Source of the DNA: Escherichia phage EAWsc9
Sequence record: PQ341120.1
Length of the DNA: 64,000 nucleotides
Reading direction: 5' to 3' (one strand)
The notes below the pieces were generated by a model. The model did no database searches, was not told the DNA's origin, and worked only from the letters and a program-made list of their open reading frames with translations. Numbering within the stretch: the stretch's first letter is position 1; the number at the start of each line of letters is the position of its first letter. Shown here piece after piece: positions 1 through 64,000 of the stretch. Position numbers and translations under genes: made by a program.

Positions 1-1081
1 AGGCAATAAGCGCATCAACTTCGGCATCAACAACAGCATTGCTATCAATTGCACCCAGCTGGTAATGACGTTTGATTGCGTCACGGAAAGGTTCGTGCTT
101 GAACAACGGACCCCAGAATTCGGTACAGTTAGTATCTTTTGCACGCCATGATTTTTCTTCGCGGACCATTTCACCGGTCTCAACATCAAGATATTCACGG
201 TTATACCAACCAACTTTCGGTTTCACCACAAATCCGATTTCCATTGCCATATCAAGCAGGCCAGAATACGGGTCAATACCCCCATCGAATTTTACATCAA
301 TGAAGAATTTACTTTTCTCTTTGACCATACGAGATTTTTCGGCGTTCAGAACAAATTGGAAACCTTCAAGTTCTTTACCAGTTTCTTTAATCTGACGTTT
401 ACCGATAATGAATACGGTGTCCGCAGAATACATAACACCTGTACCACCGGTCATAACGGTTTTGCTGTACATCTCAATCGTCTCAATTGTATGGTTAACC
501 GCGACACAAGGGATATCCTTGATACTAAAATATGGTGTAACAATACGGAATAGAGATTTCAGGGATTTAGCACGAGTCATATCGCCAACGACTTTTTCGT
601 TCATCGCATCTTCTGTTTCTTTTTTAGACGCCATGTTACCGATTGAGTCAATAAAGATAATGACTTTTTCACCACGCTCAATTGCTTCAAGCTGGTTAAC
701 CATATCAACTTTCAATTGTTCAACCGACTGGATTGGTGTGTGAATAACACGTTCCGGGTCAACTTTCATTGCACGAAGATAGGCTTCTGTGATACCAAAT
801 TCTGAATCATAGAACAAACAGATTGCGTCGGGGTATTTGTTCATATATGCAGAGACCATCGTTAAACCCATATTGGATTTAAAGTGTTTTGACGGACCAG
901 CAAAAATAGTCAAACCTGACTGCATACCACCATCTAGTGCACCGCTGATTGCAATGTTCAGCATCGGGATTTTTGTACGAACTACATCTTTATCATTAAA
1001 AAACTTGGACTTAGTAAGAGTCGCAGTCATTTTGGATGTAGAAGCTTTAATCAAACGGGATTTCAAATCTGCAATAGACAT
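1..1081 (-). CDS. uvsX: UvsX recombinase (RecA-like); N-terminal part, 3' end lies beyond window start
   Basis: Minus-strand ATG at 1079-1081 gives MSIADLKSRLIKASTSK..., near-identical to T4/RB69 UvsX N-terminus incl. Walker A region; reading frame continues past position 1. Confidence 0.93.
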   Translation of the reverse strand, partial: MSIADLKSRLIKASTSKMTATLTKSKFFNDKDVVRTKIPMLNIAISGALDGGMQSGLTIFAGPSKHFKSNMGLTMVSAYMNKYPDAICLFYDSEFGITEAYLRAMKVDPERVIHTPIQSVEQLKVDMVNQLEAIERGEKVIIFIDSIGNMASKKETEDAMNEKVVGDMTRAKSLKSLFRIVTPYFSIKDIPCVAVNHTIETIEMYSKTVMTGGTGVMYSADTVFIIGKRQIKETGKELEGFQFVLNAEKSRMVKEKSKFFIDVKFDGGIDPYSGLLDMAMEIGFVVKPKVGWYNREYLDVETGEMVREEKSWRAKDTNCTEFWGPLFKHEPFRDAIKRHYQLGAIDSNAVVDAEVDALIA

Positions 1082-1134
1082 TCATTTTTTCCATAGGCAC
1101 CATTATATTTTTCTCACAGGTTTAAGATAGGATA

Positions 1135-1162
1135 ATTATATCACTGTATTTTTAGAGCAATT
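1135..1162 (-). promoter_or_regulatory. Candidate MotA-type middle promoter upstream of uvsX
   Basis: Minus strand reads aaTTGCTCTA-12nt-TATAAT; resembles T4 MotA box (TGCTTtA) plus sigma70 -10 at correct spacing. Confidence 0.3.
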
Positions 1163-1166
1163 AATG

Positions 1167-1670
1167 TTAGTTAATACCTTGGCGTGCTTTCTCTTTAGCT
1201 ACACATTTATTAATATAGCTCAGACGGTTTTGAGCAGAACGCTGATACATATCGCGATACTCATTAGCTTTTGGAGAACCCGTCTCTGCTGCCTGATAAG
1301 CTTCCGCGCGCATGATGTTTATCTGCATATTGATGTATGACATGCAGACCTGTGAAATCTGGTTAACAGTATCCAGGTCATTTTGGCGCTTGGTTTCTGC
1401 TTCCAGTTTAGCAATGATTTCGTCATGCTTCGCAGCTTGTTCGCGTTTGTACTCAATTTCACGTTGAGCATATTTCGCGCAGTTATTTCCACATTGATTG
1501 TTGTCGCGTTTGTAGATAAGTCCAGTACCACCTTTGAAATCAAAGGAACCATTATGCACCTGACGGTCTGCAGCAATTCGCGCTTTACCAATCTCACTGG
1601 CATTAACTACATCACCCTGATAAGCACAACCAGATAGCAGCATAACAGCTGCGATAGCTAACTTTTTCAT
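1167..1670 (-). CDS. Predicted lipoprotein (signal peptide + lipobox LLSGC)
   Basis: ORF-track ORF 1167..1697 trimmed to internal ATG at 1670 preceded by GAGGA; product starts MKKLAIAAVMLLSGCAYQG. Confidence 0.6.
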   Translation of the reverse strand: MKKLAIAAVMLLSGCAYQGDVVNASEIGKARIAADRQVHNGSFDFKGGTGLIYKRDNNQCGNNCAKYAQREIEYKREQAAKHDEIIAKLEAETKRQNDLDTVNQISQVCMSYINMQINIMRAEAYQAAETGSPKANEYRDMYQRSAQNRLSYINKCVAKEKARQGIN

Positions 1671-1820
1671 TGTATTTTCCTCAATTAAAACATTCATAGC
1701 GGGCTTGGAGCCCCAAAAATACCCAACCCAAAATTAAAGTTGGAATCATATGCGGAGTCATTATTGCCCAATAGATTGACATACTAAAAAATGCAATCAG
1801 TACAATAATTGTAATTATCT

Positions 1821-2063
1821 TCATTTGGTTTCCTTGATGATAATTACATGTGCATTTGATTTACGCTCAGCAACGAGTGCCCAGATAAATGCAATAAACC
1901 ATCCGACCATTGTCCAACCTAACAGGAGGTTAACAAAGAAGATTCCGCAATTACTTTTGGTTCCTCGCAGTAGCGCGATAATCCACGGCAGAAAATATGC
2001 CAGTGCAGCCAGGAAGAAAGAACCAGCACCAAGAACAACAGTACCTGCAATTAATGTTTCCAT
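1821..2063 (-). CDS. Small two-helix membrane protein at the T4 imm position (Imm-like by synteny only)
   Basis: 80 aa ORF with two hydrophobic segments immediately upstream of gene 43, where T4 carries imm. Confidence 0.5.
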   Translation of the reverse strand: METLIAGTVVLGAGSFFLAALAYFLPWIIALLRGTKSNCGIFFVNLLLGWTMVGWFIAFIWALVAERKSNAHVIIIKETK

Positions 2064-2100
2064 TTTAATATCCTTAAGTTATTCATCAGTTGATGGAGTA

Positions 2101-2130
2101 ATCATACGGCAATCCTTTGCCGTTGTAAAC
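2101..2130 (-). promoter_or_regulatory. Early sigma70-type promoter (GTTTAC-18-TATGAT) with stem-loop in spacer
   Basis: Minus strand GTTTACaacggcaaaggattgccgTATGAT; hairpin ggcaa/ttgcc in spacer; precedes imm-like ORF. Confidence 0.4.
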
Positions 2131-2132
2131 AC

Positions 2133-4847
2133 TTAAAAATCAAACATATCAAAAAGAGATGCTTTTTTCTCGTAATCAACCTTAGCTGCTTCAGAGAACC
2201 CTGTTAACGGTTTGACAAAAGTCTTCTGGAACAGTGTGTTGTAGTCCATCCACTGCAGAACCTGGTCACGGATTTCAATCGGGAGTTCAATCCCTGATGG
2301 CCATGCAATCACGGTTTCGCCAAACGGGTTACCAACTTTAAGAGGAAGCACATACACCTTTTCCCCTTCCATGATTTGTGGAACAGTCTTCAGACCTTTA
2401 GTTGCACGCATATATGCAAGCACACCTTTGATATGAGCCGGGCACTTAAATCCAGGGAAACCACCCTCATTATATTTCTGAATGTTGTTAACCGATGATA
2501 CACCTGCGATGGTCATGTAGTTAAGCTCATTAAATTCCTTATTGAATTCCTTGAAGTATGTCTGCAGAGATTCTTCACCTTCTTGCAGCATGCGACGGAT
2601 ACATTCTTTCAGAGCTTTCTGGCATGCTTTTGGTGTACTCGACTTTTGAGTTTCCAGACCCATGATTTTCAGTTTCGGAACAGCATATCGTGTGCCTTCC
2701 ATATCGTACACGTTCAGAGCATAACGCTTCTTCGCCGTCCAGAATCCACCAACACCTTTAGAACCCAGCGGAGGGCATGCAATCGCTTCACGGTCCATAA
2801 ACATAAGGTGCTGTTTGTTGTTCATGTATTCAGCCAGCTCACGGAAAGCTTTATCGATTGCCGGTTCCAGACGGTCTTTCGCAAACTTGTCCATGAAGTC
2901 AACCAGGTGGTTTGTATCGCGGAATTTAGATTCACCACCAACCTTTTTAATCAGGTTATCGCACTGAATATAAATGGAGTCAGTATCGCCATAGAATACA
3001 TATGTTTCACCACTTGTACCACAAACACTATCAAAATATTCGTTAACTTTACGCTCAATCCACTGCAATGCAAGTTGTCCGAAAGATGTAATCGCGGTTG
3101 CATTTCGCAGGTCAAAGTAACGGAACCAGATATTACCCAGAGCGCCATAACAACTGTTGATAAGCAGTTTACGGTTAATCTGTGCGGTCATACCTGCAAC
3201 TTCTTCCATCTGCGCTTTGTACAACATACCATTCAGAACTGTTTGATTCAGACCGTGCAAGGTTGTTTTCATATTGTCATCGAAGTCATAACGATAATCA
3301 ACTTCAGGCTCGGTTGTACCAGCTCCTGGATTACGCAGAGCTTCCTTAATCAGTTCACCATTACGTTGAGCCGCAAGCATATAACCTTTGTGCTCTTTAC
3401 GCTGATTAAACACCTTGGTGACTTCTGTCGGAATAATACCTGCAACATCTTTAAAATACATCATGCCATTTGGAGCACAACTAAATGTATCGGATGGACG
3501 GTCAGCGGTTCCTGCGATGTATTCGTACATTGGCGCTGGTGCAAATGAGCCGGCAATCGTTTCTGGACTGATGTTAATCTGTCGGATGATGCTCGGATAC
3601 AGAGATGTTAAGTCACAGCTCATAACGTATTTGTATGCGTTTGGAATCGGTTCCTTAACAAATGCACCAGGGAACGATTGGCGAACATGCGATTTGGTTT
3701 CCGGAATGACTTTGTTTTGAGTCTTCAGGCTGTTAAAGATAATCGCATCCCAAGTTTTGATTGGGCTGAATACAGACTGAATCTGCATTTTTGCGTAATA
3801 ACCCATTGACTGACTAAGGTTAATAAACTGACGCTTACGGTCAATCTGTACAACACGATAAACATCGATGATGTTATAAGAAATATACCGTTGGTGATTT
3901 GATTCACGCAGTTTAGAAATCGGACCATCATACGGGAGTTTACCAACACCTAGCTCAGATTCTGCAACATAATCCAACGAATAAGATGGTTGGTTTGTGA
4001 AGCTGAACTTTTTGTACAGGTCCAGATAATCCAGAACAGAGATACCCAGAATCTGAATGATTTCTTGTTCTTCACCGAAGCCGTTGTTAATGACCTTAAC
4101 TTTTGTACGACGATGTGGGCTCAAACGTTTTGCCGTAGCTTCACCAAATACATTTTTAAGGCGGTTGTAGATATATGGAATATCAAACTTCTCGATGTTC
4201 CAACCAGTTAACATAACCGGAGTTTTCTCGTTCCAGAATACCAAATACTGCTGGAGCATTTCTTCTTCTGAATCGAAAGCCATATAAACAATTTTTTCCA
4301 GGATTTCTTCAGGGACTTCATCGCCGCCATCTTCTTGCAGCTTAGCAGCAATATCGATAGACCATTGCTCCACAGTGGCGTATGGTGAGCTCAAAAGGTC
4401 AAAGACATAGAATTTATCGTCTATCGAATCATAGTGCGTCAGGGCATCAATAGGGTGACGTGCTTCAGACGGCTCAGGGAACCCATCAGGAGATGTCACC
4501 TCGATATCGAAGTTAGCCACACGGATTTTACTTGAATCGTATTTGATTTCGTGCGGGTAACGGTCGGACAAGTATGCGAGTTTAAAGTCATCCATACCCA
4601 TAGCTTCGAGACCCATGTCATTCATTCGCTTCATCCACTGGGATGCATCACGCATGGAATCGAATTCTTTTTTCACACAACCTTTATTATAGATGTCTGT
4701 ATATTTTGCAGCCTGGTCTTCGCGGGCATGCATAAACAGGCATGGAGCATAGGGGATTTCACGAACACGTTCATGACCGTTCTTGTCAATGTATCGTTCG
4801 AGCAGATTGTCACCGATTTGTTCGATAGTTAAATAAAATTCTTGCAT
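2133..4847 (-). CDS. 43: DNA polymerase gp43 (family B, with 3'-5' exonuclease)
   Basis: 904 aa; MQEFYLTIEQIG..., DIE exo motif, SLYPSII, YGDTDS polymerase motif; high similarity to RB69/T4 gp43 from recall. Confidence 0.97.
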   Translation of the reverse strand: MQEFYLTIEQIGDNLLERYIDKNGHERVREIPYAPCLFMHAREDQAAKYTDIYNKGCVKKEFDSMRDASQWMKRMNDMGLEAMGMDDFKLAYLSDRYPHEIKYDSSKIRVANFDIEVTSPDGFPEPSEARHPIDALTHYDSIDDKFYVFDLLSSPYATVEQWSIDIAAKLQEDGGDEVPEEILEKIVYMAFDSEEEMLQQYLVFWNEKTPVMLTGWNIEKFDIPYIYNRLKNVFGEATAKRLSPHRRTKVKVINNGFGEEQEIIQILGISVLDYLDLYKKFSFTNQPSYSLDYVAESELGVGKLPYDGPISKLRESNHQRYISYNIIDVYRVVQIDRKRQFINLSQSMGYYAKMQIQSVFSPIKTWDAIIFNSLKTQNKVIPETKSHVRQSFPGAFVKEPIPNAYKYVMSCDLTSLYPSIIRQINISPETIAGSFAPAPMYEYIAGTADRPSDTFSCAPNGMMYFKDVAGIIPTEVTKVFNQRKEHKGYMLAAQRNGELIKEALRNPGAGTTEPEVDYRYDFDDNMKTTLHGLNQTVLNGMLYKAQMEEVAGMTAQINRKLLINSCYGALGNIWFRYFDLRNATAITSFGQLALQWIERKVNEYFDSVCGTSGETYVFYGDTDSIYIQCDNLIKKVGGESKFRDTNHLVDFMDKFAKDRLEPAIDKAFRELAEYMNNKQHLMFMDREAIACPPLGSKGVGGFWTAKKRYALNVYDMEGTRYAVPKLKIMGLETQKSSTPKACQKALKECIRRMLQEGEESLQTYFKEFNKEFNELNYMTIAGVSSVNNIQKYNEGGFPGFKCPAHIKGVLAYMRATKGLKTVPQIMEGEKVYVLPLKVGNPFGETVIAWPSGIELPIEIRDQVLQWMDYNTLFQKTFVKPLTGFSEAAKVDYEKKASLFDMFDF

Positions 4848-4908
4848 TTGGTTTCCTTTATAGTCGAGTGATTGACTTTTGTTTTATGACTTGATGCTAT
4901 TATACTAC

Positions 4909-4929
4909 AAAAGGGACCGAAGTCCCTTT
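4909..4929 (-). terminator. C(UUCG)G tetraloop hairpin followed by U-rich tract upstream of gene 43
   Basis: Minus strand aaagggacTTCGgtcccttt then ttgtagtataat; 8 bp stem. Confidence 0.5.
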
Positions 4930-4932
4930 GCT

Positions 4933-5160
4933 TTAAATTTCTATTGTACGTCGTTCGATGGTTGGATTACCCTTTTCATCTTTAGTTCTAACCATAGCCT
5001 GGAAGGCTCTCTGTCCAGGATGTAATAATTTATTGAGTTCCTTTTGAAATTCTATTTGAAGTTCTTCGGAAAGGTCAAAAATGGTTTGAGTTGGGGAAAG
5101 TCCATATATTTCTTTAAGGCGTTCACATGTTTCAATTTCATGCTTCATATCAATTACCAA
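4933..5160 (-). CDS. Hypothetical small protein between regA and 43
   Basis: 75 aa ORF; start may be the internal ATG at 5148 to avoid overlap with regA. Confidence 0.4.
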   Translation of the reverse strand: MVIDMKHEIETCERLKEIYGLSPTQTIFDLSEELQIEFQKELNKLLHPGQRAFQAMVRTKDEKGNPTIERRTIEI

Positions 5161-5518
5161 TTGTATATTTGGCTACAAGCTTCCAGTCGTCTTTTTGTTT
5201 AAAGGAGATAACACGGAAGTTGTTTGTTACTGCGAACAATTCATTACGCTCTTCTTCTTTGATAGTGATTAAGCCCCAGTCTTCGAGCAGTTGAGTGATG
5301 GAATCACGGCGCTGATAGTCTTCACCATCAATATCCACCTGGCGACCATCCATACGCAGCATTTCTTTGAAGTGAACAATATAATAACGGCCTTGCTTTT
5401 GGAGGATGTGACAGCTCTGGTAAAGTACACGGTCTTTATTATTTGCGATGCCCATACGGGTCAGAGTTTCTTTAACTTTCAGGAAGTCTTCAGGTTGCTT
5501 TAATGTAATTTCAATCAT
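5150..5518 (-). CDS. regA: RegA translational repressor
   Basis: 122 aa; MIEITLKQPEDFLKVKETLTRMGIANNKD... matches T4 RegA along full length. Confidence 0.93.
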   Translation of the reverse strand: MIEITLKQPEDFLKVKETLTRMGIANNKDRVLYQSCHILQKQGRYYIVHFKEMLRMDGRQVDIDGEDYQRRDSITQLLEDWGLITIKEEERNELFAVTNNFRVISFKQKDDWKLVAKYTIGN

Positions 5519-5519
5519 T

Positions 5520-6098
5520 TTACCATTCCAATATTTGTTTTTTAATTTCTTTTTGTTCTTTCACATTACTGGTAACGGTCTTTAAGAATTCATCCGTCAC
5601 CAGACCTTTTGTCTTTTTCAAAACATCTTTAAGACTACCTTTGGCTTTCAATGTTTCCATATACATCAAAGCATCATCTGCATTAATTGTATAATATTTC
5701 ATTAAAAGCTTTAACACAAGCTGGACGCTGACTACATCCGGCTCAGCCTTAGCCCATTTGCCATAACGCTTACCTTGCGGAACTGCATGCAGCAAATAAT
5801 TATAATGCTGTTGGTCTGTTAACCCGGAACCGATTAAGTTCATCACGTTCACCTGCATAATGCAATCGACATGTTGGCTCAATGCGTTTTCCAACCAGAA
5901 TTTATTGTAGTTTTCCGATTGAATCAGGTTCCGTGGTTTTTTACTAACGGTTATGTCATTAAGAATCGCGAACAATTCATTTTCTGCTTTCTCTTTGTAT
6001 GAATCGGACAATTCCTGAATTTTGTTAAAGTCGCGTGATTTCCACGCAACCTCATGTTCGTTTAATTGAACGTCATCATCAAAGAGACTTACAGCCAT
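5520..6098 (-). CDS. 62: Clamp loader small subunit gp62
   Basis: 192 aa ORF in the conserved regA-62-44-45 order; size matches T4 gp62. Confidence 0.85.
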   Translation of the reverse strand: MAVSLFDDDVQLNEHEVAWKSRDFNKIQELSDSYKEKAENELFAILNDITVSKKPRNLIQSENYNKFWLENALSQHVDCIMQVNVMNLIGSGLTDQQHYNYLLHAVPQGKRYGKWAKAEPDVVSVQLVLKLLMKYYTINADDALMYMETLKAKGSLKDVLKKTKGLVTDEFLKTVTSNVKEQKEIKKQILEW

Positions 6099-7048
6099 TT
6101 CATTTCCCCAGCCAGTTGAGCAAACAGATAAGTCAAGTGAACTTCGGTATTGGCTGCAATGCCATGGTACTGATTATTCTCACCCACAATCTCATACATA
6201 CGGATGATGCTTGCACCAGTCAGTTTGCCATACATTTCATCAGCCAGCTTTGCAATGAAGCTTGAATAATCATTTGCATGCTTAGGAGCCAGCCCACGGA
6301 GAACTTTAAAGTTACGGTCCTTAAGGGCATCAATCACATCATCAATTGGTGTGCGATTGTTTGTCACGATGCTCAGAATACCGGAATCGATAACACCTTT
6401 TGCAGAGTAACGGTCAAGCTCATTAATTGTCTTACGCAGGTCCGGGAAGTTATGCTTAACCAGAGCAGCAACAACTTTCAGGTCTTCGATTTCAACGCCT
6501 TCGTTTTTACATATCGCGACTGCACGATGAATCATCTCTTTCATCATAGTAGTCTGGTCAGCTGGAGTTGCTTCACCAAACTTAATTACGCGGCAACGAG
6601 ACTGCAACGGAGTGATGATACCATCGATATTGTTCGCGGTCATAATGATTGAACAGTTGCTCGAATAAGCTTCCATAAAGCTACGAAGGTGTCGTTGCGA
6701 TTCAGCCAGACCCGCACGGTCAAACTCATCGATAACGATTACCTTACGGCGTCCTTCGATTGATTTAGATGATGCAAAGCGAGTCAATTCATTACGCACA
6801 AAGTCAATTCGACAATCGGAGCCGTTAACAAACAGCATATCAGAATTCGTATCCGCACACATAGCTTTTGCAACTGTTGTCTTACCAGTACCAGGGGAAG
6901 AACTGACCAGAATCAAGTTAGGAATCAAACCTTTTTTAACAATCGCCTCTAATGTTTCTTTATCATGTGCCGGGAGAATACACTCTGATAATGTACCTGG
7001 GCGGTATTTTTGTTCCCACATGAATTCTTTGTCATTAACCGTTAACAT
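6089..7048 (-). CDS. 44: Clamp loader ATPase gp44 (AAA+)
   Basis: 319 aa; Walker A SSSPGTGKTT, Walker B VIVIDEFD; T4 gp44 is 319 aa. Confidence 0.95.
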   Translation of the reverse strand: MLTVNDKEFMWEQKYRPGTLSECILPAHDKETLEAIVKKGLIPNLILVSSSPGTGKTTVAKAMCADTNSDMLFVNGSDCRIDFVRNELTRFASSKSIEGRRKVIVIDEFDRAGLAESQRHLRSFMEAYSSNCSIIMTANNIDGIITPLQSRCRVIKFGEATPADQTTMMKEMIHRAVAICKNEGVEIEDLKVVAALVKHNFPDLRKTINELDRYSAKGVIDSGILSIVTNNRTPIDDVIDALKDRNFKVLRGLAPKHANDYSSFIAKLADEMYGKLTGASIIRMYEIVGENNQYHGIAANTEVHLTYLFAQLAGEMKWL

Positions 7049-7084
7049 ATATTTTCCTCATATTAGTTTCTACTTTGTACTCCA

Positions 7085-7100
7085 TGGGGCCGAAGCCCCA
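7085..7100 (-). promoter_or_regulatory. Intercistronic C(UUCG)G hairpin between 45 and 44
   Basis: Minus strand tggggcTTCGgcccca between stop of 45 and start of 44; no U-tract, so likely RNA stability/translation element. Confidence 0.45.
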
Positions 7101-7104
7101 TTTA

Positions 7105-7800
7105 TTAATCTTGGAATTCGTGGCTAGAGCCTTGTTCCATTGCAATCACATAGCTTGCTTGTGTGCCTTCAAACTTCGTAGCAAATTTATCATCTTTCGC
7201 CCAAAGCATAACACGGTAATCAGCCGGAATCATTTTCATGTTCAGTTTGTTAATGATAAATTTAAACGCTGCATCGCCTTCGTAATCGCCACACACCAGG
7301 GAATACAATGGACGCGCTAACTCTTTATCTTCGAGCTGATTATAACCATGGATAACAATCTTACCGTCTTTGTTGGTGATTGCAAAAGTATCCAGAGACA
7401 AACCACCAGCCACACGCAGAAGCTGTTGCAGGTCACTACCTTTCAGGTCGAAAATAACCTTAGCTACCGGGAAAGGAATCTTCTTAGCAGGGAACACGAT
7501 AGTGCTCGGGTCTGCAGCAGGCCAGTGAATCGTTGAACGTTGGTCTTTGATAATGATGTTTGATGCATCTTCAGCCAGAGATACTTCAGCTTGGTCAGTT
7601 ACCAGGCCCAGGATACTTAAGAAGCCGTTTAGGTCATAAATTGCAGCTTCAAAGTCAATTGTATCATTGATTTCGGCTTCGCCATATGACGCTCCAGTTA
7701 CGGAACGAGTCAGGATGGTATTACCTGGCTTAAGCATAATGCCAGAGTAAATGGAAGTGAAGTTTTTCAGAACTGCGATAGTGTCTTTAGAGAATTTCAT
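7105..7800 (-). CDS. 45: Sliding clamp gp45
   Basis: 231 aa; MKFSKDTIAVLKNF... colinear with T4 gp45. Confidence 0.95.
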   Translation of the reverse strand: MKFSKDTIAVLKNFTSIYSGIMLKPGNTILTRSVTGASYGEAEINDTIDFEAAIYDLNGFLSILGLVTDQAEVSLAEDASNIIIKDQRSTIHWPAADPSTIVFPAKKIPFPVAKVIFDLKGSDLQQLLRVAGGLSLDTFAITNKDGKIVIHGYNQLEDKELARPLYSLVCGDYEGDAAFKFIINKLNMKMIPADYRVMLWAKDDKFATKFEGTQASYVIAMEQGSSHEFQD

Positions 7801-7827
7801 TTAATTACCTTTTATTCAAATCAAAAA

Positions 7828-8235
7828 TTAAGCAACAACTGCCATTTGTTTGCGGATAGCTTCCGGAAGAGATTCAATATACTCTGGAAGTTGTGCAGCA
7901 ATAATAGAACCAGCTTGCACCAGATGGTCATCAGAGTTAACGCAATAATCATCTTCAAGACGTTCGGAACCGTCACGGTCGATAACCAGTTTAGCACCAG
8001 CAGCCAGTGAATCGTTATAGTGATTACGCATCAGTTCAATCCACTTATCAGATACATCAGTATCAATCACACCATACAGCATAAATTTAATTTCTTGCGG
8101 CAGAGACTGCAGACGGGTAGCAGATGCTTCATCACAGGCCAGAACCCAGGATTTACGAACACGGTTTTGGTTATGCGGGTTAGCGTCGGTGCGGATGGTT
8201 TTAACTTGGATATCTTTAGCAGTTACGTTGTTCAT
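7828..8235 (-). CDS. RpbA-like protein (by position between 45 and 46)
   Basis: ORF 7828..8259 (non-ATG start codon) trimmed to internal ATG at 8235; identity assigned only by synteny. Confidence 0.4.
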   Translation of the reverse strand: MNNVTAKDIQVKTIRTDANPHNQNRVRKSWVLACDEASATRLQSLPQEIKFMLYGVIDTDVSDKWIELMRNHYNDSLAAGAKLVIDRDGSERLEDDYCVNSDDHLVQAGSIIAAQLPEYIESLPEAIRKQMAVVA

Positions 8236-8259
8236 AATATTCTCTCTATTCATTATCAA

Positions 8260-8451
8260 TTAATCAAAGTATTCATATGCGAACCAGGCATTGTGTCTGT
8301 TCGCGATTATTTTAACATATTCTTCACCGAAAGCGTTTTGCAAGTCACGTTCAGTGACAAGGTGTTCATCTTTCGAAAAGGTATTAACTAACACATACCG
8401 TTTAATTTCAGGGACAGCCAATAAATGCTGCCCGGTTAAGAAGTCAGCCAT
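8260..8451 (-). CDS. Hypothetical small protein (45.2 position)
   Basis: 63 aa ORF, tight packing with flanking genes. Confidence 0.45.
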   Translation of the reverse strand: MADFLTGQHLLAVPEIKRYVLVNTFSKDEHLVTERDLQNAFGEEYVKIIANRHNAWFAYEYFD

Positions 8452-8486
8452 AATAGCCTCTATTATAACATCCTTGTTTTAAAACA

Positions 8487-10169
8487 TTATTCCATAACAG
8501 TGAATCGACCAACTTTTTTCATCTGGAGATGTTGTCCGTATGCTTCCGGGTCATGGTCTCGGTGACTGATGATAAAGATGTTGGTGTCTTCCAATTTGTT
8601 CAGGATGGTAGCAATTGCTTTAACACCCTCTACATCTGTGGCCGAGTCAAAAACTTCATCCAGAATCAATGTGTTAATATTAACACCAGATACTTTCGCA
8701 GCAATATCGCGCCATGTAAACAGCAATGCAATATCTATACGAGCTTTTTCGCCCTGGCTAAATGATGCATAACTAAAGTCTTCACGTCCACGAGATTTAA
8801 TCGTTTCGTTGAACTCTTCATCTAACGTAAAGCTATAATCAGCTTCCATAACTTTAAGATAAGCATTTATCTGCTTATTAAAGATAGGAATATATTTCTT
8901 AATAATCGCGCCCTTGATACCAGAATCTTTCAACATATCCGTTAGGATACCACGTTGATATTTTTCCATCACAAGGTCGGATTTTTGTTTGACTATTTTA
9001 TCAAGCTGGTCTTGAAGCATTTTAATGTCTGCTGCATGGTCAATAAATTCCGACTTAGCTTGCTCGATTAATGCTTTAACCTTTTTAGCTTTTTCGACAG
9101 TCTGGACTAAGGTTTGTTTCTTAGTTTGAATGTCTTGAGCTATTGTACGCTGGTTTTGTCTTGCCTTGGTATACGCATCAAATTGCTCTTGAACAGCATT
9201 CTGGCGAGCTTTATGCTTATCAGCTGATGCATTACATTCTTCAATCTTTGACTCAATCCTGGCGACAATAGGGTCTCCTGGATGTAACTGACTGGCACAA
9301 GTCTGACAACAACCGCCCTTCTCGTACAGACCAACAACCTTTCGGTAATCGTCAATCTTCGATTTAATCAGGAATGATTCCTGCTTTAACTTTGTGAGTT
9401 CGTGCTCGGGGTCTTCTCCCAAAATTATCTCGGTCAGTCTTGTTGTTGCTTCTTCGATAGTTGCCTTGATTCCACGTGCTTCTGTAGCAAGTTCATCATA
9501 CATCGTTTGCAGTCGCAACAGATTATCACCTGACAATTTTCTTTGACGGTCTTCGTTGTCCTGATAGATTTTAATCTGTTGAACGATACCATCATGCTGC
9601 ACATCCATTACCTGGATTTGGCTATTGACTTCGCGGATAAGAGATTTGTTCAGCTTATCCATATCGGCCAGTACAGAAACCTCTAAAAGGTCTTCGACAA
9701 GCTTTCTTCTGGCAGGAGTGGATAGGCCCATAAAAGGGGTATATCCAGCTGTGCCGAGTACGACAATTTGTTTGAAACTGGCGTATGACATTCCGATAAG
9801 CTGTTCAAATTCCGCTTGGAAGTCTTTACTGCTGGCAGATTCATCAAGACGTTTACCGCCACAAGAGATTTCAAAAACATTGGGTTTTTGCCCGCGTTTG
9901 ATATAGTATTCTTTTCCATCATATTCCATCCACAATTCAACGAGCATATCTTTTTTGTTGCTCGAGTTAATCAACTGGCCTTTCTTTACATCACGGAAAG
10001 GCTTACCGAACATAGCAAAGGTAACCGCTTCAAGGAACGTAGATTTACCCGCGCCATTCTTGCCGGTGACCAGAGTTTTCTGGACTTTATCCAGTTCAAC
10101 AGTAATCGGTTTAGCACCAACCGACATAATATTTTTATAGATAACTTTCTTAAGCTTAAACGTTTTCAT
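8487..10169 (-). CDS. 46: Recombination nuclease subunit gp46 (Rad50/SbcC-like ATPase)
   Basis: 560 aa (same as T4 gp46); Walker A GKNGAGKST, central coiled coil with CxxC hook, C-terminal signature/Walker B LILDEVFD. Confidence 0.95.
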   Translation of the reverse strand: MKTFKLKKVIYKNIMSVGAKPITVELDKVQKTLVTGKNGAGKSTFLEAVTFAMFGKPFRDVKKGQLINSSNKKDMLVELWMEYDGKEYYIKRGQKPNVFEISCGGKRLDESASSKDFQAEFEQLIGMSYASFKQIVVLGTAGYTPFMGLSTPARRKLVEDLLEVSVLADMDKLNKSLIREVNSQIQVMDVQHDGIVQQIKIYQDNEDRQRKLSGDNLLRLQTMYDELATEARGIKATIEEATTRLTEIILGEDPEHELTKLKQESFLIKSKIDDYRKVVGLYEKGGCCQTCASQLHPGDPIVARIESKIEECNASADKHKARQNAVQEQFDAYTKARQNQRTIAQDIQTKKQTLVQTVEKAKKVKALIEQAKSEFIDHAADIKMLQDQLDKIVKQKSDLVMEKYQRGILTDMLKDSGIKGAIIKKYIPIFNKQINAYLKVMEADYSFTLDEEFNETIKSRGREDFSYASFSQGEKARIDIALLFTWRDIAAKVSGVNINTLILDEVFDSATDVEGVKAIATILNKLEDTNIFIISHRDHDPEAYGQHLQMKKVGRFTVME

Positions 10170-10390
10170 GTATTGTTCTCACGAATTGTTTGTTCAGCAT
10201 ATTCTAGCATTTCTTCGGAAGAAGCAAACACGTCGTCAAGTTCCATGGCCCATGAAACACCTTCAGAATATTCAGAAGTGACATACATAGTTCCGGTATA
10301 CCAAGAACCATCCACGTCCCATTCTACATTACCGAACCAGCCATCGCCAATATGAAAATCATGTTTATACATTTTCATCATTATAAGCAT
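10166..10390 (-). CDS. Hypothetical acidic small protein (46.x position)
   Basis: 74 aa ORF rich in D/E/W/Y, overlaps gene 46 start by 4 nt. Confidence 0.5.
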   Translation of the reverse strand: MLIMMKMYKHDFHIGDGWFGNVEWDVDGSWYTGTMYVTSEYSEGVSWAMELDDVFASSEEMLEYAEQTIRENNT

Positions 10391-10628
10391 CCTTGATGCA
10401 TGATTCAGCCATATGAATTAATGTTTCTGGAGTATCATCTACCATTACATTAAAGCTAAATTCCACAGCCCAATCGGTGACTACATAGACTTTGATAAGT
10501 TGACCGGTTTCCCGGTCAGTGATAGCTTCAAACCAATACTTAATAGTATTCGGTTGATTATCGTCGTCAACAACATCACATTCGCGGATATGCTCAAGTC
10601 CCGCTTCATTAAAATCATAAAGTCTCAC
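10365..10628 (-). CDS. Hypothetical acidic small protein (46.x position)
   Basis: 87 aa ORF between 47 and 46. Confidence 0.5.
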   Translation of the reverse strand: MRLYDFNEAGLEHIRECDVVDDDNQPNTIKYWFEAITDRETGQLIKVYVVTDWAVEFSFNVMVDDTPETLIHMAESCIKDAYNDENV

Positions 10629-11644
10629 GGTTGCACCTCAAGATATAATTTGTTGGCCAATGCTTTAAGAGCTTTTGATTCTTTCTCATTGGTGTCAGGT
10701 AATGCATCAATATATTCTGCCATCATATCAGTTAAGCGTTTTATGTCTAACTCTTCTTCGGAGTCAGTCGTATCAACACTGTTATCAACCTTATTGACAA
10801 CACGCAATTCATGTACACGCTTTTCTAATTCAGATTCGAACTTGGTCAGGTCTTTATCGACTTTTTCTACAATAACACGGACTGATAAGTCTTTGAAGTC
10901 GTCGTAGTTAATAGTTTCGTTTGGATAAAAAATCTTCCGATGCCAGGTGGTTTCATTCGGAATAAATTTCATCTCTTCGGTTTCTGTATCAAATTCCCAG
11001 AATCCGCGCGGGTCATTCTCATCACCTGCTGTTAATGTCCATGGTGTCCCTATGTACTTAACGTTCGCAGCTTCCGAAATGGTATGGAAGTGCCCAGACC
11101 AAACTTGCTTGTACTTCTTAAGGAAATCGGGCTCAAGTCCGTGGGATTTCAATCCTTTATAGAAATAAAACCCGGTTAATTCCCAGTGACCGATGCAATA
11201 TTCGGCACCAGAAGTTTTGATGTGTTGATGAATGTCAGTCGCGTTCTCGTCACACATCCATGGAATCATATCAATCTGACAACCGTCAAAATCAACAGTC
11301 GTTGGCTTGTCGTAGATTTTAACATGGTCATACTTATTCAGGAGTTCAGTGATAGCATTAGGATGAATCTTATTCTTCAGATTCATGTCATGGTTCCCGA
11401 CTATCGTGTGCATAGTAATTCCTGCTTCACGAAGGAGTTCCATAATCTCGCGGCTGAATTCCATTGTCTTATGCGTTACGGCCTTACGGACGTCAAAAAT
11501 ATCACCATATTGAATCCAGACTTTAATTCCATTCGCTTTGGAATATGCAATCGCCTGTAAAATACCATCACGTTGAATGTTTTGAGCCCATGGGTCGTCA
11601 GCTTTGACACCTAAGTGCCAATCACCTAAATTTAAAATTTTCAT
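10625..11644 (-). CDS. 47: Recombination nuclease subunit gp47 (Mre11/SbcD-like phosphoesterase)
   Basis: Start set to internal ATG giving MKILNLGDWHLG... (339 aa, as T4 gp47); metallophosphatase motifs GDWH, GDIFD, GNHD. Confidence 0.93.
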   Translation of the reverse strand: MKILNLGDWHLGVKADDPWAQNIQRDGILQAIAYSKANGIKVWIQYGDIFDVRKAVTHKTMEFSREIMELLREAGITMHTIVGNHDMNLKNKIHPNAITELLNKYDHVKIYDKPTTVDFDGCQIDMIPWMCDENATDIHQHIKTSGAEYCIGHWELTGFYFYKGLKSHGLEPDFLKKYKQVWSGHFHTISEAANVKYIGTPWTLTAGDENDPRGFWEFDTETEEMKFIPNETTWHRKIFYPNETINYDDFKDLSVRVIVEKVDKDLTKFESELEKRVHELRVVNKVDNSVDTTDSEEELDIKRLTDMMAEYIDALPDTNEKESKALKALANKLYLEVQP

Positions 11645-11826
11645 AAGCCAAGCGCCGTTATCGCAATGCAAAATAAAATTATTGAAATGAACCCGTCAGG
11701 AGTAGAAAAGAATCCTATCCAACAAGCTCGTGTGAATGTGTAGAATGCCATGAATAACACGACATATCCTAAAAATAATACCATATACTCTCCTCAGTTG
11801 GTTCATTTTATCATCCCGAATATAAA

Positions 11827-11852
11827 GCAAAAAAGGAAGCACTAGGCTTCCT
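11827..11852 (-). terminator. Rho-independent terminator-like hairpin
   Basis: Minus strand aggaagcCTAGTgcttcct followed by tttttt. Confidence 0.45.
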
Positions 11853-12015
11853 TTCCAATTAATACACCATACAGAGGTTCATGAGAAGACCTGAACTTGA
11901 TAGGCTTATAGGTAATAGTACCTTCATTTTCTGCTTTAATACGAGCGGCTTCAAATTGAAGTATCATCTCGTTTTTGTCAGATTTAATCTTATCAAAATC
12001 CGTCGAATTCGTCAT
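11842..12015 (-). CDS. Hypothetical 57 aa protein (below ORF-track size cut-off)
   Basis: Hand translation MTNSTDFDKIKSDKNEMILQFEAARIKAENEGTITYKPIKFRSSHEPLYGVLIGKEA; AAGAGG 8 nt upstream of ATG. Confidence 0.3.
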   Translation of the reverse strand: MTNSTDFDKIKSDKNEMILQFEAARIKAENEGTITYKPIKFRSSHEPLYGVLIGKEA

Positions 12016-12170
12016 TCATATGACCTCTTAAAAATCAGGATGTTCGTCTTGAAATATATTACCCAATCGTTTTAATTCGTCGGAAGTAAGAATATCTACA
12101 TCATCAATAGTCATAATACACCTCTTAAACTTTTTCGTATTCGTCTTTCATTAGCCACCTGTCCATGTTA

Positions 12171-12371
12171 TCATCGCTGCCACCACTTCTTAAGTTGATG
12201 TGAATCTACCCAAACCTTGGCTACAGGCTCAATCCGAAAAATTTCATCGGAATACTGCCCAACCATTTTATATTCGGTTTCAGTCTGCTTGATACAGATA
12301 TTACCATATGAGCGAAGTCTGAAAGCGGCTCCGACAAGAAGCCGTTTAAAAGGTTTATTTACTAATGCCAT
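12171..12371 (-). CDS. Hypothetical small protein
   Basis: 66 aa ORF in the 47-55 interval. Confidence 0.4.
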   Translation of the reverse strand: MALVNKPFKRLLVGAAFRLRSYGNICIKQTETEYKMVGQYSDEIFRIEPVAKVWVDSHQLKKWWQR

Positions 12372-12666
12372 TTACGATTTCCCAAATTTGTTTGCGAGTA
12401 GTTTCCCACATCAACTTAATCAGGTCTTCCGTAACTGGTTGGCGGTAAATTCCACGCAGTTTAACTAAAGCATATTTGTATGCTTCAAAATTGTTTTCCA
12501 GCACTGCCCCTTGAGCATGCTTATTCAGTCGTGCAATTTCACGAGCATTCTTTTTCAGAATCTTTGCCGCTTGACTCTGTGCTTCGAGTGCGTTCGCTTC
12601 TTCGAGACGTTCCTGTGCTTCTTCAATCTGCTTATCGGTCAGTTGAGAAATATCTGGAGCTTGCAT
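12355..12666 (-). CDS. Hypothetical coiled-coil protein
   Basis: 103 aa ORF, charged helical sequence. Confidence 0.5.
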   Translation of the reverse strand: MQAPDISQLTDKQIEEAQERLEEANALEAQSQAAKILKKNAREIARLNKHAQGAVLENNFEAYKYALVKLRGIYRQPVTEDLIKLMWETTRKQIWEIVNGISK

Positions 12667-12667
12667 A

Positions 12668-12919
12668 TTAATCCTTGGGAGTTAACTCAATTGTAAAATA
12701 TAGATTAGCATTATCCACATGATAACGGTAATCAACGTTATTATCCGGCGAAGTAAATTCCAGATTCCGGACGTTTAAAGGGTCGATATCAATTGGAAGA
12801 CCTTTTATGTCTCGCAGATAAAGTTTAATGAAATATGGGAGCGCAGTAAAGTCTTCCTCGATTTTATCTAAAAAATCGGTAATATCAAATTGATGTTCCA
12901 TATAAAAAATCCAAATCAC
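12668..12919 (-). CDS. Hypothetical small protein
   Basis: 83 aa ORF immediately downstream of 55. Confidence 0.45.
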
Positions 12920-13442
12920 CTTCTTTATCTTTGGCGCTCTTATCAGACCCTGGCGCTTTAACTAAAGAGGATTCGTACTGTGTCATTTTGTCATAGATGT
13001 CCTGGATAAATGTTTCATCAGCCAGAGCCACCATATCGTCGTCTCGTGAATCATACACGTTATGAACGAAGTAGCTATATTTCTTTGCCATTTCTTTACG
13101 TTCTTTTTTGATACGCTGAACGAAAGCATTGAAGCAAGCCATTGTTATGTAAGCATGTGGATTATCGTATTTTGTTTCGTCGAAGTTATGAAGACCTTTT
13201 ATTGCGGCCTCAATTCCGTCTGCAATCATTTCTTGCTTCCAGGATTGGGTATATCCGGAGAAGTTGAAACGTTTGCTAAGACCTTCGGCTATAAGCATAA
13301 TTGCCAGACCAATAACATCGTTCTGGCGAATAATTTTATTCGGGTCGGTGTTCGCATTCAGCTTCTGTTTCCACTCCGAAATAGCTTTCAGAAGCTCTTT
13401 ATTATTTACATAGTTATTCTTGGTTAATTTAATTTCGTTCAT
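12885..13442 (-). CDS. 55: Late-transcription sigma factor gp55
   Basis: 185 aa (as T4 gp55); [25 protein letters not shown]... matches T4 gp55 N-terminus. Confidence 0.93.
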
Positions 13443-13490
13443 ATCGCCTCGCTTAGTATATGAATATTATATCATCCTTAATACAAAGCA

Positions 13491-13757
13491 TTAGCGAAGT
13501 AAACAGTAAGCCTGAAAGACCTTCTCCATAATTGCCTTAAATTCATGAATGTCAATATAAGGAATAACCTCGGCATCACTAATGAATTCCATCAGGCGGT
13601 CATGTTCGTTGCGGTATTGCCCTTCATTCAGCATACTGATATGGGACTCCCAAGAGCCATACCCTTCTGCGTGCGGGAAGAATGTTATTTTCATAAATTC
13701 ATCCACCCAAAACGTTCCCAGGTCCTGGACGGATATCATTGTATGATTGATGTGCAT
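13491..13757 (-). CDS. Hypothetical protein
   Basis: 88 aa ORF, ATG start verified. Confidence 0.5.
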   Translation of the reverse strand: MHINHTMISVQDLGTFWVDEFMKITFFPHAEGYGSWESHISMLNEGQYRNEHDRLMEFISDAEVIPYIDIHEFKAIMEKVFQAYCLLR

Positions 13758-14023
13758 CAGTACACCATCTGAGCAGCTTCTAAAACATCGTCAAGCTTAT
13801 CAAACTGGTCAACATAATCAATCCCACCTACTTCATCTTTGGCATACAACCAATACTGATGGAATTCATATTCAATAATAAAGTGGTCACCTTCAATCTG
13901 GAGAACACCAACATCATTAAATTGAACTGCATAACCCGCCAGACGTACATCATTCAGGAGTTCTTCTTTCATAGTAATCATTTCCAGGTTTTTCTCATAA
14001 TGAGAGAGTTTAATTTTAATCAT
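13757..14023 (-). CDS. Hypothetical protein
   Basis: 88 aa ORF, contiguous packing. Confidence 0.5.
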   Translation of the reverse strand: MIKIKLSHYEKNLEMITMKEELLNDVRLAGYAVQFNDVGVLQIEGDHFIIEYEFHQYWLYAKDEVGGIDYVDQFDKLDDVLEAAQMVY

Positions 14024-14264
14024 TTAAGTAGTCCAGGAATTCGTCTAATGTCATGCCTTCCGCCCAAGCTATTTTAGGGTCAGGCATTTTCATATAAGTG
14101 GTCTTAGAGCTTATAGGAAGTATCCTGAAATCATAATGACTTCCACGTAGCCTCTTAGCCTCTTTTATAATAGTTTCACTATTAACCATCATAGATGTAC
14201 GTTGGAAACCAGATAAAGCTTTAAGGACGATTATGACTGATACACCTTCTGGTAAATTATTCAT
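14016..14264 (-). CDS. Hypothetical protein
   Basis: 82 aa ORF. Confidence 0.5.
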   Translation of the reverse strand: MNNLPEGVSVIIVLKALSGFQRTSMMVNSETIIKEAKRLRGSHYDFRILPISSKTTYMKMPDPKIAWAEGMTLDEFLDYLND

Positions 14265-14587
14265 TTCGCACCCTTAACAATTTTCAGGTCAACAAAACCT
14301 TTCTTGCGCTGGGACTTCATACGCTTGATAGCTTTATCAGAAACTTCTTTGTTTTCGCGCAGAAGCGGCAGACCAAACGCTACTACATCAAATTCGTTCA
14401 GGATATACTGGACAAGGCTTTCACGAATACGCGCTTTACCCATTGTCTGACCTTCTGCAATAATCAGTTTCTGTACATCGCCTTCCCACTGGTCCAGAAT
14501 CTCAGGGGTAACAAAACCAGATTTCATCAGAGTGTTAACTTTAGCAAATGCGAAATTAGCGATGATGTTAGTGATAGATGCAGTCAT
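14261..14587 (-). CDS. Hypothetical protein
   Basis: 108 aa ORF. Confidence 0.5.
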   Translation of the reverse strand: MTASITNIIANFAFAKVNTLMKSGFVTPEILDQWEGDVQKLIIAEGQTMGKARIRESLVQYILNEFDVVAFGLPLLRENKEVSDKAIKRMKSQRKKGFVDLKIVKGAK

Positions 14588-14659
14588 GATATATTCCTCA
14601 GTCTCATTAAATTAAAATTTTATTATCCTGGGGCCATTATACCATGACCCCGTTGATTT

Positions 14660-14857
14660 TTATTGCGCTTTAGCCGCTTTCCAGCCTTCATACATCATTG
14701 CGGCTGATATCAATATTGCTCCTGAGCAACTTGAATATTTGTGATTCCAAAACCAGTTCAGAAAAACTTCGTCATCAATACCTTGAGCTATCATATTTTC
14801 AAAGAACTGACGACGAGATTCAGCAATTCGCTGTGATAATTTAGATTCAGGATTCAT
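14660..14857 (-). CDS. Hypothetical small protein
   Basis: 65 aa ORF. Confidence 0.4.
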   Translation of the reverse strand: MNPESKLSQRIAESRRQFFENMIAQGIDDEVFLNWFWNHKYSSCSGAILISAAMMYEGWKAAKAQ

Positions 14858-14996
14858 TTAAATTTTCCAGTTACCGTTTTCATCAATAAATTTAATCCAG
14901 TCATTTACTGACCACTTAGTTGTATCGCCTTTTGGAGCAGAATTTAAAGCGTATAATCCTTGTTTAAAAAGCATTCGTTTGATATTCATGTTTTCC

Positions 14997-15290
14997 TCAG
15001 CTGTAACGATAGCACTCGTTTGATTTACGTTTTGCAACAAGATGAGAAGTATTATAATCCAAATCATCCTCAACGTATACATCTTTTTTCAACTGACGAA
15101 CTTCTTTACGAAGCTGGCGATTCATTTCATTCTTAACTTCAGAATCAACACCACGCATACGCTTCCATTTGTCTGAACGGAAGATATTTTCTTCAACTTG
15201 TTCCTGACTTACACCATCAGGTGCCTGACGGCGTCCTGAATAATAAAAATCTTTTACAGACAATTCTTTGCGACGAATAGTTTTACCCAT
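14997..15290 (-). CDS. Hypothetical basic protein
   Basis: 97 aa ORF; preferred over overlapping 14858..15082 frame. Confidence 0.45.
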   Translation of the reverse strand: MGKTIRRKELSVKDFYYSGRRQAPDGVSQEQVEENIFRSDKWKRMRGVDSEVKNEMNRQLRKEVRQLKKDVYVEDDLDYNTSHLVAKRKSNECYRYS

Positions 15291-15292
15291 AG

Positions 15293-15547
15293 TTACCTCA
15301 GCAGTTTGTATCCAATAAGATTTTTAATGTACTGGATATCTTTGACATCCAAATCCAACTTAAGGTCTTTCAGACGGTCACCCAGGGTCAAAAAGGTTAC
15401 ATGTTTCCAATTCTTCACTGGGCAACAATAAGTCTTAGAACCATTTGCAATTTCAATATTCTTATCAGTGACGGTGATAAAAATCAGGCGCTCATCATCA
15501 AGATTAAGGGTGGCGACATTTTTCATTGAATGTAATTTCAGGCTCAT
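15293..15547 (-). CDS. Hypothetical protein
   Basis: 84 aa ORF; start overlaps stop of upstream small ORF (ATGA). Confidence 0.5.
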   Translation of the reverse strand: MSLKLHSMKNVATLNLDDERLIFITVTDKNIEIANGSKTYCCPVKNWKHVTFLTLGDRLKDLKLDLDVKDIQYIKNLIGYKLLR

Positions 15548-15720
15548 AATTTAATTTCCTTAGCTACTGAACAAAATACACCACGGTCACAAATCATTTT
15601 AATATTAAGGTCAATTATGGTATACCACACATCCAGACTAGATATTTCAGTTACTAGAACAGCTTTGCCGTTGATTGAATAATACTGGTTGACTTTAATT
15701 TCTTTATCTTGGATAGTCAT
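15544..15720 (-). CDS. Hypothetical 58 aa protein (below ORF-track size cut-off)
   Basis: Hand translation MTIQDKEIKVNQYYSINGKAVLVTEISSLDVWYTIIDLNIK...; sits directly behind an early promoter. Confidence 0.4.
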   Translation of the reverse strand: MTIQDKEIKVNQYYSINGKAVLVTEISSLDVWYTIIDLNIKMICDRGVFCSVAKEIKL

Positions 15721-15751
15721 TATGTTTTCCTCATCATTAGTTGATGGGATA

Positions 15752-15781
15752 ATGATACACCGTTCAAAGGGGCTTGTACAC
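15752..15781 (-). promoter_or_regulatory. Early sigma70-type promoter (GTGTAC-18-TATCAT) overlapping a hairpin
   Basis: Minus strand aaaaggggtGTGTACaagccccttt...TATCAT then conserved leader tcccatcaac. Confidence 0.4.
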
Positions 15782-15786
15782 CCCTT

Positions 15787-16104
15787 TTAATCTTCAATTA
15801 AGTCCTGGTCATACCCCAGGGATATCAGTTTTGTTTTAAAGGCAGGAATATTGGTCATTTTTTCATCATTGACAAAAATCACCGGGTAACGAATGTTAAG
15901 GGTAGGATATCCAGCACGCTTAGCCAGAGACACGATTAAAGGCCTGTCATAAGCGATTTCAGAGCCTTGTTTGTTAAGGACTGAATAGAATGTATAAGGA
16001 AGGTTTAAGGAGCCCAGAAGGCTCCTGACGTGCATACAACCAGGGCATCGACCGACTTCTTCGGGGATACCATAGATTTCAATCTTAGTCGAGTTTTGGC
16101 CCAC
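15787..16104 (-). CDS. nrdH: Glutaredoxin-like protein NrdH
   Basis: 105 aa with CPGC redox motif, adjacent to nrdG/nrdD; start codon appears to be GTG. Confidence 0.75.
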   Translation of the reverse strand: MGQNSTKIEIYGIPEEVGRCPGCMHVRSLLGSLNLPYTFYSVLNKQGSEIAYDRPLIVSLAKRAGYPTLNIRYPVIFVNDEKMTNIPAFKTKLISLGYDQDLIED

Positions 16105-16384
16105 AGGAAATCACTCCTTGGTAGTTCCAGGTTTTAATAACTTCTTCATCGCTGGTGGTTGCATACGGGACATAAACCTGAATAAGGAAACCTGTGTCAT
16201 CGAAAGAGAAATAAACCGTCGGTTTGATTCCATGAATCTCAGATAGAGCATAGATATCTTTAAGGTCTTCTTCTTTATCAGCAAAGAATTTCGGGTCCAG
16301 GTCACAGTCGTGGAAGTACCATTCATCACCGAACTTGTCCCACGCGGTCCAATTAGTAGCTACATATTCTTCAAAACGTTTCAT
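16085..16384 (-). CDS. Hypothetical protein
   Basis: 99 aa ORF. Confidence 0.5.
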   Translation of the reverse strand: MKRFEEYVATNWTAWDKFGDEWYFHDCDLDPKFFADKEEDLKDIYALSEIHGIKPTVYFSFDDTGFLIQVYVPYATTSDEEVIKTWNYQGVISCGPKLD

Positions 16385-16596
16385 TCTTTCACCTTCATCA
16401 TTTTAGTAATAACACTATGGACAGCCTGGATTCGTTTGTCGAACTCAGACCCTTCGAGGCCCTTTTCAGTACTCAGGGCACCAATCATCACAAACAGCAA
16501 TCCAAATGGGATAACCAGGATTAAAAGGCACACAATAAACAGGACAAATGTAATATTGGCCAGGATATCAGAAACAGCATTACGAAATTTATTCAT
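16381..16596 (-). CDS. Hypothetical small membrane protein
   Basis: ORF 16381..16620 trimmed to internal ATG; one long hydrophobic segment. Confidence 0.45.
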   Translation of the reverse strand: MNKFRNAVSDILANITFVLFIVCLLILVIPFGLLFVMIGALSTEKGLEGSEFDKRIQAVHSVITKMMKVKE

Positions 16597-16710
16597 ATTT
16601 ACCCTTAATTGATTAACCAAGCATTGATAAGCACTAAACTATACTGCGAATAAAATTCTGGACCAAAATGAAAAATCATATCATTTATAGTATCCATAAT
16701 ATAATTAAAT

Positions 16711-17181
16711 TTAATCATGTTTCCACACCCCATCGGTATTTGACCAAAGTCGCTGATTATCTGACCCTCGCCACAGTTTTTTGGTCGGAAGATTTTTCTC
16801 ATACTTCCCATCAATAATAACATCAACATATTTAAGCATTTCTAGTTGTTTAATATCTTCAAACTTATATCCTGTCCACATCCAAATGCTTTTATTTGGA
16901 TAAAGATTTTTAACAGTTTGAACCACAGAGTGAATAACATCTCGGTTATCAGGATAGAGAGGGTCTCCTCCAGTTATAGTTAATCCTTCTATATAATCAT
17001 TATTCAAACATTCAATTAATTGTTCTAGTGTTTCACCAGTGAATGGAACCCCATTTCTAGCATTCCATGTTGATTTATTATAACACCCTTCGCATTTATG
17101 CAAACAACCTGTGACGAAAAGAACGACCCTGCATCCAGGGCCATTAATAAAATCACAAGGATAAATTCTATCATAATTCAT
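16711..17181 (-). CDS. nrdG: Anaerobic ribonucleotide reductase activase NrdG (radical SAM)
   Basis: 156 aa; Cys cluster CRVVLFVTGCLHKCEGC; adjacent to nrdD. Confidence 0.92.
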   Translation of the reverse strand: MNYDRIYPCDFINGPGCRVVLFVTGCLHKCEGCYNKSTWNARNGVPFTGETLEQLIECLNNDYIEGLTITGGDPLYPDNRDVIHSVVQTVKNLYPNKSIWMWTGYKFEDIKQLEMLKYVDVIIDGKYEKNLPTKKLWRGSDNQRLWSNTDGVWKHD

Positions 17182-18995
17182 TGGTGTTTAACCCTATGCA
17201 TGATTTCTTTATTTTTGCCGAGATTAAATCCGCGCTCGTTCGGATTTCCCAAATAACCACAAGTTCTTCTTATTGTGTTCATCTTTTTAGGGTCAGTTTC
17301 TCCACAAATAGAACAAACAAATCCGTTTTCAGTAGGAGTCATTTCATGGGTACTTCCACACGTAAAACATTTATCTACTGGCATGTTAACACCAAAATAA
17401 TCTAAATGTTGCGCAGCATAATCCCATACAGCCTCAAGACCTTTTAAGTTATTTTTCATATCAGGAAGTTCAACATAAGAAATGTGACCACCTGTCGCAA
17501 TGAAATGATATGGAGCTTCGCGGGAAATCTTTTCAAACGGGGTGATATTTTCTTCTACTGAAACATGGAAACTATTAGTGTACCAGCCTTTATCAGTAAC
17601 ATCCTTTACACTTCCATATTTTTCAGTATCAAGTTTACAGAAGCGATAACAAAGGTTTTCAGCAGGTGTAGAATACAAGCTAAAAGCAAAACCGGTTCTT
17701 TCAGTCCACTGCTTAAGACGAGCATTCATTTTAGTCAAAATTTCCTGTCCAATATCACGACCGACAAGAATATTCAATTCGTGAATACCAATGTATCCCA
17801 AAGACACTGAACTTCTACCGTTTTTAAATAACTCAATTATATCATCATCAGGTTTAAGACGAACCCCGAATGCACCTTCTTGGTAAAGAATAGGAGCAAC
17901 AGTCGCTTTAACTCCTTTTAAGGAATTAATTCTACACATCAAAGCTTCAAAACACAAATCCATTCGCTCATTGAACAATTCGATAAATTTCTGTTCATTG
18001 AACTGTGTTCCAATATAAGAATCTAACGCAATGCGAGGAAGATTCAGTGTTACAACGCCAAGATTATTACGTCCATCAAGAATTTCATTGCCAGTCGAAT
18101 CTTTCCATAAGCTCAAGAAACTACGGCAACCCATTGGAGAAACAGGAATAGATGAACCAGTGATAGCTTTATTATTCTTAACTGAAATAATATCAGGATA
18201 CATCCTTTTGCTTGCACACTCTAGAGCAAGCTGCTTAATATCATAGTTCGGGTCGTCTTTATAAAGATTAACACCTTCTTCAACGAACATAACAAGTTTA
18301 GGGAAAATAGGAGTTATCCCATCACGGCCAAGACCTTTGATACGATTTTTCAGAATTGCTTTCTGAATCATTCGTTCAGTCCAGTCAGTTCCCGTACCAA
18401 ATGTAATGGTTACAAAAGGCGTTTGTCCGTTTGAACTAAAGAGAGTATTTACTTCATATTCATAAGCTTGGAATGCATCGTATACGTCTTTTTCTGTTTT
18501 AGATTGGGCGTAATTCAATGCATCAGTGATTTGCCATTTTTCTGCATCTTCAATATGTTTTGCGTATGTACGTTTAACATAAGGAGAAAATACTTTGTCT
18601 ACATTAGCAAAAGTCGTTCCACCATATTGGTGAGAAGCAACCTGTGCAGTAATTTGTGCCATAATTGCAGTAGCAACACCAATTGATTTAGGAGTTTCAA
18701 TCTGTGCGTTACCAAGCTTAAATCCGTTCTCAAGCATTCCTTTTAAATCTACTAAACAGCAATTAGTAAATGGAAGAGCAGGGGAATAATCAATATCATG
18801 GAAATGAATAATTCCACTTTCATGTGCTTTCATAATAAAAGACGCAACCATATTTTTGGCAATGTGTTTAGATACAATACCAGCCATAAGGTCCCGTTGA
18901 GTTGGAAAAACACGAGAATCTTTATTAGCATTCTCGTTTAAAAGGTCTTTATTAGTTTTATGAATCAATCCTTCAATTTCGTTTTCAATTGTCAT
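17178..18995 (-). CDS. nrdD: Anaerobic ribonucleoside-triphosphate reductase NrdD
   Basis: 605 aa (as T4 NrdD); C-terminal zinc ribbon CFTCGS...CSICG and glycyl-radical motif RRTCGYLG; ORF is uninterrupted (no intron). Confidence 0.95.
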   Translation of the reverse strand: MTIENEIEGLIHKTNKDLLNENANKDSRVFPTQRDLMAGIVSKHIAKNMVASFIMKAHESGIIHFHDIDYSPALPFTNCCLVDLKGMLENGFKLGNAQIETPKSIGVATAIMAQITAQVASHQYGGTTFANVDKVFSPYVKRTYAKHIEDAEKWQITDALNYAQSKTEKDVYDAFQAYEYEVNTLFSSNGQTPFVTITFGTGTDWTERMIQKAILKNRIKGLGRDGITPIFPKLVMFVEEGVNLYKDDPNYDIKQLALECASKRMYPDIISVKNNKAITGSSIPVSPMGCRSFLSLWKDSTGNEILDGRNNLGVVTLNLPRIALDSYIGTQFNEQKFIELFNERMDLCFEALMCRINSLKGVKATVAPILYQEGAFGVRLKPDDDIIELFKNGRSSVSLGYIGIHELNILVGRDIGQEILTKMNARLKQWTERTGFAFSLYSTPAENLCYRFCKLDTEKYGSVKDVTDKGWYTNSFHVSVEENITPFEKISREAPYHFIATGGHISYVELPDMKNNLKGLEAVWDYAAQHLDYFGVNMPVDKCFTCGSTHEMTPTENGFVCSICGETDPKKMNTIRRTCGYLGNPNERGFNLGKNKEIMHRVKHQ

Positions 18996-19465
18996 TTTAA
19001 ACTCTTTCTAAGCTGCTTCTTAAATGAAGCCATTAATTGTGTTTTGGTGTCAGATTCATTATAAGTCATACCATTCAAAAGCATTTCCCGAATCATTTCT
19101 TCTTTCCCCAGACGACCGAACTCTTTGGCTTTGTCTGTTACAAAATTGGGGTGAATATTGTTTTCGGTATAATCAGATTTCAGATAGACAAGCAAACTCT
19201 CTAACCATTCCAGGTAGTCAACATCGCGACTTTTCAGACCCGAACGGCTGAACTTATGCTTCATTTGTCCTTCTGTCCCATTGCACAGATTGCATAGTAA
19301 CCCGCGAACCTTACCAGCTTTTGGCCCGTTCAATTCGTGGTCATGGTCAAGATGGTTGGCCTGAACATCGGAGTCCAAATCACGGTGGCAAATTGGACAC
19401 TTACCAGCTTGTGCATCATAAAGTTTTTGTTTTTCTTCTTTGTATAATTTGCCAGTCAACAACAT
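18992..19465 (-). CDS. 49: Endonuclease VII gp49 (Holliday junction resolvase)
   Basis: 157 aa; MLLTGKLYKEEKQK...HLDHDHELNGPKAGKVRGLLCNLCN matches T4 endo VII. Confidence 0.95.
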   Translation of the reverse strand: MLLTGKLYKEEKQKLYDAQAGKCPICHRDLDSDVQANHLDHDHELNGPKAGKVRGLLCNLCNGTEGQMKHKFSRSGLKSRDVDYLEWLESLLVYLKSDYTENNIHPNFVTDKAKEFGRLGKEEMIREMLLNGMTYNESDTKTQLMASFKKQLRKSLK

Positions 19466-19676
19466 AATAAACCCTTACCATTATTAGATAAGGGTATTTA
19501 TTAAATCTTATAAAACGCGCGGTGTAACCGTTTAAATTGACGAATCATCTTTTTAGTAGGACGAGTATACAATCCCACACAGGTGGCCATAAACTGGTCG
19601 GTAGGACTTCCTTTAATAAGAAGTTTCCAGACCTTGTCACCATTTAACTTTTCAGTATAGACTAATGCAGTTTTCA

Positions 19677-19949
19677 TTAAACAATCCTAAAACAAGGATA
19701 ATGACATTCAACGTTACCATTATCAATTATCATATACTCAGTGATACAGGTCCATGACCCTTCAATTTCTATGGTATCAAAAAGGTATTCATCTGTTTCA
19801 ACAACGTCCCAAACATTACATTCAACATCAGGGTCAAAACGTTGTCTTAACGCATGGATAACATCACCATTTTTAAATCCTGCGTCTTGAAGCTCTTTCA
19901 TAAAACCTGATTGAGCAGCCGCATGAATATTAACAATTTCTAAAAACAT
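19677..19949 (-). CDS. Hypothetical protein
   Basis: 90 aa ORF. Confidence 0.5.
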   Translation of the reverse strand: MFLEIVNIHAAAQSGFMKELQDAGFKNGDVIHALRQRFDPDVECNVWDVVETDEYLFDTIEIEGSWTCITEYMIIDNGNVECHYPCFRIV

Positions 19950-20239
19950 TAAAAGGCCTCATCAGCAAAGCGAAGTTGAGCTTCAAGCCAATGGATATAA
20001 TCCGCCGCGGCAAAAATTAAAGCAGATTCTTCATCAGGTAACTTACGGGAATCCGACAGTTCATAAAGTGATTTTTCAATCAGGCGGCCTTTATGACGGC
20101 CAATTTCAATTTTGGTACTCATATCCAAACTCCATATCGATTAAATCATTGTTTGAAGGTTCATTATAATCTATTTCGGAATCGTTGTAAACAGGTTCCT
20201 CTGGCTCGACGGTTTCCCATCGAGCGGTATACCATGGTT

Positions 20240-20560
20240 TTATAGCGTAATCCATTCTCTGATAGTTTGGGTTACGACACGTTCTTGGAGCTTAACCAGT
20301 TCAACAGTCGGGACCATATGGTCCCAGTCGGTATGATAAGAACCGGTACGAGTTTCGTTTACAGCCACATGCACATTATGTTTTTTGCTGAAATAAATTG
20401 CCTGGCGATATTGGTATTTGCCGGTTTGTGTCCATTCGCCTAATTCAACCGGAACCAGGTAGTCCGAAAATTCAAACTCGTATGATTCAGTAAACGCATC
20501 ATGGTCTTCAATGATTTCGCTTAAAACAGCATCAACATCTAATTCATTTTCAATAGTCAT
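20240..20560 (-). CDS. Hypothetical acidic protein
   Basis: 106 aa ORF. Confidence 0.5.
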   Translation of the reverse strand: MTIENELDVDAVLSEIIEDHDAFTESYEFEFSDYLVPVELGEWTQTGKYQYRQAIYFSKKHNVHVAVNETRTGSYHTDWDHMVPTVELVKLQERVVTQTIREWITL

Positions 20561-20865
20561 TGGTCACTCCAATAGCTTGATACTTCAAAATCAGGCTCGC
20601 CGTCGTCCCAGTACCAGGGACCCACCGGATGCCAATCGCCATGCTTATCTTCTTCATATTCTATAGATTCAAGCCCAACGTATTGCCATTGGACTTCATA
20701 AGCAGTGCCGCCGATTACAACAGTGTTCTCACCATACGGGTTAGCCACAGCAAAGTCAATACCTTCTTCCTTTGCCAGGGCGACCATGTATTCGTATAGT
20801 TTATATTCCAGGTCGTCTTCGTTGCCATCACCCAGATAAATTGTTTGTCCGTCTAATTCACTCAT
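20557..20865 (-). CDS. Hypothetical strongly acidic protein
   Basis: 102 aa ORF, very high D/E/Y/W content. Confidence 0.5.
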   Translation of the reverse strand: MSELDGQTIYLGDGNEDDLEYKLYEYMVALAKEEGIDFAVANPYGENTVVIGGTAYEVQWQYVGLESIEYEEDKHGDWHPVGPWYWDDGEPDFEVSSYWSDQ

Positions 20866-21050
20866 AATTCCACCATAAATTCAAATAACTGGTCGCGTAC
20901 ACAAGTATCAGTCCAACCCCATTCGTTGGCTTCTTCTTTTAACCAATCCGGGAGATTTGCCAATACGGTTTCTTTACTAGGCGCAGGAGTATCAAACTCT
21001 CTTGCAAACTCTCTTGCGCAGGTTTTATAGGCCATATCAAATTCGGTCAT
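20862..21050 (-). CDS. Hypothetical small acidic protein
   Basis: 62 aa ORF. Confidence 0.45.
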   Translation of the reverse strand: MTEFDMAYKTCAREFAREFDTPAPSKETVLANLPDWLKEEANEWGWTDTCVRDQLFEFMVEL

Positions 21051-21210
21051 TTAAAGTTCCAGAATGAAGCACCAACCAGAAATAAAGGCCAACAAATCAT
21101 AGACGTCAGCCACCAACAAAAGTCACCTGCACCGAAATCATCTAATTTAGCTAGGGTCTTAGCATAACCAATACCGATGATAAGATACAAAATACCCAAC
21201 AATAATTCAA

Positions 21211-21474
21211 TCATTTAAAATATTCTCGCAGTTCAGTGAATCCGCCAATATGACTTCCGTCAGGAGCAAATACTTGCGGCATGGTCAAACCAATTTGAGA
21301 TTCGCGACCAAGTGCAGCCAGGAGTTGGGCAATCTTCTCATCATCAAACACACCTTTTTCTGGCATAACGTTGATGAACTCGTAAGGTTGTTTTTTAACA
21401 TCCAAAAAACGTTTTGCATTATCGCAGAATACACAGCGATGAATAGATGAATCATAACCATATACTTTAAACAT
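21211..21474 (-). CDS. nrdC: Thioredoxin/glutaredoxin NrdC
   Basis: 87 aa; MFKVYGYDSSIHRCVFCDNAKRFL... CxxC motif; near-identical to T4 NrdC. Confidence 0.92.
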   Translation of the reverse strand: MFKVYGYDSSIHRCVFCDNAKRFLDVKKQPYEFINVMPEKGVFDDEKIAQLLAALGRESQIGLTMPQVFAPDGSHIGGFTELREYFK

Positions 21475-21475
21475 A

Positions 21476-21718
21476 TTATTCCTTAATTCCTAATACTTGT
21501 TTGAAGGTCTCAGTATAATCGGGGTATTGACCGGTTTGTTCTTTATGTTTGACCATAATACCATAAACTTCTGAACGCATATTATTATATGAACGAGTTA
21601 AAGCAGATTTCAATACTGAATAACTATCCGGAAGTTTACCGTGTTCTTTATAATAGGCCAGAGTTAATTCACGGACCGCCTTATCAGCAGTCTCAAGATA
21701 TTCTTTACGCTTTGCCAT
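21476..21718 (-). CDS. Hypothetical protein
   Basis: ORF 21476..21733 trimmed to internal ATG. Confidence 0.45.
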
Positions 21719-22049
21719 TTTCGTCTCGCTCAAATTTGTGTTTACAATGTCTGCATTTGTAACGAAGAGTACTAGTCTGCCAATGGACTAACTGGACCTG
21801 TTCAGTTCCGCATTCTGGACAGTTTGGAACACGTTTAGAAGCACGTTCACGCCGACGAACCATAGCCATTACCATATCCCAATCAGGAACCTGACTATAA
21901 TCATCACAGCCATGAATCTTTCCTAACTGCACAAGGTCAGCACCCTCAGCGTTTTCAATAAATTTTAAAAGACCTTTATTAACCCCCGCAGCGGGGGTCC
22001 ATTCTGGAAATGCAGTTTCTGCAATATCTTCAGCTAAACGTTGTTTCAT
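21705..22049 (-). CDS. Hypothetical protein with C-terminal zinc ribbon
   Basis: 114 aa; CPECG...CRHCKHKF. Confidence 0.5.
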
Positions 22050-23035
22050 TTCAGCAGCTCCAGAGCCTGTTCCAGTTTATCCAGACGATTAGTTGATTCT
22101 TCCCAAAGTCGCTTGGCTTTGGTATAGTCTTCAGTTGCCTTTTTATTAACAGCAAGAGCTTTATTATACGCCATTTCCAGAGCAACAATTTCAGGCGCTT
22201 TTTGTTCCACTGGCTCATTATTCAGATTATCAATCAGGTCTTCAAGGGTGGTTTCTTGCGGAGCATTCATAATTTCCTCACTTTTCTTTTTATAAATTTC
22301 TGCATCAGTTGGTTGTTTTGCGCATTTAACTTCGCGTAATGTCACCACAATTTTCCAACCTTTCCAACCATGAGTACTGGTGATAGGGTCTACTTTAATT
22401 TTTTCAACAGTACGCATATAATTAAGGGCACACTGCATCTGTGAAGTAAGCGTACTCGCAGCATCAAAATACTTTTTGACATTTTCTGGAGTAGCCACTG
22501 GCGTAAAGAATCCATACTTAGCTGTAATAATTACCTGGTTTTCACCAGACTCTTTAACCTTGACCATGTGCTCAGCCAAATGGGAGATAGTGCGATAATC
22601 GCCACCCATCAGCTTTGTTGCTGATTTGATGATAGACATTTTGTTATCTCTGAATTCACGAGCCCAGCAATTTGCGAATTCAGAAACAGTATAGCCTTGA
22701 TTATCAAGGTAGTATTTTTCAACATCACCAAACCAATGATATCCAATTGTACCTTTACCACGTCTGGATTCAACACCAAACTTATTAAGAAGGTCTTTAT
22801 TAACTAGGTATGCCAGGACTCGGGAACCTTTAAAAGTTTTCTTGATATCATCTTTACCGGCACGACTCGCAATAGTCGCAATGTCTTTCTTGAAGCGACC
22901 GGATGCAACAATCGTCGAGTCAATCTGATTTAACCAGTAATTGATAATTAAAAGGATAGCCGATTCACCTATTAATGGTTTTACTTTTGCATCGATAGTG
23001 GTGTTAAAGGCCTGGATATATTCGTTACGCGTCAT
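22046..23035 (-). CDS. Hypothetical protein with C-terminal coiled coil
   Basis: 329 aa ORF. Confidence 0.55.
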   Translation of the reverse strand: MTRNEYIQAFNTTIDAKVKPLIGESAILLIINYWLNQIDSTIVASGRFKKDIATIASRAGKDDIKKTFKGSRVLAYLVNKDLLNKFGVESRRGKGTIGYHWFGDVEKYYLDNQGYTVSEFANCWAREFRDNKMSIIKSATKLMGGDYRTISHLAEHMVKVKESGENQVIITAKYGFFTPVATPENVKKYFDAASTLTSQMQCALNYMRTVEKIKVDPITSTHGWKGWKIVVTLREVKCAKQPTDAEIYKKKSEEIMNAPQETTLEDLIDNLNNEPVEQKAPEIVALEMAYNKALAVNKKATEDYTKAKRLWEESTNRLDKLEQALELLK

Positions 23036-23093
23036 AGTGTTCTCCTCATAAAGTAGGAATTCATTATACTCCCTCCATCCTTGGAAGTAAACA

Positions 23094-23993
23094 TTATTTT
23101 AATGCTAAAATCGCCGCCTGCAATTTATTGCGTTGTTTTTCCATGTTCTTGATGCGATTCAGAACATCCTGGATACCCTTTTTCTCATCTTCAATCAGAC
23201 CGTTTAAGCGGTTGACTGATTCCTGGATAGCATCAGCATGATAGCTCTCAATAGGCTTCATTGGTGGGTTAAAGATTTCAAGAGAGCTGTTTGGCTGGAT
23301 TTTCCATTGATACATATTTTTAACTTCCAGTGGTGAAATTTTAGCCTGGTCGTAAGATTTAAACTGACCTGTAACTGCTGGGTTATATGCTGCAGTAGGG
23401 GTTTCCATTTCTGGTTCCTTTTTCTCTTGATAAGGAGCATAAGACAAAAGATATTCTTTAGTTAATTTAATATCAATGACTATAGTTTTAAGGAATTTTT
23501 CTGTTTGATGGATATAATTTGTATCTTCTTCAAACGTGTATGCTTCAACGGCATGACGCATATAAAACAGAGCAATACCCATAACCTCTTTAAAGGTATC
23601 ACAAAGAGCAACATCACCCTTAGTAGTTGGCTTGAACTTAATCTGCACGCCATCGTTCTTGATATTAATAATCAAGTTATCGGAGTTAAAATTATAGTTC
23701 TTGATGTTAACCGGAGCCTTGCGAATACGAAGCCCTGCAGCCAGGATTTCCTTAATGCTCTTACGAACTGTGGCACCAAACAAAAACGCAGGGCGGCGGC
23801 AGTAATCATTCAGAGAGTTAATTCTTACAATACGTTGTCCATACCCCTGGGTGGCAGAACCTGATTTGATTTTACCAAAGTTAACCAGAGAATTCATCGC
23901 GATAAGACGGGTTGCACGACCTTCACGCTGTTCAAATCGAGAATATTCTTTACGTGTTTTAATTTTCATATCATAATCCAAATAATTTTTCAT
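23094..23993 (-). CDS. Hypothetical protein with C-terminal coiled coil
   Basis: ORF 23094..24005 trimmed to internal ATG. Confidence 0.55.
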   Translation of the reverse strand: MKNYLDYDMKIKTRKEYSRFEQREGRATRLIAMNSLVNFGKIKSGSATQGYGQRIVRINSLNDYCRRPAFLFGATVRKSIKEILAAGLRIRKAPVNIKNYNFNSDNLIINIKNDGVQIKFKPTTKGDVALCDTFKEVMGIALFYMRHAVEAYTFEEDTNYIHQTEKFLKTIVIDIKLTKEYLLSYAPYQEKKEPEMETPTAAYNPAVTGQFKSYDQAKISPLEVKNMYQWKIQPNSSLEIFNPPMKPIESYHADAIQESVNRLNGLIEDEKKGIQDVLNRIKNMEKQRNKLQAAILALK

Positions 23994-24186
23994 AGAGTTT
24001 AGCAAAAGGCCAGGTCACACACATTATAACAGCGACTACCCAGAATATAGGCCAGCAAAATGTTGTGAACGCCGCATCATACTCGTCCCCACTTTCGTAG
24101 GGACTATCAAACTTGTGGAGCAACAGGGTAGTAATAAAACCTATCACAAGATAACCAAAAATAATACTGATAATCAAAATGGTCAT
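23971..24186 (-). CDS. Hypothetical small membrane protein
   Basis: ORF 23971..24207 trimmed to internal ATG with AAGGA upstream; two hydrophobic helices. Confidence 0.45.
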   Translation of the reverse strand: MTILIISIIFGYLVIGFITTLLLHKFDSPYESGDEYDAAFTTFCWPIFWVVAVIMCVTWPFAKLYEKLFGL

Positions 24187-24187
24187 A

Positions 24188-25033
24188 TTAATCCTTAAGC
24201 AATTCAATAACGTTCATCAGTTTCTGACGTTCGGCTTTCGCTGCATTGTTCAGTCCTGACAGACGGAAAATTTCATCATCTTGTTGCTGGATGGTGATGT
24301 TAAGCTCTTCAATCTGTTTAGTGAAAAGCTCAATTTGCTCTGAATATTTTTCATTGCTTCGCACTGGTACGGGTTCCATTTTAGGAGCTTGTTCTGAATG
24401 TTCTTCAGCCAGGTCTTTAATTTTATAAAGTTTAATACGTTGACCTACTCCAGTTTCAGCATCACCAAAACTAAGAACGCCGTGTTGTTCTAATTCAGAC
24501 AGGGCCAAGCGCAGATGGAACTTCCAGTTGTCATATTGACAACCACTAAAAGTTGAAATGGTATACTCATTTTCATTTCCGGGGTGGTTAACAATATTAA
24601 AGATAATCCAATCACCTGAACCGTTAGTCTTAAATGTCATTTGTTTATCAAGACCTTTTGCAAGACGAGCACCAAGGGCCAGTAGACGACGTTGATTAGT
24701 ATTAAGGTCTTTAACAACTTCGCCAAATGACATCGCCGGGATTAAACGACCATAAAGGTCGTAGCCTTTGTTATAATTTTTAAGAATAATTTTGGCATTA
24801 GCACGAGACAACATACCTGTTTTACGAAGAGTTTTCATGACTCGGTCTTCTAAGGTAAACGAACCTTTAGTCTTGTCAAAGATTTTAGTGAAGTCATCTT
24901 TAACAGTACAAACATTGAACTTGTCCCACATCATATATAGGACCTTTTCAACCACTTCTTTAGTGCTTGGAATACGACCGAATTTAACAACTTTTTTAAC
25001 TTCAGAACGAATTTCATTAATTGCTTGCGACAT
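24188..25033 (-). CDS. Hypothetical protein with C-terminal coiled coil
   Basis: 281 aa ORF. Confidence 0.55.
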   Translation of the reverse strand: MSQAINEIRSEVKKVVKFGRIPSTKEVVEKVLYMMWDKFNVCTVKDDFTKIFDKTKGSFTLEDRVMKTLRKTGMLSRANAKIILKNYNKGYDLYGRLIPAMSFGEVVKDLNTNQRRLLALGARLAKGLDKQMTFKTNGSGDWIIFNIVNHPGNENEYTISTFSGCQYDNWKFHLRLALSELEQHGVLSFGDAETGVGQRIKLYKIKDLAEEHSEQAPKMEPVPVRSNEKYSEQIELFTKQIEELNITIQQQDDEIFRLSGLNNAAKAERQKLMNVIELLKD

Positions 25034-25096
25034 AATAATTTCCTCAATAGATTAATCAAAGGTCAGAACCATTATACCATCCTTGGTATAAAGCGT

Positions 25097-25621
25097 TTAT
25101 GCGAGAACCGTCTTTAAACGCTCTTCAAACTTCTGAAGGAGTACCTGGCGCTCTGCTCTTTGTTTGGTATAGGTTTCAATACGCTCTGAAGTGAGATTGT
25201 ATTGTTCATTAACTGATTCCCTCATGAATTCAGGAATCTCTTTACATGCTTTGATTTCATTGAACTTATCAAGCACCGCTTGTTGTTCAGCAATCAGACC
25301 ATCATAATATTGGATATCTGATTTGATGTTTTGTACATCAGATTCAGTAGGCATATTTTTCTTCGCTCTTGTCGCCTGATACTCTGCATTAGTCTCTCTT
25401 GACCAGAACAAAGAGCGATTTTTGTTGGTGTTTTTATACACATCAACAATACCTACTGAATCAACAGTCACAATCCAGTTCCAGGCGTTTTTATAAGTTT
25501 GACCACCTGATACTGTAATCTCACCCGCACAAGCAACATCATTAAAGAACTTGCTTTGTGCTTCTGATTTAAAATTACCATTATTGTAATTAATCAGATT
25601 AAAGATTGATTTGGCTTCCAT
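25097..25621 (-). CDS. Hypothetical protein behind repeated promoter/leader cassette
   Basis: ORF 25097..25687 trimmed to internal ATG preceded by conserved leader ...cactggagaataaaATG. Confidence 0.5.
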   Translation of the reverse strand: MEAKSIFNLINYNNGNFKSEAQSKFFNDVACAGEITVSGGQTYKNAWNWIVTVDSVGIVDVYKNTNKNRSLFWSRETNAEYQATRAKKNMPTESDVQNIKSDIQYYDGLIAEQQAVLDKFNEIKACKEIPEFMRESVNEQYNLTSERIETYTKQRAERQVLLQKFEERLKTVLA

Positions 25622-25689
25622 TTTATTCTCCAGTATTTGGTAACTCAGTATGGGAACATTATACGCCCATCCCCATACCATGTACACAT

Positions 25690-25992
25690 TTAATTAAAAG
25701 TTCTTTCAGTATTTTCACCACTGAACCAGACGCTCTTAACGGCTTGCTGGGCGCGATGTAGCTGCTCTGCCATATAAACACCAAGGGCCTCAGCCTTACG
25801 TGTCCTGTGGGCTTCTGCGGCGACTATTTGCAACTTATCCATCATGATAAGAGCTTTACATTTCTCCTTCAGAGCATATCGCTTCTTCTCTTCTGGAGTT
25901 TTGACCATTCCTCTTAACTTGTGCATTTTCAACTTAAAATGGTCAGCAGATTTCAGACATGCCTCAATCATGTCAAGTTCATACTTTTTCAT
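25690..25992 (-). CDS. Hypothetical protein
   Basis: 100 aa ORF. Confidence 0.5.
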   Translation of the reverse strand: MKKYELDMIEACLKSADHFKLKMHKLRGMVKTPEEKKRYALKEKCKALIMMDKLQIVAAEAHRTRKAEALGVYMAEQLHRAQQAVKSVWFSGENTERTFN

Positions 25993-25998
25993 AATTCC

Positions 25999-26205
25999 TC
26001 ACTTGCGACGACGTTTTGGTAATGGTTTAGGGAAGAACATTGCTTTACCTGCAGGGGTCAAAGTCACACGCAAAGCATTACCAATACCAAGGGATGCTTT
26101 AACCAGACCTTTGGCTTTTAACTCACCAAATGCTTGACGTTGTTCAGGGTCACGAGTGTTAACCATCAGACCTTTTTCACCAGCAGCTTTGATTAATTCT
26201 AACAT
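25999..26205 (-). CDS. Hypothetical small basic protein
   Basis: 68 aa ORF preceded by conserved leader cassette. Confidence 0.5.
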   Translation of the reverse strand: MLELIKAAGEKGLMVNTRDPEQRQAFGELKAKGLVKASLGIGNALRVTLTPAGKAMFFPKPLPKRRRK

Positions 26206-26246
26206 TTTATTCTCCGTTTGTTTATTTGGTAACTCAGTATGAAATC

Positions 26247-26276
26247 ATTATGCATCATGACCATCTGGTTGTACAC
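26247..26276 (-). promoter_or_regulatory. Early promoter (GTGTAC-18-CATAAT) of repeated cassette family
   Basis: Same cassette recurs at 25622-25690, 45004-45086, 45555-45636, 46063-46140. Confidence 0.4.
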
Positions 26277-26322
26277 ATATACTAAATAAAAATACTTAAT
26301 AAAACCATAAAGGAGAAAGTTT

Positions 26323-27069
26323 ATGATTTTATCCGGAAGAACTGTTGATGAACTCAATGAAAAAGTCCAGGCTGCCTTGGCTAATAATTGGTATTTGTTT
26401 GGTTCTACTATGGTGTTGCCGAATACCCCTACAGATAGCAAAGAGCGTTTTTTCCAAACTATGTCCAGCTCGGAAACTCAGATACCGGGCCCGCCTGGGC
26501 CAAAAGGAGACCCGGGTGTACCAGGACCAAAAGGAGACCCAGGCGGGGATGGAAAGTCTTCTTATCAGATATGGCTTGACTTGGGAAATACAGGAACTGT
26601 TGATGATTTTTTAACTGATACAGCAGGAAAGAGGGAAAAATCCGAGGTGTTTTGGAGTGGTATAAACGTTCTATTAACTAATGGTACGACTTCAAACATA
26701 ATTAGTGTTTTAAAGGGGATTCCACCGACTGCAGGGACTCTATCTCCGTTTTTTAGAACCACTGATGATAAGTTGTGGCCATATAACCAAGACAGAAGCC
26801 TAATGTTTAAACTCAACCTTATTGGTAATTTTGCAGGAGCCTCGCAAGCTCGAAGTATAACATTAAATTTCGTTGGAACCAACGGAAACACTTATATACA
26901 GAATCGTCCGGAAAATGCTACAGATATTTTGTCTTTTACAACGTTCTTTAGCATTGATAAAGATGGGGCAATGGCAACCAATGGTACAGCTATAACTGTT
27001 ATGCCAAATGGCGGCAACTTTACAATAACCTCTGCATTGTTAGTAGCCGAACAAACAGTGACTTCATAA
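26323..27069 (+). CDS. Collagen-like repeat protein with fibre-type C-terminal domain
   Basis: 248 aa plus-strand ORF; AGGAG 6 nt upstream of ATG; eight G-X-Y triplets (GPPGPKGDPGVPGPKGDPGGDGKS) then S-x-Y-Q-I-W-L motif typical of phage fibre proteins. Confidence 0.7.
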   Translation: MILSGRTVDELNEKVQAALANNWYLFGSTMVLPNTPTDSKERFFQTMSSSETQIPGPPGPKGDPGVPGPKGDPGGDGKSSYQIWLDLGNTGTVDDFLTDTAGKREKSEVFWSGINVLLTNGTTSNIISVLKGIPPTAGTLSPFFRTTDDKLWPYNQDRSLMFKLNLIGNFAGASQARSITLNFVGTNGNTYIQNRPENATDILSFTTFFSIDKDGAMATNGTAITVMPNGGNFTITSALLVAEQTVTS

Positions 27070-27075
27070 ACAAAA

Positions 27076-27093
27076 AAGGGCCATCCGGCCCTT
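27076..27093 (-). terminator. Hairpin terminator (minus-strand sense) abutting collagen-like gene stop
   Basis: Perfect 7 bp stem aagggcc/ggccctt with 4 nt loop; A6 on plus = U6 after hairpin on minus. Confidence 0.5.
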
Positions 27094-27280
27094 AGATTGC
27101 ACTCCAAAAATTATGGAATCTTATAGTATTGATAGCCCAGTTAACAAACCCGCGAGTTTGTTTGGGAGTTGGTTTGCATATGTACTTATTGTTGATTCGT
27201 CTGCCAGTTTCCCGACAGACTGCTTCGAGATACCAGCGCCGACCTTTATTAGGTCTTCCGTATGATAAGAAGACCTTCAT
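27092..27280 (-). CDS. Hypothetical small basic Cys-containing protein
   Basis: ORF 27092..27334 trimmed to internal ATG to avoid 47 nt overlap. Confidence 0.3.
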   Translation of the reverse strand: MKVFLSYGRPNKGRRWYLEAVCRETGRRINNKYICKPTPKQTRGFVNWAINTIRFHNFWSAI

Positions 27281-27287
27281 TTCTTCA

Positions 27288-28298
27288 TTAACGATAATAG
27301 GAATTGTGGTTGTCAAGATATACCTCTTCAACAAACTTGTCCCAGAACTTCATGTCTACCTTATCAGGCATACCATTCTTAGCAGCCTGGATGGCCAGAA
27401 CTTCAACTAAATCGACAGTATCTTCAAGAAGTTCTTGAACTTCTTTAAATGGCAATTCACCAGCTTTAATCAGCTTAATGATAGAGGCTTCACGCAATGG
27501 GAATACCAAGTCACCCGTTTGGTAGATTTCCATCAATTGATACCCTGCACGATAAGCATGGCTCAGTGCTTTCCAATCAATACCTTCGTTAGCTTCTGCT
27601 TTACGAGCACGTTCACCATATTCGGCGTCGAGTTTATTCAGAGATTGCTTGAGCTCGATTAATGACAGAGTAGTTTGGTATTTACGACCGAGGACAGTAT
27701 AGAACGTTTGAGGACCTGTTTTCTCATGGTTATGAAATACCCATTCGCAGAACTCGTTTTCAGGGAGTCTGTGTTTGATATCTTCTACCTTAGTACGTCG
27801 TTGCTTAGCGGAACCATCTTCTTGATAGTCAACCCATTGTTCAGGAATCTGGTTAACAATTTCCAATACACCACGCAGTGCAGCCAATCGAGAACCTTTA
27901 ACACCATATTTGGAAGCTTGCTTACGGACGTACCCCAAATAGGCTTTCATGTTAGTTGTATAGAACCGTGAACGGTTGTCCTGAATAAACTTCCATACAT
28001 CTGGTAAATCGGATTTGACTATCAGGTCAGCCGGGGTGTGAATCATATCCAGAGCAACGGTTTCGCCATCAGCCGCCAGTTTAAAGAAATATTTCAGACT
28101 ATAAAGTTCATGGTCAACATCATCTTTTGTATTTTTGGTAGCCGTGTTATTCGTGTTCAGGTTGGTATGGTTCATCGCGGTTCCGAGCAGGATATCTCGC
28201 GGATGAGGAACAAAGATTTCTTTAAAATCGACATCAGATTCCGGGGTACTTGTTCCATAAAGATGGCTACCGAAGTAGCCTTTCATAATAGCTTTCAT
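27288..28298 (-). CDS. Putative Pol-beta-superfamily nucleotidyltransferase
   Basis: ORF 27288..28328 (non-ATG start codon) trimmed to ATG with GAGGA upstream; N-terminal motif GSHLYGTSTPESDVDF resembles the G[GS]-x9-13-DhD NTase signature. Confidence 0.45.
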   Translation of the reverse strand: MKAIMKGYFGSHLYGTSTPESDVDFKEIFVPHPRDILLGTAMNHTNLNTNNTATKNTKDDVDHELYSLKYFFKLAADGETVALDMIHTPADLIVKSDLPDVWKFIQDNRSRFYTTNMKAYLGYVRKQASKYGVKGSRLAALRGVLEIVNQIPEQWVDYQEDGSAKQRRTKVEDIKHRLPENEFCEWVFHNHEKTGPQTFYTVLGRKYQTTLSLIELKQSLNKLDAEYGERARKAEANEGIDWKALSHAYRAGYQLMEIYQTGDLVFPLREASIIKLIKAGELPFKEVQELLEDTVDLVEVLAIQAAKNGMPDKVDMKFWDKFVEEVYLDNHNSYYR

Positions 28299-28747
28299 TC
28301 TTTGTCCTCGAAGTGGATTACTGGGCACATCTTAGATTTACGAGCTTTGATATATTGAATGAAAACATTTTCTTTAATTTCCTTTCCTTCACGTTTAGCT
28401 TTAATGCGTTCCCATTCTTTTTCTTCTTTACGTAAATCGTACCAGGCCCATAAATTCATTAGACCATACATTAGACCAAATGCTACCGTCAGAATAAGAG
28501 CCAGTGTAGCTAGTCCTAAAATAAACCCTAAGCCTAAACCGACCGGGGTGCTTAATACAAAGAAATGCTCTAATACACCTGCACCCGCGACAGTTAATCC
28601 AAAAACCATACTACCGATAAAAACGGCACAAACAAAACAAGCCCAAACCATTTTCCAGAAATAAGCACACAAAGAGTGTGGACGAGAATGACGGTCATAA
28701 AAACGGTCGTGGAAACGAGCGTGCCATGAGTTTGTATTGATAATCAT
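28295..28747 (-). CDS. Hypothetical membrane protein
   Basis: 150 aa with three or four hydrophobic helices. Confidence 0.5.
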   Translation of the reverse strand: MIINTNSWHARFHDRFYDRHSRPHSLCAYFWKMVWACFVCAVFIGSMVFGLTVAGAGVLEHFFVLSTPVGLGLGFILGLATLALILTVAFGLMYGLMNLWAWYDLRKEEKEWERIKAKREGKEIKENVFIQYIKARKSKMCPVIHFEDKE

Positions 28748-28758
28748 AATAATTTTCC

Positions 28759-29319
28759 TTAAGAGTTCATAGTTGGGATAACAGAGTTCAGATAAGAGAC
28801 TAAAACTTTTAGCTCGTCCTTAGTAAATACCACTTCACTTTCGCCGTCATGTCTTTGGACAATAGATAACAGGTCACGGCCGTTATGTTGATGCACAGTT
28901 AATTCAGTATTATAATCTAGTTCCTCTTCATCGCCTTCAAACGTTTCACTAGAGCGAATCAGTGCATCTTGTCCCGGAACTTTCCATTCAACTTCCGGTT
29001 TACATTCTTCCTGGAAGAGTTTGAAAATACAATCAAAGAATTTATCAGAATCGCTAATGCTCAGGCATTCTATACCATTTTCCAGATTAAACCCATTTTC
29101 ATTTTTATAGATATAAGCGTATAGCTCATCGTTAATATCGACAGGAGCACTATTACGTCCATTGAGATAGTCAGCTCTATCCAAAACCATTAAATCATAA
29201 AGTGGTTTAATATCTTGGATAGTCAGTACGATTTTATCGTCTTCTTGGCAAAGCTCGATTGCGTTATTAACCACTTCAGCAGTCAGTTCGCCAAACAATT
29301 CAGTTGTTTCAATAATCAT
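28759..29319 (-). CDS. Hypothetical acidic protein
   Basis: 186 aa ORF. Confidence 0.5.
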   Translation of the reverse strand: MIIETTELFGELTAEVVNNAIELCQEDDKIVLTIQDIKPLYDLMVLDRADYLNGRNSAPVDINDELYAYIYKNENGFNLENGIECLSISDSDKFFDCIFKLFQEECKPEVEWKVPGQDALIRSSETFEGDEEELDYNTELTVHQHNGRDLLSIVQRHDGESEVVFTKDELKVLVSYLNSVIPTMNS

Positions 29320-29329
29320 TTTCTGTTCC

Positions 29330-29614
29330 TCAACGGTTATGTTTTAAAATACTATAAAGCGCTTCTACTTGGCTTGCATCCAGGTAAATAACATCATCAT
29401 CTTGCTCAATGGAAATCCCACCGGTATTACCTTTAACAAAATTACATTCGCATACTTCAACTGGGCGGTATACGTCACCAACTGGATGCTCAGGCTCCAG
29501 AACAATCACACCATTTTCAGAATTACCGCTTGGGTCATATAACATTACATTTTCCTCACTAACCACGAAAAGAATAAACCGATTAAAATAGGACCTATAA
29601 TCATTGTTGACCAA
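29330..29614 (-). CDS. Hypothetical protein
   Basis: 94 aa ORF. Confidence 0.45.
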   Translation of the reverse strand: MVNNDYRSYFNRFILFVVSEENVMLYDPSGNSENGVIVLEPEHPVGDVYRPVEVCECNFVKGNTGGISIEQDDDVIYLDASQVEALYSILKHNR

Positions 29615-29636
29615 GCCCAGGGTTCTAAGTAATAAA

Positions 29637-29894
29637 TCATCTCATGCTCCTGTGCCAACAATTTCTTGGTTCACGTTTAAAAATTTCATCATGCATTGAT
29701 TGACAACCAACACAATATATCACACCTTTAATCGCTTGTCTCCGCGCTTCAGGAATTTTTTCGTCGCAGTCAAAACAGAATTCAGCAGACTCCCTTTCAA
29801 CTGCAACTTGTGCTCGTGCGTGAACGATAGCGGCTTGGACAACCGCTTCCATCTCTAACTGTTCAGCACCATCTTTTGCAAATCCAACAGCCAT
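29637..29894 (-). CDS. TraR/DksA-type C4 zinc-finger protein
   Basis: 85 aa; CFDCDEKIPEARRQAIKGVIYCVGC matches CxxC-x17-CxxC of TraR/DksA family. Confidence 0.5.
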   Translation of the reverse strand: MAVGFAKDGAEQLEMEAVVQAAIVHARAQVAVERESAEFCFDCDEKIPEARRQAIKGVIYCVGCQSMHDEIFKREPRNCWHRSMR

Positions 29895-30076
29895 TATTCT
29901 TTCAACTCATTCAGATAAGCAATTAATTCTTCTTTAGAACTATTCAAATCACGCTTGCACTGTTCTATTCCAGAATATGAATAACCTTCACAATATTCAA
30001 CAGCCAGGTCATTGGATGCATTTTCAATGTGCCAGGCGAGTTTGATAATTTTTTCAATCTGTTCAGTAGTTAACAT
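29894..30076 (-). CDS. Hypothetical small protein
   Basis: 60 aa ORF. Confidence 0.4.
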   Translation of the reverse strand: MLTTEQIEKIIKLAWHIENASNDLAVEYCEGYSYSGIEQCKRDLNSSKEELIAYLNELKE

Positions 30077-30314
30077 AATATCACCAGTATTTTTTGATGG
30101 TAGAAATTAATTCTTGGACTTGAGTAGTCTTCAGCTTACACCCACAACCCTTTAAGGTATCTTTAAGGAGCCATGGTTCCTTGAGCTCATCCTTTTCCAG
30201 GCGAATTCTATATCCGCGGTAATCAGCAAATATGCTTCCGTCATCAAATATCTTAATTTCAAGAATATGATTATTGGTTTCATATTCTTGAAACCATGGT
30301 ATTTGTAAGTTTCA

Positions 30315-30521
30315 TTATTCCACCACATATGATAATGAGAAAATTGCTGATGAAAGATGGGTAGCATCTTCTTCACACAGTTCAAATGGAGCTTTCTGTA
30401 AGAGTTCAACCACTTCTTCATCAGTGGCACTGTCCATAAAGATTGCATAATCATTAAGATAGATAACAACCTCATCACCAGTATTAACTGCATCAATCTT
30501 GATATTTTTAATTCTCATCAT
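30315..30521 (-). CDS. Hypothetical small acidic protein
   Basis: 68 aa; preferred over overlapping low-complexity frame 30152..30496. Confidence 0.45.
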   Translation of the reverse strand: MMRIKNIKIDAVNTGDEVVIYLNDYAIFMDSATDEEVVELLQKAPFELCEEDATHLSSAIFSLSYVVE

Positions 30522-30546
30522 GTTCTCCTCAGTAGTTGATGGGATA

Positions 30547-30576
30547 ATAGTACACCCTTTTTATGAGGATGTAAAC
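30547..30576 (-). promoter_or_regulatory. Early sigma70-type promoter (GTTTAC-18-TACTAT)
   Basis: Followed by conserved leader tcccatcaactactgaggag. Confidence 0.4.
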
Positions 30577-30588
30577 CCCCTAAATGAA

Positions 30589-30616
30589 AAAAGGTCCACC
30601 CGAAGGCAGACCTTTT
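30589..30616 (-). terminator. Rho-independent terminator with UUCG-containing loop
   Basis: Minus strand aaaaggtctgccTTCGggtggacctttt followed by U-rich tract; directly after stop of 30620..31003. Confidence 0.5.
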
Positions 30617-30619
30617 GAA

Positions 30620-31003
30620 TTACTCTAGTGTTAACAGATACTTAGTCTGAAAGAAAACTCCAACGATATCGTCCAGAGTCGATTGAATAGCCTTAGGTAC
30701 AACTTTATAGACTCTTTCCGAGCTTTTAATCATTTCATCTAAAAACAAAATTGTATCTTTCGGCAAGTCCGAGGCGGACGGTAATGCAGCTTTGTATTGT
30801 TTCCCGCTGTAACCTAACCATTGCTCACTGAACTGGTCGAGTGGACCTTGGATTTCTGTGAAGTAGAAATCATAAGCTTTATGGCGGGCGTAACTTTTGG
30901 TTTCAAGATGGGCAGATTTAAAATAAGCCAAAGAGACTAACAACCACCCAATATATGAATCCACCTCAGACCCACGACCCGTTACGAAATCATCAAATTT
31001 CAT
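30620..31003 (-). CDS. Hypothetical protein (rI.-1 position)
   Basis: 127 aa ORF adjacent to rI. Confidence 0.5.
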   Translation of the reverse strand: MKFDDFVTGRGSEVDSYIGWLLVSLAYFKSAHLETKSYARHKAYDFYFTEIQGPLDQFSEQWLGYSGKQYKAALPSASDLPKDTILFLDEMIKSSERVYKVVPKAIQSTLDDIVGVFFQTKYLLTLE

Positions 31004-31286
31004 CTTCCAATTTTACCTTCATTAATTTAGCGTATTCGACTGCAGCAGCACGGCCATCAATTTGACATGTGATTTCATTTACACATTGGCTCTTATTGTT
31101 CCATTCAGTTTTAATAAAAGCCCAAAATTGTTCGGACTGCTCGACGCTTGGTTCTTTGAATTGCGAATAGATTTGCATCGCACTATCTGCATACTGGGTA
31201 AATTTACCATCTGTCGCAGAGGACATATTTGGGCCTAAACAGCCCATTAGTAATAGACTTAGAGAAAGTCCTCGAATAAGGTCCAT
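30993..31286 (-). CDS. rI: Lysis-inhibition regulator RI (antiholin)
   Basis: 97 aa from internal ATG with AAGGAG; signal-anchor then SVEQSEQFWAFIKTEW...C..C...AAAVEYAKLMKVKLEDEI, colinear with T4 RI C-terminal domain; located just upstream of tk as in T4. Confidence 0.75.
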   Translation of the reverse strand: MDLIRGLSLSLLLMGCLGPNMSSATDGKFTQYADSAMQIYSQFKEPSVEQSEQFWAFIKTEWNNKSQCVNEITCQIDGRAAAVEYAKLMKVKLEDEI

Positions 31287-31360
31287 AAAGGACTCCTTAT
31301 TGTTGGTCATGATTACGCTTTGCAGCCTTAACATAGCGGAATACTAGTTAGTAACTGTAT

Positions 31361-31636
31361 TTATAATCTTTTAAATTTGAAGCAATACATTGCAAATAAA
31401 TCAGAAAAATGTCTATCAACCCATATTCTTTGCACTGGACTAGTAACAGTCAGCATATAATGTGATTTTTGTAAATTTATTCCATTTTTATTCGGGCATT
31501 CTTTATTAACAGAATGGTACGTGCTTGCTACTATTTCAATTTCCCTTTCATATCTCTCGCTATCTGTTTGTGTGGGAATAAATGCAATTCCAGCAATAAC
31601 AAAAATAGAGATATACGTCCAAACCTTGTATACCAT
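31361..31636 (-). CDS. Hypothetical secreted/membrane-anchored protein (rI.1 position)
   Basis: 91 aa with N-terminal hydrophobic segment. Confidence 0.5.
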   Translation of the reverse strand: MVYKVWTYISIFVIAGIAFIPTQTDSERYEREIEIVASTYHSVNKECPNKNGINLQKSHYMLTVTSPVQRIWVDRHFSDLFAMYCFKFKRL

Positions 31637-31643
31637 GCGAACC

Positions 31644-32216
31644 TCAGCTTGTTAATTCGAGCCAATGTTTTCTGCATAAAGATACGTACGATTCATTCCC
31701 ACCGACTAACACTTGCTCGCCGTCCTTTACAGCAGCACCGTCGATTACTCTCGCGGTCATGGTTGCTTTCCGGCCGCAATGACAGACGCCCTTTAATTCA
31801 ACCAGTTTATCCGAAATAGCCAGAAGTCTGGCTGAACCGGGAAATAATTGACCCCGAAAATCTGTTCTTAACCCGTAACACATAACGGGGATATTGTAAT
31901 TATCAACCACTTGAGCTAACTGGTCAATTTGCTCTGGTAACAAAAATTGAGCTTCATCGACCAGGACACAGTGGATATCCTTTTGAGACTCGGCCCATTT
32001 ATAGAATTCAAACAGGTTCATGTCGGCCGTTACCAGGTTTGCTTCCTGGCTAATACCAATACGTGATTTAATTTCAGATTCCGAGTCCCGATTATCAATA
32101 ACAGGTTTTAGCAAAAGCACGCTCATTCCACGCTCTTTATAGGAATAAGCTGCAGTCAGCAATGAAGCTGTTTTGCCTGCATTCATTGCTGCGTAATGAT
32201 AAATTAAACTCGCCAT
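31644..32216 (-). CDS. tk: Thymidine kinase
   Basis: 190 aa; P-loop AAMNAGKT, C-terminal zinc ribbon CHCGRKA; similar to T4 Tk. Confidence 0.92.
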   Translation of the reverse strand: MASLIYHYAAMNAGKTASLLTAAYSYKERGMSVLLLKPVIDNRDSESEIKSRIGISQEANLVTADMNLFEFYKWAESQKDIHCVLVDEAQFLLPEQIDQLAQVVDNYNIPVMCYGLRTDFRGQLFPGSARLLAISDKLVELKGVCHCGRKATMTARVIDGAAVKDGEQVLVGGNESYVSLCRKHWLELTS

Positions 32217-32225
32217 ATCACCTTC

Positions 32226-32411
32226 TTAAAGCGTATTCACATAAGCTATTAATTCGTTTTCTTTCGCATCAAATCGATTAGCAAATTCTTCTTGCTGTTC
32301 GGGAGATAGCGGGCCATATTCATCGTAAAAAGCGTTTGCTTCTGCATGCTCTTCTAAAAGCTCATGGATAAGCTCAAACAATCTACTTTTCTGACTAATA
32401 CTTAAACTCAT
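32226..32411 (-). CDS. Hypothetical small acidic protein
   Basis: 61 aa ORF. Confidence 0.4.
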   Translation of the reverse strand: MSLSISQKSRLFELIHELLEEHAEANAFYDEYGPLSPEQQEEFANRFDAKENELIAYVNTL

Positions 32412-32614
32412 TTCGGTTCACCATATCGCACAAATTTAGGATGTTCGCAATAACCAGAATGAAAACCTTCGCCTTTATGGTTAATGCACCCTTTATTGGA
32501 ACAGTACCACCAGTAATCGAATTCGCAATTCATTTCATCATTGCATAAAGCTGCGATTACTGGCCATTCGCATTTTTCACATTTGGCCGTTTTAAGAATT
32601 CGGGCTTGGCTCAT
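32408..32614 (-). CDS. Hypothetical Cys-rich small protein
   Basis: 68 aa with eight Cys. Confidence 0.45.
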   Translation of the reverse strand: MSQARILKTAKCEKCEWPVIAALCNDEMNCEFDYWWYCSNKGCINHKGEGFHSGYCEHPKFVRYGEPK

Positions 32615-32773
32615 AATTCAATTCCGTCCATAGCCAAAATTCTTTTTCGTTGGGCCTTGAGAGCTTCATTAGCCCGGTCATAATCTTCTTGACTACCGCT
32701 AGGCTGTAAAGCCGCTACTTTTTTGGCCAAGTGAATAAGCTTATCCAAGTTTTCAACAATACGTTCTTGTTCT

Positions 32774-33238
32774 TCATTCAGTCTCATAATCCACCACTAT
32801 TAAATCAATATCAGGAGTAAACATGTCGATTAATTTAGAAACCTTTTCCCAATCTCCACCTGCAATACCACAACCAATGCGAGGAATGTAAATTACCGGT
32901 TTAAACAAAAGGGTTTCTGCTTGTAGATTTAATTCTATCATACAATTTACTAAAGCACCATAATCAAGATTAGGGCCCGGTTCATATTGGGTGTACAAAT
33001 TATAACACATACCAAACCCAGTAGGTTTATGTTTAAAAACAATAGACATATCGCCTAATTTATCACGAGAACCATATTCAGTAGTGGTTTTATCTATTTC
33101 TAAAACTTTTGGATAAGCCTTCGCCAACTGTCCAGCTACACCAGAACCCATTGTGTGGAAGCAGTTGCAACCATGAGCAATAATATTGCCTTGAAGAAAG
33201 AGGGCGACGATATCGCCCTTAATATACTGGGTAATCAT
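32774..33238 (-). CDS. Macro-domain protein (ADP-ribose binding/processing fold)
   Basis: 154 aa; KGDIVAL...N-x5-GSGVAG and IPRIGCGIAGG align with macro-domain GDIT / N-x5-GGGV / G-I/V-x-G motifs. Confidence 0.5.
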   Translation of the reverse strand: MITQYIKGDIVALFLQGNIIAHGCNCFHTMGSGVAGQLAKAYPKVLEIDKTTTEYGSRDKLGDMSIVFKHKPTGFGMCYNLYTQYEPGPNLDYGALVNCMIELNLQAETLLFKPVIYIPRIGCGIAGGDWEKVSKLIDMFTPDIDLIVVDYETE

Positions 33239-33594
33239 TTAGAGTTCAATCCTCTATTATATGAATCCACTAACCTGTCAACCATACTGGTGCAGGCCGC
33301 CTTATATTTTGCACTTGAAAGAATGCAATCCATTTCAAATAATTTCTTTTCATATTTGTTGGATAATACATTCTTTTTCAAAAGTGTATGTTCAACATCA
33401 TTTTGACCATCTTTATATGCCGCGGTGAGCTTGGCGCTGAACTGGATTACACAATCCACATTGCTTGGTGCGCAATAATCTTTAGCCGTCCTCGTTGCAT
33501 ATTCTATGATGCTGTTGTTGTCATCGCTCTGTACTGAAGCTATTCCTCCCATGCTGAATACTAACCCTATGGCTAAAGTGATAACTCTTACCAT
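33235..33594 (-). CDS. Hypothetical secreted protein
   Basis: 119 aa with cleavable-looking signal peptide. Confidence 0.5.
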   Translation of the reverse strand: MVRVITLAIGLVFSMGGIASVQSDDNNSIIEYATRTAKDYCAPSNVDCVIQFSAKLTAAYKDGQNDVEHTLLKKNVLSNKYEKKLFEMDCILSSAKYKAACTSMVDRLVDSYNRGLNSK

Positions 33595-33596
33595 TT

Positions 33597-34139
33597 TTAA
33601 TCCACCGTTTTTAATAGGCCTCGTGATTTTAAGTAGTTAGCTTTTTCTAGGACCTGTGAAGCATACGTATTACCAGCTTTCACATTCCATCCTGCGTTAT
33701 ATGATGATAGTGTTTTCCTTATATCCCCCTTATGAATATTCAACCAGTATGAAAGCTCAATGTAAGCCCAGCGTGCACTGTTCTCTCTCTTGCTTATCAT
33801 TTTGATTATTTCTTTATCTGTCATTGTCCACCCAACCTGTTTCACGCGTTCGCGCACGGTTGGAAGATAATTTTGGAATATACCATATGCATGATGCTTA
33901 TCTTTATTTAATCCAGTATTAATCCCAGCAGAACTCTCCTGCCAGGTTAAACCAGCCATGATATATCCCAAACCATTATGTTGGTGCGGATTTTCTTTGT
34001 ACTTACCATTTTTCTGGAACTGTTCTCCAAACGCATAAGCATATTGGAGGTTTTCCATTTGTTCATTACTGAAAGTAGGCTCTACGCTATGGGCAGACAT
34101 ACTAACTGTCAATAGTAAGGTGGCGATTACTTTTTTCAT
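33597..34139 (-). CDS. Secreted lytic-transglycosylase-like protein (SLT-like)
   Basis: 180 aa; signal peptide MKKVIATLLLTVSMSAHS; catalytic-type E-S...AYGIFQ motif. Confidence 0.45.
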   Translation of the reverse strand: MKKVIATLLLTVSMSAHSVEPTFSNEQMENLQYAYAFGEQFQKNGKYKENPHQHNGLGYIMAGLTWQESSAGINTGLNKDKHHAYGIFQNYLPTVRERVKQVGWTMTDKEIIKMISKRENSARWAYIELSYWLNIHKGDIRKTLSSYNAGWNVKAGNTYASQVLEKANYLKSRGLLKTVD

Positions 34140-34149
34140 GAATTCCCCA

Positions 34150-34608
34150 TTAGATATAAATCACTTTTGTGCTAATTTTTCCTTCCAGACGATTAGAGTT
34201 AACAAACGCCATACGACAACACATGGTCGGAGACTTCCCAGGAATAGCGGGGTTAACTGTCATTCCTAACCATAGGTTCTTGTCCGTGATTTCCAGACGA
34301 AGTGGACGGTAGTTCACATTCGGGTCAATTTGTGCTTCAACTTCCGGGAGTGGTTTCATCTCCAAGAATTCAACGATTTCTTTTACATGTGGTGTGATTT
34401 TTCCAAACAAGTCAAAAACATATTGTTCATCAATTTCACGTTGGATTGCACGGTCCAACAGGTGCGGACTGTACTTAATGAAGAATGCTTCAAGGCCTGC
34501 TTCTTTACAAGCCTTGTTGATAGCATTATTAATTTTGAGGAACTCCGTTTCAAAAATGCGACGAAGTTTATTGCGGCGAATGTAAACACTTGAATCGATA
34601 GTAGTCAT
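34150..34608 (-). CDS. regB: RegB endoribonuclease
   Basis: 152 aa from internal ATG with AGGAG; MTTIDSSVYIRRNKLRRIFETEF...HLLDRAIQREIDE colinear with T4 RegB. Confidence 0.88.
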   Translation of the reverse strand: MTTIDSSVYIRRNKLRRIFETEFLKINNAINKACKEAGLEAFFIKYSPHLLDRAIQREIDEQYVFDLFGKITPHVKEIVEFLEMKPLPEVEAQIDPNVNYRPLRLEITDKNLWLGMTVNPAIPGKSPTMCCRMAFVNSNRLEGKISTKVIYI

Positions 34609-34664
34609 GATTATCTCCTTTTGTTTGATGGGATAATCATAACTCATTTCAATCTGCTTGTACA

Positions 34665-35244
<580 letters not shown>

Positions 35245-35248
<4 letters not shown>

Positions 35249-35463
35249 TTCACTTCCTCATCAGATGCAGTATCATATTCTACCAAACGAAGGCCATCAT
35301 ATCCGCCACGAACAGAGATATACGTACTCGGATAAACAATTTCTTTACCATTCCATTGGCCACCGTCCCAACATTCCATAAAGCCTTGTTCGCCCTGTTC
35401 GTGGAACCAGTCAACAAACAGCTTCAGAGCTTCTTCAGAACCTTCAATTGTCAATTTAGACAT
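35245..35463 (-). CDS. Hypothetical acidic small protein
   Basis: 72 aa ORF. Confidence 0.5.
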
Positions 35464-35752
35464 ATTTTTTCCAATCAGAAATCATATGAATCTCTTGGTC
35501 ATAAGTCAAGAGACTACGAGTAATAATACCCTTACAAGGCCCAGAGATGAACTCGAGAGTAAAGTAAGGAACCTGTTTCATTAATCGGATACTTGGAGCA
35601 TGACATCTAAAACGAGAGCCCTTAAAGGGCCCCGACATGAATACATATTCTAATGGATAGAAATAAGCATATTCAAAATTTGTAGTAAGGTCCTCTCTTC
35701 GGACCTTACGTGAGAAATAGCAGAACTCAAAAAGTTCTTCATCAGTCATCAT
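35456..35752 (-). CDS. Hypothetical protein
   Basis: 98 aa ORF. Confidence 0.5.
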   Translation of the reverse strand: MMTDEELFEFCYFSRKVRREDLTTNFEYAYFYPLEYVFMSGPFKGSRFRCHAPSIRLMKQVPYFTLEFISGPCKGIITRSLLTYDQEIHMISDWKKYV

Positions 35753-36276
35753 TGCATTCCTATCACAAAGAACAGTGGCAGAGGTTTAGAACCTTGGCAC
35801 ATAAATTTATTCATCATTGTCTGATAAGCTTCATAGAACTTATCCATCGCTGGTAGGCGAATAGGCTCTTCAATAATAATCAATAATCGGGTAACAGATA
35901 GTCCACGGTACTTGTGAAAATTATCTTCGTCTAAAAATGAACGAACAGTATCATATACAACAAACCCCGGTCGTTCAACATTAAGATGTGGTTGAGCTTT
36001 AGAAACCCGTTTTATTATATTACAGATTTCTCGTGAGCGATGCGAAGAACTCGACATAACAATCACATCATTACCCTTAGAAACCCAATCCACAGCAAAC
36101 TGTGCAATGGCACTTGTTTTACCTGTTTGTCTTCCGCCGTCAAGTCTAAGAGTACCAAACTCTTGCATTCTTGAAGCGGGTTCATACCAGGCGTATTGGT
36201 CTGAATCTAAGCGTTCAATGGCGCGTTCAGCGAAGGCGTGCATTAAGGTTAGATAAATTGGAGTTAAAAATTTCAT
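35749..36276 (-). CDS. Small P-loop NTPase-like protein
   Basis: 175 aa; Walker A-like GGRQTGKTS and hydrophobic-D/E stretch LLIIIEE. Confidence 0.45.
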   Translation of the reverse strand: MKFLTPIYLTLMHAFAERAIERLDSDQYAWYEPASRMQEFGTLRLDGGRQTGKTSAIAQFAVDWVSKGNDVIVMSSSSHRSREICNIIKRVSKAQPHLNVERPGFVVYDTVRSFLDEDNFHKYRGLSVTRLLIIIEEPIRLPAMDKFYEAYQTMMNKFMCQGSKPLPLFFVIGMQ

Positions 36277-36425
36277 AGTTGTCTCTTAATTGTGGGGCCG
36301 TTCCTTGGCACATTAATTCATCCCTTTCTGCATTTACCCATTACCGCACTTGGGCTCGACCTTATTACAGGTTGGTGGGAGTCCCTCACAGAATTGTGAG
36401 GTCCAGGTTGCTCCCCATTTAATTA

Positions 36426-36686
36426 TTACGCTTTACCGCCGGAAACAATACCAAAGGTCTCAAAGTCCCATTCAATATCATCAACATCAACTTTCTTACC
36501 AGCAACCACGAATGCGATTTCGCGACGTTTTGCATAGGTGACAATTTCTTTACCATCACCACCAAAGAAAGAATAACCATTGCGCTTCATGGTGCCAAAG
36601 TCTTCAGCATCGCCAGCAAAGGCGCGAACTTTAAAAGCACCAGTAGGAGCTTTGGCTTCTGTGATAAATTCTTGATAAGTTTTCAT
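36426..36686 (-). CDS. Internal protein (IP-type, capsid-targeting N-terminus)
   Basis: Start set to internal ATG giving MKTYQEFITEAKAP...; T4 IP capsid-targeting consensus MKTYQEFIAEA; own early promoter upstream. Confidence 0.7.
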   Translation of the reverse strand: MKTYQEFITEAKAPTGAFKVRAFAGDAEDFGTMKRNGYSFFGGDGKEIVTYAKRREIAFVVAGKKVDVDDIEWDFETFGIVSGGKA

Positions 36687-36716
36687 TTTATATTCCATTG
36701 TTTGGTTGATAAAATC

Positions 36717-36746
36717 ATTATACAACCTTTTTAGTTAAGCGTACAC
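36717..36746 (-). promoter_or_regulatory. Early promoter (GTGTAC-18-TATAAT) overlapping denV 3' end
   Basis: Minus strand GTGTACgcttaactaaaaaggttgTATAAT upstream of IP gene. Confidence 0.45.
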
Positions 36747-37151
36747 AGCTTTCCCATAGTATTTGTACCAGGTAGGCTTTTGAGAAATTTTCTCATTCAG
36801 TCTGGCTTGACTGATTTCAATTGACCAGATTGATGGTTGATAATCATTCTTCCATTCATCAGGAATATCAGTTAAATCTTGGGTAGAAATATCTTTTATG
36901 TTAAACCCTCGCTTTAAACATTCCGCAATAAGTTCTTGATGCCGGTTTTTAAGGAACAAAAGCTTATCATAAAAGAAGGTGACATGACCAGTCCCTAAAA
37001 GGAAAGATGATGGGATTTTAAAGTCAGACACCTTTTTACCATTTTGCACATGCTTACGAACAGCGCCAAAAACGCGAGGAAGTTCACGATATTCAGCCAT
37101 AAGATGTTGGTCAGCGAGTTCAGATACCAGGGTTAAATTAATGCGAGTCAT
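36735..37151 (-). CDS. denV: Endonuclease V (pyrimidine dimer DNA glycosylase) DenV
   Basis: 138 aa; [34 protein letters not shown]... near-identical to T4 endo V. Confidence 0.95.
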
Positions 37152-37177
37152 GTTTGTTCTCCGTAGTTGATAGGGTC

Positions 37178-37207
37178 ATTATAACCCTATCATTTGGAGA
37201 TGTACAC
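37178..37207 (-). promoter_or_regulatory. Early promoter (GTGTAC-18-TATAAT) upstream of denV
   Basis: Minus strand GTGTACatctccaaatgatagggtTATAAT; hairpin in spacer. Confidence 0.45.
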
Positions 37208-37695
37208 TAATATGCGTCAAAAGTTCCGGTGCGGAAAGTTTCAATAACTCGTTTAGCCCGGTTCGGAGTCTGGACTTTATACCATCTTGAGTCTGCCAGT
37301 TCCTTGGCAGCCGCTTCCCATGATTTAGCCTTCAGCAATCGCATACCCTTAGGAAAACCAGCAACACCAGCAACACCCATCTGGAATACCATATTAATGA
37401 GTGCACAACGACGAACTTCATCAAGTACATCATAAACAGGTTTTAAGACAGGATGTCTCAAGATTCCGGCTTTAGCCTTTTCGACCGAACGGTTAAACAG
37501 TGTTTCGGCTTCGTGCTGGGTTATACGACCATTACAGACGCGACCCATGAGCTTATCGAGCTCGGCGCGAGCAACATCTTTTGATGGGTTCTTAGTTATC
37601 AGTTGCCCGATACCAATGGTCCAATAGCCTTCAGTATCTTTATACAAATCCAACTTACAACCTTCATCTATGCGTAACATTTCGAATATATTCAT
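37207..37695 (-). CDS. e: Lysozyme (endolysin) e
   Basis: 162 aa; [32 protein letters not shown]... near-identical to T4 lysozyme incl. catalytic E11/D20/T26. Confidence 0.95.
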
Positions 37696-37721
37696 AATAC
37701 CCCCTTATATAGGGGTATTTA

Positions 37722-38180
37722 TTATCCGAAAATTTGAGTCATTACCTTGTACATCGATTTGCCCATCACATACTGCCATTGACTCGGTTTAATCAGAGCA
37801 AATGCATCGAACTCTGGAACCGAACTACCATCCGGAAAGGTATGATAGGCAGAGCATTTACTATGTCTGAACTGCTCATGCTCGACCGGAACCGTGTACA
37901 AAAACAGGTGAAGATTTTTGTTATCTGAATAACGGAACTCACCTAAGTCTTTTAAGAATGCTGGGTCGTATTGGGTAAACCCGGTTTCTTCTTCGGTTTC
38001 ACGGATAGCCGCTTCAATCGGGGATTCACCAGCTTCAACATGACCCTTAGGGATGTCCCATTTGTGTGCAGGCATACCTGGTTTACGAGAACCAGTCACA
38101 CGACCCATGAATAACTCTTTATCTTCAGTCATGAAAATAATGCCGGCGGATAATTCTTTCACCTTGTTTTTCTTACTCAT
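37722..38180 (-). CDS. nudE: Nudix hydrolase
   Basis: Nudix box GHVEAGESPIEAAIRETEEETGF; ORF 37722..38213 (non-ATG start codon) trimmed to internal ATG; adjacent to e as T4 nudE (e.1). Confidence 0.8.
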   Translation of the reverse strand: MSKKNKVKELSAGIIFMTEDKELFMGRVTGSRKPGMPAHKWDIPKGHVEAGESPIEAAIRETEEETGFTQYDPAFLKDLGEFRYSDNKNLHLFLYTVPVEHEQFRHSKCSAYHTFPDGSSVPEFDAFALIKPSQWQYVMGKSMYKVMTQIFG

Positions 38181-38409
38181 CGTCACGTTTCCATGATTGG
38201 TTAAAAATATCACTCATTAAAAATTCAAGTCTATTTTCCAATGAAGGGCTTTCACTACTAGAAACTTGAACCATATAGTCAGCAATAGGTCGGAACATAT
38301 CCAAGTCAGTTTCTAAATCATCTTTGATTTTCTCTTCTGATGTACCTGTATCATAGGAATACAGATAAGAATCGCATGACTCAGATTTAATATAAATTGC
38401 AATACTCAT
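38173..38409 (-). CDS. Hypothetical acidic small protein
   Basis: 78 aa ORF. Confidence 0.45.
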   Translation of the reverse strand: MSIAIYIKSESCDSYLYSYDTGTSEEKIKDDLETDLDMFRPIADYMVQVSSSESPSLENRLEFLMSDIFNQSWKRDDE

Positions 38410-38993
38410 TTACGACATTCCTCAATAAAGGAGTTCAATGTATTTTTCTTAGTGATATCGTCATATACCTTTTTAACTTTAGAAATACGAAAAGGTACTT
38501 CAATAACCATAGTCCATAAAAATGATGCAATAAGCCCAGCGAGAGCAGTAGAAAAGCACGCACCCATTACAGCTACTGGTGCTTCATTTTTGCCTGTCAA
38601 GAAAAACCACAGGAATGGTAAAAATAAGATTCCAGCCCAGGCATAAAACCTGGAACAAATTAACTTATCAAATTCATCACTCCAGGTACGAAATCCATAT
38701 TTCTTGCTATAAGAAATTAATGGGTCGGGTGTCTGTTCTTTGAGCGGTTCTGGTTGATGCCCATTAATGATGTATCCCATTTTATATTCCTTAATTAAAA
38801 GCTCTTTCACATGACGATTGCATCGCGACCAATCAACATTTTCCACCTTGATTCCTTCATCACCATCATCAAGGTTCGCCCAATATTTTTTGGTAATCAT
38901 AAATTCGTCTCTTGATACAATTATACCTGCATTTTCTGCCCGGCGGATGAAGTTTACATCAACACCCATGCAGCCGGGTTCATAAAGGGCCAT
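38406..38993 (-). CDS. Hypothetical membrane protein with C-terminal FIEEC motif
   Basis: 195 aa; soluble N-domain, two C-terminal TM helices, ends ...LNSFIEECRK. Confidence 0.5.
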   Translation of the reverse strand: MALYEPGCMGVDVNFIRRAENAGIIVSRDEFMITKKYWANLDDGDEGIKVENVDWSRCNRHVKELLIKEYKMGYIINGHQPEPLKEQTPDPLISYSKKYGFRTWSDEFDKLICSRFYAWAGILFLPFLWFFLTGKNEAPVAVMGACFSTALAGLIASFLWTMVIEVPFRISKVKKVYDDITKKNTLNSFIEECRK

Positions 38994-39685
38994 TACCAGC
39001 CCTCCATGGGGAATTCCAGATATACTTGAGCATTAACGCGGATTTCATTGGTAACTTTATTAACACGGTCAGTTTTACGAGATACGCGACCAAACCAACG
39101 CCAACCGTTACTAACTGTTTTTGTTCCAGTATGCCATGTCTGCCAGTTGAATTCACATAATGTGCGGTCAGGAGCTTCTTGAACTAAAAGTTCACCTGCC
39201 TTGATTTTTTCCAGAACTTCCTGGTGCCACTGGCGATAGATAAGTTCGCCATCAGGAATCTGACTGAATTCTGCAGTTCCAAGAGCAAAATTAGTAGGGC
39301 AAACAGAAGCGTTAACCAGACCCAGGATGTGTTCAGAATGGTAACGAGGGTTATCATAATCAGGTTGTCCTGCTGTAATAAAATGTTGTCCTGCTGGAAT
39401 ATCTGGACGTGGTACATCATCATGGTGATACCCAGGGATAGCGGGATACCAACCAGGCATCAACATATGGACGCGAGAATCAAACACCAAATTATCAGGA
39501 CCATCAGTCCATTCTTTTGGTAGGTTATCAAGAAAACTGCGCGTGATTGGGCCACCATGCTTATGCGCAAATTCTGGATAGCAGTTAAAGAACATAGGCT
39601 CATTTTTGATTTGGTCATTACTGATATCTTGAGCAAATTGACCAACTTCACGCATTTGACTATTAAAAGTTTTTGAACTATTCAT
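38993..39685 (-). CDS. Hypothetical protein
   Basis: 230 aa ORF, ATG start verified. Confidence 0.55.
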   Translation of the reverse strand: MNSSKTFNSQMREVGQFAQDISNDQIKNEPMFFNCYPEFAHKHGGPITRSFLDNLPKEWTDGPDNLVFDSRVHMLMPGWYPAIPGYHHDDVPRPDIPAGQHFITAGQPDYDNPRYHSEHILGLVNASVCPTNFALGTAEFSQIPDGELIYRQWHQEVLEKIKAGELLVQEAPDRTLCEFNWQTWHTGTKTVSNGWRWFGRVSRKTDRVNKVTNEIRVNAQVYLEFPMEGW

Positions 39686-39744
39686 AATATTTTCCTCATT
39701 GATTGTGGGACCATTGTGTCATAGTCCCACTTGGATGTACACAC

Positions 39745-40704
39745 TTATTTTTCGAAAGGACGAATTAAATGTTGGTTAGCTTTGAAACGTTTAACATAGT
39801 CTTCGTGCCCCAGGGTGTTGTACATATTAACCACTTCCTGATAATGTTCCCAAGCATACTCGCGGAACCATCCAGAAGTAATGGAGGTGCAGACTTTTTC
39901 CAGAGCAATATGGAAGCTCACGGATGGAGAGATATTGAACTCATTGGGAACCTGCGAACGCTCCAGAGCGAGTACACATGCTTCTTCATAAACCCCTGCC
40001 AGTTTAATAATCTCAGGGAGTGCTTCAAATTTTTCACGCGAGGTCATAACTTCTGAATCATCCTTCATATAGAACTTATATGCAGGCTTATCAGCAAGCG
40101 CCACAGCCTCGTGGATGGAGTCATGGTCAAGGGTATAGATTGTATCATTAAAGAAAGTTTTCTTGCCCACGTCTAGTTTAGGGTGACTATATGACAATGT
40201 TTCTGCCTGGCGCTGCAGCATGATTTTATGCAGTTCGTCATTAAGAACAACACCCTTATTGCGAAGGTAATTAATATGACTCATTGTCTTCAGGAAGAAT
40301 GGATTGTTCTTCAGGTAACGATGAGACAGTTTAATTGCCAGACAAATATCAGGAGTCGCCCAATAGAAACCTGTAAGACGGTCTTTCTTAATATGATTTT
40401 CAGCGTATTTCAAGAGACGATAACTTGAGGTGAAATCTTCATCTTGAAGCTCACCAGTAATTTCTCGTACGTTAGTCAGGGCACGGACAATATAAGCTTC
40501 AAAATAGGTTTCTTTTCCATTGTACATACATTTAAAAGCTTGGACATCAGGGTTATCCACAGGAACATGAGCACCGAACATACGTGCTTTAAAGTGGTTC
40601 CAGGAGCCCTGGTCAGCGATAAAGTCCCAATCAGAGTTTTCAATTTTCTGACTTTCAATCAGACCAGCGTTATGTAATGCACGAGAACCAATAACTAACA
40701 TCAT
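39745..40704 (-). CDS. Hypothetical protein
   Basis: 319 aa ORF, ATG start verified. Confidence 0.55.
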   Translation of the reverse strand: MMLVIGSRALHNAGLIESQKIENSDWDFIADQGSWNHFKARMFGAHVPVDNPDVQAFKCMYNGKETYFEAYIVRALTNVREITGELQDEDFTSSYRLLKYAENHIKKDRLTGFYWATPDICLAIKLSHRYLKNNPFFLKTMSHINYLRNKGVVLNDELHKIMLQRQAETLSYSHPKLDVGKKTFFNDTIYTLDHDSIHEAVALADKPAYKFYMKDDSEVMTSREKFEALPEIIKLAGVYEEACVLALERSQVPNEFNISPSVSFHIALEKVCTSITSGWFREYAWEHYQEVVNMYNTLGHEDYVKRFKANQHLIRPFEK

Positions 40705-40895
40705 AATATTTTCCTCATTAGTAAAGACGAGTTACTTCATATTTTCCAATTGCCGATTTTTTCGCTTCAATTCGTGAGGCAGCAAGATTGGCGGCCTCTA
40801 GTGAAGAAAATTGAACCACTTGAGAAGTATTCTGTCTTACTCCACCTTGCGGGTGAGTGACAAAAACAATAAGAATATTATACATAATATTTTCC

Positions 40896-41096
40896 TCAAA
40901 TAATACCGTATGCGTAAATATCTCTTTTAATGCAGGAAACTACTTCTTCCAAAGAATCACAAACACGTTCTGTGGCGCCTGCGTAATCACCACTGATGGT
41001 TACTTTAATGCCATCAGAAACTTCCTGGAGATTAACCTCCAGTTGGTTGACTTTGGCTTCGTTCAGAACTTTGATTAATTCGTTTGCGATAGACAT
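40896..41096 (-). CDS. Hypothetical small protein
   Basis: 66 aa ORF. Confidence 0.4.
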   Translation of the reverse strand: MSIANELIKVLNEAKVNQLEVNLQEVSDGIKVTISGDYAGATERVCDSLEEVVSCIKRDIYAYGII

Positions 41097-41160
41097 TTTT
41101 ATTCTCCTGTTCTGATAACGTGATTGTCATCAGTTGATAGGAGTATAGTAACACAGTTTT

Positions 41161-41505
41161 TTAGACTTGTATACTGCTTCTACAATATTCTAAAAATAAT
41201 TTATCGTTGTTTACCTTATCCCAACGACGCCAAGATGGATTCCAGACCAGAGCGTTGTCACCGCAATCATTGAGCTTAAAGTGGTCGTAGTACATAGCTA
41301 TATGTCTGGTTTCGTCACCAGAGAACCCCAGTATATGCTCACCGTGGGTATGATACATATGATGATGCATTGAGAGGTCGCATTTGTAAAACATCTCACG
41401 TTTACCACGAACGAACAAGAAGGCTTGCTCATTCATATAGAATTCTTTATCTGTTTTCAAAAGATATTTGAATACCGAATCTTTATGCATAATTCCTCCT
41501 ACCAC
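41161..41505 (-). CDS. Hypothetical His-rich protein
   Basis: 114 aa; cluster MHHHMYHTHGEH suggests metal binding. Confidence 0.5.
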   Translation of the reverse strand: MVGGIMHKDSVFKYLLKTDKEFYMNEQAFLFVRGKREMFYKCDLSMHHHMYHTHGEHILGFSGDETRHIAMYYDHFKLNDCGDNALVWNPSWRRWDKVNNDKLFLEYCRSSIQV

Positions 41506-41520
41506 ATCCTTGTGATTAAA

Positions 41521-41748
41521 TTATTTTCCTAACGAAATACGAGTAGGTTTTTTACCGAAATATTCTTCATAGGAACCATCTAAACGACCCGCTTTAGACC
41601 GACAATACGAATCATACTTTTTGTAATAAGTCAACTCGTTATTATAACGTGGATGTCTATCAGCCATAATAATACTTAATGGCCAACCTTTGGCATAATC
41701 ACGAAGACCATTTATTTTACGAATATATCTTTTCTTTAATTTTAGCAT
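41521..41748 (-). CDS. Hypothetical basic small protein
   Basis: 75 aa; start overlaps upstream stop as ATGCTAA. Confidence 0.5.
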   Translation of the reverse strand: MLKLKKRYIRKINGLRDYAKGWPLSIIMADRHPRYNNELTYYKKYDSYCRSKAGRLDGSYEEYFGKKPTRISLGK

Positions 41749-41966
41749 GAGCTCGGGTACCAGATTTTACCGTCGGCGCGGGCAACGAAGGTACGACCAG
41801 CTTCTTCGCCGTAACAAGAGCTATTCAGCCAATCTTCAAGACGAACTTCACCGTCATAATCATCTAGCTCAACACCAAAATCCTGAGCAGAAGCCATATC
41901 TTTTACTTTCTTATACAGGGCAGCCAGTTCAAGAGCAGCTTTTTCTAATTCGTTAATATCAGTCAT
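41742..41966 (-). CDS. Small protein ending W-Y-P-S-S-C (paralog family member)
   Basis: 74 aa; C-terminus ...GKIWYPSSC. Confidence 0.55.
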   Translation of the reverse strand: MTDINELEKAALELAALYKKVKDMASAQDFGVELDDYDGEVRLEDWLNSSCYGEEAGRTFVARADGKIWYPSSC

Positions 41967-41976
41967 TTTTTATTCC

Positions 41977-42189
41977 TTAGCATTCGTAAGAGGAGGACAC
42001 CCAAGAGGTACCACTAATTGTAATACAACCATTATAAAGCGTGATATGTCGTTCTAAGTCACGAACACCATCAATGTAGATATCAGCTTCTTCGCGTTCT
42101 TCTTTACAAATCTGGATAACATTTTCAATAGCTGCCGCGGCAGTACGGATTGCACAATCTAATTCACGAGACATAACATTCCTTAACAT
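41977..42189 (-). CDS. Small protein ending W-V-S-S-S-Y-E-C (paralog family member)
   Basis: 70 aa; C-terminus ...SWVSSSYEC. Confidence 0.55.
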   Translation of the reverse strand: MLRNVMSRELDCAIRTAAAAIENVIQICKEEREEADIYIDGVRDLERHITLYNGCITISGTSWVSSSYEC

Positions 42190-42464
42190 TCAGCAGAAGA
42201 GGACACCCAACCACCATTTTCCAGGTCAGTTGTATAGTCATGAGTATTAACAATAGCCCATTCAGGATGACCATGTTCTTCCCAATGAGCAAGGTCAGCT
42301 TTCAGGGCGCCAGGAGAATAATAGTCACCGCCCATACCGCGAGCAGGGTATATATTAAAATGAGTCTCATATTTGTCTGCAATTTCCTCGGCACGACGAA
42401 TAGCTTTATGGATGTCATTTACTGCGTTAGCCAGTTCTTTATTTTTACGGTAATCATTCATCAT
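42183..42464 (-). CDS. Small protein ending W-V-S-S-S-A-E-C (paralog family member)
   Basis: 93 aa; C-terminus ...GGWVSSSAEC; shares EEIADxY core with next gene. Confidence 0.55.
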   Translation of the reverse strand: MMNDYRKNKELANAVNDIHKAIRRAEEIADKYETHFNIYPARGMGGDYYSPGALKADLAHWEEHGHPEWAIVNTHDYTTDLENGGWVSSSAEC

Positions 42465-42473
42465 AACGTTTCC

Positions 42474-42764
42474 TTAGCACATTGCCGAAGAGGAGACCCA
42501 AGCACCAACTGTAACGACACCGTTTTCAACTTCACCGCCGTTGTTTTCAATTTCATCTTTAAACCACTGGGAGCACTCATAACCGACAGGATAATATGTA
42601 CGGCCTGAACCATAATCACCGGTACCGAATTGGATACCATATTCATCTGCGATTTCTTCACAGTGTTTTTCAATTTCAGAGGTCTTATTTAGAAGAGAAT
42701 AGATGGCTTTTTCTGCAGATTTCTCATCATAATACTTGGGGATAGCAATTTCAATTTTATTCAT
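42474..42764 (-). CDS. Small protein ending W-V-S-S-S-A-M-C (paralog family member)
   Basis: 96 aa; C-terminus ...GAWVSSSAMC. Confidence 0.55.
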   Translation of the reverse strand: MNKIEIAIPKYYDEKSAEKAIYSLLNKTSEIEKHCEEIADEYGIQFGTGDYGSGRTYYPVGYECSQWFKDEIENNGGEVENGVVTVGAWVSSSAMC

Positions 42765-43114
42765 GATTTACATTCCTTAATAAAGGTTTCAAGGTCATTA
42801 CGTTTTGTTTTGTCTAGGAACTTATTATACTCAGCCATTGCTGAAGCATATCTCTTCCGACTAGGAGCATTCACGGCGTTTGTGTGACAAATATCATACA
42901 CAACCGGGATAAAATAAGCCACAACAGCCGGAGCGATTATCATAAAGAAACCCATCTCAATGGGCATGACTCCCTCGATTGCAGCCATAACCGTGGTCAT
43001 TACCAGACCAACCAAACCACCGAGCATACCGGTGACAATTCCCAATAATAAATTGCCGCCAATATCATATTCAGCCAATTGATAAACATGTGATGCAAGA
43101 CTAGGCCGTTCCAT
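42761..43114 (-). CDS. Hypothetical membrane protein with C-terminal FIKEC motif
   Basis: ORF 42761..43207 trimmed to internal ATG with AAGGAGG upstream; two TM helices; ends ...LETFIKECKS. Confidence 0.5.
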   Translation of the reverse strand: MERPSLASHVYQLAEYDIGGNLLLGIVTGMLGGLVGLVMTTVMAAIEGVMPIEMGFFMIIAPAVVAYFIPVVYDICHTNAVNAPSRKRYASAMAEYNKFLDKTKRNDLETFIKECKS

Positions 43115-43460
43115 TACGAACCTCCTTAATAAATTCTTCGGCACATTTAATTTTGTGCTCTTCTTGTAGGGAAACACATTTTTGTTCCCACTCTTTAACT
43201 CGCCCACGATATCCTTTATTCATATGATTTTGATGCCACACATTTATCAATATCATACTCAGGACCGTAATAAAAGGAGCTGCGATTATTAGCGCCCAGG
43301 CAACTCCAACACTAATGATATCCATATCCCCGCAAAGCACCATCATTATAACCCCAACGATGCACATGGACAAAGCTCCAAATGGAGGCATAAGGTCTTT
43401 ATCAATCTTGTCTGCGTATACAAATTTTTCTGGTTTACTTGGCAGATATAGCGTTCGCAT
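43101..43460 (-). CDS. Hypothetical membrane protein with C-terminal FIKEV motif
   Basis: ORF 43101..43496 trimmed to internal ATG; two TM helices. Confidence 0.45.
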   Translation of the reverse strand: MRTLYLPSKPEKFVYADKIDKDLMPPFGALSMCIVGVIMMVLCGDMDIISVGVAWALIIAAPFITVLSMILINVWHQNHMNKGYRGRVKEWEQKCVSLQEEHKIKCAEEFIKEVRNGTA

Positions 43461-44007
43461 TTTGAACCCCTTTAGCATATTCACGACATTCAGCAATAAA
43501 ACGATTAAGCTTACGTTTCCGTTTACGACCCTCTAATGTGTACTCAGCCGCCAAATCAAGAAGCTCATCTTTATCATAATTTTTAATATCAGTATAAGTT
43601 GGGCGGCGGTCAACCATTCCAAAGTGGTCACCATTTTCCAACATCAAATAACACACCAAATGGTCATCATCGTCCGCATTAATAAGCTGCTTATAATCAC
43701 TTGGTTCATTTAACGCATACACAGAATAACTCAGCCCAGCGAATTCCACTCGTTGAATACCCAGATTTACGTCAATAATTTCCAAGGCATCTGCAAAAGA
43801 AAGGTCTTCAGCTAAAGCAAAAATAAAAGGCAATTTGGTAGTATCGCCGCGACTTGTTGTTCTTCTTAAGAAATCATTGGAATAACCCAAGTCGCGGCGG
43901 ATTCTATAAAGAACTGTGTTAGTTTCAGTGGCAAGACCACTACCGCCAAACCATTCCACATTTGATAAAAGATTATCATATAAAGTCATAATTTTCTCCT
44001 CTCCCAA
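43435..44007 (-). CDS. Hypothetical protein with C-terminal FIAEC motif
   Basis: 190 aa; ends ...KLNRFIAECREYAKG... Confidence 0.5.
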   Translation of the reverse strand: MGEEKIMTLYDNLLSNVEWFGGSGLATETNTVLYRIRRDLGYSNDFLRRTTSRGDTTKLPFIFALAEDLSFADALEIIDVNLGIQRVEFAGLSYSVYALNEPSDYKQLINADDDDHLVCYLMLENGDHFGMVDRRPTYTDIKNYDKDELLDLAAEYTLEGRKRKRKLNRFIAECREYAKGVQNANAISAK

Positions 44008-44031
44008 TTAGGGGGCTTTGCCCCCTTTATC

Positions 44032-44625
44032 TTACTTAAGTGAATTGATGTATTCTTCAATGTCAGCGGACGTGGTATCCACACCAACCTGTGGACCTTT
44101 GAAGGTTTCAACACGCATCAAGGTGTCTTCAATATCAATCTTAGTCAATGCAGCGATTTCAACAACATCATCTGCAGTCGCAATACCCAGGGCAGATACC
44201 TTACGGGTTTCGCGGATGTATTCCAGTTTAACAGCTAGTTCCTGACGAGAATCATCCAGCTCTTTAACTTTCAATTTAATTTCATTACGCATTTCAACAT
44301 AATCGTCTGCCTTCTTACGAAGTTGTTTAGCAGTGCGACGATACAGGAGACCCAGTTTAGCATGGACCTGGACATCCGCACCATCAGCAATCAGTTTGCG
44401 GATTTCACGCTCTTTTGAGGCGGCAAGTTGGTCTTTTTCATTCGCTAACTCGCGGATGCGTTTTTCTTCATTAACAGACTTAACGTGGGCGGTCTGGAGC
44501 TCAGTAATCTTGTCAATCAGGGTAGACGCCGCTTGAGTATATTGGTCTTCAATAGACAGGTTTTTTGCCATTGCAGTACCCAGTTTGGAGCGGATGAATT
44601 CAACAAGTTTCTTTAAAGTATTCAT
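44032..44625 (-). CDS. Coiled-coil protein, tentatively PspA/IM30-like
   Basis: 197 aa, almost entirely heptad-type helical sequence with N-terminal amphipathic helix; family assignment tentative. Confidence 0.45.
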
Positions 44626-44697
44626 GGTATTTCCTTCAGTTGGTTAATGTTTTATTATCCAGGGAACATACTATCATGTTCCCATTAAAGCACTAAT

Positions 44698-45003
44698 TTA
44701 GATTTTGTTTTCCTGCACACCATAATAAAGTTCATCAGACACAATATCCAGGATGCGGCGAACATATTCATCATGGTATTGGCAGTCAAAATCAAATGCA
44801 ACAGTAGTTTCCGCTTCACGAGTGAATTTAACTTGCACATTCAGGTGATTAACAACGTTAGTTAATTTATCAGTAAAGAACTCTTTTGCTACCGCCTGTT
44901 GGACTTGCACTTTAAACTTGGTGTTGCGAATCATATTTTCAGCAGATGCGAAATTACCAGTTTTATCAAAGTCAACAAGCGCCAGGTTGATGATGAATTT
45001 CAT
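44698..45003 (-). CDS. Hypothetical protein behind repeated promoter/leader cassette
   Basis: 101 aa ORF. Confidence 0.5.
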   Translation of the reverse strand: MKFIINLALVDFDKTGNFASAENMIRNTKFKVQVQQAVAKEFFTDKLTNVVNHLNVQVKFTREAETTVAFDFDCQYHDEYVRRILDIVSDELYYGVQENKI

Positions 45004-45086
45004 TTTATTCTCCAGTGTTTTATTTGGTAACTCAGTATGGAATCATTATGCCTTAAAGCAGGGGGCTTGTATACCCCCTTTTTGAA

Positions 45087-45554
45087 TTAAATTTCAAATT
45101 CTTTGCGGAAGTTGGAAGCATAAGACTGAACTGATGCTTTGTTGAATCCAAACTCACGCACAATCATATCAATAACAGCTCTGCGAGCAGCACCATTAGA
45201 CATATTAACAGTTTTGAACATATCATAGCATAAATCTTTGTTGCTCATACCGGAGCGTTTAGGTGCCTTACGTTCAGCTTTTGGTTCAGCTTTTGGTTCA
45301 GCTTTTGGTTCAGCTTTAGGAGTAGGTTTAACTTCTGGTTTAACCTGTCCATCATTCAGACCTTTAAAAATTTTACCTGCCAGAGTTGCCAGTTTAGCAG
45401 CTTCGCCACGAGTGATACCAAATACTGCCGGGTTAAATGAAATACCTTCAGCTGCCAGACGTTTGAAGAACATACGTGCTGCGGATTGTGCTTCAGCTTC
45501 AGAAGAGTTGTTTAATGCCAGCTTAACGTACTTAACCAGTTTTGAAGTTTTCAT
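45087..45554 (-). CDS. Hypothetical protein with (PKAE)n repeat and conserved C-terminal domain
   Basis: 155 aa; PKAEPKAEPKAEPKAERKAPKR linker; C-terminal GAARRAVIDMIV...VQSYASNFRK shared with 45637..46062. Confidence 0.55.
   Translation of the reverse strand: MKTSKLVKYVKLALNNSSEAEAQSAARMFFKRLAAEGISFNPAVFGITRGEAAKLATLAGKIFKGLNDGQVKPEVKPTPKAEPKAEPKAEPKAERKAPKRSGMSNKDLCYDMFKTVNMSNGAARRAVIDMIVREFGFNKASVQSYASNFRKEFEI
45277..45318. repeat. 12 bp tandem repeat (about 3.5 copies) inside CDS
   Basis: gcttttggttca x3 plus partial copy; encodes the PKAE repeats on the minus strand. Confidence 0.8.
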
Positions 45555-45595
45555 TTTATTCTCCAGTGTTTTATTTGGTAACTCAGTATGGGATA

Positions 45596-45625
45596 ATTAT
45601 ACACTATCCCACCTGGAAGTAAAAC
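45596..45625 (-). promoter_or_regulatory. Early promoter (TTTTAC-17-TATAAT) of repeated cassette family
   Basis: Minus strand gtgTTTTACttccaggtgggatagtgTATAAT followed by conserved leader. Confidence 0.4.
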
Positions 45626-45636
45626 ACTTTTCTCAA

Positions 45637-46062
45637 TTATTTTTGAGCTTTGCGGAAGTTGGAAGCATATGACTGAACAACAGTCTTTTTGATATCATAG
45701 GTGTTAACCAGAACATCAATCAGGGCGCGGCGAGCTGCACCATCTGCCATATCAATTTCTGCAAATGCCTGGAAGCAAATGTCACGAGCATTACCAGATT
45801 TGGACTGGATTTTTTCTTCTTTAACTTCTTCAATTGGGAATTCAATCATTTCAGCTTGGATTAATTCAATGATAGATTCTTTTGACTGTTTGGTGTTTAC
45901 CTTCAGTTCAGAATTAAGGGACTTAGCGATGGCAACAATCTGGGTTGAAGTCAGATGAATAAGTGCATCTTCACGAATGCAGATTTCACATACTTCGTCG
46001 GCAACCATTTTGTTAGTGATGCGGGTAACAGAGAATGCAGAAGTCAGGGTCAGGAAGTTCAT
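45637..46062 (-). CDS. Hypothetical protein, paralog of 45087..45554 C-terminal domain
   Basis: ORF 45637..46143 (non-ATG start codon) trimmed to ATG preceded by conserved leader ...ggagaaataaaATG. Confidence 0.55.
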   Translation of the reverse strand: MNFLTLTSAFSVTRITNKMVADEVCEICIREDALIHLTSTQIVAIAKSLNSELKVNTKQSKESIIELIQAEMIEFPIEEVKEEKIQSKSGNARDICFQAFAEIDMADGAARRALIDVLVNTYDIKKTVVQSYASNFRKAQK

Positions 46063-46168
46063 TTTATTTCTCCAAAGTTTTGTTTGATTCAGTGTGTAAC
46101 TCAGTATGGAATCATTATGCATCCAGTCAATTCGGATGTACACTACTTTTTGAAGAAATATTAAAAAT

Positions 46169-46188
46169 AAACCCGCCGAAGCGGGTTT
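46169..46188 (-). terminator. Rho-independent terminator with UUCG tetraloop
   Basis: Minus strand aaacccgcTTCGgcgggttt followed by atttttaatattt. Confidence 0.55.
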
Positions 46189-46190
46189 GA

Positions 46191-46745
46191 TTAGTTCTTA
46201 TAAAAGCGGAACGGATTTATATGAAAGGCGAGCATAGCCTTAGGGATTGGTCGGGACAGAAGACTCTTGAGCTTCCAGCCACAATAAACACGCAGATAAA
46301 AGGTGATTCCACCGACCTTAAGATAAGGAACAGAAGCAAAAACACCCCAGGCATTATCCGTCCACATCCAGAGCCAGCCATGGTGAGCTTTGTCTGGGGA
46401 GCCGGATTCAACATCAGGATTACCTTTATAATGGAATTCTGAATTGCAATCACGACCAAGCTTGTGGTAAGCAAAATTGTATGCTTTATTTCGCCAGAGC
46501 CAGGCTACTCGTTGGAAGTAAACACCTAACGGCCATTTTCGGATTTTTGACCAACGTTCGACATGACCCCGGTCACCATCAATCGGATTGTCATATGTCA
46601 TCATCCAATCAAATCCGAACGGAAGTTTACCAGTCTTTTTATTATGGAATGGAACTACAAATGGAGCCAGGATAACGGCCAGAATCATGGAGATAAAATC
46701 CAGCGGAACTAACAGAATCCAACTCAAATATTTTAACAGTTTCAT
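46191..46745 (-). CDS. Hypothetical N-terminally membrane-anchored protein
   Basis: ORF 46191..46823 (non-ATG start codon) trimmed to internal ATG; MKLLKYLSWILLVPLDFISMILAVILAPFVVPF then W/H-rich soluble domain. Confidence 0.5.
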   Translation of the reverse strand: MKLLKYLSWILLVPLDFISMILAVILAPFVVPFHNKKTGKLPFGFDWMMTYDNPIDGDRGHVERWSKIRKWPLGVYFQRVAWLWRNKAYNFAYHKLGRDCNSEFHYKGNPDVESGSPDKAHHGWLWMWTDNAWGVFASVPYLKVGGITFYLRVYCGWKLKSLLSRPIPKAMLAFHINPFRFYKN

Positions 46746-46834
46746 ACGTTTCTCTTTAGTTGATTTATAAAAAAGCCCCAACCTTTCGGAAGGGGCTATA
46801 CCTTGTCGGGGTTCCACCTGCAAGGCAAGTGTTC

Positions 46835-47218
46835 TTATCCGCGAGCGAATGCCATTGCAGCGCGTTCGTTGGCACGGTCGGTGATGTTCAAGAATTTATC
46901 ACGAGCAATTTCGATTGGGGCGCCGACCCAGTCAGCAGCACCATTACCCGGAGACTGTTTAGGGCGAACCATATAAGTTGAAACTTTGGAACCAGCTAGT
47001 TTGGCACCTGGCGCCGCGGCATTTTTAACGTCTTTAGCTTTGATGCCAAACCCAGTTACGATACCCCAAGAAACGCCATTAACTGGTTTCTTGAACATAA
47101 CACGGTCACCAATTGAAACACCGGCTTTTTCTGGAGCCACTAAAGAAAATTTACCAGCTTCAGTCAGTACGGATTCGGTGATGGTATTGCGATTTAAAAA
47201 TTCTGCATATGTAAGCAT
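46835..47218 (-). CDS. Hypothetical late protein (possible IP-like N-terminus MLTYAEFL)
   Basis: 127 aa; perfect late promoter TATAAATA 32 nt upstream. Confidence 0.55.
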   Translation of the reverse strand: MLTYAEFLNRNTITESVLTEAGKFSLVAPEKAGVSIGDRVMFKKPVNGVSWGIVTGFGIKAKDVKNAAAPGAKLAGSKVSTYMVRPKQSPGNGAADWVGAPIEIARDKFLNITDRANERAAMAFARG

Positions 47219-47249
47219 TTTGTTTTTCCATTATTAGGGTTGTTGTTAA

Positions 47250-47257
47250 TATTTATA
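47250..47257 (-). promoter_or_regulatory. T4-type late promoter TATAAATA
   Basis: Minus strand TATAAATA upstream of 46835..47218. Confidence 0.6.
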
Positions 47258-47451
47258 TTCCATAGTACCGGATGCACCATCCGCTCGGATTTCTCATACT
47301 ACCGGACGCACCGTCCGCTCTGGAAAAACTCCGTTAAAAGGGTGCGCCGTTTCAGCTGTGGTAGTAAAGAACCAGAACACAGTAAAACTGTGGGAGGAAC
47401 TATACTTCAGGGAACTTCAGTCCGACGACTTACCGGTAGCGACCCGGTTTC

Positions 47452-47691
47452 TCATTCAATTGTAATAGCTAATTTGACTTTAACAACCTTATAATTGGAA
47501 TCAAGGTCATTGAATTCCATAAAATTTGTTGCTAATCTGCGAGTCGGGAAACTTAGATATTTATTATGCTCAGGTGGAGCAGTTAATGCAAACCATGGGA
47601 CTTGTTTATCATTTTCATCAAACTCATCAAAGCTATAAACCAGCTCGTTGTTGGTTATATCCATAACTGCATATGATTCACTAATAACCAT
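47452..47691 (-). CDS. Hypothetical acidic protein
   Basis: ORF 47452..47736 (non-ATG start codon, overlaps tRNA) trimmed to internal ATG with GAGGA upstream. Confidence 0.45.
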   Translation of the reverse strand: MVISESYAVMDITNNELVYSFDEFDENDKQVPWFALTAPPEHNKYLSFPTRRLATNFMEFNDLDSNYKVVKVKLAITIE

Positions 47692-47706
47692 AATATCCTC
47701 GGTAAT

Positions 47707-47783
47707 TGGTCGGGGTGGTGGGATTCTAACCCACAACCTACGGTTTAGAAGACCGTTGCTCTATACAATTGAGCTACACCCCG
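47707..47783 (-). tRNA. tRNA-Arg (anticodon UCU)
   Basis: Hand-folded cloverleaf: acceptor 7 bp, D stem gctc/gagc, anticodon stem acggt/accgt with loop cuUCUaa, T stem gtggg/cccac, encoded CCA; unusual D-loop and T-loop (U19/A56). Confidence 0.7.
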
Positions 47784-47859
47784 GGTGGCCCCATCCGGAC
47801 TTGAACCGGAAACCTGCCAGTTATGAGCCGGATGCTCTAACCAATTGAGCTACAGGGCC
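47784..47859 (-). tRNA. tRNA with anticodon CAU (Met or lysidine-modified Ile)
   Basis: Hand-folded cloverleaf: acceptor ggccctg/tggggcc, D-loop aattggtta, anticodon loop cuCAUaa, T arm tccgg-ttcaagt-ccgga; 3' end encodes CC only; abuts tRNA-Arg. Confidence 0.7.
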
Positions 47860-47864
47860 TAAAA

Positions 47865-48134
47865 TTAAATTACAAATCCAGCGGGAGCATTATCATCTTT
47901 AGCCATGTGCTGAATTGTATGATAAGTCATTTCTTCTGGTGCAACCAGATAAGCCGCTGCGTTAACCAACGGGATTAATTTGACTTTATTAAATGTTGGA
48001 CAACCAATTGACATAAAGGTTTCGCCTGTTGGATGCTGAATTTCGCCAAATTGACACTCATACGAAATAGAGCAACGTTTGGTAGTGGTTGTCTTTGTTT
48101 TAGGGTCGTAAAAAGCTAATTTTAATACTAACAT
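47865..48134 (-). CDS. Hypothetical protein
   Basis: 89 aa ORF. Confidence 0.45.
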   Translation of the reverse strand: MLVLKLAFYDPKTKTTTTKRCSISYECQFGEIQHPTGETFMSIGCPTFNKVKLIPLVNAAAYLVAPEEMTYHTIQHMAKDDNAPAGFVI

Positions 48135-48254
48135 AACACCTCAAGTAAAATTAAGTAAAGTAAGTTTGATTAATAGCACATGCTATTATGAAAGGTTCTT
48201 TGAGGGAAGAACCTTTGGTAATAGAGGGTACTTATTAATAATAACGCGTTTTTA

Positions 48255-48737
48255 TTAAAGCATATCAAGCGCTTTAACAGATGGGATTTGGATTTCTTCT
48301 TCGATTATATATAGCTTAACATAAGAAATTACACGCATGAAATCGCCATCATATTCGCAAGCCATACCAAGGAGCTCAGTAAGGGCTTCATTCAAATAGT
48401 ATGCTTCTTCATCATTATTCAGCAAGGCTTCTAAGTCTTGGATACCAAGAACTTTATCCAAAAATTCATAAGTCAACTGGCCAGATTTTACGCCAGATGC
48501 AATGTGGGCGATAACCAAGTGTTTAACTACATCCCATTCTGAATTACCACATTTATTGCAGTTATTGCAATGCGAACCATGGAAAAGTTCCAGGATATAT
48601 TTGTACTGTTGGATTTCTTGTTCTTCTACACCAAATACCGTTTGGGTTTTATAGTTGTCACCATCATTTTCCCAGGTTTCAATTTCAATCACATAACCTT
48701 TAGGGATGGTCTGACCAAATTTGATATTCATTCGCAT
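48255..48737 (-). CDS. Hypothetical acidic protein
   Basis: 160 aa; contains CNNCNKCGN cluster. Confidence 0.5.
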   Translation of the reverse strand: MRMNIKFGQTIPKGYVIEIETWENDGDNYKTQTVFGVEEQEIQQYKYILELFHGSHCNNCNKCGNSEWDVVKHLVIAHIASGVKSGQLTYEFLDKVLGIQDLEALLNNDEEAYYLNEALTELLGMACEYDGDFMRVISYVKLYIIEEEIQIPSVKALDML

Positions 48738-49117
48738 GTTCCTTCATCAACAATAGTATGCGTATTGGCATTAACAATCTGCCACCAGTCAAAACGGTTG
48801 GAACCATAACAAGGCTTCTTCTCGTTTTCTTTAATGATATCACGCAGTTCATCTTCAGTCGCAGCCTTTGCGATTAAGTCAGCATAACCGCCACGAGGAT
48901 AATAGCTATCACCAGCAAAGAGCAAAAAGTTTGTTTTGATATTCTTGAATTCTTCAAGAGTAATAACTGTTCCACCCGGTTGAACAATATCTACATAACT
49001 ATATCCTAATTTCTGTGCTTCATTTACCGCTTCGAGCAGGGTGTCGTGTGCCCACCCAATTTGACAATCTGGTTTTTCAGATGGGTTTGCCTGATAATCC
49101 GCATACACTTTATACAT
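48728..49117 (-). CDS. Hypothetical protein
   Basis: ORF 48728..49165 trimmed to internal ATG to remove overlap. Confidence 0.45.
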   Translation of the reverse strand: MYKVYADYQANPSEKPDCQIGWAHDTLLEAVNEAQKLGYSYVDIVQPGGTVITLEEFKNIKTNFLLFAGDSYYPRGGYADLIAKAATEDELRDIIKENEKKPCYGSNRFDWWQIVNANTHTIVDEGTCE

Positions 49118-49118
49118 T

Positions 49119-49304
49119 TTACTCACCTTTGGAGATTTTATCCATAACGAAAGAGATTGAACCAATTAAAAATGCAACTACTAAAGAGATTATATTCTCA
49201 GAAGTTGAAAGCATATTCAACATAAAGCCAGCAAACATGCTAAAACCAAAAGCGGTAACAGCAACAAGGGCAGTAACATTTCTAATTAATTCGCAACGTT
49301 TCAT
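49119..49304 (-). CDS. Hypothetical small membrane protein
   Basis: 61 aa with two hydrophobic helices; conserved leader with GAGGAG. Confidence 0.5.
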   Translation of the reverse strand: MKRCELIRNVTALVAVTAFGFSMFAGFMLNMLSTSENIISLVVAFLIGSISFVMDKISKGE

Positions 49305-49332
49305 TTTATTCTCCTCAGTAGTTGATGGGATA

Positions 49333-49361
49333 ATTATACGCTATCCCATTCAAAAGTACAC
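49333..49361 (-). promoter_or_regulatory. Early promoter (GTGTAC-17-TATAAT)
   Basis: Minus strand GTGTACttttgaatgggatagcgTATAAT then leader tatcccatcaactactgaggag. Confidence 0.45.
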
Positions 49362-49616
49362 TTATTTTTTAGGGATACGATAGTAACGCATCTCAACATC
49401 TTTCTGCTTGTGCCACTTTTTGATAAGGTCTTCAGAACCTTTAATGGTAACGATGTCATAGCGACCATCATGCGATACTTCAGCACTTAACTGCATGAAG
49501 TTGTCTAGTGAACGGCGCAATTCCTCATTAGAAAAACTACCACGCGGGGAACCAACATAAGCAAACTCAACTTTTGCATCTGCGGCTTCGTTAATAAATT
49601 CTTGATAAGTTTTCAT
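49362..49616 (-). CDS. Internal protein (IP-type)
   Basis: 84 aa; N-terminus MKTYQEFINEAADAK matches T4 IP capsid-targeting sequence. Confidence 0.7.
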   Translation of the reverse strand: MKTYQEFINEAADAKVEFAYVGSPRGSFSNEELRRSLDNFMQLSAEVSHDGRYDIVTIKGSEDLIKKWHKQKDVEMRYYRIPKK

Positions 49617-49641
49617 GTTGTCTCCAGTAGTTGATGGGATA

Positions 49642-49671
49642 ATTATACTGCAGTTATCCCATCGCGTATAC
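49642..49671 (-). promoter_or_regulatory. Early promoter (GTATAC-18-TATAAT)
   Basis: Same cassette as 49333..49361. Confidence 0.45.
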
Positions 49672-49672
49672 T

Positions 49673-49915
49673 TTATTTTAAGTCTTCCAGACGTTTTTTC
49701 ATCTTGGTGCCATTCTTAGCAATTTCGCCAGCATCAGAACAAAGAGCGAGGAGAGCTTTAACTTTACCCTGGTCGCCTTTAAAAGATGATGCATCTACAG
49801 AATCAGCAAGTTCTTTGATACGTGCAAACAGGCGCTCTGCTTCAGCAAGGGCTTGGCCAAGTTTAACTTCCATACCATGGGAAGATTCTGTTATAAATGT
49901 TTGATAAGTTTTCAT
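49673..49915 (-). CDS. Internal protein (IP-type)
   Basis: Start set to internal ATG giving MKTYQTFITESSHG...; GGAGAcaacATG. Confidence 0.65.
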   Translation of the reverse strand: MKTYQTFITESSHGMEVKLGQALAEAERLFARIKELADSVDASSFKGDQGKVKALLALCSDAGEIAKNGTKMKKRLEDLK

Positions 49916-49960
49916 GTTGTCTCCAAGCCATAAAAAGGGGATAATTATCCCCATTTGTTA

Positions 49961-50260
49961 TTACATCTTACTACCACGAATTACGCCATAAGCGGCGAAG
50001 TCGTCAGTGATATTTTTAGGGGTGTTCTTACCAGTTTCAATGAAGGCAATGCTTGATTTCTGACTAAAAGAGGTAATTTTGTTATAGTTAGAGTCAAGGA
50101 AGGTATAACCATTTTTACGCAACTGGTCAAAGTCTTCAGCGTCGCCTTTACCTTTGAAGTCAACCCATTTGTAGGTGTTTTTCTTCTGAAGGCCCAGAGG
50201 CCAGGTTTTTGCTTCTGCTAGGTAATTGTTTTCTACCAAAAATTCATGAAAAGTTTGCAT
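49961..50260 (-). CDS. Internal protein (IP-type)
   Basis: 99 aa; N-terminus MQTFHEFLVEN; shares GDAEDF...NGY motif with 36426..36686. Confidence 0.65.
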   Translation of the reverse strand: MQTFHEFLVENNYLAEAKTWPLGLQKKNTYKWVDFKGKGDAEDFDQLRKNGYTFLDSNYNKITSFSQKSSIAFIETGKNTPKNITDDFAAYGVIRGSKM

Positions 50261-50268
50261 TTGAAATC

Positions 50269-50541
50269 CTATTTTAAATAAATTGCATATTTTTTATAAC
50301 CAGCCGTCTCATGACGGAGACCCTTGTCATTGGCAAAACGCTCAATGTTATTAATTTGGTTCTGGTCAAGTTCTGAAATGTCAAACGCGAAAAAGTTGCG
50401 TTTGTTGCCAATTGTTATATGGTCAGTTAAGTCAATGCTATACAGGTGATTGATATTGTCAATCATAGCTTTGACCGCTTTACTAATTTTTACTTCTTCA
50501 TTCAGTTGTGACTCGTTGAAAAATTCATTGAAAGTTTTCAT
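50269..50541 (-). CDS. Internal protein (IP-type)
   Basis: 90 aa; N-terminus MKTFNEFFNES. Confidence 0.65.
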   Translation of the reverse strand: MKTFNEFFNESQLNEEVKISKAVKAMIDNINHLYSIDLTDHITIGNKRNFFAFDISELDQNQINNIERFANDKGLRHETAGYKKYAIYLK

Positions 50542-50549
50542 AAGAAACC

Positions 50550-50882
50550 TTATTTATAAAGTTTTGCCAGTTCTTTACGTCCGCGAGCAGACATAATAAA
50601 TTGTTCATCGCCAATTTTAAAATAAGCCATACCGCCGTCAACAGCGATACCAATTTCTTTAGTACCTTCTTTGCCTTTCCACTTGCCACCAGATTTCAGG
50701 ACAGCTTCAACTGCAGCTTTGGAATATTTGGACGTTTGAAAACGTTCATTACCAATCTGAAAGAAAACACCATCTGCATTTTTGGTTAAACCAAATTTCA
50801 GAGAGCCTTCACTATCATCAATTGATTTGGTCTCATTGATGGCGGATTCGGCTAAAAACTCGTTGTAAGTTTTGATGTTCAT
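50550..50882 (-). CDS. Internal protein (IP-type)
   Basis: 110 aa; N-terminus MNIKTYNEFLAES. Confidence 0.65.
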   Translation of the reverse strand: MNIKTYNEFLAESAINETKSIDDSEGSLKFGLTKNADGVFFQIGNERFQTSKYSKAAVEAVLKSGGKWKGKEGTKEIGIAVDGGMAYFKIGDEQFIMSARGRKELAKLYK

Positions 50883-50946
50883 ATTAACTCCGTTTGTTCA
50901 TTCGTTGGTGTAGGAACATAATACTGTACCTACACTTATTTGTACA

Positions 50947-51637
<691 letters not shown>

Positions 51638-51638
<1 letters not shown>

Positions 51639-52315
51639 TATATTACCTTATTAATTTTATCAAAAAGTTCTTCGAGTGTGCCATTGTTTTTAATAACAAT
51701 GTCACTAGCTAGTGGTGGAAGTCCAGCTTCCGTAATGTGTGTATCGGTAGAATGATTTGCTTCATCGCGTTCTACAAAGATTATTGTAGCACCCATCGCC
51801 CGAAGCGAATCAAGTTCGTTCTTTTGACGAACATCTGGGACAACGTAATATTTATATCCAGAATAGAGGTTGTCAAGATAATCGCACGCAAAAGTTTTAA
51901 TCCAAAACATGCTGTCGAACTCTGTACAAACGATGTCAGTTCCAAGGGTCTGCATGAAACGTCTAACTGTCCAGGGCTCAACATTATTTAGTGTGTGAAA
52001 TTCAATGATTTTACGAACCATATCTGGATTCGGAAGGTCAAGATTGTATTGTTGTTTCAACCATTCAAGAGCATCAACCAGAAGAATATAAGCTTCGGTG
52101 TTGTTCATTATCAAGGTTTTTTCACGGTCATAACCTTGTCCATCAAAATTTTCCAGGGTCAAATTGTGTGGCAGGTCTTGACGAATCCACGCTTTATAAA
52201 GCGCTTCTTTAATCGGACCTGCAAGCTGCCACTTTGTTCCGTTTTGACTAATAACATAATCAGCAGTCGTATCTTTACCACTGCGTTTTTTGCCCACAAT
52301 CGCAATTAATTTCAT
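51638..52315 (-). CDS. 1: Deoxynucleoside monophosphate kinase gp1
   Basis: 225 aa; P-loop GKKRSGKDTTADYV; colinear with T4 gp1. Confidence 0.92.
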
Positions 52316-52911
52316 ACGTTTCTCATAGATGGATGCATTGACTTAGACCTGATTTCCTGTTGCATTGCTGCATTACTATCAATCTGTGGTCTACCTTCTA
52401 TTATTATACCATCAATTTCTACAGCAAAAGACTTAAAGTTAAAAGTTGCTGTTGCATTGATAGCCGGGTCAGAATCTTCTTTATATGAGTACTGAATCTC
52501 TGACAGGTCGGACGGCCATGCTCCATAGTAATGGATTGACATGACAATTTTGTCCTTGTTGTTATCTAAGATATGAAGCGTGACCGCTTCGGGGCGACCC
52601 TTCGGATGCCATGCTTTTGATTCGTGTGTGATGTAGTTGTTGAGCGAGAGCATCCATTTATAAATGTCAAGCCATGCTCTTAGGTCTTTGTCACACAGAA
52701 AGTTAACAATCAGCGGGTCGAATTCTATTGTACTACCAGGAAGGCTGGAGCGATTTATACCTTGTGTTCCGCCCGGAACATCCGTCACAGGAATGTGAAC
52801 TCCAGGGAGGGTAACGTCTTGAACGTTGAGTTTAAAGGTCTGTGTGAGGTTTGAATCGCTTACCTCTAATATAAAGTTAGTCGTGTTAGTTTGATTATAT
52901 AAACCTGACAT
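52312..52911 (-). CDS. 3: Tail completion / sheath stabiliser gp3
   Basis: ORF 52312..53073 trimmed to internal ATG (MSGLYNQ...) with AAGGTG upstream; position between 1 and 2. Confidence 0.8.
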   Translation of the reverse strand: MSGLYNQTNTTNFILEVSDSNLTQTFKLNVQDVTLPGVHIPVTDVPGGTQGINRSSLPGSTIEFDPLIVNFLCDKDLRAWLDIYKWMLSLNNYITHESKAWHPKGRPEAVTLHILDNNKDKIVMSIHYYGAWPSDLSEIQYSYKEDSDPAINATATFNFKSFAVEIDGIIIEGRPQIDSNAAMQQEIRSKSMHPSMRNV

Positions 52912-52996
52912 AATGCACCTTGTTTGCTTTAAAACAATCAGTGTTATAATGGTTCTAGACCTTTTGTCCTTACCAATAACACTGACCGATAATAGA

Positions 52997-53830
52997 TTAT
53001 GAATTTCTCCATACTTTCTGTGAAGAGAATCTTTTGCCTTTCGACATAAATTGTTGCAACGGAAGCATAACAACGTTTGCCCAGTCGCTGGGCTTGATTT
53101 CAGTGATAGTACCTTTTATATTGCCAGGTATATATGCTTTAATCATCTGGTCAGCCCCTTTAAATCCCTTCACCTTTGACCAATCAATCTTCAGATGAGT
53201 CTTGTTCGTAATCGTAGGAGTATTGGCATATTGCTTAAGAAGTTCCTCAAGGAACTCTTGACGCGCCTTCGGTGGAATATAGTGCAAGTTCAAACCATAC
53301 ATCAAATTGTGCTTACCTAGCCCAAGATAAATGATTAACGGATATTTGTCCCAGTACGGAAGAGTATCCTTATGCTTTGCATCATAGATATAAGCATAAA
53401 GTTTACCTGGTTGAGGTTTAGCCGTTACGTGGCCACGAACTGATTTCTTAATTGTCTCTGCGAACCATCTGGCGGATTTGGTGTTGCTTGCAGCGCCTTC
53501 GTTAGCAATCTTATCTCTTATGCTCTTCCTAAAGCTATTCACCATTATCAGCTGGCGTTCAGCCTTCGTAAGTTTACCAGCAGGTTTCTTTTTGAGCTTG
53601 GATACTTTATAAGCAGTCTGAATTCTTGAATGATACCTCGACATGCTTTTGGTAAAGGTCGAATAGTTGATTCCTTTCTCTTCAGCAAACTTCTTCGAGG
53701 TCATTCCTTTTTCTTTTGCTGTATAAAATTCAACCCCTATCTCAACCCATTGTTGTTCGGATTTACTGGGTTTCGGACCTGGTTTATCTGCAGATTCATT
53801 GATAAATGTAAAAATACTCATCCTTTCCAT
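52997..53830 (-). CDS. 2: DNA end-protector protein gp2
   Basis: 277 aa; size and position as T4 gp2 (274 aa). Confidence 0.8.
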
Positions 53831-54267
53831 CCTAATTTTTTCAGTGAGTTTTCAGTGATTATCCTGAACGTTATACCCATTTTATCTGCGGTAGCTTGCG
53901 CAGCTTTCCATTTGTCAGAGTTAACACTCCAGGTGTACATCTCGTTAATAAATCTCTTTTTACTCGCGGCTGTATTATTAACTGGCTTGGTTGGAGGTCT
54001 TGTTTCTTTTAATGGCTTAACTTCGAAAAAGAACTGTTGTCCTGTATCAAACTTAACCCAGAAATCCATATAATATCTGCGCTTTTTCCCTTCAGCATTG
54101 CAGAAGTATGGAATAATCACAGTCTCAGAGCCCCATTGAACAACGTTCGGATGGTTGTCGAGCCATCTCATCAACCAAGCCTCCCAGCTTGACCGGTATT
54201 GTATTTTCTTCCAGTCGCCCTTATATTTTTCTATATTAGTGGGCTTAAATTTCCCGGAGTATGCCAT
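53818..54267 (-). CDS. 4: Head completion protein gp4
   Basis: 149 aa; [29 protein letters not shown]...; AGGAGG upstream. Confidence 0.9.
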
Positions 54268-54295
54268 ATAGCCTCCTAATAAATATTGATATACT

Positions 54296-54303
54296 TATTT
54301 ATA
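54296..54303 (-). promoter_or_regulatory. T4-type late promoter TATAAATA for gene 4 (divergent from 53)
   Basis: Minus strand TATAAATA 29 nt upstream of gene 4 ATG; overlapping plus-strand TATAAATG may serve gene 53. Confidence 0.6.
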
Positions 54304-54315
54304 AATGGAGGCTTT

Positions 54316-54918
54316 ATGCTTTTTTCATTTTTTAACCCAATTGATTATGATGCTAAAACAATCAGAAAAAACTCGGCATCATTAACGAAAGAAGATGTCT
54401 TAAGCATCCCAATGACTGACATCTTCAGAAACTATCGTGCGTATTTTGATAAGGTTGCGGTTAATTATACACCGAAAACATATTACATCGCCGGAGCTCC
54501 GAGACCTGAAGAACTTGCATATCAGCTCTATGGTAATACTCAACTCTATTGGGTTCTCCTTATGCTTAATAATATCTATGACCCGTATTATGGTTGGATA
54601 TGTTCACAAGAATCATCATATCAGGCATCAATTCAACGCTATTCGAATATAGGTGGTAATCAGGTCCTTTATCATGTAAATGAAGACGGTGAAAAATTCT
54701 GGAATCTTGTTTCTTATCCTGATAATCCATACATATGGTACGATAAAGGTGATAAGAACAAATTATACCCACAGTATGAAGGCCCATTAGCTGCAGTGGA
54801 TATCTACGAAGATGCTATTCGCAAAAATGAATATAAACGAGAAATAAAGATAATCGACCCTAATGATATCGAATCATTTATTTCGGCATTAATCCGCGAG
54901 ATGGAGAAGGCGCTATGA
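54316..54918 (+). CDS. 53: Baseplate wedge protein gp53
   Basis: ORF-track start 54286 is TTG; ATG at 54316 gives MLFSFFNPIDYDAKTIRKN..., matching T4 gp53 N-terminus (MLFTFFDP...). Confidence 0.9.
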   Translation: MLFSFFNPIDYDAKTIRKNSASLTKEDVLSIPMTDIFRNYRAYFDKVAVNYTPKTYYIAGAPRPEELAYQLYGNTQLYWVLLMLNNIYDPYYGWICSQESSYQASIQRYSNIGGNQVLYHVNEDGEKFWNLVSYPDNPYIWYDKGDKNKLYPQYEGPLAAVDIYEDAIRKNEYKREIKIIDPNDIESFISALIREMEKAL

Positions 54919-56657
54919 TTAATATGTCAGATAGTGTAAGTTGGTTCGTCGGTGTTGTCGAAGACCGAATGGACCCACTTCAACAAGGTCGTGTTCGCGT
55001 CCGGGTATGGGGTATGCATCCATATGAGAAATCACAAGGGCCTGTAAAAGGTATCAGAACTGAAGACCTGCCATGGATGTCCGTACTGATGCCAACATCA
55101 TCTGCATCGGTTTCCGGTATTCAAACTGCCATGACTGGTATGGTACCAGGGACTCAGGTATATGGTCACTTTTTGGACAAGTGGAAGCTCAATGGATTAG
55201 TCCTTGGTACATATGGCTCAGCATCAAGACAGAAGGCAAACACAACAGAAGGTTTTAGTGACCCCACAGGGCAATATCCGCTTTATGTGGGCAATGATGC
55301 TGCTGCGCTTAACCGAGGCGGTGAGGTCGGTTATGATGACACTTCAAACGTAATACAAGATGCAAACACTGATGTAGGTATTAATCCAGACGGGTTAGAT
55401 TTAAGCCAAGTTAAGCCTGATGATAATCCTAATTTCACAATAGAAAACATGCTTCACCGCGATGAAGGTCTTCGTCTGAAAGTATATTGGGACACTGAAG
55501 GTTATCCTACTATAGGTATAGGACACTTAATTACACCACAACCTATTAGAGATATGAATCAGATAAACAAAATATTATCTAATCAAATAGGCCGTGAAGT
55601 TAAAGGTAACCCTGGTGCAATATCAATGGACGAGGCTTCTAAGTTATTCCAAGAAGACCTTAAAAAAGTCCAAAATGATATAGGCAGGCATAGCGTTGTA
55701 GGTCCGGTTTACAATAAAGAAAACCGTTCAAGACAAATGGCTCTTGAAAACATGGCTTTCCAAATGGGATTAGGTGGACTTGCTAAATTCCGTGGAATGC
55801 TTAGTGCAATGTTAATAGGCGATTATAAAAAGGCATTTGAAGAAGCTCGTAATTCAGTATGGTTTAACCAAACTAAAGGGCGTGCATCAAGGGTATCAAT
55901 GATTATCCTTACCGGTAATATGGAATCATATGGTATTATGGCTCCCAAAGAAAGGGAATTTAATGGGCGTTCTTATAGGATGATTCAAACCTTTGCAGCC
56001 CCTACAAATTCCGACCCGGCCGACCCGTGGACTCCAGAAGATACGAGGATTCTATTTAAAGAGCCAGAATCAAGTTACAAGGGCGAATATCCTTATGTGC
56101 AGACAATGCAAACTGAAGGCGGGCATATTCAGGAATTCGATAACACTCCAGGACAAGAACGTTATCGATTGATTCATCCGACCGGTTCCTATGAGGAAGT
56201 TGCACCAGATGGTCGTAAGACTTCGAAGACGGTAGCCGATGGCTATTATATGACCCAGGGTGATTCAAACACTTATGTTGGCGGGAATAATAAAGTCAAC
56301 GTTGGTGGTGATGAAACCTATTACAATATGGCTAACGTTCGTCGTCAGACCGATGGAAACGAAACCATCCATATTCGTGGTAACGAAGAGAAAACTGTAG
56401 AAGGTAATGGAACACTCAGAGTTAAAGGCAACGTTACTGTTATTGTTGAAGGAAATGCTGATGTTACTGTTAAGGGTGATGCGACTACCTTAGTAGAAGG
56501 TAATGAAACTCGCACGACTAATGGTAATTTAAACTGGACTGTAAATGGTACCGTATCTTGGACTTGTGCAGGTGCTTGGTCCGAGACTATGGCTTCAATG
56601 AGTTCTATTGCATCTGGTCAATATACTATTGATGGTTCGAGGATTGACATTGGCTAA
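54915..56657 (+). CDS. 5: Baseplate hub / tail lysozyme gp5
   Basis: 580 aa; N-terminal OB-fold, lysozyme domain YWDTEGYPTIGIGHLI, C-terminal VxGxxxx beta-helix repeats. Confidence 0.95.
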   Translation: MINMSDSVSWFVGVVEDRMDPLQQGRVRVRVWGMHPYEKSQGPVKGIRTEDLPWMSVLMPTSSASVSGIQTAMTGMVPGTQVYGHFLDKWKLNGLVLGTYGSASRQKANTTEGFSDPTGQYPLYVGNDAAALNRGGEVGYDDTSNVIQDANTDVGINPDGLDLSQVKPDDNPNFTIENMLHRDEGLRLKVYWDTEGYPTIGIGHLITPQPIRDMNQINKILSNQIGREVKGNPGAISMDEASKLFQEDLKKVQNDIGRHSVVGPVYNKENRSRQMALENMAFQMGLGGLAKFRGMLSAMLIGDYKKAFEEARNSVWFNQTKGRASRVSMIILTGNMESYGIMAPKEREFNGRSYRMIQTFAAPTNSDPADPWTPEDTRILFKEPESSYKGEYPYVQTMQTEGGHIQEFDNTPGQERYRLIHPTGSYEEVAPDGRKTSKTVADGYYMTQGDSNTYVGGNNKVNVGGDETYYNMANVRRQTDGNETIHIRGNEEKTVEGNGTLRVKGNVTVIVEGNADVTVKGDATTLVEGNETRTTNGNLNWTVNGTVSWTCAGAWSETMASMSSIASGQYTIDGSRIDIG

Positions 56658-56691
56658 TATACTTCCGATGAGCACTGACCTAGGAGACTCC

Positions 56692-57189
56692 ATGGAAGGA
56701 GCCTCAATCGATGTTACGTTTACAGCTCAATTAGAAACAAACGAAACATTAGTCGAAATAAATATAACTGAATATGAGGCCACCCCTGGCGTTAATGTTG
56801 AGGGAAATCATCTTTATGGTGTTTATGAATCCGTGTTCGGATTTGCAGATGATGCACTTAAATATCGGCTTAATGCTGAATTTAAAACTGCTGGTTCATG
56901 GGAAGACCTTCCTACCGATAAGAGTACTCAATTGTATCTCTGGAGGGCCCCATCGAGCCTCCAGAAGGTCTTTTCATACACGGTAACCCTAACCTATGAT
57001 TTTCAAGAAGAGAGCTCTGGTGGAGACACAGGGAACTCTGGTGGCAGTAATAGCCGTACAGGTAATGAGACCGACCCACCTCCTGCTCCAGTAAGAAAGA
57101 CAATGACAAAAGTTTACACAAAAACTATCGTTGGCAACTGGTCAAGATGGGCCGATAAATTGCGTTCATACGTATACGCGAGGGATTAA
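56692..57189 (+). CDS. 5.1: Baseplate-associated protein gp5.1
   Basis: ORF 56608..57189 trimmed to ATG at 56692 with AGGAG 5 nt upstream; position between 5 and 5.4. Confidence 0.6.
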
Positions 57190-57482
57190 TGGCTGGATTA
57201 AGTTTTAATCAATGTGTTACAGCAGGCCACGAAGCATGGCCGCCGACTGTAATTAATGCAACTCAAAGTAAAGTATTCACCGGGGGAATTCCAGTATTAG
57301 TTGCTGGAGACCCTATTACCGAGCATACCGAAATTAAAAAACCATATGAAACCCATGGTGGAGTAACACAACCGCGTACATCAAAGGTATTTGTTACTGG
57401 TAAGAAAGCTGTTCAAATGGCAGACCCGATTTCATGTGGTGATACTGTGGCTCAAGCCTCATCAAAAGTCTTTATAAAATAG
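57189..57482 (+). CDS. 5.4: PAAR-repeat spike tip protein gp5.4
   Basis: 97 aa (as T4 gp5.4); PAAR-like motifs, follows gp5. Confidence 0.85.
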
Positions 57483-57490
57483 GAAATAAA

Positions 57491-59437
57491 ATGGTTACTC
57501 CTACGAATTACCAATTAACAAGAACCGTTAACGCTATCCCAAAAGTATTTGTGGGAGCTACGTTTGAAGAAATTAAAAAGAATATCATCGACTGGTTATC
57601 AAGCCAGGATGAATTTAAGGATTATGATTTCGTAGGTTCGCGAATGAATATCCTGATTGACATGCTTGCATATAATACATTGTATATGCAGCAGTTTGCT
57701 AACACGGCGGTTTACGAATCATTTATCGGAACTGCAAACTTAAGGTCTTCAGTTGTTCAGGCTGCACAGGATAATGGTTATCTTCCATCTTCTCGCTCAG
57801 CTGCAAAGACTTCGGTTATGTTGACATGTTCTCATGCTCTGCAACCATCGAATATTGAAATCCCACGAGGAACTAAATTCCTGGCCTATGCTCGTGATAC
57901 ATCAGCTGACCCTTATGTTTTTGTTACCACGGAAAACGTTATCGCGGTTAAAGATATTAACAACCAATATCTTCCGATTGTATCTCTGGCGCAGGGTCGT
58001 ATTATTCGTACAGAACTTTTATATGACCCGAAACAACCTATTCTTATCCGCGACCCGGATATTGACCGCAAAGAAGTTAAGTTATATGTGAATGGTGTTG
58101 AGTGGGATGACTGGACGAACAAATCAATGGTTCATGCTGGTTCGACTTCCACCATATTTTATATGCGTGAAACAATCGATGGCTATACCGAATTTTTCTT
58201 TGGTGAAGGTGAATCCACCAAATCTGTGGCCGGTGGCGTTATGGAAGCCAACTATATTGGCGGTCTTAAACCCGTGCAAGATTCAACAATTGTTATTGAG
58301 TATCTTCGTACTTCCGGGGCAGATGCAAACGGCGCTGTCGATTTCAGTTATGCTGATACGTTGTCTTATATCACAGTGGATAAGATTACTGAAAACTACA
58401 ATAATGACCCTGATTATGTCGGTGCTGATGGTGGTGGTGACCCAGAAGATATCGAACGTATCCGTGAACTGGCTGTTGTTAAACGTGAAGCGCAGATGCG
58501 TGCTGTCACCGGAACAGATTATGATACCTTCGTATCCGAAAGATTTGGCTCAATCGTGCAAGCTGTGCAGACGTTTACAGACGCTAATAAACCCGGGTAT
58601 GCGTTTATATCAGTTAAGCCTAAATCGGGCTTGTATCTCACTGCAGTGCAGCGTGAGGACATCCAGAACTACCTTAGCGAGTTCAACGTATCAACAATTA
58701 CACCATCGGTAATTTCTCCGGATTATTTGTTCCTTAAACATAATATCAAAGTGTCTTATGCGCTGAACAAATTGCAAGAATCTGAACAATGGTTGCAAGC
58801 ACAAATCATTAATCAGATTGACCGTTATTATATTGATGAAGTTGAAATCTTTAACAGAAGTTTTGCTAAGTCAAAAATGCTTACATACGTGGATAATACC
58901 GACCATAGTATTCTTGGTTCGTCTGCAACCATTTCGATGGTGCGTGAGGTCCTGAACTTCTTTAAGACTCCGGAATCCGGCATTAAATACTATAACCAGT
59001 ATGGCAACCGTTCAGTCGAATCAAGCGAATTTGAATTTGTTCCGACTACGGGTGAAGCCTATAACGTTCGCATTGTTGCAACTGATAAAGATTCTCGTGG
59101 TGATGGCAAAATGGTAATTGGTCCATTCCGTCCGGGTGATGTTATCGAAAACGTAAACATCCAGCCTTACCTACAAGATGACTTTAATAAAATGGAAGCT
59201 CCGGCTGACCAAACAGTTTATTACGCAATTGGCGAAATTGACTATTACTCTGACTATATTTTTTGGGATATCGCCGCGATTGGATTGACCTCCGAGCGCT
59301 TTGAAGTTCAATCAATCGAACTTTATGCAAGTCCCAACCAAGATAATATATACACGCAAGATGGTTCACTGATTGTATTTGAGAATGACCTTCGTCCGCA
59401 ATATACAAAGATTGACCTTGAACCGATTACACTATAA
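57491..59437 (+). CDS. 6: Baseplate wedge protein gp6
   Basis: 648 aa in conserved 53-5-6-7-8 order. Confidence 0.9.
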   Translation: MVTPTNYQLTRTVNAIPKVFVGATFEEIKKNIIDWLSSQDEFKDYDFVGSRMNILIDMLAYNTLYMQQFANTAVYESFIGTANLRSSVVQAAQDNGYLPSSRSAAKTSVMLTCSHALQPSNIEIPRGTKFLAYARDTSADPYVFVTTENVIAVKDINNQYLPIVSLAQGRIIRTELLYDPKQPILIRDPDIDRKEVKLYVNGVEWDDWTNKSMVHAGSTSTIFYMRETIDGYTEFFFGEGESTKSVAGGVMEANYIGGLKPVQDSTIVIEYLRTSGADANGAVDFSYADTLSYITVDKITENYNNDPDYVGADGGGDPEDIERIRELAVVKREAQMRAVTGTDYDTFVSERFGSIVQAVQTFTDANKPGYAFISVKPKSGLYLTAVQREDIQNYLSEFNVSTITPSVISPDYLFLKHNIKVSYALNKLQESEQWLQAQIINQIDRYYIDEVEIFNRSFAKSKMLTYVDNTDHSILGSSATISMVREVLNFFKTPESGIKYYNQYGNRSVESSEFEFVPTTGEAYNVRIVATDKDSRGDGKMVIGPFRPGDVIENVNIQPYLQDDFNKMEAPADQTVYYAIGEIDYYSDYIFWDIAAIGLTSERFEVQSIELYASPNQDNIYTQDGSLIVFENDLRPQYTKIDLEPITL

Positions 59438-59456
59438 GCCTCTTCGGAGGCTTTTT
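59437..59456 (+). terminator. UUCG-tetraloop hairpin with T-tract after gene 6
   Basis: agcctcTTCGgaggct followed by ttttt. Confidence 0.5.
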
Positions 59457-59465
59457 AAGGAAACC

Positions 59466-62400
59466 ATGATGAGTGTTAAAGCCCCTTATGTAACCAGCTT
59501 ACGGATTGATAAACTATCTGCTAACCAGGTTAGCATAAAATGGGATAATGTTGGCGCCAACTTTTATTATTTTGTTGAGATTGCTACGACAAAAGAAAAT
59601 GGTGTTGCTATTCCAGAAGAAAATCTGTTATGGAGGAATTTAGGTTATACTCCAGACAATGAATGGTTCGAACAAGATTTTATTCGTCCAGTATCATTTT
59701 ACAAAATGCGTGTTGCTGTTGCAGCAATGGGTTTTGAACAATCTGATTGGGTTTATACCGAAGAATTTGAAACCTTTGCAACTAACGCATACACATTTGA
59801 GCACATGCGTGAATTTACATTAACAAATAAATTCATCGAAGAAAAATTTACAAACAATAACCAAGCTTATATCAACTTTAATAATGATGCAATTATGGCA
59901 TCGCTGATGTCTGAAGATTTTAGCTTTACTCCTGCGTATTCTCATTTGTCTTCAATTTCAAACTATGTATTAAAAGAAGACCAATATCACGAAATTCAGG
60001 GTAGTATTCAGCCGGTGTGTAATGATGTTAATCGTACAATGATTGCTGAACTTGGTGGCGTACTGTATTTGTTTGAACGATTCCAGACAACTGTCAAAGT
60101 CTCCAATGATAAAGGGCAGAACTGGTATTATGTAAAATTGTTTAATGACCGTATCGGTAACCCGGTATCGCGCACAATTTATTATCAATCAGATACGACA
60201 ACTTACGTACTCGGGTATGACCGAATTTTTTACGGCCGCAAATCAAGTGACATAAGATGGTCTGCTGATGATGTTCGATTCAGTTCCCAGGATATAACAT
60301 TTGCAAAAATTGGTTCGGATATCAATCTTGGATTTGATATTGAAATATTTGGCACATACGCAAGACTTCCTGCTTATATCTCGACAATTGCTGAAGCAAT
60401 CACTACGACCGATTCCATGATTTACGTTGCCGGGCGCGACCGCGTGTACAAAGCTAAATCTTCTGATGCTCCAATTGATAATGACCCCAACTCCCCAACA
60501 TTCGGTGAAAAATTATTTGAAGCTGGATATAGCACAATAAGTGGTAACCCAAAAGCTGTTTGTTATAAGATGGATTCAATTGACGGTGAAGTATTTGCAT
60601 TAATCACGGGGGAAGTAAAAGAAGAGCGACAAGACCCGACTAAACCTGAAAACGTTGTCGATTCGTTATCTAAGGGCGTTTATAAATTAAATGCTGACAC
60701 CGATACATGGACACGAGTTTTTGGTAACACAGAGGATGAACGTCGACGTATTGAACATGGTTACACAAGCATGTCAACCGACGGAATTGAACTTTTTATC
60801 AGTTCAAGCAACTTCCGTTATTCCGTAGAGCCGGATACTGAACTCCCTGCTAAGTATCCTGAAGAAGTTAATGAAGCAGTCAAATATGTGTATGACGAAC
60901 AATGGATACATGACAAGCATTATTTGATGATGAGTTTTAGGTCGAATAAAGATTCAGGTTGGGAAGAGTTTAAACCTGGTCGTATGTCATATTACGCTGA
61001 ACCGTTCTTTAACTGGTCTCGTCGTGATGATACTCGTTGTTGGATTACCACATCAGACAGAGCTCTGGTTGTATATAATGACATGCTATATCAAAAGATT
61101 ATCGATACCTTTGGTGGTTCATCGCCTGAACGTATTGTACACGAATACTGGAATAAAGGTCAAGTAAAAGTTACTTCTCCTAACATCGAATTCAATGGCT
61201 TTAAAAAATACGCCTCGGGTATTATGTTACACAAAAATACTGGAGAGCTTATTGGTTATTTTGAATTTGACTATCGTAAACGTGATGAAGTTAGATTAAT
61301 CTGGAAACCGAAAGAAGTTATGTTCACTGCAGAATTACAGAACCAGGAACATGATATTCCATGGACCCCAGATAATGACGAACAAGAGAAAGACCCAGAC
61401 TTGCGTCCTCTTTTAACAAAGATGGTTCCGGATAGTTATTTGCTCCAGGATAGCAACTTCGAAAAATTCTGTGAATATTATTTGCAGTTTATCAGTGATG
61501 GCTCTGGTACCTATTATAACAACCTTTTGAACTTGATTCGCAACCAGTACCCGCGCGAGGAAGATGCATGGGAATACCTTTGGAGCGAAATGTACAAAAG
61601 AAATATATATTTGTCAAAGACCAAGCGTGACGAAGTAGTTCGTTTCTTTGAAGCAAGACAGTCTGATTTTTGGGCCACTAAGGGTACTGAAGCATCCTAT
61701 AAGTTTTTGTTCAAATTGTTATATAATGAAGACGTTGAAATCGATATTGAATCCAAGAACGGAACCGAGTATGACATAATCGTCGAATCTGATAACATCA
61801 GCGAAGATATTGTTGGACAAACAATTTACACACCAACTGGTCGCAGTAACGTTACTTATATGGAACGTGACTACAAACAGGGTAAATTGAGATGGCGTAT
61901 CACGATTCATAACTTACTTGGTCGCTTTATTGTTGGGCAAGAAATTAAATCCGAAAGGACTTCCTTTGAAGGTATGATTGTTCAGGGTGTTCGTGGGAAA
62001 GAATTACTTAGCAACAACATCGATTATATCAACCGAAATCGTTCTTACTATGTAATGACCATTAAATCAAGTCTCCCAACATCTCGTTATCGTAATGACG
62101 TATTGCGATTTGTTCATCCGGTTGGATTTGGATTCGTTGGAATTACATTATTGACAATGTTTGTTAATGCTGGTCTGTCATTAAAACATACAGAAACTAT
62201 TATCAATAAACTGAACAACTATCGTTGGTCGTCTGGTATTCCGTCAGAATGGTGCGACCGTATCGCAGTTATTGGGGCCGATGGAAACATTGAGCATAGT
62301 CCTGTTACAGGTGAAGCAGTATATAATATTGCTCCTAATGCAGGTTTACCATTCCCATTACCAGCAGATTACGATGCCGAAAACGATTTTTCGGATTTTC

Positions 62401-62564
62401 ATGGGACTCTCCCGTCTGAACGTCGTAAAAAATACAGTCCATTGTTTGACCAGTCTGCCGTGACTTTTGCTAACTGGCGCAATTTGGTTAATCAACGTCT
62501 TAAGGATGATATTGGTAATCCACGCGACCCGAAAGACCCCACACAGGTAAAGGTAAATGAATAA
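59466..62564 (+). CDS. 7: Baseplate wedge initiator gp7
   Basis: Internal ATG with AAGGAAACC upstream gives 1032 aa, the length of T4 gp7. Confidence 0.9.
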   Translation: MMSVKAPYVTSLRIDKLSANQVSIKWDNVGANFYYFVEIATTKENGVAIPEENLLWRNLGYTPDNEWFEQDFIRPVSFYKMRVAVAAMGFEQSDWVYTEEFETFATNAYTFEHMREFTLTNKFIEEKFTNNNQAYINFNNDAIMASLMSEDFSFTPAYSHLSSISNYVLKEDQYHEIQGSIQPVCNDVNRTMIAELGGVLYLFERFQTTVKVSNDKGQNWYYVKLFNDRIGNPVSRTIYYQSDTTTYVLGYDRIFYGRKSSDIRWSADDVRFSSQDITFAKIGSDINLGFDIEIFGTYARLPAYISTIAEAITTTDSMIYVAGRDRVYKAKSSDAPIDNDPNSPTFGEKLFEAGYSTISGNPKAVCYKMDSIDGEVFALITGEVKEERQDPTKPENVVDSLSKGVYKLNADTDTWTRVFGNTEDERRRIEHGYTSMSTDGIELFISSSNFRYSVEPDTELPAKYPEEVNEAVKYVYDEQWIHDKHYLMMSFRSNKDSGWEEFKPGRMSYYAEPFFNWSRRDDTRCWITTSDRALVVYNDMLYQKIIDTFGGSSPERIVHEYWNKGQVKVTSPNIEFNGFKKYASGIMLHKNTGELIGYFEFDYRKRDEVRLIWKPKEVMFTAELQNQEHDIPWTPDNDEQEKDPDLRPLLTKMVPDSYLLQDSNFEKFCEYYLQFISDGSGTYYNNLLNLIRNQYPREEDAWEYLWSEMYKRNIYLSKTKRDEVVRFFEARQSDFWATKGTEASYKFLFKLLYNEDVEIDIESKNGTEYDIIVESDNISEDIVGQTIYTPTGRSNVTYMERDYKQGKLRWRITIHNLLGRFIVGQEIKSERTSFEGMIVQGVRGKELLSNNIDYINRNRSYYVMTIKSSLPTSRYRNDVLRFVHPVGFGFVGITLLTMFVNAGLSLKHTETIINKLNNYRWSSGIPSEWCDRIAVIGADGNIEHSPVTGEAVYNIAPNAGLPFPLPADYDAENDFSDFHGTLPSERRKKYSPLFDQSAVTFANWRNLVNQRLKDDIGNPRDPKDPTQVKVNE

Positions 62565-63561
62565 TTCATCTGTAGTTTATCGTTCGATAATTACCTCGAA
62601 ATTTCGAACTGAAAAAATGTATAACTTTTATAAAATGATTGGTAATGAGCCCGACCAAAATACGATGTATGTAACATTCGGTCGTGCTGAACCCTGGGCT
62701 TCGAATGAGAATGACCCAGGGTTCGCCCCTCCTTATCCGGTTGATACAGCACAAGGTGTTGAAGATACTTGGACCAATATGATGGGGGCAGTCAAAGTTT
62801 ATAAATCAATGCTTGATTGTGTTGTCCCACGTAAAGACTGGGGCGATATCAGATATCCTAATCCGCTTAACTTCCAGGTAGGGGAAATTGTTGTAGCTAA
62901 CAGTGCTCCATATAACCGAACTGATGTTGGTAAAGGTTGGATGGTTTATCGTTGTGTAGATGTTCCTGATGTTGGGACTTGCTCCATTTATTCCATTATC
63001 AATAAAGAAGAGTGCTTAAAACTCGGTGGTAAATGGACGGCGGAATATAACTCGACGAGAGCTCCAGCAGGGACTGGCGACACTGAAGGACGAGTTGATA
63101 TGGGCGATGGTTATCTCTGGGAATATTTGTATGAGATTCCGCCTGATGTATCCATCAACCGTTGTACTAACGAATATATTGTTGTTCCATGGCCTGAAGA
63201 AATCGAAGAAGACCCATCACGTTGGGGTTACAAAGACAATATCAGCTGGCAACAAGATGATTTCGGTTTAATATATAGAATCAAAGGATATACAATCAGA
63301 TTTAAAGCATTTATGGATTCCATTTACTTCCCAGAATTCAGTCTCCCGGGAAACAAAGGCTTCCGACAGCTGTCGATTATATCCAACCCACTTGAAGTTA
63401 AAGTGCATCCTAATGACCCAAATATCAAAGCAATCAAAGAATACTACGATGCAATTGATTTGGACCGTCATTCTGGGGAAATGATTTATATGGAAAACCG
63501 CCCACCAATTATTCGTGCAATGGACCAGACAGAAGAAGTTAACATTATTTTTGAATTCTAA
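62557..63561 (+). CDS. 8: Baseplate wedge protein gp8
   Basis: 334 aa, the length of T4 gp8; follows gp7 with 8 nt overlap. Confidence 0.9.
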   Translation: MNNSSVVYRSIITSKFRTEKMYNFYKMIGNEPDQNTMYVTFGRAEPWASNENDPGFAPPYPVDTAQGVEDTWTNMMGAVKVYKSMLDCVVPRKDWGDIRYPNPLNFQVGEIVVANSAPYNRTDVGKGWMVYRCVDVPDVGTCSIYSIINKEECLKLGGKWTAEYNSTRAPAGTGDTEGRVDMGDGYLWEYLYEIPPDVSINRCTNEYIVVPWPEEIEEDPSRWGYKDNISWQQDDFGLIYRIKGYTIRFKAFMDSIYFPEFSLPGNKGFRQLSIISNPLEVKVHPNDPNIKAIKEYYDAIDLDRHSGEMIYMENRPPIIRAMDQTEEVNIIFEF

Positions 63562-63564
63562 CTA

Positions 63565-63586
63565 GGGACCTTCGGGTCCCTTTTTT
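63565..63586 (+). terminator. Rho-independent terminator after gene 8
   Basis: gggaccTTCGggtccc followed by tttttt. Confidence 0.6.
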
Positions 63587-63590
63587 ATTC

Positions 63591-63598
63591 TATAAATA
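63591..63598 (+). promoter_or_regulatory. T4-type late promoter TATAAATA for gene 9
   Basis: Perfect TATAAATA 28 nt upstream of gene 9 ATG. Confidence 0.65.
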
Positions 63599-63625
63599 TA
63601 GCTATATCAATAACGAGGCTTACCT

Positions 63626-64000
63626 ATGATTAATCAAACCCCAAAATTATTAGTAGACATCGGCGAGATTGGTAACGCCAGCACCGGTGATATTCTATAT
63701 GAAGGCGGTCGTAAACTGAACGTGGATTTAGACAGTTTGTATAATACATTCGGCGACCAGCGTCTGTACTCTGTGAACAATGGAGAAAACTCCCAGGTAC
63801 TTCATGCGACTGGCTACTATCAAAAAGCCACAAATATCATCGAATGGAACTCGACTGTTGCTCTCGGTTCTATGCGAGACGTCAATACTTCCGAAGGTGT
63901 TATCACTGCAAGAATTGCAAAAGGTAAAGCAGGCGAAGGTGTTATCTTTATTAACTCCAATGGTTCATTATCCACCTCGATGCCTCTGGAAGTTGAACTA
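63626..64000 (+). CDS. 9: Baseplate protein gp9 (N-terminal part; continues beyond window end)
   Basis: MINQTPKLLVDIGEIGNASTGDILYEGGRKLNVDLDSLYNTFGDQR... matches T4 gp9 N-terminus; no stop before 64000. Confidence 0.9.
   Translation, partial: MINQTPKLLVDIGEIGNASTGDILYEGGRKLNVDLDSLYNTFGDQRLYSVNNGENSQVLHATGYYQKATNIIEWNSTVALGSMRDVNTSEGVITARIAKGKAGEGVIFINSNGSLSTSMPLEVEL

What the first reader, a model, noticed from the sequence alone, without database searches (positions are those of the whole stretch)
1082..2132. No dCMP hydroxymethylase (42) or beta-glucosyltransferase at the T4 syntenic position
In T4 the order is uvsX, beta-gt, 42, imm, 43. Here the whole interval holds only the lipoprotein and Imm-like genes, with no room for a roughly 250 aa gene 42 or a roughly 350 aa glucosyltransferase. 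Either hydroxymethylation genes lie elsewhere in the genome or this phage modifies cytosine differently.
Basis: partly seen in the sequence, partly recalled or inferred. Interest (0 to 1): 0.5.

Follow-up and report, generated by a model that had tools for sequence, protein, structure and literature searches.

The report
T4-like phage lacking cytosine-modification cassette
This T4-like phage (genus Gaprivervirus) really has no hydroxymethylcytosine or sugar-transfer genes, at the usual site or anywhere in near-identical complete genomes, and its relatives' thymidylate synthase carries the one residue change known to make that enzyme methylate dCMP, so its DNA probably holds 5-methylcytosine.

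Summary
Window 1082-2132 holds an 85-bp spacer, a 176-aa lipoprotein-like ORF, a 47-aa membrane ORF and imm, between uvsX and gene 43. The alpha-gt slot is empty too.

The window is a Gaprivervirus, 97-98% identical to phages TH40, vB_YenM_P8 and SP18. The complete SP18 and TH40 genomes have no homolog of T4 gp42, alpha-gt or beta-gt. They also lack the RB69/JS98-type 5-hydroxycytosine/arabinosylation cluster, which fills this slot in the sister genus Dhakavirus. gp56, alc, denA, denB and ndd are kept, and those tested are under purifying selection.

Two papers (2021, 2025) already noted this gap and left it unexplained.

My lead is that every Gaprivervirus td has Asp at E. coli ThyA position 177, while 115 other T-even Td clusters have Asn. 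All other catalytic residues are intact. Asn177Asp is the published switch from dUMP to dCMP methylation. The 5mC phage XP12 has the same Asp, beside a dCMP deaminase and a DHFR. Published restriction data show that VR7, a Gaprivervirus, has modified, unglycosylated cytosines.

Predicted outcome: 5-methylcytosine replaces cytosine. td lies outside the window, and no chemistry has been done.

The parts
1..1081 (-). uvsX, 5' part; start codon at 1081. It is the left flank of the slot.
   Evidence: The reading gives MSIADLKSRLIKAS. The position matches SP18 uvsX at 21866-23044.
1082..1166 (.). 85-bp intergenic junction. At this point JS98 carries a 4.2-kb cluster (gp038-gp042) and T4 carries segA, b-gt and 42.
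   Evidence: JS98 annotation and T4 annotation. 70 nt next to uvsX are 90% identical to the JS98 uvsX upstream region. No remnant of the cluster is detectable.
1167..1697 (-). Lipoprotein-like ORF (lipobox LSGC) of unknown function, homolog of JS98 gp043.
   Evidence: phrog_1754, E=3e-47. There is no Pfam hit. Only the signal peptide resembles T4 Imm.1.
1681..1824 (-). 47-aa hydrophobic ORF ('42.1'-like; equivalent to JS98 gp044).
   Evidence: phrog_3610, E=8e-27; annotated 42.1 in VR7.
1821..2063 (-). imm, superinfection immunity protein.
   Evidence: PF14373, E=9.5e-18; 51% identical to T4 Imm.
2133..4847 (-). Gene 43 DNA polymerase, the right flank of the slot.
   Evidence: 904-aa ORF; annotated as DNA polymerase in all matching records.
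11785..11841 (.). Empty alpha-glucosyltransferase slot: a 57-bp gap between the 47.1-like ORF and a-gt.2.
   Evidence: ORF list, T4 order 47, 47.1, a-gt, mobB, a-gt.2, and no a-gt tblastn hit.
51638..52315 (-). Gene 1 dNMP kinase. It is the only predicted step of the modified-dCMP pathway that lies inside the window, and it would phosphorylate the modified dCMP.
   Evidence: PF21448, E=7e-77; 98% identical to SP18 gp1; only 46.6% identical to JS98 gp1, against a genome median near 70%.

Best explanation
The interval is the empty form of the cytosine-modification slot of Tevenvirinae. T4 keeps gene 42 and b-gt there. The RB69/JS98 type keeps a 5-hydroxy-dCMP synthase plus arabinose-activation and transfer genes there. 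Gapriverviruses, including this phage, have no cassette there or anywhere else in the genome.

I propose that they replace cytosine with 5-methylcytosine, using a retooled copy of their own thymidylate synthase gene td, which lies outside the window. The proposed steps are:
1. gp56 dCTPase makes dCMP.
2. Td carrying Asp instead of Asn at ThyA position 177 methylates dCMP with methylene-THF, and Frd recycles the dihydrofolate.
3. gp1 (window 51638-52315) and host NDP kinase convert the product to 5-methyl-dCTP.
4. gp43 incorporates it into DNA.
5. dTMP comes from Cd deamination of 5-methyl-dCMP, from host ThyA, or from salvage.

The methyl mark would let Alc, DenA and DenB attack host C-DNA while sparing phage DNA.

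Shown here: the absence of the cassette, the Asp177 substitution and its conservation, and purifying selection on td, gp56, alc and denB. Taken from the literature: the effect of Asn177Asp, and the modified unglycosylated cytosines of VR7. Inferred: that the base is 5mC, the route to dTMP, and that Alc and DenB discriminate 5mC from C.
For: 1. Absence. There is no hit for T4 gp42, a-gt or b-gt, or for JS98 gp038-042, in the window, SP18 or TH40. Td is the only ThyA-fold ORF. No ThyX motif and no DNA methyltransferase motif was found.

2. Sister genus. JS98 holds five genes between uvsX and the lipoprotein gene. They match the RB69 5hoC/arabinosylation cluster (PMC13326640). That paper lists Dhakavirus among the genera with this pathway and does not list Gaprivervirus.

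3. Td sequence. Td reads LGLPFDIGSY in SP18, VR7 and the P8/TH40 type, in two metagenomic clusters, and in the 67%-identical P0069. 115 other T-even Td clusters have Asn. Eighteen other active-site residues and the C-terminus are unchanged. The closest solved structure is T4 TS 1TIS, aligned over its full length with a single one-residue gap.

4. Correlation. 32 phage records have the compact uvsX-43 arrangement and 32 records carry the Asp-type Td. All 25 records listed also appear among the 32.

5. Selection. The Asp-type Tds form one clade (NJ bootstrap 71%). Between SP18 and TH40, dN/dS is 0.13 for td, 0.17 for gp56, 0.10 for alc and 0.12 for denB.

6. Precedent. The TS homolog of the 5mC phage XP12 also has Asp (GLPYD) and sits beside a dCMP deaminase and a DHFR. 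Asn177Asp is reported to switch TS to dCMP methylation, and Asp177 is associated with modified viral contigs (PMC8670742).

7. Experiment in the literature. VR7 DNA has 'modified cytosines' and is unglycosylated. In the same assay, which included T4 BGT treatment, T4147 was called hydroxymethylated and the Dhakavirus VR5 glycosylated (PMC6326788; taxonomy).
Against: - The td gene is not in the 64-kb window, so the claim rests on 97-98% identical relatives.
- No nucleoside analysis of any Gaprivervirus was found.
- I could read only the legend of the VR7 figure, not the gel. The authors did not name the modification.
- From memory, engineered Asn-to-Asp TS mutants are weaker catalysts than wild type, so the natural enzyme might act on both substrates.
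- Whether Alc and DenB spare 5mC DNA has never been tested.
- SP18 and JS98 Td are 69% identical, which is close to the genome-wide median. There is therefore no sign of exceptional divergence beyond the active-site change.
Confidence: 0.66

Rival explanations
1. This is only a local rearrangement: gene 42 and the glycosyltransferases sit elsewhere in the genome, and the DNA is canonical glucosyl-hmC.
For: Only 64 kb of a roughly 171-kb genome is visible in the window.
Against: The complete genomes of SP18 and TH40 have no tblastn or phmmer hit to gp42, a-gt, b-gt or any JS98 cluster protein. Two surveys report that the genus lacks the gene. VR7 DNA is unglycosylated.
Confidence: 0.02
2. The phage DNA contains ordinary cytosine. 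gp56, Alc and DenB have changed specificity or are tolerated, as in Krischvirus and Pseudotevenvirus, and Td-Asp177 is just a variant thymidylate synthase.
For: C-DNA T4-like genera keep gp56 and denA (table quoted). There is no direct chemistry for this phage.
Against: C-DNA genera lack alc and denB, whereas Gapriverviruses keep both under purifying selection. VR7 DNA behaves as cytosine-modified in restriction tests after growth on BL21. No DNA methyltransferase motif exists in SP18 that could explain this after replication. Asp177 is conserved across a clade that spans 67-100% identity.
Confidence: 0.07
3. Td-Asp177 acts as a dCMP hydroxymethylase, so the DNA carries bare 5-hydroxymethylcytosine.
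For: T4 gp42 also has Asp at this position, and unglycosylated modified cytosine is compatible with the published description of VR7.
Against: Td keeps the whole TS apparatus, including W80, Y94, H147 and the C-terminal residue, and is colinear with T4 TS. gp42 is a much more diverged, shorter protein. In the assay that included T4 BGT, T4147 was labelled hydroxymethylated, whereas VR7 was labelled only 'modified'.
Confidence: 0.08
4. An unrecognised enzyme among the many small or unknown ORFs, possibly acting on the Td product, makes a cytosine derivative not yet described in T4-like phages.
For: Two papers propose an unknown base. Many ORFs have no known function. The Krischvirus SAP shows that modification can exist without a recognisable pathway.
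Against: ORFs in SP18 that have no JS98 counterpart are homing endonucleases, nrdD/nrdG, internal head proteins, ORFs of about 170 aa or fewer, and one 687-aa late-region ORF that this window lacks. None looks like a base-modifying enzyme. The Asp177 Td already gives a sufficient explanation.
Confidence: 0.12

Closest known systems
Xanthomonas phage XP12 5-methylcytosine replacement (ThyA-family dCMP methyltransferase with dCMP deaminase and DHFR)
   Same: It has a single full-length TS homolog with Asp at ThyA-177. The catalytic Cys, phosphate-binding Args, E58, W80 and Y94 are kept, and the genome also encodes a dCMP deaminase and a DHFR. The predicted product is unglycosylated 5mC that replaces C at the nucleotide level.
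   Different: XP12 TS is only about 31% identical to the Gaprivervirus Td, has Pro at position 147 and lacks the TS C-terminus. The Gaprivervirus enzyme is a T-even Td (69% identical to JS98 Td, colinear with T4 TS 1TIS), so the switch arose independently. XP12 is a siphovirus with no Alc/DenB-type host shutoff. 5mC is proven for XP12 and only predicted here.
T4 gp42 dCMP hydroxymethylase with alpha- and beta-glucosyltransferases
   Same: The genomic slot between uvsX and imm is the same. So is the accessory set: gp56 dCTPase, gp1 kinase, Alc, DenA, DenB and Ndd. The logic of replacing dCTP with a C5-modified analogue is also shared.
   Different: There is no gp42, a-gt or b-gt homolog. No sugar is attached (VR7 data). 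The predicted chemistry is reductive methylation, not hydroxymethylation.
RB69/JS98/DLP3 5-hydroxycytosine plus arabinosylation cluster (Lee et al. 2026, PMC13326640)
   Same: It occupies the same slot in the sister genus Dhakavirus: JS98 gp038-042 lie directly between uvsX and the homolog of the window's lipoprotein gene.
   Different: The entire cluster is missing here. The missing genes are the 5hodCMP synthase, arabinosyltransferase, nucleotide kinase, phosphatase and the nucleotidyltransferase-kinase.
Engineered thymidylate synthase L. casei N229D / E. coli N177D
   Same: It has the same single-residue change in an otherwise canonical TS, and that change is reported to convert the enzyme to a dCMP methylase (PMC8670742 citing Liu & Santi 1992, Hardy & Nalivaika 1992, Graves 1992).
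   Different: The Gaprivervirus enzyme is natural and carries further lineage-specific changes near the pocket: E. coli positions 82, 148, 149, 179 and 182. Its activity has not been measured.

Membership tests
T4-type hmC pathway (gp42 plus glucosyltransferases) | A dCMP hydroxymethylase (gp42) homolog is encoded | tested here: not met
   tblastn and phmmer found nothing in the window, SP18 or TH40.
T4-type hmC pathway (gp42 plus glucosyltransferases) | An alpha- and/or beta-glucosyltransferase is encoded | tested here: not met
   No hits, and both syntenic slots are empty.
T4-type hmC pathway (gp42 plus glucosyltransferases) | Accessory genes are present: gp56 dCTPase, gp1 dNMP kinase, alc, denB | tested here: met
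   gp1 is in the window. gp56, alc, denA, denB and ndd are in SP18 and TH40, and for gp56, alc and denB dN/dS is 0.10-0.17.
RB69-type 5hoC/arabinosylation cluster | A 5hodCMP synthase (RB69 gp48 / JS98 gp039 type) is encoded | tested here: not met
   JS98 gp039 gives no hit in the window, SP18 or TH40. It has 382 matching records in other phages.
RB69-type 5hoC/arabinosylation cluster | An arabinosyltransferase and UDP-arabinose synthesis genes are encoded | tested here: not met
   JS98 gp038, gp040, gp041 and gp042 give no hit.
ThyA-family dCMP methyltransferase / 5mC-replacement phages (XP12 type) | Asp at the position of E. coli ThyA Asn177 | tested here: met
   Seen in SP18, VR7, the P8/TH40-type Td, three metagenomic clusters and XP12. 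The gene lies outside the window.
ThyA-family dCMP methyltransferase / 5mC-replacement phages (XP12 type) | The catalytic machinery for reductive methylation is intact (C146, E58, W80, Y94, the Arg phosphate clamp, the C-terminus) | tested here: met
   Residue table; full-length alignment to T4 TS 1TIS with a single one-residue gap.
ThyA-family dCMP methyltransferase / 5mC-replacement phages (XP12 type) | Partner DHFR and dCMP deaminase genes are present | tested here: met
   frd overlaps td, and cd is present in SP18 and TH40. XP12 has the same trio.
ThyA-family dCMP methyltransferase / 5mC-replacement phages (XP12 type) | The enzyme methylates dCMP in vitro | not testable with these tools
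   This needs recombinant Td assayed with dCMP or dUMP plus methylene-THF.
ThyA-family dCMP methyltransferase / 5mC-replacement phages (XP12 type) | Virion DNA has 5-methyl-dC in place of dC | not testable with these tools
   Only indirect evidence exists: VR7 has modified, unglycosylated cytosines by restriction analysis (PMC6326788).
Imm superinfection immunity protein (PF14373) | Match to the Pfam model above its gathering score | tested here: met
   64.3 bits against a cut-off of 27.9.

The most novel reading that the evidence does not exclude
Gapriverviruses carry a non-glycosylated cytosine derivative that is not 5mC, 5hmC or 5hoC. It would be made either from the Td-Asp177 product or by an enzyme hidden among the uncharacterised ORFs, giving a new base in one of the best-studied phage groups.
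Probability: 0.12. Interest if true: 0.8.

Novelty: new member of a known kind. Interest (0 to 1): 0.58.

Why it matters
T-even phages are the textbook case of wholesale cytosine replacement. Two chemistries are documented in the group: glucosyl-hmC and arabinosyl-5hoC. Two papers state that Gapriverviruses should be unable to replicate with their gene set unless they carry an unknown base.

A one-residue retooling of the phage's own thymidylate synthase would solve that puzzle and add 5mC as a third chemistry. It would also show how a lineage can lose a 4-kb modification cassette without disarming its own anti-cytosine weapons, Alc and DenB.

There are practical consequences as well. Bare 5mC DNA should be open to BREX, which already blocks VR7 (PMC6326788), and to McrBC-type restriction. 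That affects the choice of these phages for therapy. The enzyme would also be a natural, evolved dCMP methylase.

One LC-MS run would settle the question.

Tried and rejected
- **Divergent gp42.** tblastn at E up to 10 and phmmer --max, using T4 gp42 and JS98 gp039 against all SP18 ORFs, found only noise.
- **Genes gained by SP18 relative to JS98.** I looked for any that could replace gp42. The unmatched ORFs are homing endonucleases, nrdD/nrdG, internal head proteins, ORFs of about 170 aa or fewer, and a 687-aa late-region ORF that the window lacks. None is a plausible enzyme.
- **Post-replicative methylation.** No N6/N4 or C5 methyltransferase motif was found in SP18 ORFs of 120 aa or more. 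The one [DNS]PP[YFW] match is the C-terminus of DenA.
- **A second thymidylate synthase.** There is no second ThyA hit and no ThyX motif.
- **Relics of the lost cassette.** The intergenic DNA of the window, TH40 and VR7 contains none. The extra ~240-260 bp in TH40 and VR7 encodes a small membrane ORF.
- **Unusual divergence of Td.** SP18 and JS98 Td are 69% identical, close to the genome median, so this is not evidence either way.
- **alc as a pseudogene.** The split 'alca/alcb' annotation in SP18 suggested this. alca is full length and conserved, and alcb is a partial extra copy.
- **IMG/VR scan for DVFLGLPFDI.** It returned only VR20, VR25, VR26 and one unrelated contig, so it gave no wider distribution.
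- **Original VR7 papers.** They are not in the library.
- **Substitution-spectrum test for 5mC deamination.** I considered it and dropped it, because no comparable control triplets were available.

Full report
**Identity of the window.** The first 5 kb match 32 phage records over at least 80% of their length at 95-99% identity. All belong to the genus Gaprivervirus. The best matches are Yersinia phage vB_YenM_P8 (98.6%), Escherichia virus TH40 (98.5%) and Shigella phage SP18 (96.9%). Against the complete TH40 genome the window aligns along almost its whole length at roughly 90-98%. I therefore used complete genomes of this genus as proxies for the part of the genome that the window does not show.

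**Checking the observation.** All the genes concerned are on the minus strand. uvsX starts at 1081. An 85-bp spacer follows. The next ORF, 1167-1697, encodes 176 aa with a lipobox (MKKLAIAAVMLLSGC). It matches phrog_1754, has no Pfam hit, and is 53% identical to JS98 gp043. Then come a 47-aa hydrophobic ORF at 1681-1824 (phrog_3610; called 42.1 in VR7), imm at 1821-2063 (PF14373; 51% identical to T4 Imm), and gene 43 at 2133-4847.

The T4 record confirms the order 43, imm.1, imm, 42, b-gt, segA, uvsX. tblastn with T4 gp42, b-gt and a-gt finds nothing in the window. The a-gt site is also empty: 57 bp separate the 47.1-like ORF from a-gt.2.

**Are the genes elsewhere?** The SP18 annotation has no gene 42 and no glycosyltransferase. 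It does list gp56, alc, denA, denB, ndd, cd, td, frd and gene 1. tblastn and phmmer against the whole SP18 and TH40 genomes find no gp42, a-gt or b-gt.

Two papers already report this for the genus. Both call it unexplained and suggest an unknown non-canonical base (PMC8056088; PMC12115623). The absence itself is therefore not new.

**What sits in the slot in the sister genus.** In JS98 (Dhakavirus) five genes, gp038-gp042, lie between uvsX and the homolog of the window's lipoprotein gene. gp039 is a distant ThyA-fold protein, 24.5% identical to gp42. The others look like a glycosyltransferase, a P-loop kinase, a HAD phosphatase and a nucleotidyltransferase-kinase fusion.

The JS98 annotations name RB69 orf045c-orf052c as their relatives. 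Lee et al. (NAR 2026, PMC13326640) show that the products of those RB69 genes form a 5-hydroxy-dCMP synthase plus arabinosylation cluster. That paper lists Dhakaviruses among the genera with the pathway, and Gapriverviruses are not listed.

None of the five JS98 proteins has a hit in the window, SP18 or TH40. The spacer holds no relic of them. The interval is therefore the empty state of a slot that holds different cytosine-modification cassettes in T4 and in RB69/JS98.

**Looking for a replacement.** Comparing all SP18 ORFs with JS98 showed no gained enzyme. SP18 also has no DNA methyltransferase motif and no ThyX motif. The lead came from td.

- SP18 Td reads RSVDVFLGLPFDIGSY, where JS98 Td reads ...LGLPFNIASY. 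This residue is E. coli ThyA Asn177.
- Among the 120 best Td homologs, Asp occurs only in five clusters. These are the SP18 type, the P8/TH40 type (86% identical to SP18), two metagenomic clusters, and P0069. P0069 is 67-69% identical and comes from an uncultured T4-like contig that also carries frd.2, frd.1 and DHFR.
- The other 115 clusters, from Tequatrovirus, Mosigvirus, Dhakavirus and others, have Asn.
- VR7 Td also has Asp.
- 32 phage records carry this Td, the same number as have the compact uvsX-43 arrangement. All 25 records listed also appear.
- The Asp-type Tds form one clade in a neighbour-joining tree (bootstrap 71%).
- Eighteen other active-site residues and the C-terminal residue are unchanged.
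- The protein aligns to the T4 TS structure 1TIS over its full length, with a single one-residue gap.
- Between SP18 and TH40, dN/dS is 0.13 for td, 0.17 for gp56, 0.10 for alc and 0.12 for denB. All four genes are therefore maintained by selection.

**What Asp177 means.** The MetaGPA study (PMC8670742) summarises the earlier enzymology of Graves 1992, Hardy & Nalivaika 1992 and Liu & Santi 1992. [quoted passage not shown] The study also finds Asp177 enriched in viral contigs with modified cytosine.

I fetched XP12, the classic phage with complete 5mC replacement. Its only annotated TS homolog also has Asp (GLPYD) and lies next to a dCMP deaminase and a DHFR. Gapriverviruses have the same three functions in Td-Asp177, Frd and Cd. 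The two enzymes are only about 31% identical, so the switch arose independently.

Td keeps everything needed for hydride transfer and is far from gp42 in sequence. I therefore infer methylation rather than hydroxymethylation.

**Experimental support in the literature.** Gordeeva et al. (PMC6326788) digested phage DNAs with modification-sensitive enzymes, with and without pre-treatment by T4 beta-glucosyltransferase. They concluded that VR5 and T4 are glycosylated, that T4147 is hydroxymethylated, and that VR7 'has modified cytosines' in unglycosylated DNA. VR5 is a Dhakavirus and VR7 a Gaprivervirus. VR7 has the same empty slot and the Asp-type Td. This fits 5mC but does not prove it. I could read only the figure legend.

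**Proposed mechanism and its status.**
1. gp56 supplies dCMP.
2. Td-Asp177 methylates it, and Frd recycles the dihydrofolate.
3. gp1 (window 51638-52315; PF21448) and host NDP kinase produce 5-methyl-dCTP.
4. gp43 incorporates it into DNA.
5. dTMP comes from Cd acting on 5-methyl-dCMP, from host ThyA, or from salvage.
6. Alc, DenA and DenB then act on host C-DNA only.

Shown here: the gene content, the substitution, its conservation and the selection on it. Taken from the literature: the effect of Asn177Asp and the VR7 restriction result. Inferred: the identity of the base, the source of dTMP, and discrimination between 5mC and C by Alc and DenB.

The main weaknesses are that td lies outside the window and that no nucleoside analysis exists. 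I put the confidence at about 0.66. The rivals are genes located elsewhere (0.02), unmodified cytosine (0.07), bare hmC made by Td (0.08), and an unknown enzyme or base (0.12).

**Novelty.** The missing gene 42 is already published. I found no paper in the searchable library that links it to Td-Asp177 or predicts 5mC for this genus. The library is incomplete, and the original VR7 papers could not be read.

The enzyme kind is known from XP12 and from engineered TS. A T-even relative using it would be a new member of that kind and a third cytosine chemistry in Tevenvirinae. One LC-MS experiment would decide the matter.

Noticed in passing
window 26323-27069 (+): A 248-aa ORF lies on the opposite strand inside the early nrdC region. 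It has an Sf6-type tail-needle-knob domain (PF16532, E=3e-32; phrog_1030) and a weak, sub-threshold collagen-repeat match. SP18 has only a 280-bp gap at this position, whereas the TH40 genome aligns across it at about 91%.
   Followed up: partly
outside the window: SP18 144065-144925 versus TH40 18707-19564: td is mosaic within the genus. Between SP18 and TH40, dS is 0.90 for td but 0.15 for the overlapping frd and 0.19 for cd. This suggests exchange of old Asp-type td alleles, with the Asp always kept.
   Followed up: partly
window 51638-52315 (-): gp1 dNMP kinase is one of the most diverged real proteins between SP18 and JS98: 46.6% identical against a median near 70%, and 28 aa shorter. This may reflect adaptation to a different modified dCMP.
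   Followed up: no
TH40 (L011) about 68064-68326; VR7 (L017) about 4133-4373: TH40 and VR7 carry an extra 240-260 bp between uvsX and the lipoprotein gene that encodes a small hydrophobic ORF. The window and SP18 lack it.
   Followed up: partly
SP18 L003 38588-38821; TH40 about 12505-12690: A partial duplicate of the alc N-terminus ('alcb', 46-53% identical over 34-67 aa) sits just upstream of the full-length alc in both SP18 and TH40.
   Followed up: no
window 47707-47859 (-): The window has only two tRNA genes, Arg-TCT and Met-CAT. SP18 and JS98 have Arg, Asn and Met at the equivalent position. Window 47452-48180 has no megablast match in TH40.
   Followed up: no
window 56608-57189 (+); SP18 L002 27249-29312: SP18 has a 687-aa ORF (RB43 ORF205w-like) between gene 5 and gene 6. 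The window has a 193-aa ORF there instead, so this late-region locus varies within the genus.
   Followed up: no
SP18 L002 17559-18002 and 18086-18511; L004 14095-14310: Three small SP18 proteins without tblastn matches in JS98 share a C-terminal motif (V)VQSYASNF/YRK. They appear to form a paralogous family of unknown function.
   Followed up: no
L020 (IMG/VR UViG_3300023503_000001, 54 kb): An unrelated viral contig, with no DNA similarity to T4-like genomes, encodes a 269-aa canonical-looking TS that also has Asp at position 177 and keeps His147.
   Followed up: partly

Follow-up and report, generated by a model that had tools for sequence, protein, structure and literature searches.

Two exclusion proteins, Imm and Spackle, are known from phage T4, and Spackle acts in the periplasm, where it inhibits the tail lysozyme gp5 (PMC7677548). 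A second type of envelope-directed interference is known from phage T5, in which the lipoprotein Llp acts on FhuA, the phage's own receptor; in the crystal structure of FhuA with Llp, Llp is a chain of 61 residues, it has an intramolecular disulfide, and its gene adjoins pb5, which encodes the receptor-binding protein (PMC9586334). Our literature search found no functional study of T4 imm.1, of DUF5481/PF17578 or of Y02C/PF26865, and none of superinfection in Gaprivervirus or Dhakavirus. To our knowledge, the way in which T4 Imm blocks DNA entry has gone unexplained ever since the gene was cloned.

Here, the interval between uvsX and gene 43 of Escherichia phage EAWsc9 (PQ341120.1) is compared with these systems. 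The window, by which we mean the whole stretch of 64,000 nucleotides that was analysed, belongs to Gaprivervirus and derives from a T-even phage resembling SP18 and VR7. An earlier note on this DNA had described two genes only between uvsX and gene 43, and the listing of open reading frames bears out the coordinates and the minus strand of both; the same listing, however, places a third ORF, of 47 aa, between them at 1681-1824. Read from gene 43, the segment consists of a promoter, imm, the 47-aa gene and a lipoprotein gene, and the stop codon of imm overlaps the start codon of the 47-aa gene (ATGA), which fits translational coupling of the two. The stretch from 1167 to 2130 on the minus strand is a three-gene envelope operon that is apparently served by a conserved early-type promoter, with the following features:

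2101..2130, minus strand: early-type sigma-70 promoter, GTTTACA (-35), 17-nt spacer, TATGAT (-10)
1821..2063, minus strand: imm, 80 aa (PF14373, phrog_1039, identity with T4 Imm)
1681..1824, minus strand: gene for a 47-aa hydrophobic protein of the Y02C family (phrog_3610)
1167..1670, minus strand: gene for a predicted 167-aa lipoprotein of the Imm.1 PHROG family (phrog_1754, lipobox)
1626..1670, minus strand: signal peptide and lipobox, residues 1-15, MKKLAIAAVMLLSGC; Cys15 is the predicted lipidation site
1566..1625, minus strand: conserved motif, residues 16-35, AYQGDVVNASEIGKARIAAD, common to T4 Imm.1
1479..1550, minus strand: core of the lipoprotein and its most conserved part, beta-hairpin 41-55 (FKGGTGLIYKR) and QCGNNC 59-64
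1179..1496, minus strand: modelled helical rod, 72-residue helix 59-130 and return helices 135-164, with Cys109 and Cys156

The explanation that we favour overall, at a probability of about 0.45 and so a little under one in two, is that of an envelope operon in which the lipoprotein has a receptor-independent, periplasmic exclusion role beside Imm. The genes had been proposed to form an exclusion pair. This holds for the 80-aa member, which is an Imm homologue, but not for the grouping, which is a trio with the 47-aa gene in the middle.

For the 80-aa product, the Pfam model PF14373 (Imm_superinfect) scored 64.3 bits, its cutoff being 27.9 (E=9.5e-18), and the profile phrog_1039, named 'immunity to superinfection', gave E=7e-30; an alignment with T4 Imm spans the whole protein at 51% identity. 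Hydrophobic segments at about residues 3-35 and 39-65 (Kyte-Doolittle windows of at least 1.6), together with the PF14373 match, agree with the two-helix membrane protein that had been placed at the position of T4 imm. These matches assign the small membrane protein to the T4 superinfection-immunity family, an assignment that was already known, since the records of VR7, SP18 and P8 label the homologue as imm. By homology, the Imm of PQ341120.1 is predicted to reside in the inner membrane and to block the entry of DNA from superinfecting T-even phages. T4 Imm likewise has two hydrophobic helices and is encoded in the neighbourhood of gene 43; in T4, however, imm.1 separates imm from gene 43, whereas imm in the window directly follows gene 43. 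Lu and Henning are said to have found in 1989 that T4 imm on a plasmid is by itself sufficient for exclusion, and the lipoprotein would therefore not be required for the activity of Imm.

The early promoter that had been proposed at 2101-2130 stands as a TTTACA-17-TATGAT sequence (10/12 in a consensus scan) located immediately 3' of the gene 43 stop codon, with both hexamers kept in VR7, SP18, JS98 and a metagenomic locus (L012). A related stretch, GTTTACA-17-TACTAT...ATCAACT, lies 5' of imm.1 in T4. Early expression of the three genes would be expected from a promoter of this kind. The motif GTTTAC[AT]-N-TAnnnT occurs four times in the window, each time on the minus strand, which is the strand of the genes. 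An internal promoter-like site (1843..1814, 9/12) and a terminator-like hairpin (1744..1722) were both set aside as being at chance level for the region.

The 47-aa ORF matched phrog_3610 over its full length (E=7.6e-27) and shares 57% identity, across the C-terminal 30 residues, with a 49-aa ORF found between imm and gene 42 in T4. A counterpart was present in T4 and in 10/10 related loci scanned, and two metagenomic loci (L012 and L013) have at the same position a 47-aa gene with a precomputed match to PF26865 (Phage_T4_Y02C); the window protein itself had no match in the local copy of Pfam. The start of T4 Y02C (PF26865, phrog_3610) overlaps the imm stop by ATGA, exactly as in the window. 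These comparisons place the 47-aa product, a predicted membrane protein, in the family known as Phage_T4_Y02C or phrog_3610. In Mosigvirus, Kanagawavirus and Winklervirus the Y02C gene lies near DNA-modification genes and does not adjoin imm, indicating that Y02C is not an obligate partner of Imm.

The third gene corresponds to the 167-aa lipoprotein proposed in the earlier note, which had also called for a lipobox prediction: the ORF is present, and its N-terminus (MKKLAIAAVMLLSGC) has basic residues K2 and K3 in the N-region followed by a PS51257-type PROSITE pattern at residues 5-15 (AIAAVMLLSGC, with the lipobox LLSGC), so that the cysteine falls within the first 35 residues. In an alignment of 21 family sequences, conservation of G14 and C15 is 90% or higher. 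The +2 residue, which follows Cys15, is Ala, and Asp occupies this position in none of the aligned lipobox-bearing members; under the E. coli +2 rule, sorting to the outer membrane would thus be expected. The mature lipoprotein is accordingly predicted, from its sequence, to be a protein of 152 aa that is anchored in the outer membrane and faces the periplasm, and the oxidising environment of the periplasm would suit its four conserved cysteines. The ATG at 1670 carries a GAGGA Shine-Dalgarno sequence. An upstream in-frame ATG at 1697 (176 aa), used in the annotation of SP18 and P8, was rejected as the start: it has no Shine-Dalgarno sequence and would place an acidic stretch ahead of the signal peptide.

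The lipoprotein matched phrog_1754 (E=4.1e-47, residues 1-161), as did T4 Imm.1 (E=6.1e-43, residues 1-124), although this family was likely built with both proteins as members, so that the matches reflect the clustering by the PHROG authors and are not an independent test of relatedness. In a direct comparison by BLASTP, T4 Imm.1 and the window lipoprotein are 54% identical over residues 3-29. Comparison of the window type with the T4 type by hhalign at default settings returned a probability of 95.8% (E about 8e-9) for the N-terminal 31 columns only, and a relaxed hhalign comparison with a 29-sequence profile returned a colinear alignment of 127 columns against T4 Imm.1, with a score that is mostly N-terminal, in which Cys109 and Cys156 of the window protein align with Cys89 and Cys119 of T4 Imm.1. 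DUF5481 (PF17578) scored 239 bits for T4 Imm.1 and 37 bits for the Mosigvirus homologue; it gave no match to the window lipoprotein at E up to 1 and none to the homologues from JS98, CIP9, CBH8 and PG7. By these profile matches, the window lipoprotein is placed in phrog_1754, the broad Imm.1 type, and outside the narrow DUF5481. It would hence be a new member of a known family, related by homology to T4 Imm.1 mainly through its N-terminal 31 residues.

The two proteins have in common a lipobox at Cys15 followed by QG-x-VVN-x-S-[DE]-[IV]-GK, a C-terminal cysteine pair, adjacency of the gene to imm and a related promoter stretch upstream. They differ in length (125 aa for T4 Imm.1 and 167 aa for the window lipoprotein), in the beta-hairpin, CGNNC module and longer helix, which the window lipoprotein has and T4 Imm.1 does not, and in gene order, imm.1 being upstream of imm in T4 whereas the lipoprotein gene of the window is downstream of both imm and the Y02C gene. 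By tblastn, the window type was found in 125 phage records and the T4 type in 657, and the two sets do not overlap. An exhaustive search of 1.84 billion proteins recovered only 18 clusters of the lipoprotein family.

In the AF2 model, the strands of the beta-hairpin span residues 41-46 and 50-55, and the rod is ~100 Å long with a charged proximal half and pLDDT above 90 for about residues 80-160. The 21-sequence alignment places the most conserved residues in the membrane-proximal module: G48, G50, Y53 and G61 are invariant, and conservation reaches at least 90% at Q59, C60, N63, C64 and A68; some of the short members lack the preceding AYQGDVVNASEIGKARIAAD motif (residues 16-35). The homologues of Gelderlandvirus, Jiaodavirus and Muldoonvirus have neither C60 nor C64, a joint loss which suggests that these two cysteines are paired with each other. 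C109 and C156 are invariant in 21/21 sequences and their equivalents are retained in the homologues from STML-198, Jiaodavirus and WSPA; a C109-C156 disulfide would staple the rod. Given that the full-length protein is conserved over many genera, from 99% to about 25% identity, and keeps certain Gly, Tyr and Cys positions invariant, that a Shine-Dalgarno sequence precedes the start, and that the model is confident over the C-terminal half, the idea of a functionless chance ORF that merely begins like a signal peptide deserves next to no credence. Neither a sequence search against solved structures (best E=0.29) nor a fold comparison provided a significant or informative match, and the latter gave no functional clue.

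The analogy with T5 Llp, which the earlier note had drawn, predicts that the lipoprotein masks a receptor: by binding the periplasmic face of the phage's own receptor it would alter that receptor such that sister phages are unable to adsorb. Llp and the T1/phi80-type Cor are early phage lipoproteins, outer-membrane anchored and facing the periplasm, and the window protein, itself a phage lipoprotein, is probably early and probably in the outer membrane; like Llp, it is also predicted to contain a disulfide. A weak match to the Cor family phrog_1119 (E=0.025) would be in keeping with such a role, but it spans residues 1-17 only, that is, the signal peptide, beyond which the sequence has no likeness to Llp or Cor. 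The window lipoprotein is more than twice their size, and its mature form of 152 aa is modelled as a long helical rod, not as a globule of roughly 60 aa. Nor does the gene lie beside a receptor-binding gene; it sits in the neighbourhood of gene 43 and imm, and in VR7 some 130 kb separate it from genes 37/38. Further, the lipoprotein and the fibre tip do not vary together. Between VR7 and SP18 the lipoprotein is 97% identical and the last 300 residues of gp37 are 58% identical, a comparison of tip sequences and not of the receptors bound. Identity of the window lipoprotein with the Gaprivervirus records listed is 97.6-99.4%, with 31 records at 95% or above; the VR7 tip is matched at 99% or above by the two VR7 records only. 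The T4-type Imm.1 is likewise at least 95% identical in 502 records, and the receptors of Tequatrovirus phages are OmpC, Tsx, FadL or OmpA. What Llp jams is the plug of a TonB-dependent transporter; T-even phages bind porin-type receptors, in which there is no such plug. A receptor mask is for these reasons disfavoured, and we consider it very improbable; our best guess is that the role of the lipoprotein is receptor-independent, periplasmic and exerted beside Imm.

Evidence for an association with Imm comes from gene order across the T-even phages. The lipoprotein gene adjoins imm and/or gene 43 in 15/15 related phage and metagenomic loci, representing ten named genera, and it adjoins imm itself in seven T-even genera and in three gene orders: 43-lipoprotein-imm (Tequatrovirus, Gelderlandvirus, Jiaodavirus and Muldoonvirus), 43-imm-Y02C-lipoprotein (Gaprivervirus, Dhakavirus and one metagenomic phage) and dmd-lipoprotein-imm-spackle (Mosigvirus, whose gene 43 locus has neither the lipoprotein gene nor imm). 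Judged by these arrangements, the lipoprotein gene and imm of Mosigvirus moved together to the side of spackle. This association with imm makes it plausible that the lipoprotein takes part in exclusion. By description, the window protein would resemble T4 Spackle (gp61.3), a small exported early protein that acts on a receptor-independent periplasmic step; Spackle, however, is soluble in the periplasm whereas the window protein is a predicted lipoprotein. In Mosigvirus, spackle forms one block with imm and the gene for the Imm.1-like lipoprotein; the window contains no spackle region.

The same survey also bears on a different reading, in which the lipoprotein is an envelope-maintenance or lysis-timing factor that serves, for example, during lysis inhibition or in resisting lysis from without: its rod would stabilise or tether the outer membrane and the cell wall, and the imm neighbour would reflect inherited order. 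In Kanagawavirus, Winklervirus and Karamvirus the lipoprotein gene is kept right after gene 43 and imm is missing from the nearest ~4 kb, which points to an Imm-independent role, and among Enterobacter-phage records 19 have the lipoprotein and at most 4 an Imm match. PG7_042, a 74-aa protein encoded between gene 43 and the lipoprotein gene, was considered as the Imm of Karamvirus but is soluble and not Imm. A rod of ~100 Å is also comparable to the Braun lipoprotein Lpp, which is roughly 80 Å long. Moreover, synteny is strong among T-even phages, so that the adjacency to gene 43 could partly be inherited gene order and says little when taken alone. Inherited order alone hardly explains the linkage, however, since in Mosigvirus the lipoprotein gene left gene 43 together with imm, for a place beside spackle, and the Y02C gene stayed; in Gaprivervirus and Dhakavirus the lipoprotein gene switched to the other side of imm and is still adjacent. 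Lysis genes, additionally, are not nearby, holin t being located beside genes 37/38, and the lipoprotein has neither a C-terminal lysine nor a cell-wall-binding domain. On balance, an envelope-maintenance or lysis-timing role is regarded as unlikely, though it is a contender to be taken seriously.

The lipoprotein might instead act against unrelated phages, against colicins or against envelope defences of the host, by way of a conserved host component in the periplasm or the outer membrane. Conservation within the genus whatever the fibre tip would fit a conserved host target, as would the position of the most conserved residues in the membrane-proximal module. But PADLOC found no defence or anti-defence family among the window proteins, the NCBIfam model 'T6SS immunity periplasmic lipoprotein' remained below threshold (16.7 bits against a cutoff of 43, residues 4-35 only), and nothing points to any specific target; we think this possibility quite improbable.

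Under the favoured reading of a receptor-independent exclusion role, the lipoprotein would be anchored in the outer membrane on its periplasmic face, where a short tether would bear the conserved N-terminal module (motif helix, beta-hairpin and CGNNC) and a ~100 Å, disulfide-stapled helical rod would project into the periplasm. There it might act on a receptor-independent step that follows adsorption, the candidates being passage of the tail tube or needle and the route of the DNA across the envelope. Such periplasmic action would place the lipoprotein alongside Imm and, in other phages, Spackle, with which it would protect a cell that is already infected while leaving the phage's own receptor unmasked. 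A bolder version, which we hold to be a long shot, is that the rod reaches the cell wall or the inner membrane and meets Imm, and perhaps Y02C, to form a trans-envelope barrier against any T-even phage, whichever receptor it uses. Were this version true, it would explain the joint movement of imm and the lipoprotein gene and would provide a structural handle on how Imm acts. Exclusion among T-even phages is credited to Imm and Spackle only, and the lipoprotein family is an obvious candidate for a third component; alternatively, it may have a different task in the envelope of the infected cell. The question bears on the design of phage cocktails, where receptor-independent exclusion genes decide whether related T-even phages can co-infect.

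Several other leads were followed and rejected. A possible relationship with E. coli SlyB, whose start (GC...GDVYTASE) we took to be like GDVVNASE of the window lipoprotein, was dropped (BLASTP E=0.093; hhalign probability 4.9%), and matches of the lipoprotein to the Pfam families FerB and DUF553 were far under threshold. A PADLOC match of T4 Imm.1 to a DRT family was spurious. In a test for spanins, the neighbours of the gene were imm, the Y02C gene, uvsX and gene 43, and no PHROG spanin matched. In public records the lipoprotein gene has been labelled 'capsid and scaffold protein', 'iduronate sulfatase' and 'DNA endonuclease IV', all of which the present analysis corrects.

Gaprivervirus T-even phages, among them Yersinia phage vB_YenM_P8, SP18, VR7 and their relatives, are 96-98.6% identical to the first 5 kb of the window. 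The features of the gene 43-uvsX region are as follows.

2133-4847, minus strand: gene 43, ORF
2129..2101, minus strand: promoter TTTACA-17-TATGAT, consensus score 10/12
1821-2063, minus strand: imm, 80-aa ORF with two hydrophobic segments
1681-1824, minus strand: Y02C-type gene, 47-aa ORF between imm and the lipoprotein gene
1167-1670, minus strand: lipoprotein gene, 167-aa ORF, product MKKLAIAAVMLLSGC...
start at 1081, continuing past the window end, minus strand: uvsX, ORF

The earlier note, which described a lipoprotein and an 80-aa membrane protein as the only genes between uvsX and gene 43, was largely correct: an ORF check reproduced the coordinates of both, but a third gene, the 47-aa ORF, had been overlooked. 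The 43-uvsX interval (1082-2132) is shrunk to the three envelope genes. Its counterparts in T4 and Karamvirus further contain gene 42 and a beta-glucosyltransferase gene, and those in Dhakavirus and Mosigvirus an arabinose-type modification cluster. The shrunken interval agrees with the reported absence of known DNA base modification enzymes from Gapriverviruses, which retain Alc/DenB-type genes (PMC8056088).

The start codon of the 47-aa ORF and the imm stop codon share bases (ATGA), and the ORF ends 10 nt short of the lipoprotein start. It is considered real because it matches phrog_3610 (E=7.6e-27), shares 57% identity with a 49-aa ORF at the equivalent place after imm in T4, has a homolog in 10 of 10 related loci scanned, and has an equivalent in one metagenomic locus that is assigned to Pfam PF26865 (Phage_T4_Y02C). 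The T4 ORF (5228-5377 of the T4 locus L007, NC_000866.4) lies between imm and 42, likewise shares bases with the imm stop, and is kept from genus to genus; it does not appear in the T4 RefSeq feature table retrieved. A homolog is annotated 'gp42.1' in VR7, and the RB69 record notes the 'T4 42-imm intercistronic region'. The window and T4 proteins have in common a single cysteine in a C-terminal YEC[FI]N motif.

The 80-aa protein, present as described with its two hydrophobic segments, is identified by sequence as Imm (PF14373, 64 bits, cutoff 27.9; 51% identity to T4 Imm over the full length), an assignment that was right and previously known, as imm is already annotated in the VR7, SP18, and P8 records. 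PF14373-type matches also occur in ~42-kb Salmonella phages, where they are annotated as superinfection immunity protein, indicating that the Imm family extends well beyond T-even phages; the lipoprotein family, unlike the Imm family, does not.

The predicted lipobox was recovered as a PROSITE-type match at residues 5-15 of the 167-aa protein, with Ala directly after the lipidation-site Cys. The start at 1670 is preceded by a GAGGA ribosome-binding site; an upstream ATG at 1697, used as the start in some GenBank records, has none and was rejected. The protein matches phrog_1754 over its full length (E=4e-47), as does T4 Imm.1 (E=6e-43), a 125-aa lipoprotein (MKIAILVIALGLAGCVAQGPVVNQSDVGK...) encoded between 43 and imm and assigned to Pfam family DUF5481. 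BLASTP similarity between the two is limited to the first 28 residues, default hhalign aligned only the N-terminal 31 columns (95.8% probability), and a Pfam search gave no DUF5481 match to the window protein. With a profile enlarged with intermediate sequences, the two are colinear, and both C-terminal cysteines align (109 with 89 and 156 with 119). The common PHROG together with the N-terminal and colinear profile alignments makes the window lipoprotein a probable distant homolog of Imm.1. By these matches it falls inside phrog_1754 and outside the narrow DUF5481, and is a newly recognised member of an already known family. Only 18 clusters of this family were recovered when 1.84 billion representative proteins were searched exhaustively by profile. 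Window-type lipoproteins were found by tblastn in 125 phage records (Gapriver-, Dhaka-, Kanagawa-, Winkler-, and Karamvirus) and T4-type Imm.1 in 657 (Tequatro- and Mosigvirus), with no common records among the matches listed. No functional work on imm.1, DUF5481, or Y02C was found in the literature. Misleading names are attached to the gene or its T4 homolog in PP693301.1, OK254198.1, NC_000866.4, NC_055741.1, OM386655.1, and KY979109.1; the names are 'capsid and scaffold protein' (P8, PSD2001), 'iduronate sulfatase' (T4 RefSeq imm.1, IME339), 'DNA endonuclease IV' (ESCO10), and 'recombination endonuclease subunit-containing protein' (SHP1).

Conserved in the family alignment are the lipobox, the motif AYQGDVVNASEIGKAR directly after the lipidation-site Cys, and a QCGxNC motif, with G48, G50, Y53, G61, C109, and C156 invariant. 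The AF2 model (mean pLDDT 77; >90 over about residues 80-160) has a disordered tether; residues 24-37 form a short helix, 41-55 a beta-hairpin, and 59-130 a helix of 72 residues (~108 Å at 1.5 Å per residue), of which the return helices, at 135-164, cover the distal half only. Since C109 and C156 are roughly equidistant from the turn, a stapling disulfide between them is likely, and C60 and C64, jointly absent in three genera, probably pair with each other; such pairing would fit a periplasmic protein. No aligned lipobox-bearing member has Asp at +2, so by the E. coli rule the protein would be expected to be sorted to the outer membrane. Searches of solved and viral structures, by fold and by sequence, yielded nothing beyond generic helical matches and members of the family. 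One member recovered by the exhaustive search (P0019) has an ordinary signal peptide (…FGVNA) without the lipobox cysteine but retains the beta-hairpin, a CGKNC motif, and the two distal cysteines, suggesting that a soluble periplasmic variant may exist.

The earlier note drew an analogy to T5 Llp, a lipoprotein with 61 residues in the FhuA-Llp crystal structure that binds the periplasmic face of FhuA and jams its plug, and whose gene adjoins the receptor-binding gene pb5 (PMC9586334). None of the testable Llp features was found here. Similarity to the Cor family is limited to the signal peptide, and the gene, unlike llp, is distant from receptor-binding genes (37/38, as mapped in VR7). The lipoproteins of VR7 and SP18 are 97% identical, whereas the last 300 residues of gp37, the receptor-binding fibre tip, are 58% identical (tips compared by sequence identity only). 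The VR7 tip was matched at ≥99% by two VR7 records only, and lipoproteins at least 95% identical to that of the window occur in 31 records. Judged by tip sequence, the lipoprotein does not track the fibre tip. A receptor mask is consequently very improbable; exclusion remains a reasonable proposal in general, and exclusion by an Llp mechanism an unlikely one.

Gene order around the lipoprotein gene, by genus
43 - lipoprotein - imm: Tequatrovirus, Gelderlandvirus (STML-198), Jiaodavirus, Muldoonvirus (WSPA)
43 - imm - Y02C - lipoprotein: Gaprivervirus, Dhakavirus, one metagenomic phage
dmd - lipoprotein - imm - spackle: Mosigvirus (mobillu)
43 - lipoprotein, imm absent within ~4 kb: Kanagawa-, Winkler-, Karamvirus, another metagenomic phage

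Lipoproteins in the 43-lipoprotein-imm order match the family model at E=8.7e-13, 3.4e-9, and, weakly, 1e-3. The differing orders indicate at least two rearrangements in which the lipoprotein gene and imm stayed side by side; by one of these the two came to lie next to spackle, the other known exclusion gene. In mobillu (2495-3530 of its locus, L008) the three genes follow one another directly, flanked by dmd and the primase gene, and resemble a compact cluster of genes for envelope exclusion. The gene 43 locus of Mosigvirus RB69 retains only the Y02C gene, which is not bound to imm. The lipoprotein is able to exist without Imm; it occurs in 19 Enterobacter phages, and few Enterobacter phages have an Imm match. 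Genera with the lipoprotein but without Imm fit the main rival, a role in envelope maintenance or lysis timing with the adjacency to imm inherited, which we regard as rather unlikely.

The promoter that the earlier note placed upstream of the envelope genes was confirmed; its hexamers are kept in VR7, SP18, JS98, and one metagenomic relative, and T4 has a related stretch (GTTTACA-17-TACTAT...ATCAACT) 5' of imm.1. T4 is known to have two exclusion proteins, Imm and Spackle, the latter of which targets the gp5 lysozyme in the periplasm (PMC7677548). Given the linkage to imm (and to spackle in Mosigvirus), the T4 imm.1-like promoter context, and the independence from the fibre tip, we judge it most likely, at a probability of roughly 0.45, that the lipoprotein would work in the periplasm once the phage has adsorbed, at a step that does not depend on the receptor, and would there assist exclusion or help to protect the infected cell.

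Within the promoter spacer, 10 nt past the gene 43 stop, lies a perfect 7-bp hairpin (ACGGCAA-AGGA-TTGCCGT; 2106-2123, minus strand). JS98 and a metagenomic relative have another stem (TACCAC...GTGGTA) at the same position, indicating that pairing is maintained by compensatory changes, and in T4 a terminator-like hairpin follows gene 43 instead. The hairpin may be the 3' end structure of the gene 43 transcript, overlapping the next promoter. The lipoprotein stop and the uvsX start are 85 nt apart, and the sequence between them contains, at 1135-1160 on the minus strand, AATTGCTCTA, 12 nt, and TATAAT. In T4 MotA-dependent middle promoters, a MotA box (TGCTTtA) lies ~12 bp from the -10 element, and T4 uvsX is known to have such a promoter. 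The element at 1135-1160, as read from the sequence, resembles this consensus.

What the first reader, a model, noticed from the sequence alone, without database searches (positions are those of the whole stretch)
26323..27069. Opposite-strand collagen-like fibre gene embedded in the early nrdC-tk region
In a region where all neighbours are on the minus strand, a 248 aa plus-strand ORF has a strong RBS (AGGAG), a hairpin right after its stop, and a product with eight Gly-X-Y triplets followed by an S-x-Y-Q-I-W-L...G-T-x-x-D-F-L segment like that after collagen repeats in phage fibre proteins, then a beta-rich C-terminal domain. The overlapping minus-strand frames translate to low-complexity junk. 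T4 has no such gene here as far as I recall. It looks like an acquired moron encoding a trimeric fibre or decoration protein. I could not find a TATAAATA late promoter upstream, so its timing is unclear.
Basis: partly seen in the sequence, partly recalled or inferred. Interest (0 to 1): 0.7.

Follow-up and report, generated by a model that had tools for sequence, protein, structure and literature searches.

The report
Collagen-stalked knob fibre gene, probable head decoration
This is a real accessory gene of a T4-like phage that encodes a small three-part fibre (anchor, collagen stalk, knob); databases label it a "tail needle knob", but its anchor domain suggests it more likely decorates the phage head.

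Summary
ORF 26323..27069 (+) is a real gene: AGGAG RBS, eight Gly-X-Y triplets, a hairpin after the stop, and dN/dS of about 0.1. The window is a Gaprivervirus, 99.5% identical to Yersinia phage vB_YenM_P8.

The protein has four modules:
- an N-terminal DUF1737 domain (residues 1-50);
- a collagen stalk (56-79);
- a widespread post-collagen connector (79-97);
- an Sf6-type TNF-like knob (99-244; Pfam PF16532, E=2.6e-32), with the L-glutamate pocket residues conserved.

Stalk length varies among orthologues, from no triplets in RB43 to 22.

About 30 phages carry the full architecture: several Straboviridae genera and three Klebsiella siphoviruses. In T4-likes it is a lone opposite-strand cassette near nrdC.11. 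Orthologues in three lineages have an exact TATAAATA late promoter. This window has only ACTAAATA.

DUF1737 was recently shown, in a phi24B cryo-EM preprint, to bind capsid hexons. I therefore read this protein as a dispensable virion-surface fibre, probably on the head, and not as a tail needle. Location and function are inferred, not shown.

The modules are known and the gene is already in databases. The DUF1737 link and the re-interpretation appear to be new. Interest is moderate.

The parts
26281..26288 (+). Degenerate T4-type late-promoter-like element ACTAAATA (6/8 match to TATAAATA, TAAATA core intact), 35 nt before the ATG
   Evidence: It is the only ..TAAATA match on + in 24000-26330. 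Orthologues have exact TATAAATA at the equivalent place: AnYang and C6, fHe-Yen9-01, PEi20. RB43 has CATAAATA. The alignment with AnYang and VR7 shows the region is homologous. Function in this phage is untested.
26311..26315 (+). Ribosome-binding site AGGAG, 7-nt spacer to the ATG
   Evidence: Read directly from the sequence. It is conserved in AnYang and C6.
26323..27069 (+). Coding sequence, 248 aa plus stop: DUF1737 - collagen - connector - Sf6-type knob
   Evidence: ORF listed. dN/dS is 0.10-0.13 and third-position substitutions are in excess. It is annotated as a CDS in RZ and P8.
26323..26472 (+). N-terminal DUF1737 (PF08410) domain, residues 1-50: one helix packed on a small antiparallel sheet; proposed virion or capsid anchor
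   Evidence: DUF1737 is the top Pfam hit for all 8 family N-termini. The window alone scores 17.6 bits; orthologues score 26.1 and 27.3 bits against the 24-bit cutoff. The family profile retrieves canonical DUF1737 proteins from 1.84e9 sequences. hhalign against phi24B gp84 gives 72% probability, E=3.4e-5. The AF2 model has E2-5, H8-20, E30-32, E42-48 and matches viral DUF1737 models at TMq 0.7-0.83.
26488..26559 (+). Collagen-like stalk, residues 56-79, eight Gly-X-Y triplets (about 7 nm if triple-helical)
   Evidence: Direct reading of the sequence, plus the regex count. The Pfam Collagen score is 17.6 bits, below cutoff because the tract is short. Length varies among orthologues from 0 to 22 consecutive triplets.
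26557..26613 (+). Post-collagen connector SSYQIWLDLGNTGTVDDFL, residues 79-97, predicted as two short helices
   Evidence: The AF2 model has H80-86 and H93-100. The same motif follows GXY runs in about 45 unrelated collagen-like proteins and is repeated up to 6 times in some.
26617..27054 (+). Sf6-type knob, residues 99-244: TNF/C1q-like jelly roll, trimeric in the solved relatives
   Evidence: PF16532 E=2.6e-32, 112.3 bits against cutoff 27. PDB 3RWN E=1.3e-31 and 4K6B E=3.9e-31. Foldseek of the AF2 model against 3RWN gives E=1.2e-14, TMt 0.79. The glutamate-pocket residues E108, K163, S210 and D212 are conserved.
27076..27093 (.). GC-rich hairpin (7-bp stem, 4-nt loop) between the convergent genes, flanked by an A-run and a T-run; a bidirectional terminator
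   Evidence: It folds at -12.7 kcal/mol on + and -14.3 kcal/mol on -. One search calls it as a terminator on the minus strand. Analogous hairpins follow the stop codon in RB43, AnYang, fHe-Yen9-01, C6 and PEi20.

Best explanation
The ORF is a genuine, dispensable structural-type gene of a Gaprivervirus (T4-like) phage. Its product most likely assembles as a homotrimeric mini-fibre with four parts.

- Three N-terminal DUF1737 domains act as the anchor to the virion, most probably to major-capsid-protein hexamers, as shown for the DUF1737 domain of phi24B gp84.
- An eight-triplet collagen triple helix forms a stalk of about 7 nm.
- A short helical connector that commonly follows collagen repeats links the stalk to the head.
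- A distal Sf6-type TNF-like knob trimer keeps the inter-subunit L-glutamate pocket and serves as the exposed ligand-binding head.

The gene is a self-contained cassette (late-type promoter position, RBS, ORF, bidirectional terminator) set against the flow of early transcription next to nrdC.11. It is probably transcribed late. The fibre would work as an auxiliary adhesin or decoration, comparable in logic to Hoc, and not as a tail needle.

Shown here: the gene is real, its domain composition, its polymorphic distribution, and late promoters in orthologues.

Inferred: trimer formation, late timing in this particular phage, attachment to the virion, the capsid as the site, and the adhesin role.
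For: Gene reality: dN/dS is 0.10-0.13 and third-position substitutions dominate. The overlapping minus-strand ORFs have no family match.

Knob: PF16532 at 112 bits. PDB 3RWN and 4K6B at E about 1e-31. Fold match at TMt 0.79. The four glutamate-contact residues named in PMC3741392 map to invariant or near-invariant E108, K163, S210 and D212.

Anchor: DUF1737 is the top Pfam hit for 8 of 8 family N-termini, and two exceed the gathering score. The reciprocal profile search returns canonical DUF1737 proteins scoring 27-65 bits against PF08410. hhalign against phi24B gp84 gives 72% probability, E=3.4e-5. Fold hits to viral DUF1737 proteins reach TMq 0.7-0.83. The phi24B cryo-EM preprint shows DUF1737 hexamers plugged into hexon pores.

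Modularity: the same anchor carries other cargoes in P0058, P0059 and P0064. P0064's cargo hits a 'head and packaging' PHROG. Stalk length varies from 0 to 22 triplets.

Late expression: exact TATAAATA lies 29-33 nt before the ATG in three independent lineages. By composition this is about 0.004 per locus by chance. In Klebsiella siphovirus Kpn BU9 the gene starts at the stop codon of the large terminase.

Virion association of the family: the knob-only homologue gave 16 spectra in CsCl-purified Vi01-like virions (PMC10892097).

Dispensability: 8 of 651 records with related flanks hold the whole region. VR7 has other DNA in the slot. Frameshifted or deleted copies exist: P0052, P0054, P0055, P0056.
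Against: - No transcript, proteomic or imaging data exist for this protein or for any T4-like orthologue.
- The window's own DUF1737 score (17.6 bits) is below Pfam's cutoff.
- Identity to the one characterised DUF1737 domain is 16%, and its Tyr42 capsid 'tooth' aligns to Ser39 here.
- The capsid-binding role of DUF1737 rests on a single preprint about an unrelated podovirus with a different capsid.
- The close relative RZ also encodes a Hoc-like protein, and Hoc occupies hexamer centres in T4, so the site could be taken.
- The promoter in this lineage has two mismatches (ACTAAATA).
- In P22 chimeras the Sf6-type knob did not determine host range, and glutamate-pocket mutants had no phenotype, so an adhesin role is not established even for the archetype.
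Confidence: 0.5

Rival explanations
1. It is a tail component, as the database label 'tail needle knob' implies: a tip, central-spike cap or short side fibre on the baseplate that contacts the cell envelope during infection.
For: The knob is homologous to the distal tip of P22-like tail needles. PHROG 1030 is filed under 'tail'. TNF-like knobs also cap the central spike of Staphylococcus phage 812 (weak fold hit 9eul). The knob-only homologue is in Vi01-like virions at an unknown location.
Against: Only residues 88-247 match the needle family. Nothing matches the needle's N-terminal plug or its coiled-coil shaft. The N-terminus is DUF1737 instead. The gene lies in the early nrdC region, far from the baseplate and tail genes, and is absent from most close relatives that have the same tail. 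Siphoviruses with the same architecture place it next to the terminase and portal genes.
Confidence: 0.2
2. It is not a virion protein. It would be a soluble or cell-associated factor released at lysis, or acting inside the infected cell, for example binding a host surface structure, a small molecule (L-glutamate) or debris to prevent futile adsorption.
For: The gene sits among early, non-structural genes. No canonical late promoter is present in this window. DUF1737 is mostly found as stand-alone small proteins or fused to enzymes. The knob's ligand pocket is conserved.
Against: Orthologues have canonical late promoters. No early or middle promoter-like site lies upstream on the + strand. An anchor-stalk-head layout with variable stalk length is typical of displayed fibres (PRD1 P5, C1q, BclA). 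The family's knob-only member was found in purified virions.
Confidence: 0.12
3. In this particular lineage the gene is a poorly expressed or decaying remnant. The ORF is intact, but the promoter has been damaged and the gene is on its way to loss.
For: ACTAAATA replaces TATAAATA here and in RZ. The left recombination breakpoint against VR7 lies at the promoter. Truncated, frameshifted or internally deleted copies occur elsewhere.
Against: All eight close records (seven phages) keep an intact ORF at 98-99.6% protein identity. The window-versus-RZ comparison gives dN/dS 0.13, with 8 of 10 differences at third positions. The RBS and terminator are intact. Tolerance of T4 late promoters to changes at the first two positions was not evaluated here.
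Confidence: 0.13

Closest known systems
Sf6 gp9 / HS1 tail-needle knob (PDB 3RWN, 4K6B; Pfam PF16532)
   Same: The C-terminal 146 residues are homologous (E about 1e-31; 36% identity in the Foldseek structural alignment). The TNF-like jelly roll and the four L-glutamate-contact residues are conserved.
   Different: There is no needle N-terminal plug domain and no coiled-coil shaft. The phosphate-binding S-R-N triad is reduced to R195 only. The host phage is a myovirus with a gp5-type spike. The gene is accessory and lies outside the tail module.
phi24B gp84 (NanS-p-type esterase): DUF1737-anchored capsid-decorating protein (bioRxiv 10.64898/2026.04.10.717836)
   Same: It has an N-terminal DUF1737 domain followed by a flexible linker and an exchangeable cargo. 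The same helix plus three-strand fold is predicted.
   Different: Identity is 16%. The Tyr42 anchor residue is not conserved and the loop is 3 residues longer. The cargo is a trimeric collagen-knob rather than a monomeric esterase. The capsid is T4-type and prolate and carries Hoc. Binding was not demonstrated here.
PRD1 spike protein P5
   Same: The design logic is the same: an N-terminal virion anchor, a collagen-like Gly-X-Y shaft and a C-terminal TNF-like trimeric knob. There is a fold hit to 1YQ8 and 1YQ5 (E about 4e-4).
   Different: There is no detectable sequence homology (6-7% identity). P5 sits on the vertex penton of a tailless membrane-containing phage.
T4 Hoc (highly immunogenic outer capsid protein)
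   Same: It is a dispensable, late, capsid-displayed protein that projects an adhesive domain away from hexamers and is present or absent among relatives. The functional analogy is proposed from established knowledge of Hoc.
   Different: Hoc is a monomeric string of Ig-like domains with a C-terminal capsid-binding domain, so it is unrelated in sequence and fold. The close relative RZ has a Hoc-like gene as well.
C1q / BclA / ExsFA-type collagen-stalk, TNF-like-head proteins
   Same: A collagen triple helix is nucleated by a C-terminal TNF/C1q-like trimer. There are fold hits to ExsFA, C1q and BC2L-C lectin (E 4e-4 to 5e-3).
   Different: The relation is only at fold level. The stalk here is very short (8 triplets), and the anchor differs.
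Knob-only proteins of Ackermannviridae (Vi01 and CBA120 orf226 type)
   Same: The knob is homologous (about 41% identity). They are also indel-polymorphic (PMC5048108) and were detected in purified virions.
   Different: They lack the DUF1737 domain, the collagen stalk and the connector. They must attach, if at all, in another way.

Membership tests
Pfam PF16532 Phage_tail_NK (Sf6-type knob) | HMM score above the curated gathering score (27 bits) | tested here: met
   112.3 bits, E=2.6e-32, residues 99-244 on profile positions 30-175 of 175.
Pfam PF16532 Phage_tail_NK (Sf6-type knob) | TNF-like jelly-roll fold | tested here: met
   AF2 model (pLDDT 66.6 overall, 70-91 in most of the knob) against 3RWN: E=1.2e-14, TMt 0.79.
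Pfam PF16532 Phage_tail_NK (Sf6-type knob) | Conserved L-glutamate-contact residues (Sf6 E146, K200, S248, D250) | tested here: met
   They map to E108, K163, S210 and D212, which are invariant or at least 90% conserved in the 14-sequence family alignment.
Pfam PF16532 Phage_tail_NK (Sf6-type knob) | Homotrimeric assembly | not testable with these tools
   Only monomer prediction was available. The trimer is inferred from the crystal structures of homologues.
P22-like tail needle (P22 gp26 / Sf6 gp9) | N-terminal tail-plug domain and long trimeric coiled-coil shaft | tested here: not met
   phrog_1030 and the PDB chains match residues 88-247 only. Residues 1-50 are DUF1737 and 56-79 are collagen.
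P22-like tail needle (P22 gp26 / Sf6 gp9) | Encoded in the tail module of a P22-like podovirus | tested here: not met
   The window is a Gaprivervirus (Straboviridae), and the gene lies between nrdC.10-like and nrdC.11 early genes.
Pfam PF08410 DUF1737 | This protein's own HMM score above the gathering score (24 bits) | tested here: not met
   13.8 bits in the full-length scan and 17.6 bits (E=0.0036) for the isolated domain.
Pfam PF08410 DUF1737 | Family-level homology: orthologues above cutoff, and reciprocal retrieval of canonical members | tested here: met
   P0004's N-terminus (79% identical to the window's) scores 26.1 bits and P0009's scores 27.3 bits. All 8 of 8 have DUF1737 as top hit. 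The family profile finds P0065, P0068, P0066, P0069, P0067 and P0070, which score 27-65 bits on PF08410. hhalign against gp84 gives 72% probability.
Pfam PF08410 DUF1737 | Fold: one helix plus three antiparallel strands | tested here: met
   AF2 model with pLDDT 73 has E2-5, H8-20, E30-32, E42-48. BFVD hits to proteins named DUF1737 reach TMq 0.70-0.83. No solved DUF1737 structure was in the PDB copy.
DUF1737 capsid-decorating proteins (phi24B gp84 type) | Binding to the central pore of major-capsid-protein hexamers | not testable with these tools
   Needs cryo-EM, pull-down or complex modelling. Shown only for phi24B.
DUF1737 capsid-decorating proteins (phi24B gp84 type) | Tyr42 'tooth' in the strand 2-3 loop | tested here: not met
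   hhalign places gp84 Tyr42 opposite Ser39. The loop is 3 residues longer. Some orthologues (RB43 type, fHe-Yen9-01) do have a Tyr in this loop.
Collagen triple-helix repeat (PF01391) | Uninterrupted Gly-X-Y periodicity, Pro-rich | tested here: met
   Eight consecutive triplets, with 7 Pro among the 16 X/Y positions. The Pfam score of 17.6 bits is below the 27.2 cutoff only because the tract is short.
T4-type late gene | TATAAATA about 30 nt upstream of the start codon | tested here: inconclusive
   The window has ACTAAATA, a 6/8 match. Orthologues in AnYang and C6, fHe-Yen9-01 and PEi20 have the exact motif, and RB43 has CATAAATA.
Moron-like autonomous cassette | Own promoter and terminator, with presence/absence polymorphism among close relatives | tested here: met
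   Homology to VR7 breaks at about 26276 and resumes at about 27090, enclosing the promoter element, ORF and hairpin. Eight of 651 related records hold the region. Promoter activity itself is untested.

The most novel reading that the evidence does not exclude
T4-like phages, and some siphoviruses, may possess a second, Hoc-independent class of head decoration. In this reading, trimeric DUF1737-anchored fibres dock on gp23 hexamers, for example two trimers supplying six DUF1737 domains per hexamer. Their collagen stalk length would be tuned to project a glutamate-binding TNF-like knob beyond the Hoc layer: no stalk in RB43, whose hoc is fragmented, and an 8-22 triplet stalk in phages with Hoc. 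The knob would give the capsid a lectin-like or small-molecule-dependent adhesin. The widespread database label 'tail needle knob' would then be wrong for this whole group.
Probability: 0.3. Interest if true: 0.65.

Novelty: new variant of a known kind. Interest (0 to 1): 0.45.

Why it matters
Three things follow if the head-decoration reading is right.

1. It would correct a propagating annotation ("tail needle knob") in dozens of T4-like and siphovirus genomes.
2. It would extend the newly described DUF1737 capsid anchor from one Stx podovirus to the best-studied phage family, where genetics, hoc/soc display technology and high-resolution capsid structures make it directly testable.
3. It would give a natural, modular anchor-stalk-head scaffold for capsid display.

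It also bears on the long-open question of what the Sf6-type knob and its buried L-glutamate are for. Here the same knob is used away from any DNA-delivery needle. That argues for a binding role rather than an ejection-control role.

If the reading is wrong, the finding is still an ordinary accessory fibre gene that is now correctly described.

Tried and rejected
- Profile of the N-terminal domain against PDB sequences: only coiled-coil noise such as GCN4, E at least 0.26.
- Foldseek of the N-terminal model against PDB: nothing below E=0.7, so the phi24B capsid model is not in the copy.
- Word-indexed homologue search with the N-terminal profile: returned only truncated copies of the same gene. 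The exhaustive search was needed.
- PHROGs on the isolated N-terminus: no family. NCBIfam on the whole protein: none.
- Literature searches for virion proteomics or function of the T4-like orthologues (fHe-Yen9-01, vB_YenM_P8, RB43, CfP1, PEi20, Carvaje): nothing usable. The P8 paper does not discuss the gene.
- Early or middle promoter for the + strand: the sigma-70 scan finds none upstream of the ORF, and I saw no MotA-box-like TGCTT by eye.
- Minus-strand coding: rejected on substitution pattern and absence of family hits.
- A second DUF1737 gene in the window: none among 705 six-frame segments.
- Literal tail-needle reading: rejected because the defining N-terminal and shaft parts are absent.
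- Hoc as a discriminator: inconclusive. RZ has a Hoc-like gene, RB43 has only fragments, and VR7 has two.
Full report
OBSERVATION.

The window carries a 248-aa ATG-initiated ORF at 26323..27069 on the + strand, and every neighbouring gene is on the minus strand. AGGAG lies at 26311-26315, seven bases before the ATG. Residues 56-79 are eight uninterrupted Gly-X-Y triplets. They are followed at once by SSYQIWLDLGNTGTVDDFL.

A 7-bp GC-rich hairpin sits at 27076-27093, six bases after the stop. It folds at -12.7 kcal/mol on the + strand (z = -3.6) and -14.3 kcal/mol on the - strand. Only the minus-strand version is followed by a proper U-run, and the consensus scan calls it as a terminator on that strand only. 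It is best seen as a terminator shared by two convergent transcription units.

No TATAAATA lies upstream on the + strand. The only TAAATA-core match in the preceding 2.3 kb is ACTAAATA at 26281-26288.

Three minus-strand ORFs of 71-108 aa overlap the gene but match no PHROG family. Against orthologues, substitutions concentrate on third positions of the + frame (0.55-0.61, against 0.19-0.41 at positions 1 and 2). dN/dS is 0.10-0.13 where it is not saturated.

WHERE THE WINDOW COMES FROM.

The 3.5 kb around the ORF is 99.5% identical to Yersinia phage vB_YenM_P8. It is 94-98% identical to a handful of E. coli phages classified as Gaprivervirus, Straboviridae. Of 651 phage records with related flanks, only 8 hold the whole stretch.

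In the type Gaprivervirus VR7 the slot is occupied by a different hairpin and one small minus-strand ORF. Homology between the window and VR7 breaks at about 26276 and resumes at about 27090. The replaced unit is therefore exactly promoter element + RBS + ORF + hairpin.

WHAT THE PROTEIN IS.

[quoted passage not shown] It matches the crystallised Sf6 and HS1 knobs at E about 1e-31. The AF2 model (mean pLDDT 66.6, higher in the knob) superposes on 3RWN at E=1.2e-14 and TMt 0.79. The next hits are all TNF/C1q-like trimers: BC2L-C lectin, PRD1 P5, ExsFA and C1q.

Leavitt et al. (PMC3741392) name four residues in intimate contact with the buried L-glutamate: Sf6 E146, K200, S248 and D250. Using the HMMER alignment, they correspond to E108, K163, S210 and D212. 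These are invariant or nearly so in the family alignment. Of the phosphate-binding S-R-N triad only the Arg (R195) is kept.

[quoted passage not shown] RefSeq and Pharokka-style annotation already calls this gene "tail needle knob". The knob homology is therefore not new.

The connector after the collagen tract is a recurrent module. The consensus SAYQIWLDLGNTGxEQDF[IL] follows GXY runs in about 45 unrelated collagen-like proteins recovered, sometimes in up to six copies. AF2 predicts it as two short helices.

The N-terminal 50 residues are the new element. The full-length scan gave only a weak DUF1737 (PF08410) hit of 13.8 bits. I tested it in five ways.

1. All eight family N-termini scanned alone have DUF1737 as their best Pfam family. 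Two exceed the 24-bit gathering score: 26.1 bits for P0004, which is 79% identical to the window, and 27.3 bits for P0009. Both are aligned over profile positions 6-50 of 53. The window's own domain reaches 17.6 bits.
2. A profile of the family N-termini searched against 1.84 billion representative proteins gave 21 hits at E up to 1e-3. Besides orthologues, they include small proteins that score 27-65 bits on PF08410.
3. I took the N-terminus of phi24B gp84 from HM208303. It reproduces the Tyr42, Gly54 and SISSP landmarks of the preprint and scores 71 bits on PF08410. hhalign of the window-family profile against it gives 72% probability, E=3.4e-5, over 43 columns, at 16% identity.
4. The AF2 model of residues 1-56 (pLDDT 73) is a helix packed on a small antiparallel sheet, which matches the preprint's description of the fold.
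5. Against predicted viral structures, that model hits several proteins named DUF1737 at TMq 0.70-0.83.

The PDB copy contains no DUF1737 structure. I conclude that the domain is a divergent DUF1737 member. The window's own score alone would not establish this.

WHY DUF1737 MATTERS.

A 2026 preprint on the Stx phage phi24B (bioRxiv 10.64898/2026.04.10.717836) reports that the DUF1737 domain of the gp84 esterase is the capsid-binding module. Six copies plug the central pore of hexons at the face centres, with Tyr42 acting as a "tooth", and the enzymatic cargo hangs from a linker. No other paper in the library assigns a function to DUF1737.

The profile search here also shows the same anchor fused to other cargoes. 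P0058 has three connector/collagen modules plus a knob. P0059 has tandem DUF1737 domains plus unrelated repeats. P0064 has a cargo that matches a PHROG in the "head and packaging" category. Anchor plus exchangeable cargo is what one expects of decoration proteins.

FAMILY ANATOMY AND DISTRIBUTION.

Forty-one phage records (about 30 phages) encode the full architecture:
- a subset of Gaprivervirus;
- Dhakavirus (C6, MN04, AnYang);
- Kanagawavirus (PEi20, PEi26);
- Tegunavirus (fHe-Yen9-01);
- the RB43 group (Pseudotevenvirus and relatives);
- three 57-60 kb Klebsiella siphoviruses.

No Tequatrovirus is among them.

The N-terminal domain, the connector and the knob are conserved. The collagen tract is absent in the RB43 group and the siphoviruses. 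It has 8-9 triplets in Gaprivervirus and Dhakavirus, and up to 22 consecutive triplets in metagenomic relatives.

In every T4-like genome inspected the gene is a lone opposite-strand gene among early-strand genes. It lies between nrdC.10 and nrdC.11 or close to nrdC.11. In the siphovirus Kpn BU9 it starts at the stop codon of the large terminase gene.

Frameshifted, truncated or internally deleted copies exist (P0052, P0054, P0055, P0056). Together with the patchy distribution, this shows that the gene is dispensable.

EXPRESSION SIGNALS.

Exact TATAAATA lies 29-33 nt upstream of the start codon in AnYang and C6, in fHe-Yen9-01 and in PEi20. These are three independent lineages. RB43 has CATAAATA. 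From the window's base composition, an exact match is expected about 7e-5 per position, or about 0.004 per 60-nt upstream window.

The window and RZ carry ACTAAATA in the homologous position. No sigma-70-like site precedes the ORF on the + strand. Every orthologue has a GC-rich hairpin, flanked by A- and T-runs, directly after the stop.

The family is therefore very probably late-transcribed. For this phage that is an inference, weakened by the two promoter mismatches.

MECHANISM PROPOSED.

The solved knobs are trimers, and collagen tracts are triple-helical, so the protein should form a homotrimer nucleated by the knob. Three DUF1737 domains would hang on nine-residue linkers at one end, with a stalk of about 7 nm.

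I propose that the DUF1737 domains dock on the virion, most likely on gp23 hexamers by analogy with phi24B. The knob would be displayed as an accessory binding head, similar in logic to Hoc and in architecture to PRD1 P5.

Weak support for virion association of the family comes from 16 spectra for the knob-only homologue in CsCl-purified Vi01-like virions (PMC10892097).

These points count against the proposal or remain unresolved:
- The only functional precedent for DUF1737 is one preprint on a different capsid.
- The Tyr "tooth" aligns to Ser39 here.
- RZ also encodes a Hoc-like protein that may occupy hexamer centres.
- Even in P22 chimeras the knob had no host-range role, and glutamate-pocket mutants had no phenotype.

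My estimates are about 0.9 for a trimeric collagen-knob fibre, about 0.7 for virion association and about 0.45 for a capsid location.

RIVALS.

A tail location (0.2) is what the database label implies. However, the parts that define a needle, the N-terminal plug and the coiled-coil shaft, are absent, and the gene is unlinked to tail genes. A non-virion factor (0.12) and a poorly expressed, decaying copy in this lineage (0.13) cannot be excluded without expression data. Against decay, eight close records (seven phages) keep the ORF intact under purifying selection.

NOVELTY AND VERDICT.

All modules are known. The gene is present and auto-annotated in public genomes, and the knob homology in T4-like phages was reported in 2013.

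Three points appear to be unreported in the searched literature:
- recognition of the DUF1737 anchor;
- the variable collagen stalk;
- the conserved late-promoter/terminator cassette at the nrdC.11 locus.

From these follows the reading as a head-decoration fibre rather than a tail needle. I rate it a new variant of a known kind, of moderate interest (0.45).

Noticed in passing
window 26196-26275 (minus strand): The 117-bp gap between the ORF and the next minus-strand gene (start 26205) holds three sigma-70-like promoter matches on the minus strand: TGTACA-17-CATAAT, TTACCA-17-TAAAAT and TAAACA-17-TAGAAT with TG. The gap therefore looks like a divergent promoter region that restarts early-strand transcription after the terminator at 27076-27093.
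   Followed up: partly
window 27092-27334 (minus strand): The small convergent neighbour is a real gene (phrog_8921, E=3e-39). Its start is ambiguous: the ORF listing gives TTG at 27334 (80 aa), while vB_YenM_P8 annotates a 62-aa product. AnYang lacks this gene altogether.
   Followed up: partly
L014 (VR7, NC_014792.1) 3503-11175: VR7 lacks the knob gene. In its head cluster next to hoc it has a 427-aa collagen protein (VR7ORF196w, about 100 GXY triplets, no DUF1737), a second Hoc-like gene and a duplicated gp24. RZ, which has the knob gene, has none of these. They may be alternative head-decoration sets.
   Followed up: partly
L010 (RB43, NC_007023.1) 23353-23856: RB43's hoc survives only as two fragments of 61 and 47 aa, and its DUF1737-knob protein has no collagen stalk. 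Stalk length might track the presence of a Hoc layer, but this rests on two data points only.
   Followed up: no
L012 (phage C6) 1390-2320: C6's copy is mosaic. Its upstream flank, including the exact TATAAATA, is identical to AnYang's. Its 3' end, hairpin and downstream flank are of the window type. This indicates recombination within or at the edges of the cassette.
   Followed up: partly
L003 (vB_YenM_P8, PP693301.1): The GenBank annotation of the closest relative carries evidently mis-transferred product names. Many nrdC.x ORFs are called 'thioredoxin', a 68-aa ORF is called 'tail tube protein', and mobD-region ORFs are called 'molybdopterin-guanine dinucleotide biosynthesis protein'.
   Followed up: no
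window 47257, 50558, 54303 (minus strand) and 63591 (plus strand): Four of the six exact TATAAATA motifs in the window sit 11-33 nt upstream of an ATG, three of them with a visible Shine-Dalgarno. These are likely genuine late promoters inside this mostly early region.
   Followed up: no
proteins P0052, P0054, P0055, P0056 (metagenomic contigs): These are frameshifted, truncated or internally deleted copies of the same gene. P0055 joins the first 30 residues directly to the last 15. This points to recurrent inactivation.
   Followed up: partly
L007 (Klebsiella phage Kpn BU9) 3223-8826: In this siphovirus the large terminase and portal genes are separated by the knob gene and a block of eight small ORFs, seven of them on the opposite strand. 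This is an unusual interruption of a head module.
   Followed up: no
proteins P0059 and P0064: The same type of DUF1737 N-terminus is fused to other cargoes. P0059 (520 aa) has two tandem DUF1737 domains, 'IQWR' repeats and an unrelated C-terminal domain. P0064 (151 aa) has a cargo matching phrog_9732 and phrog_10405 'virion structural protein'.
   Followed up: partly
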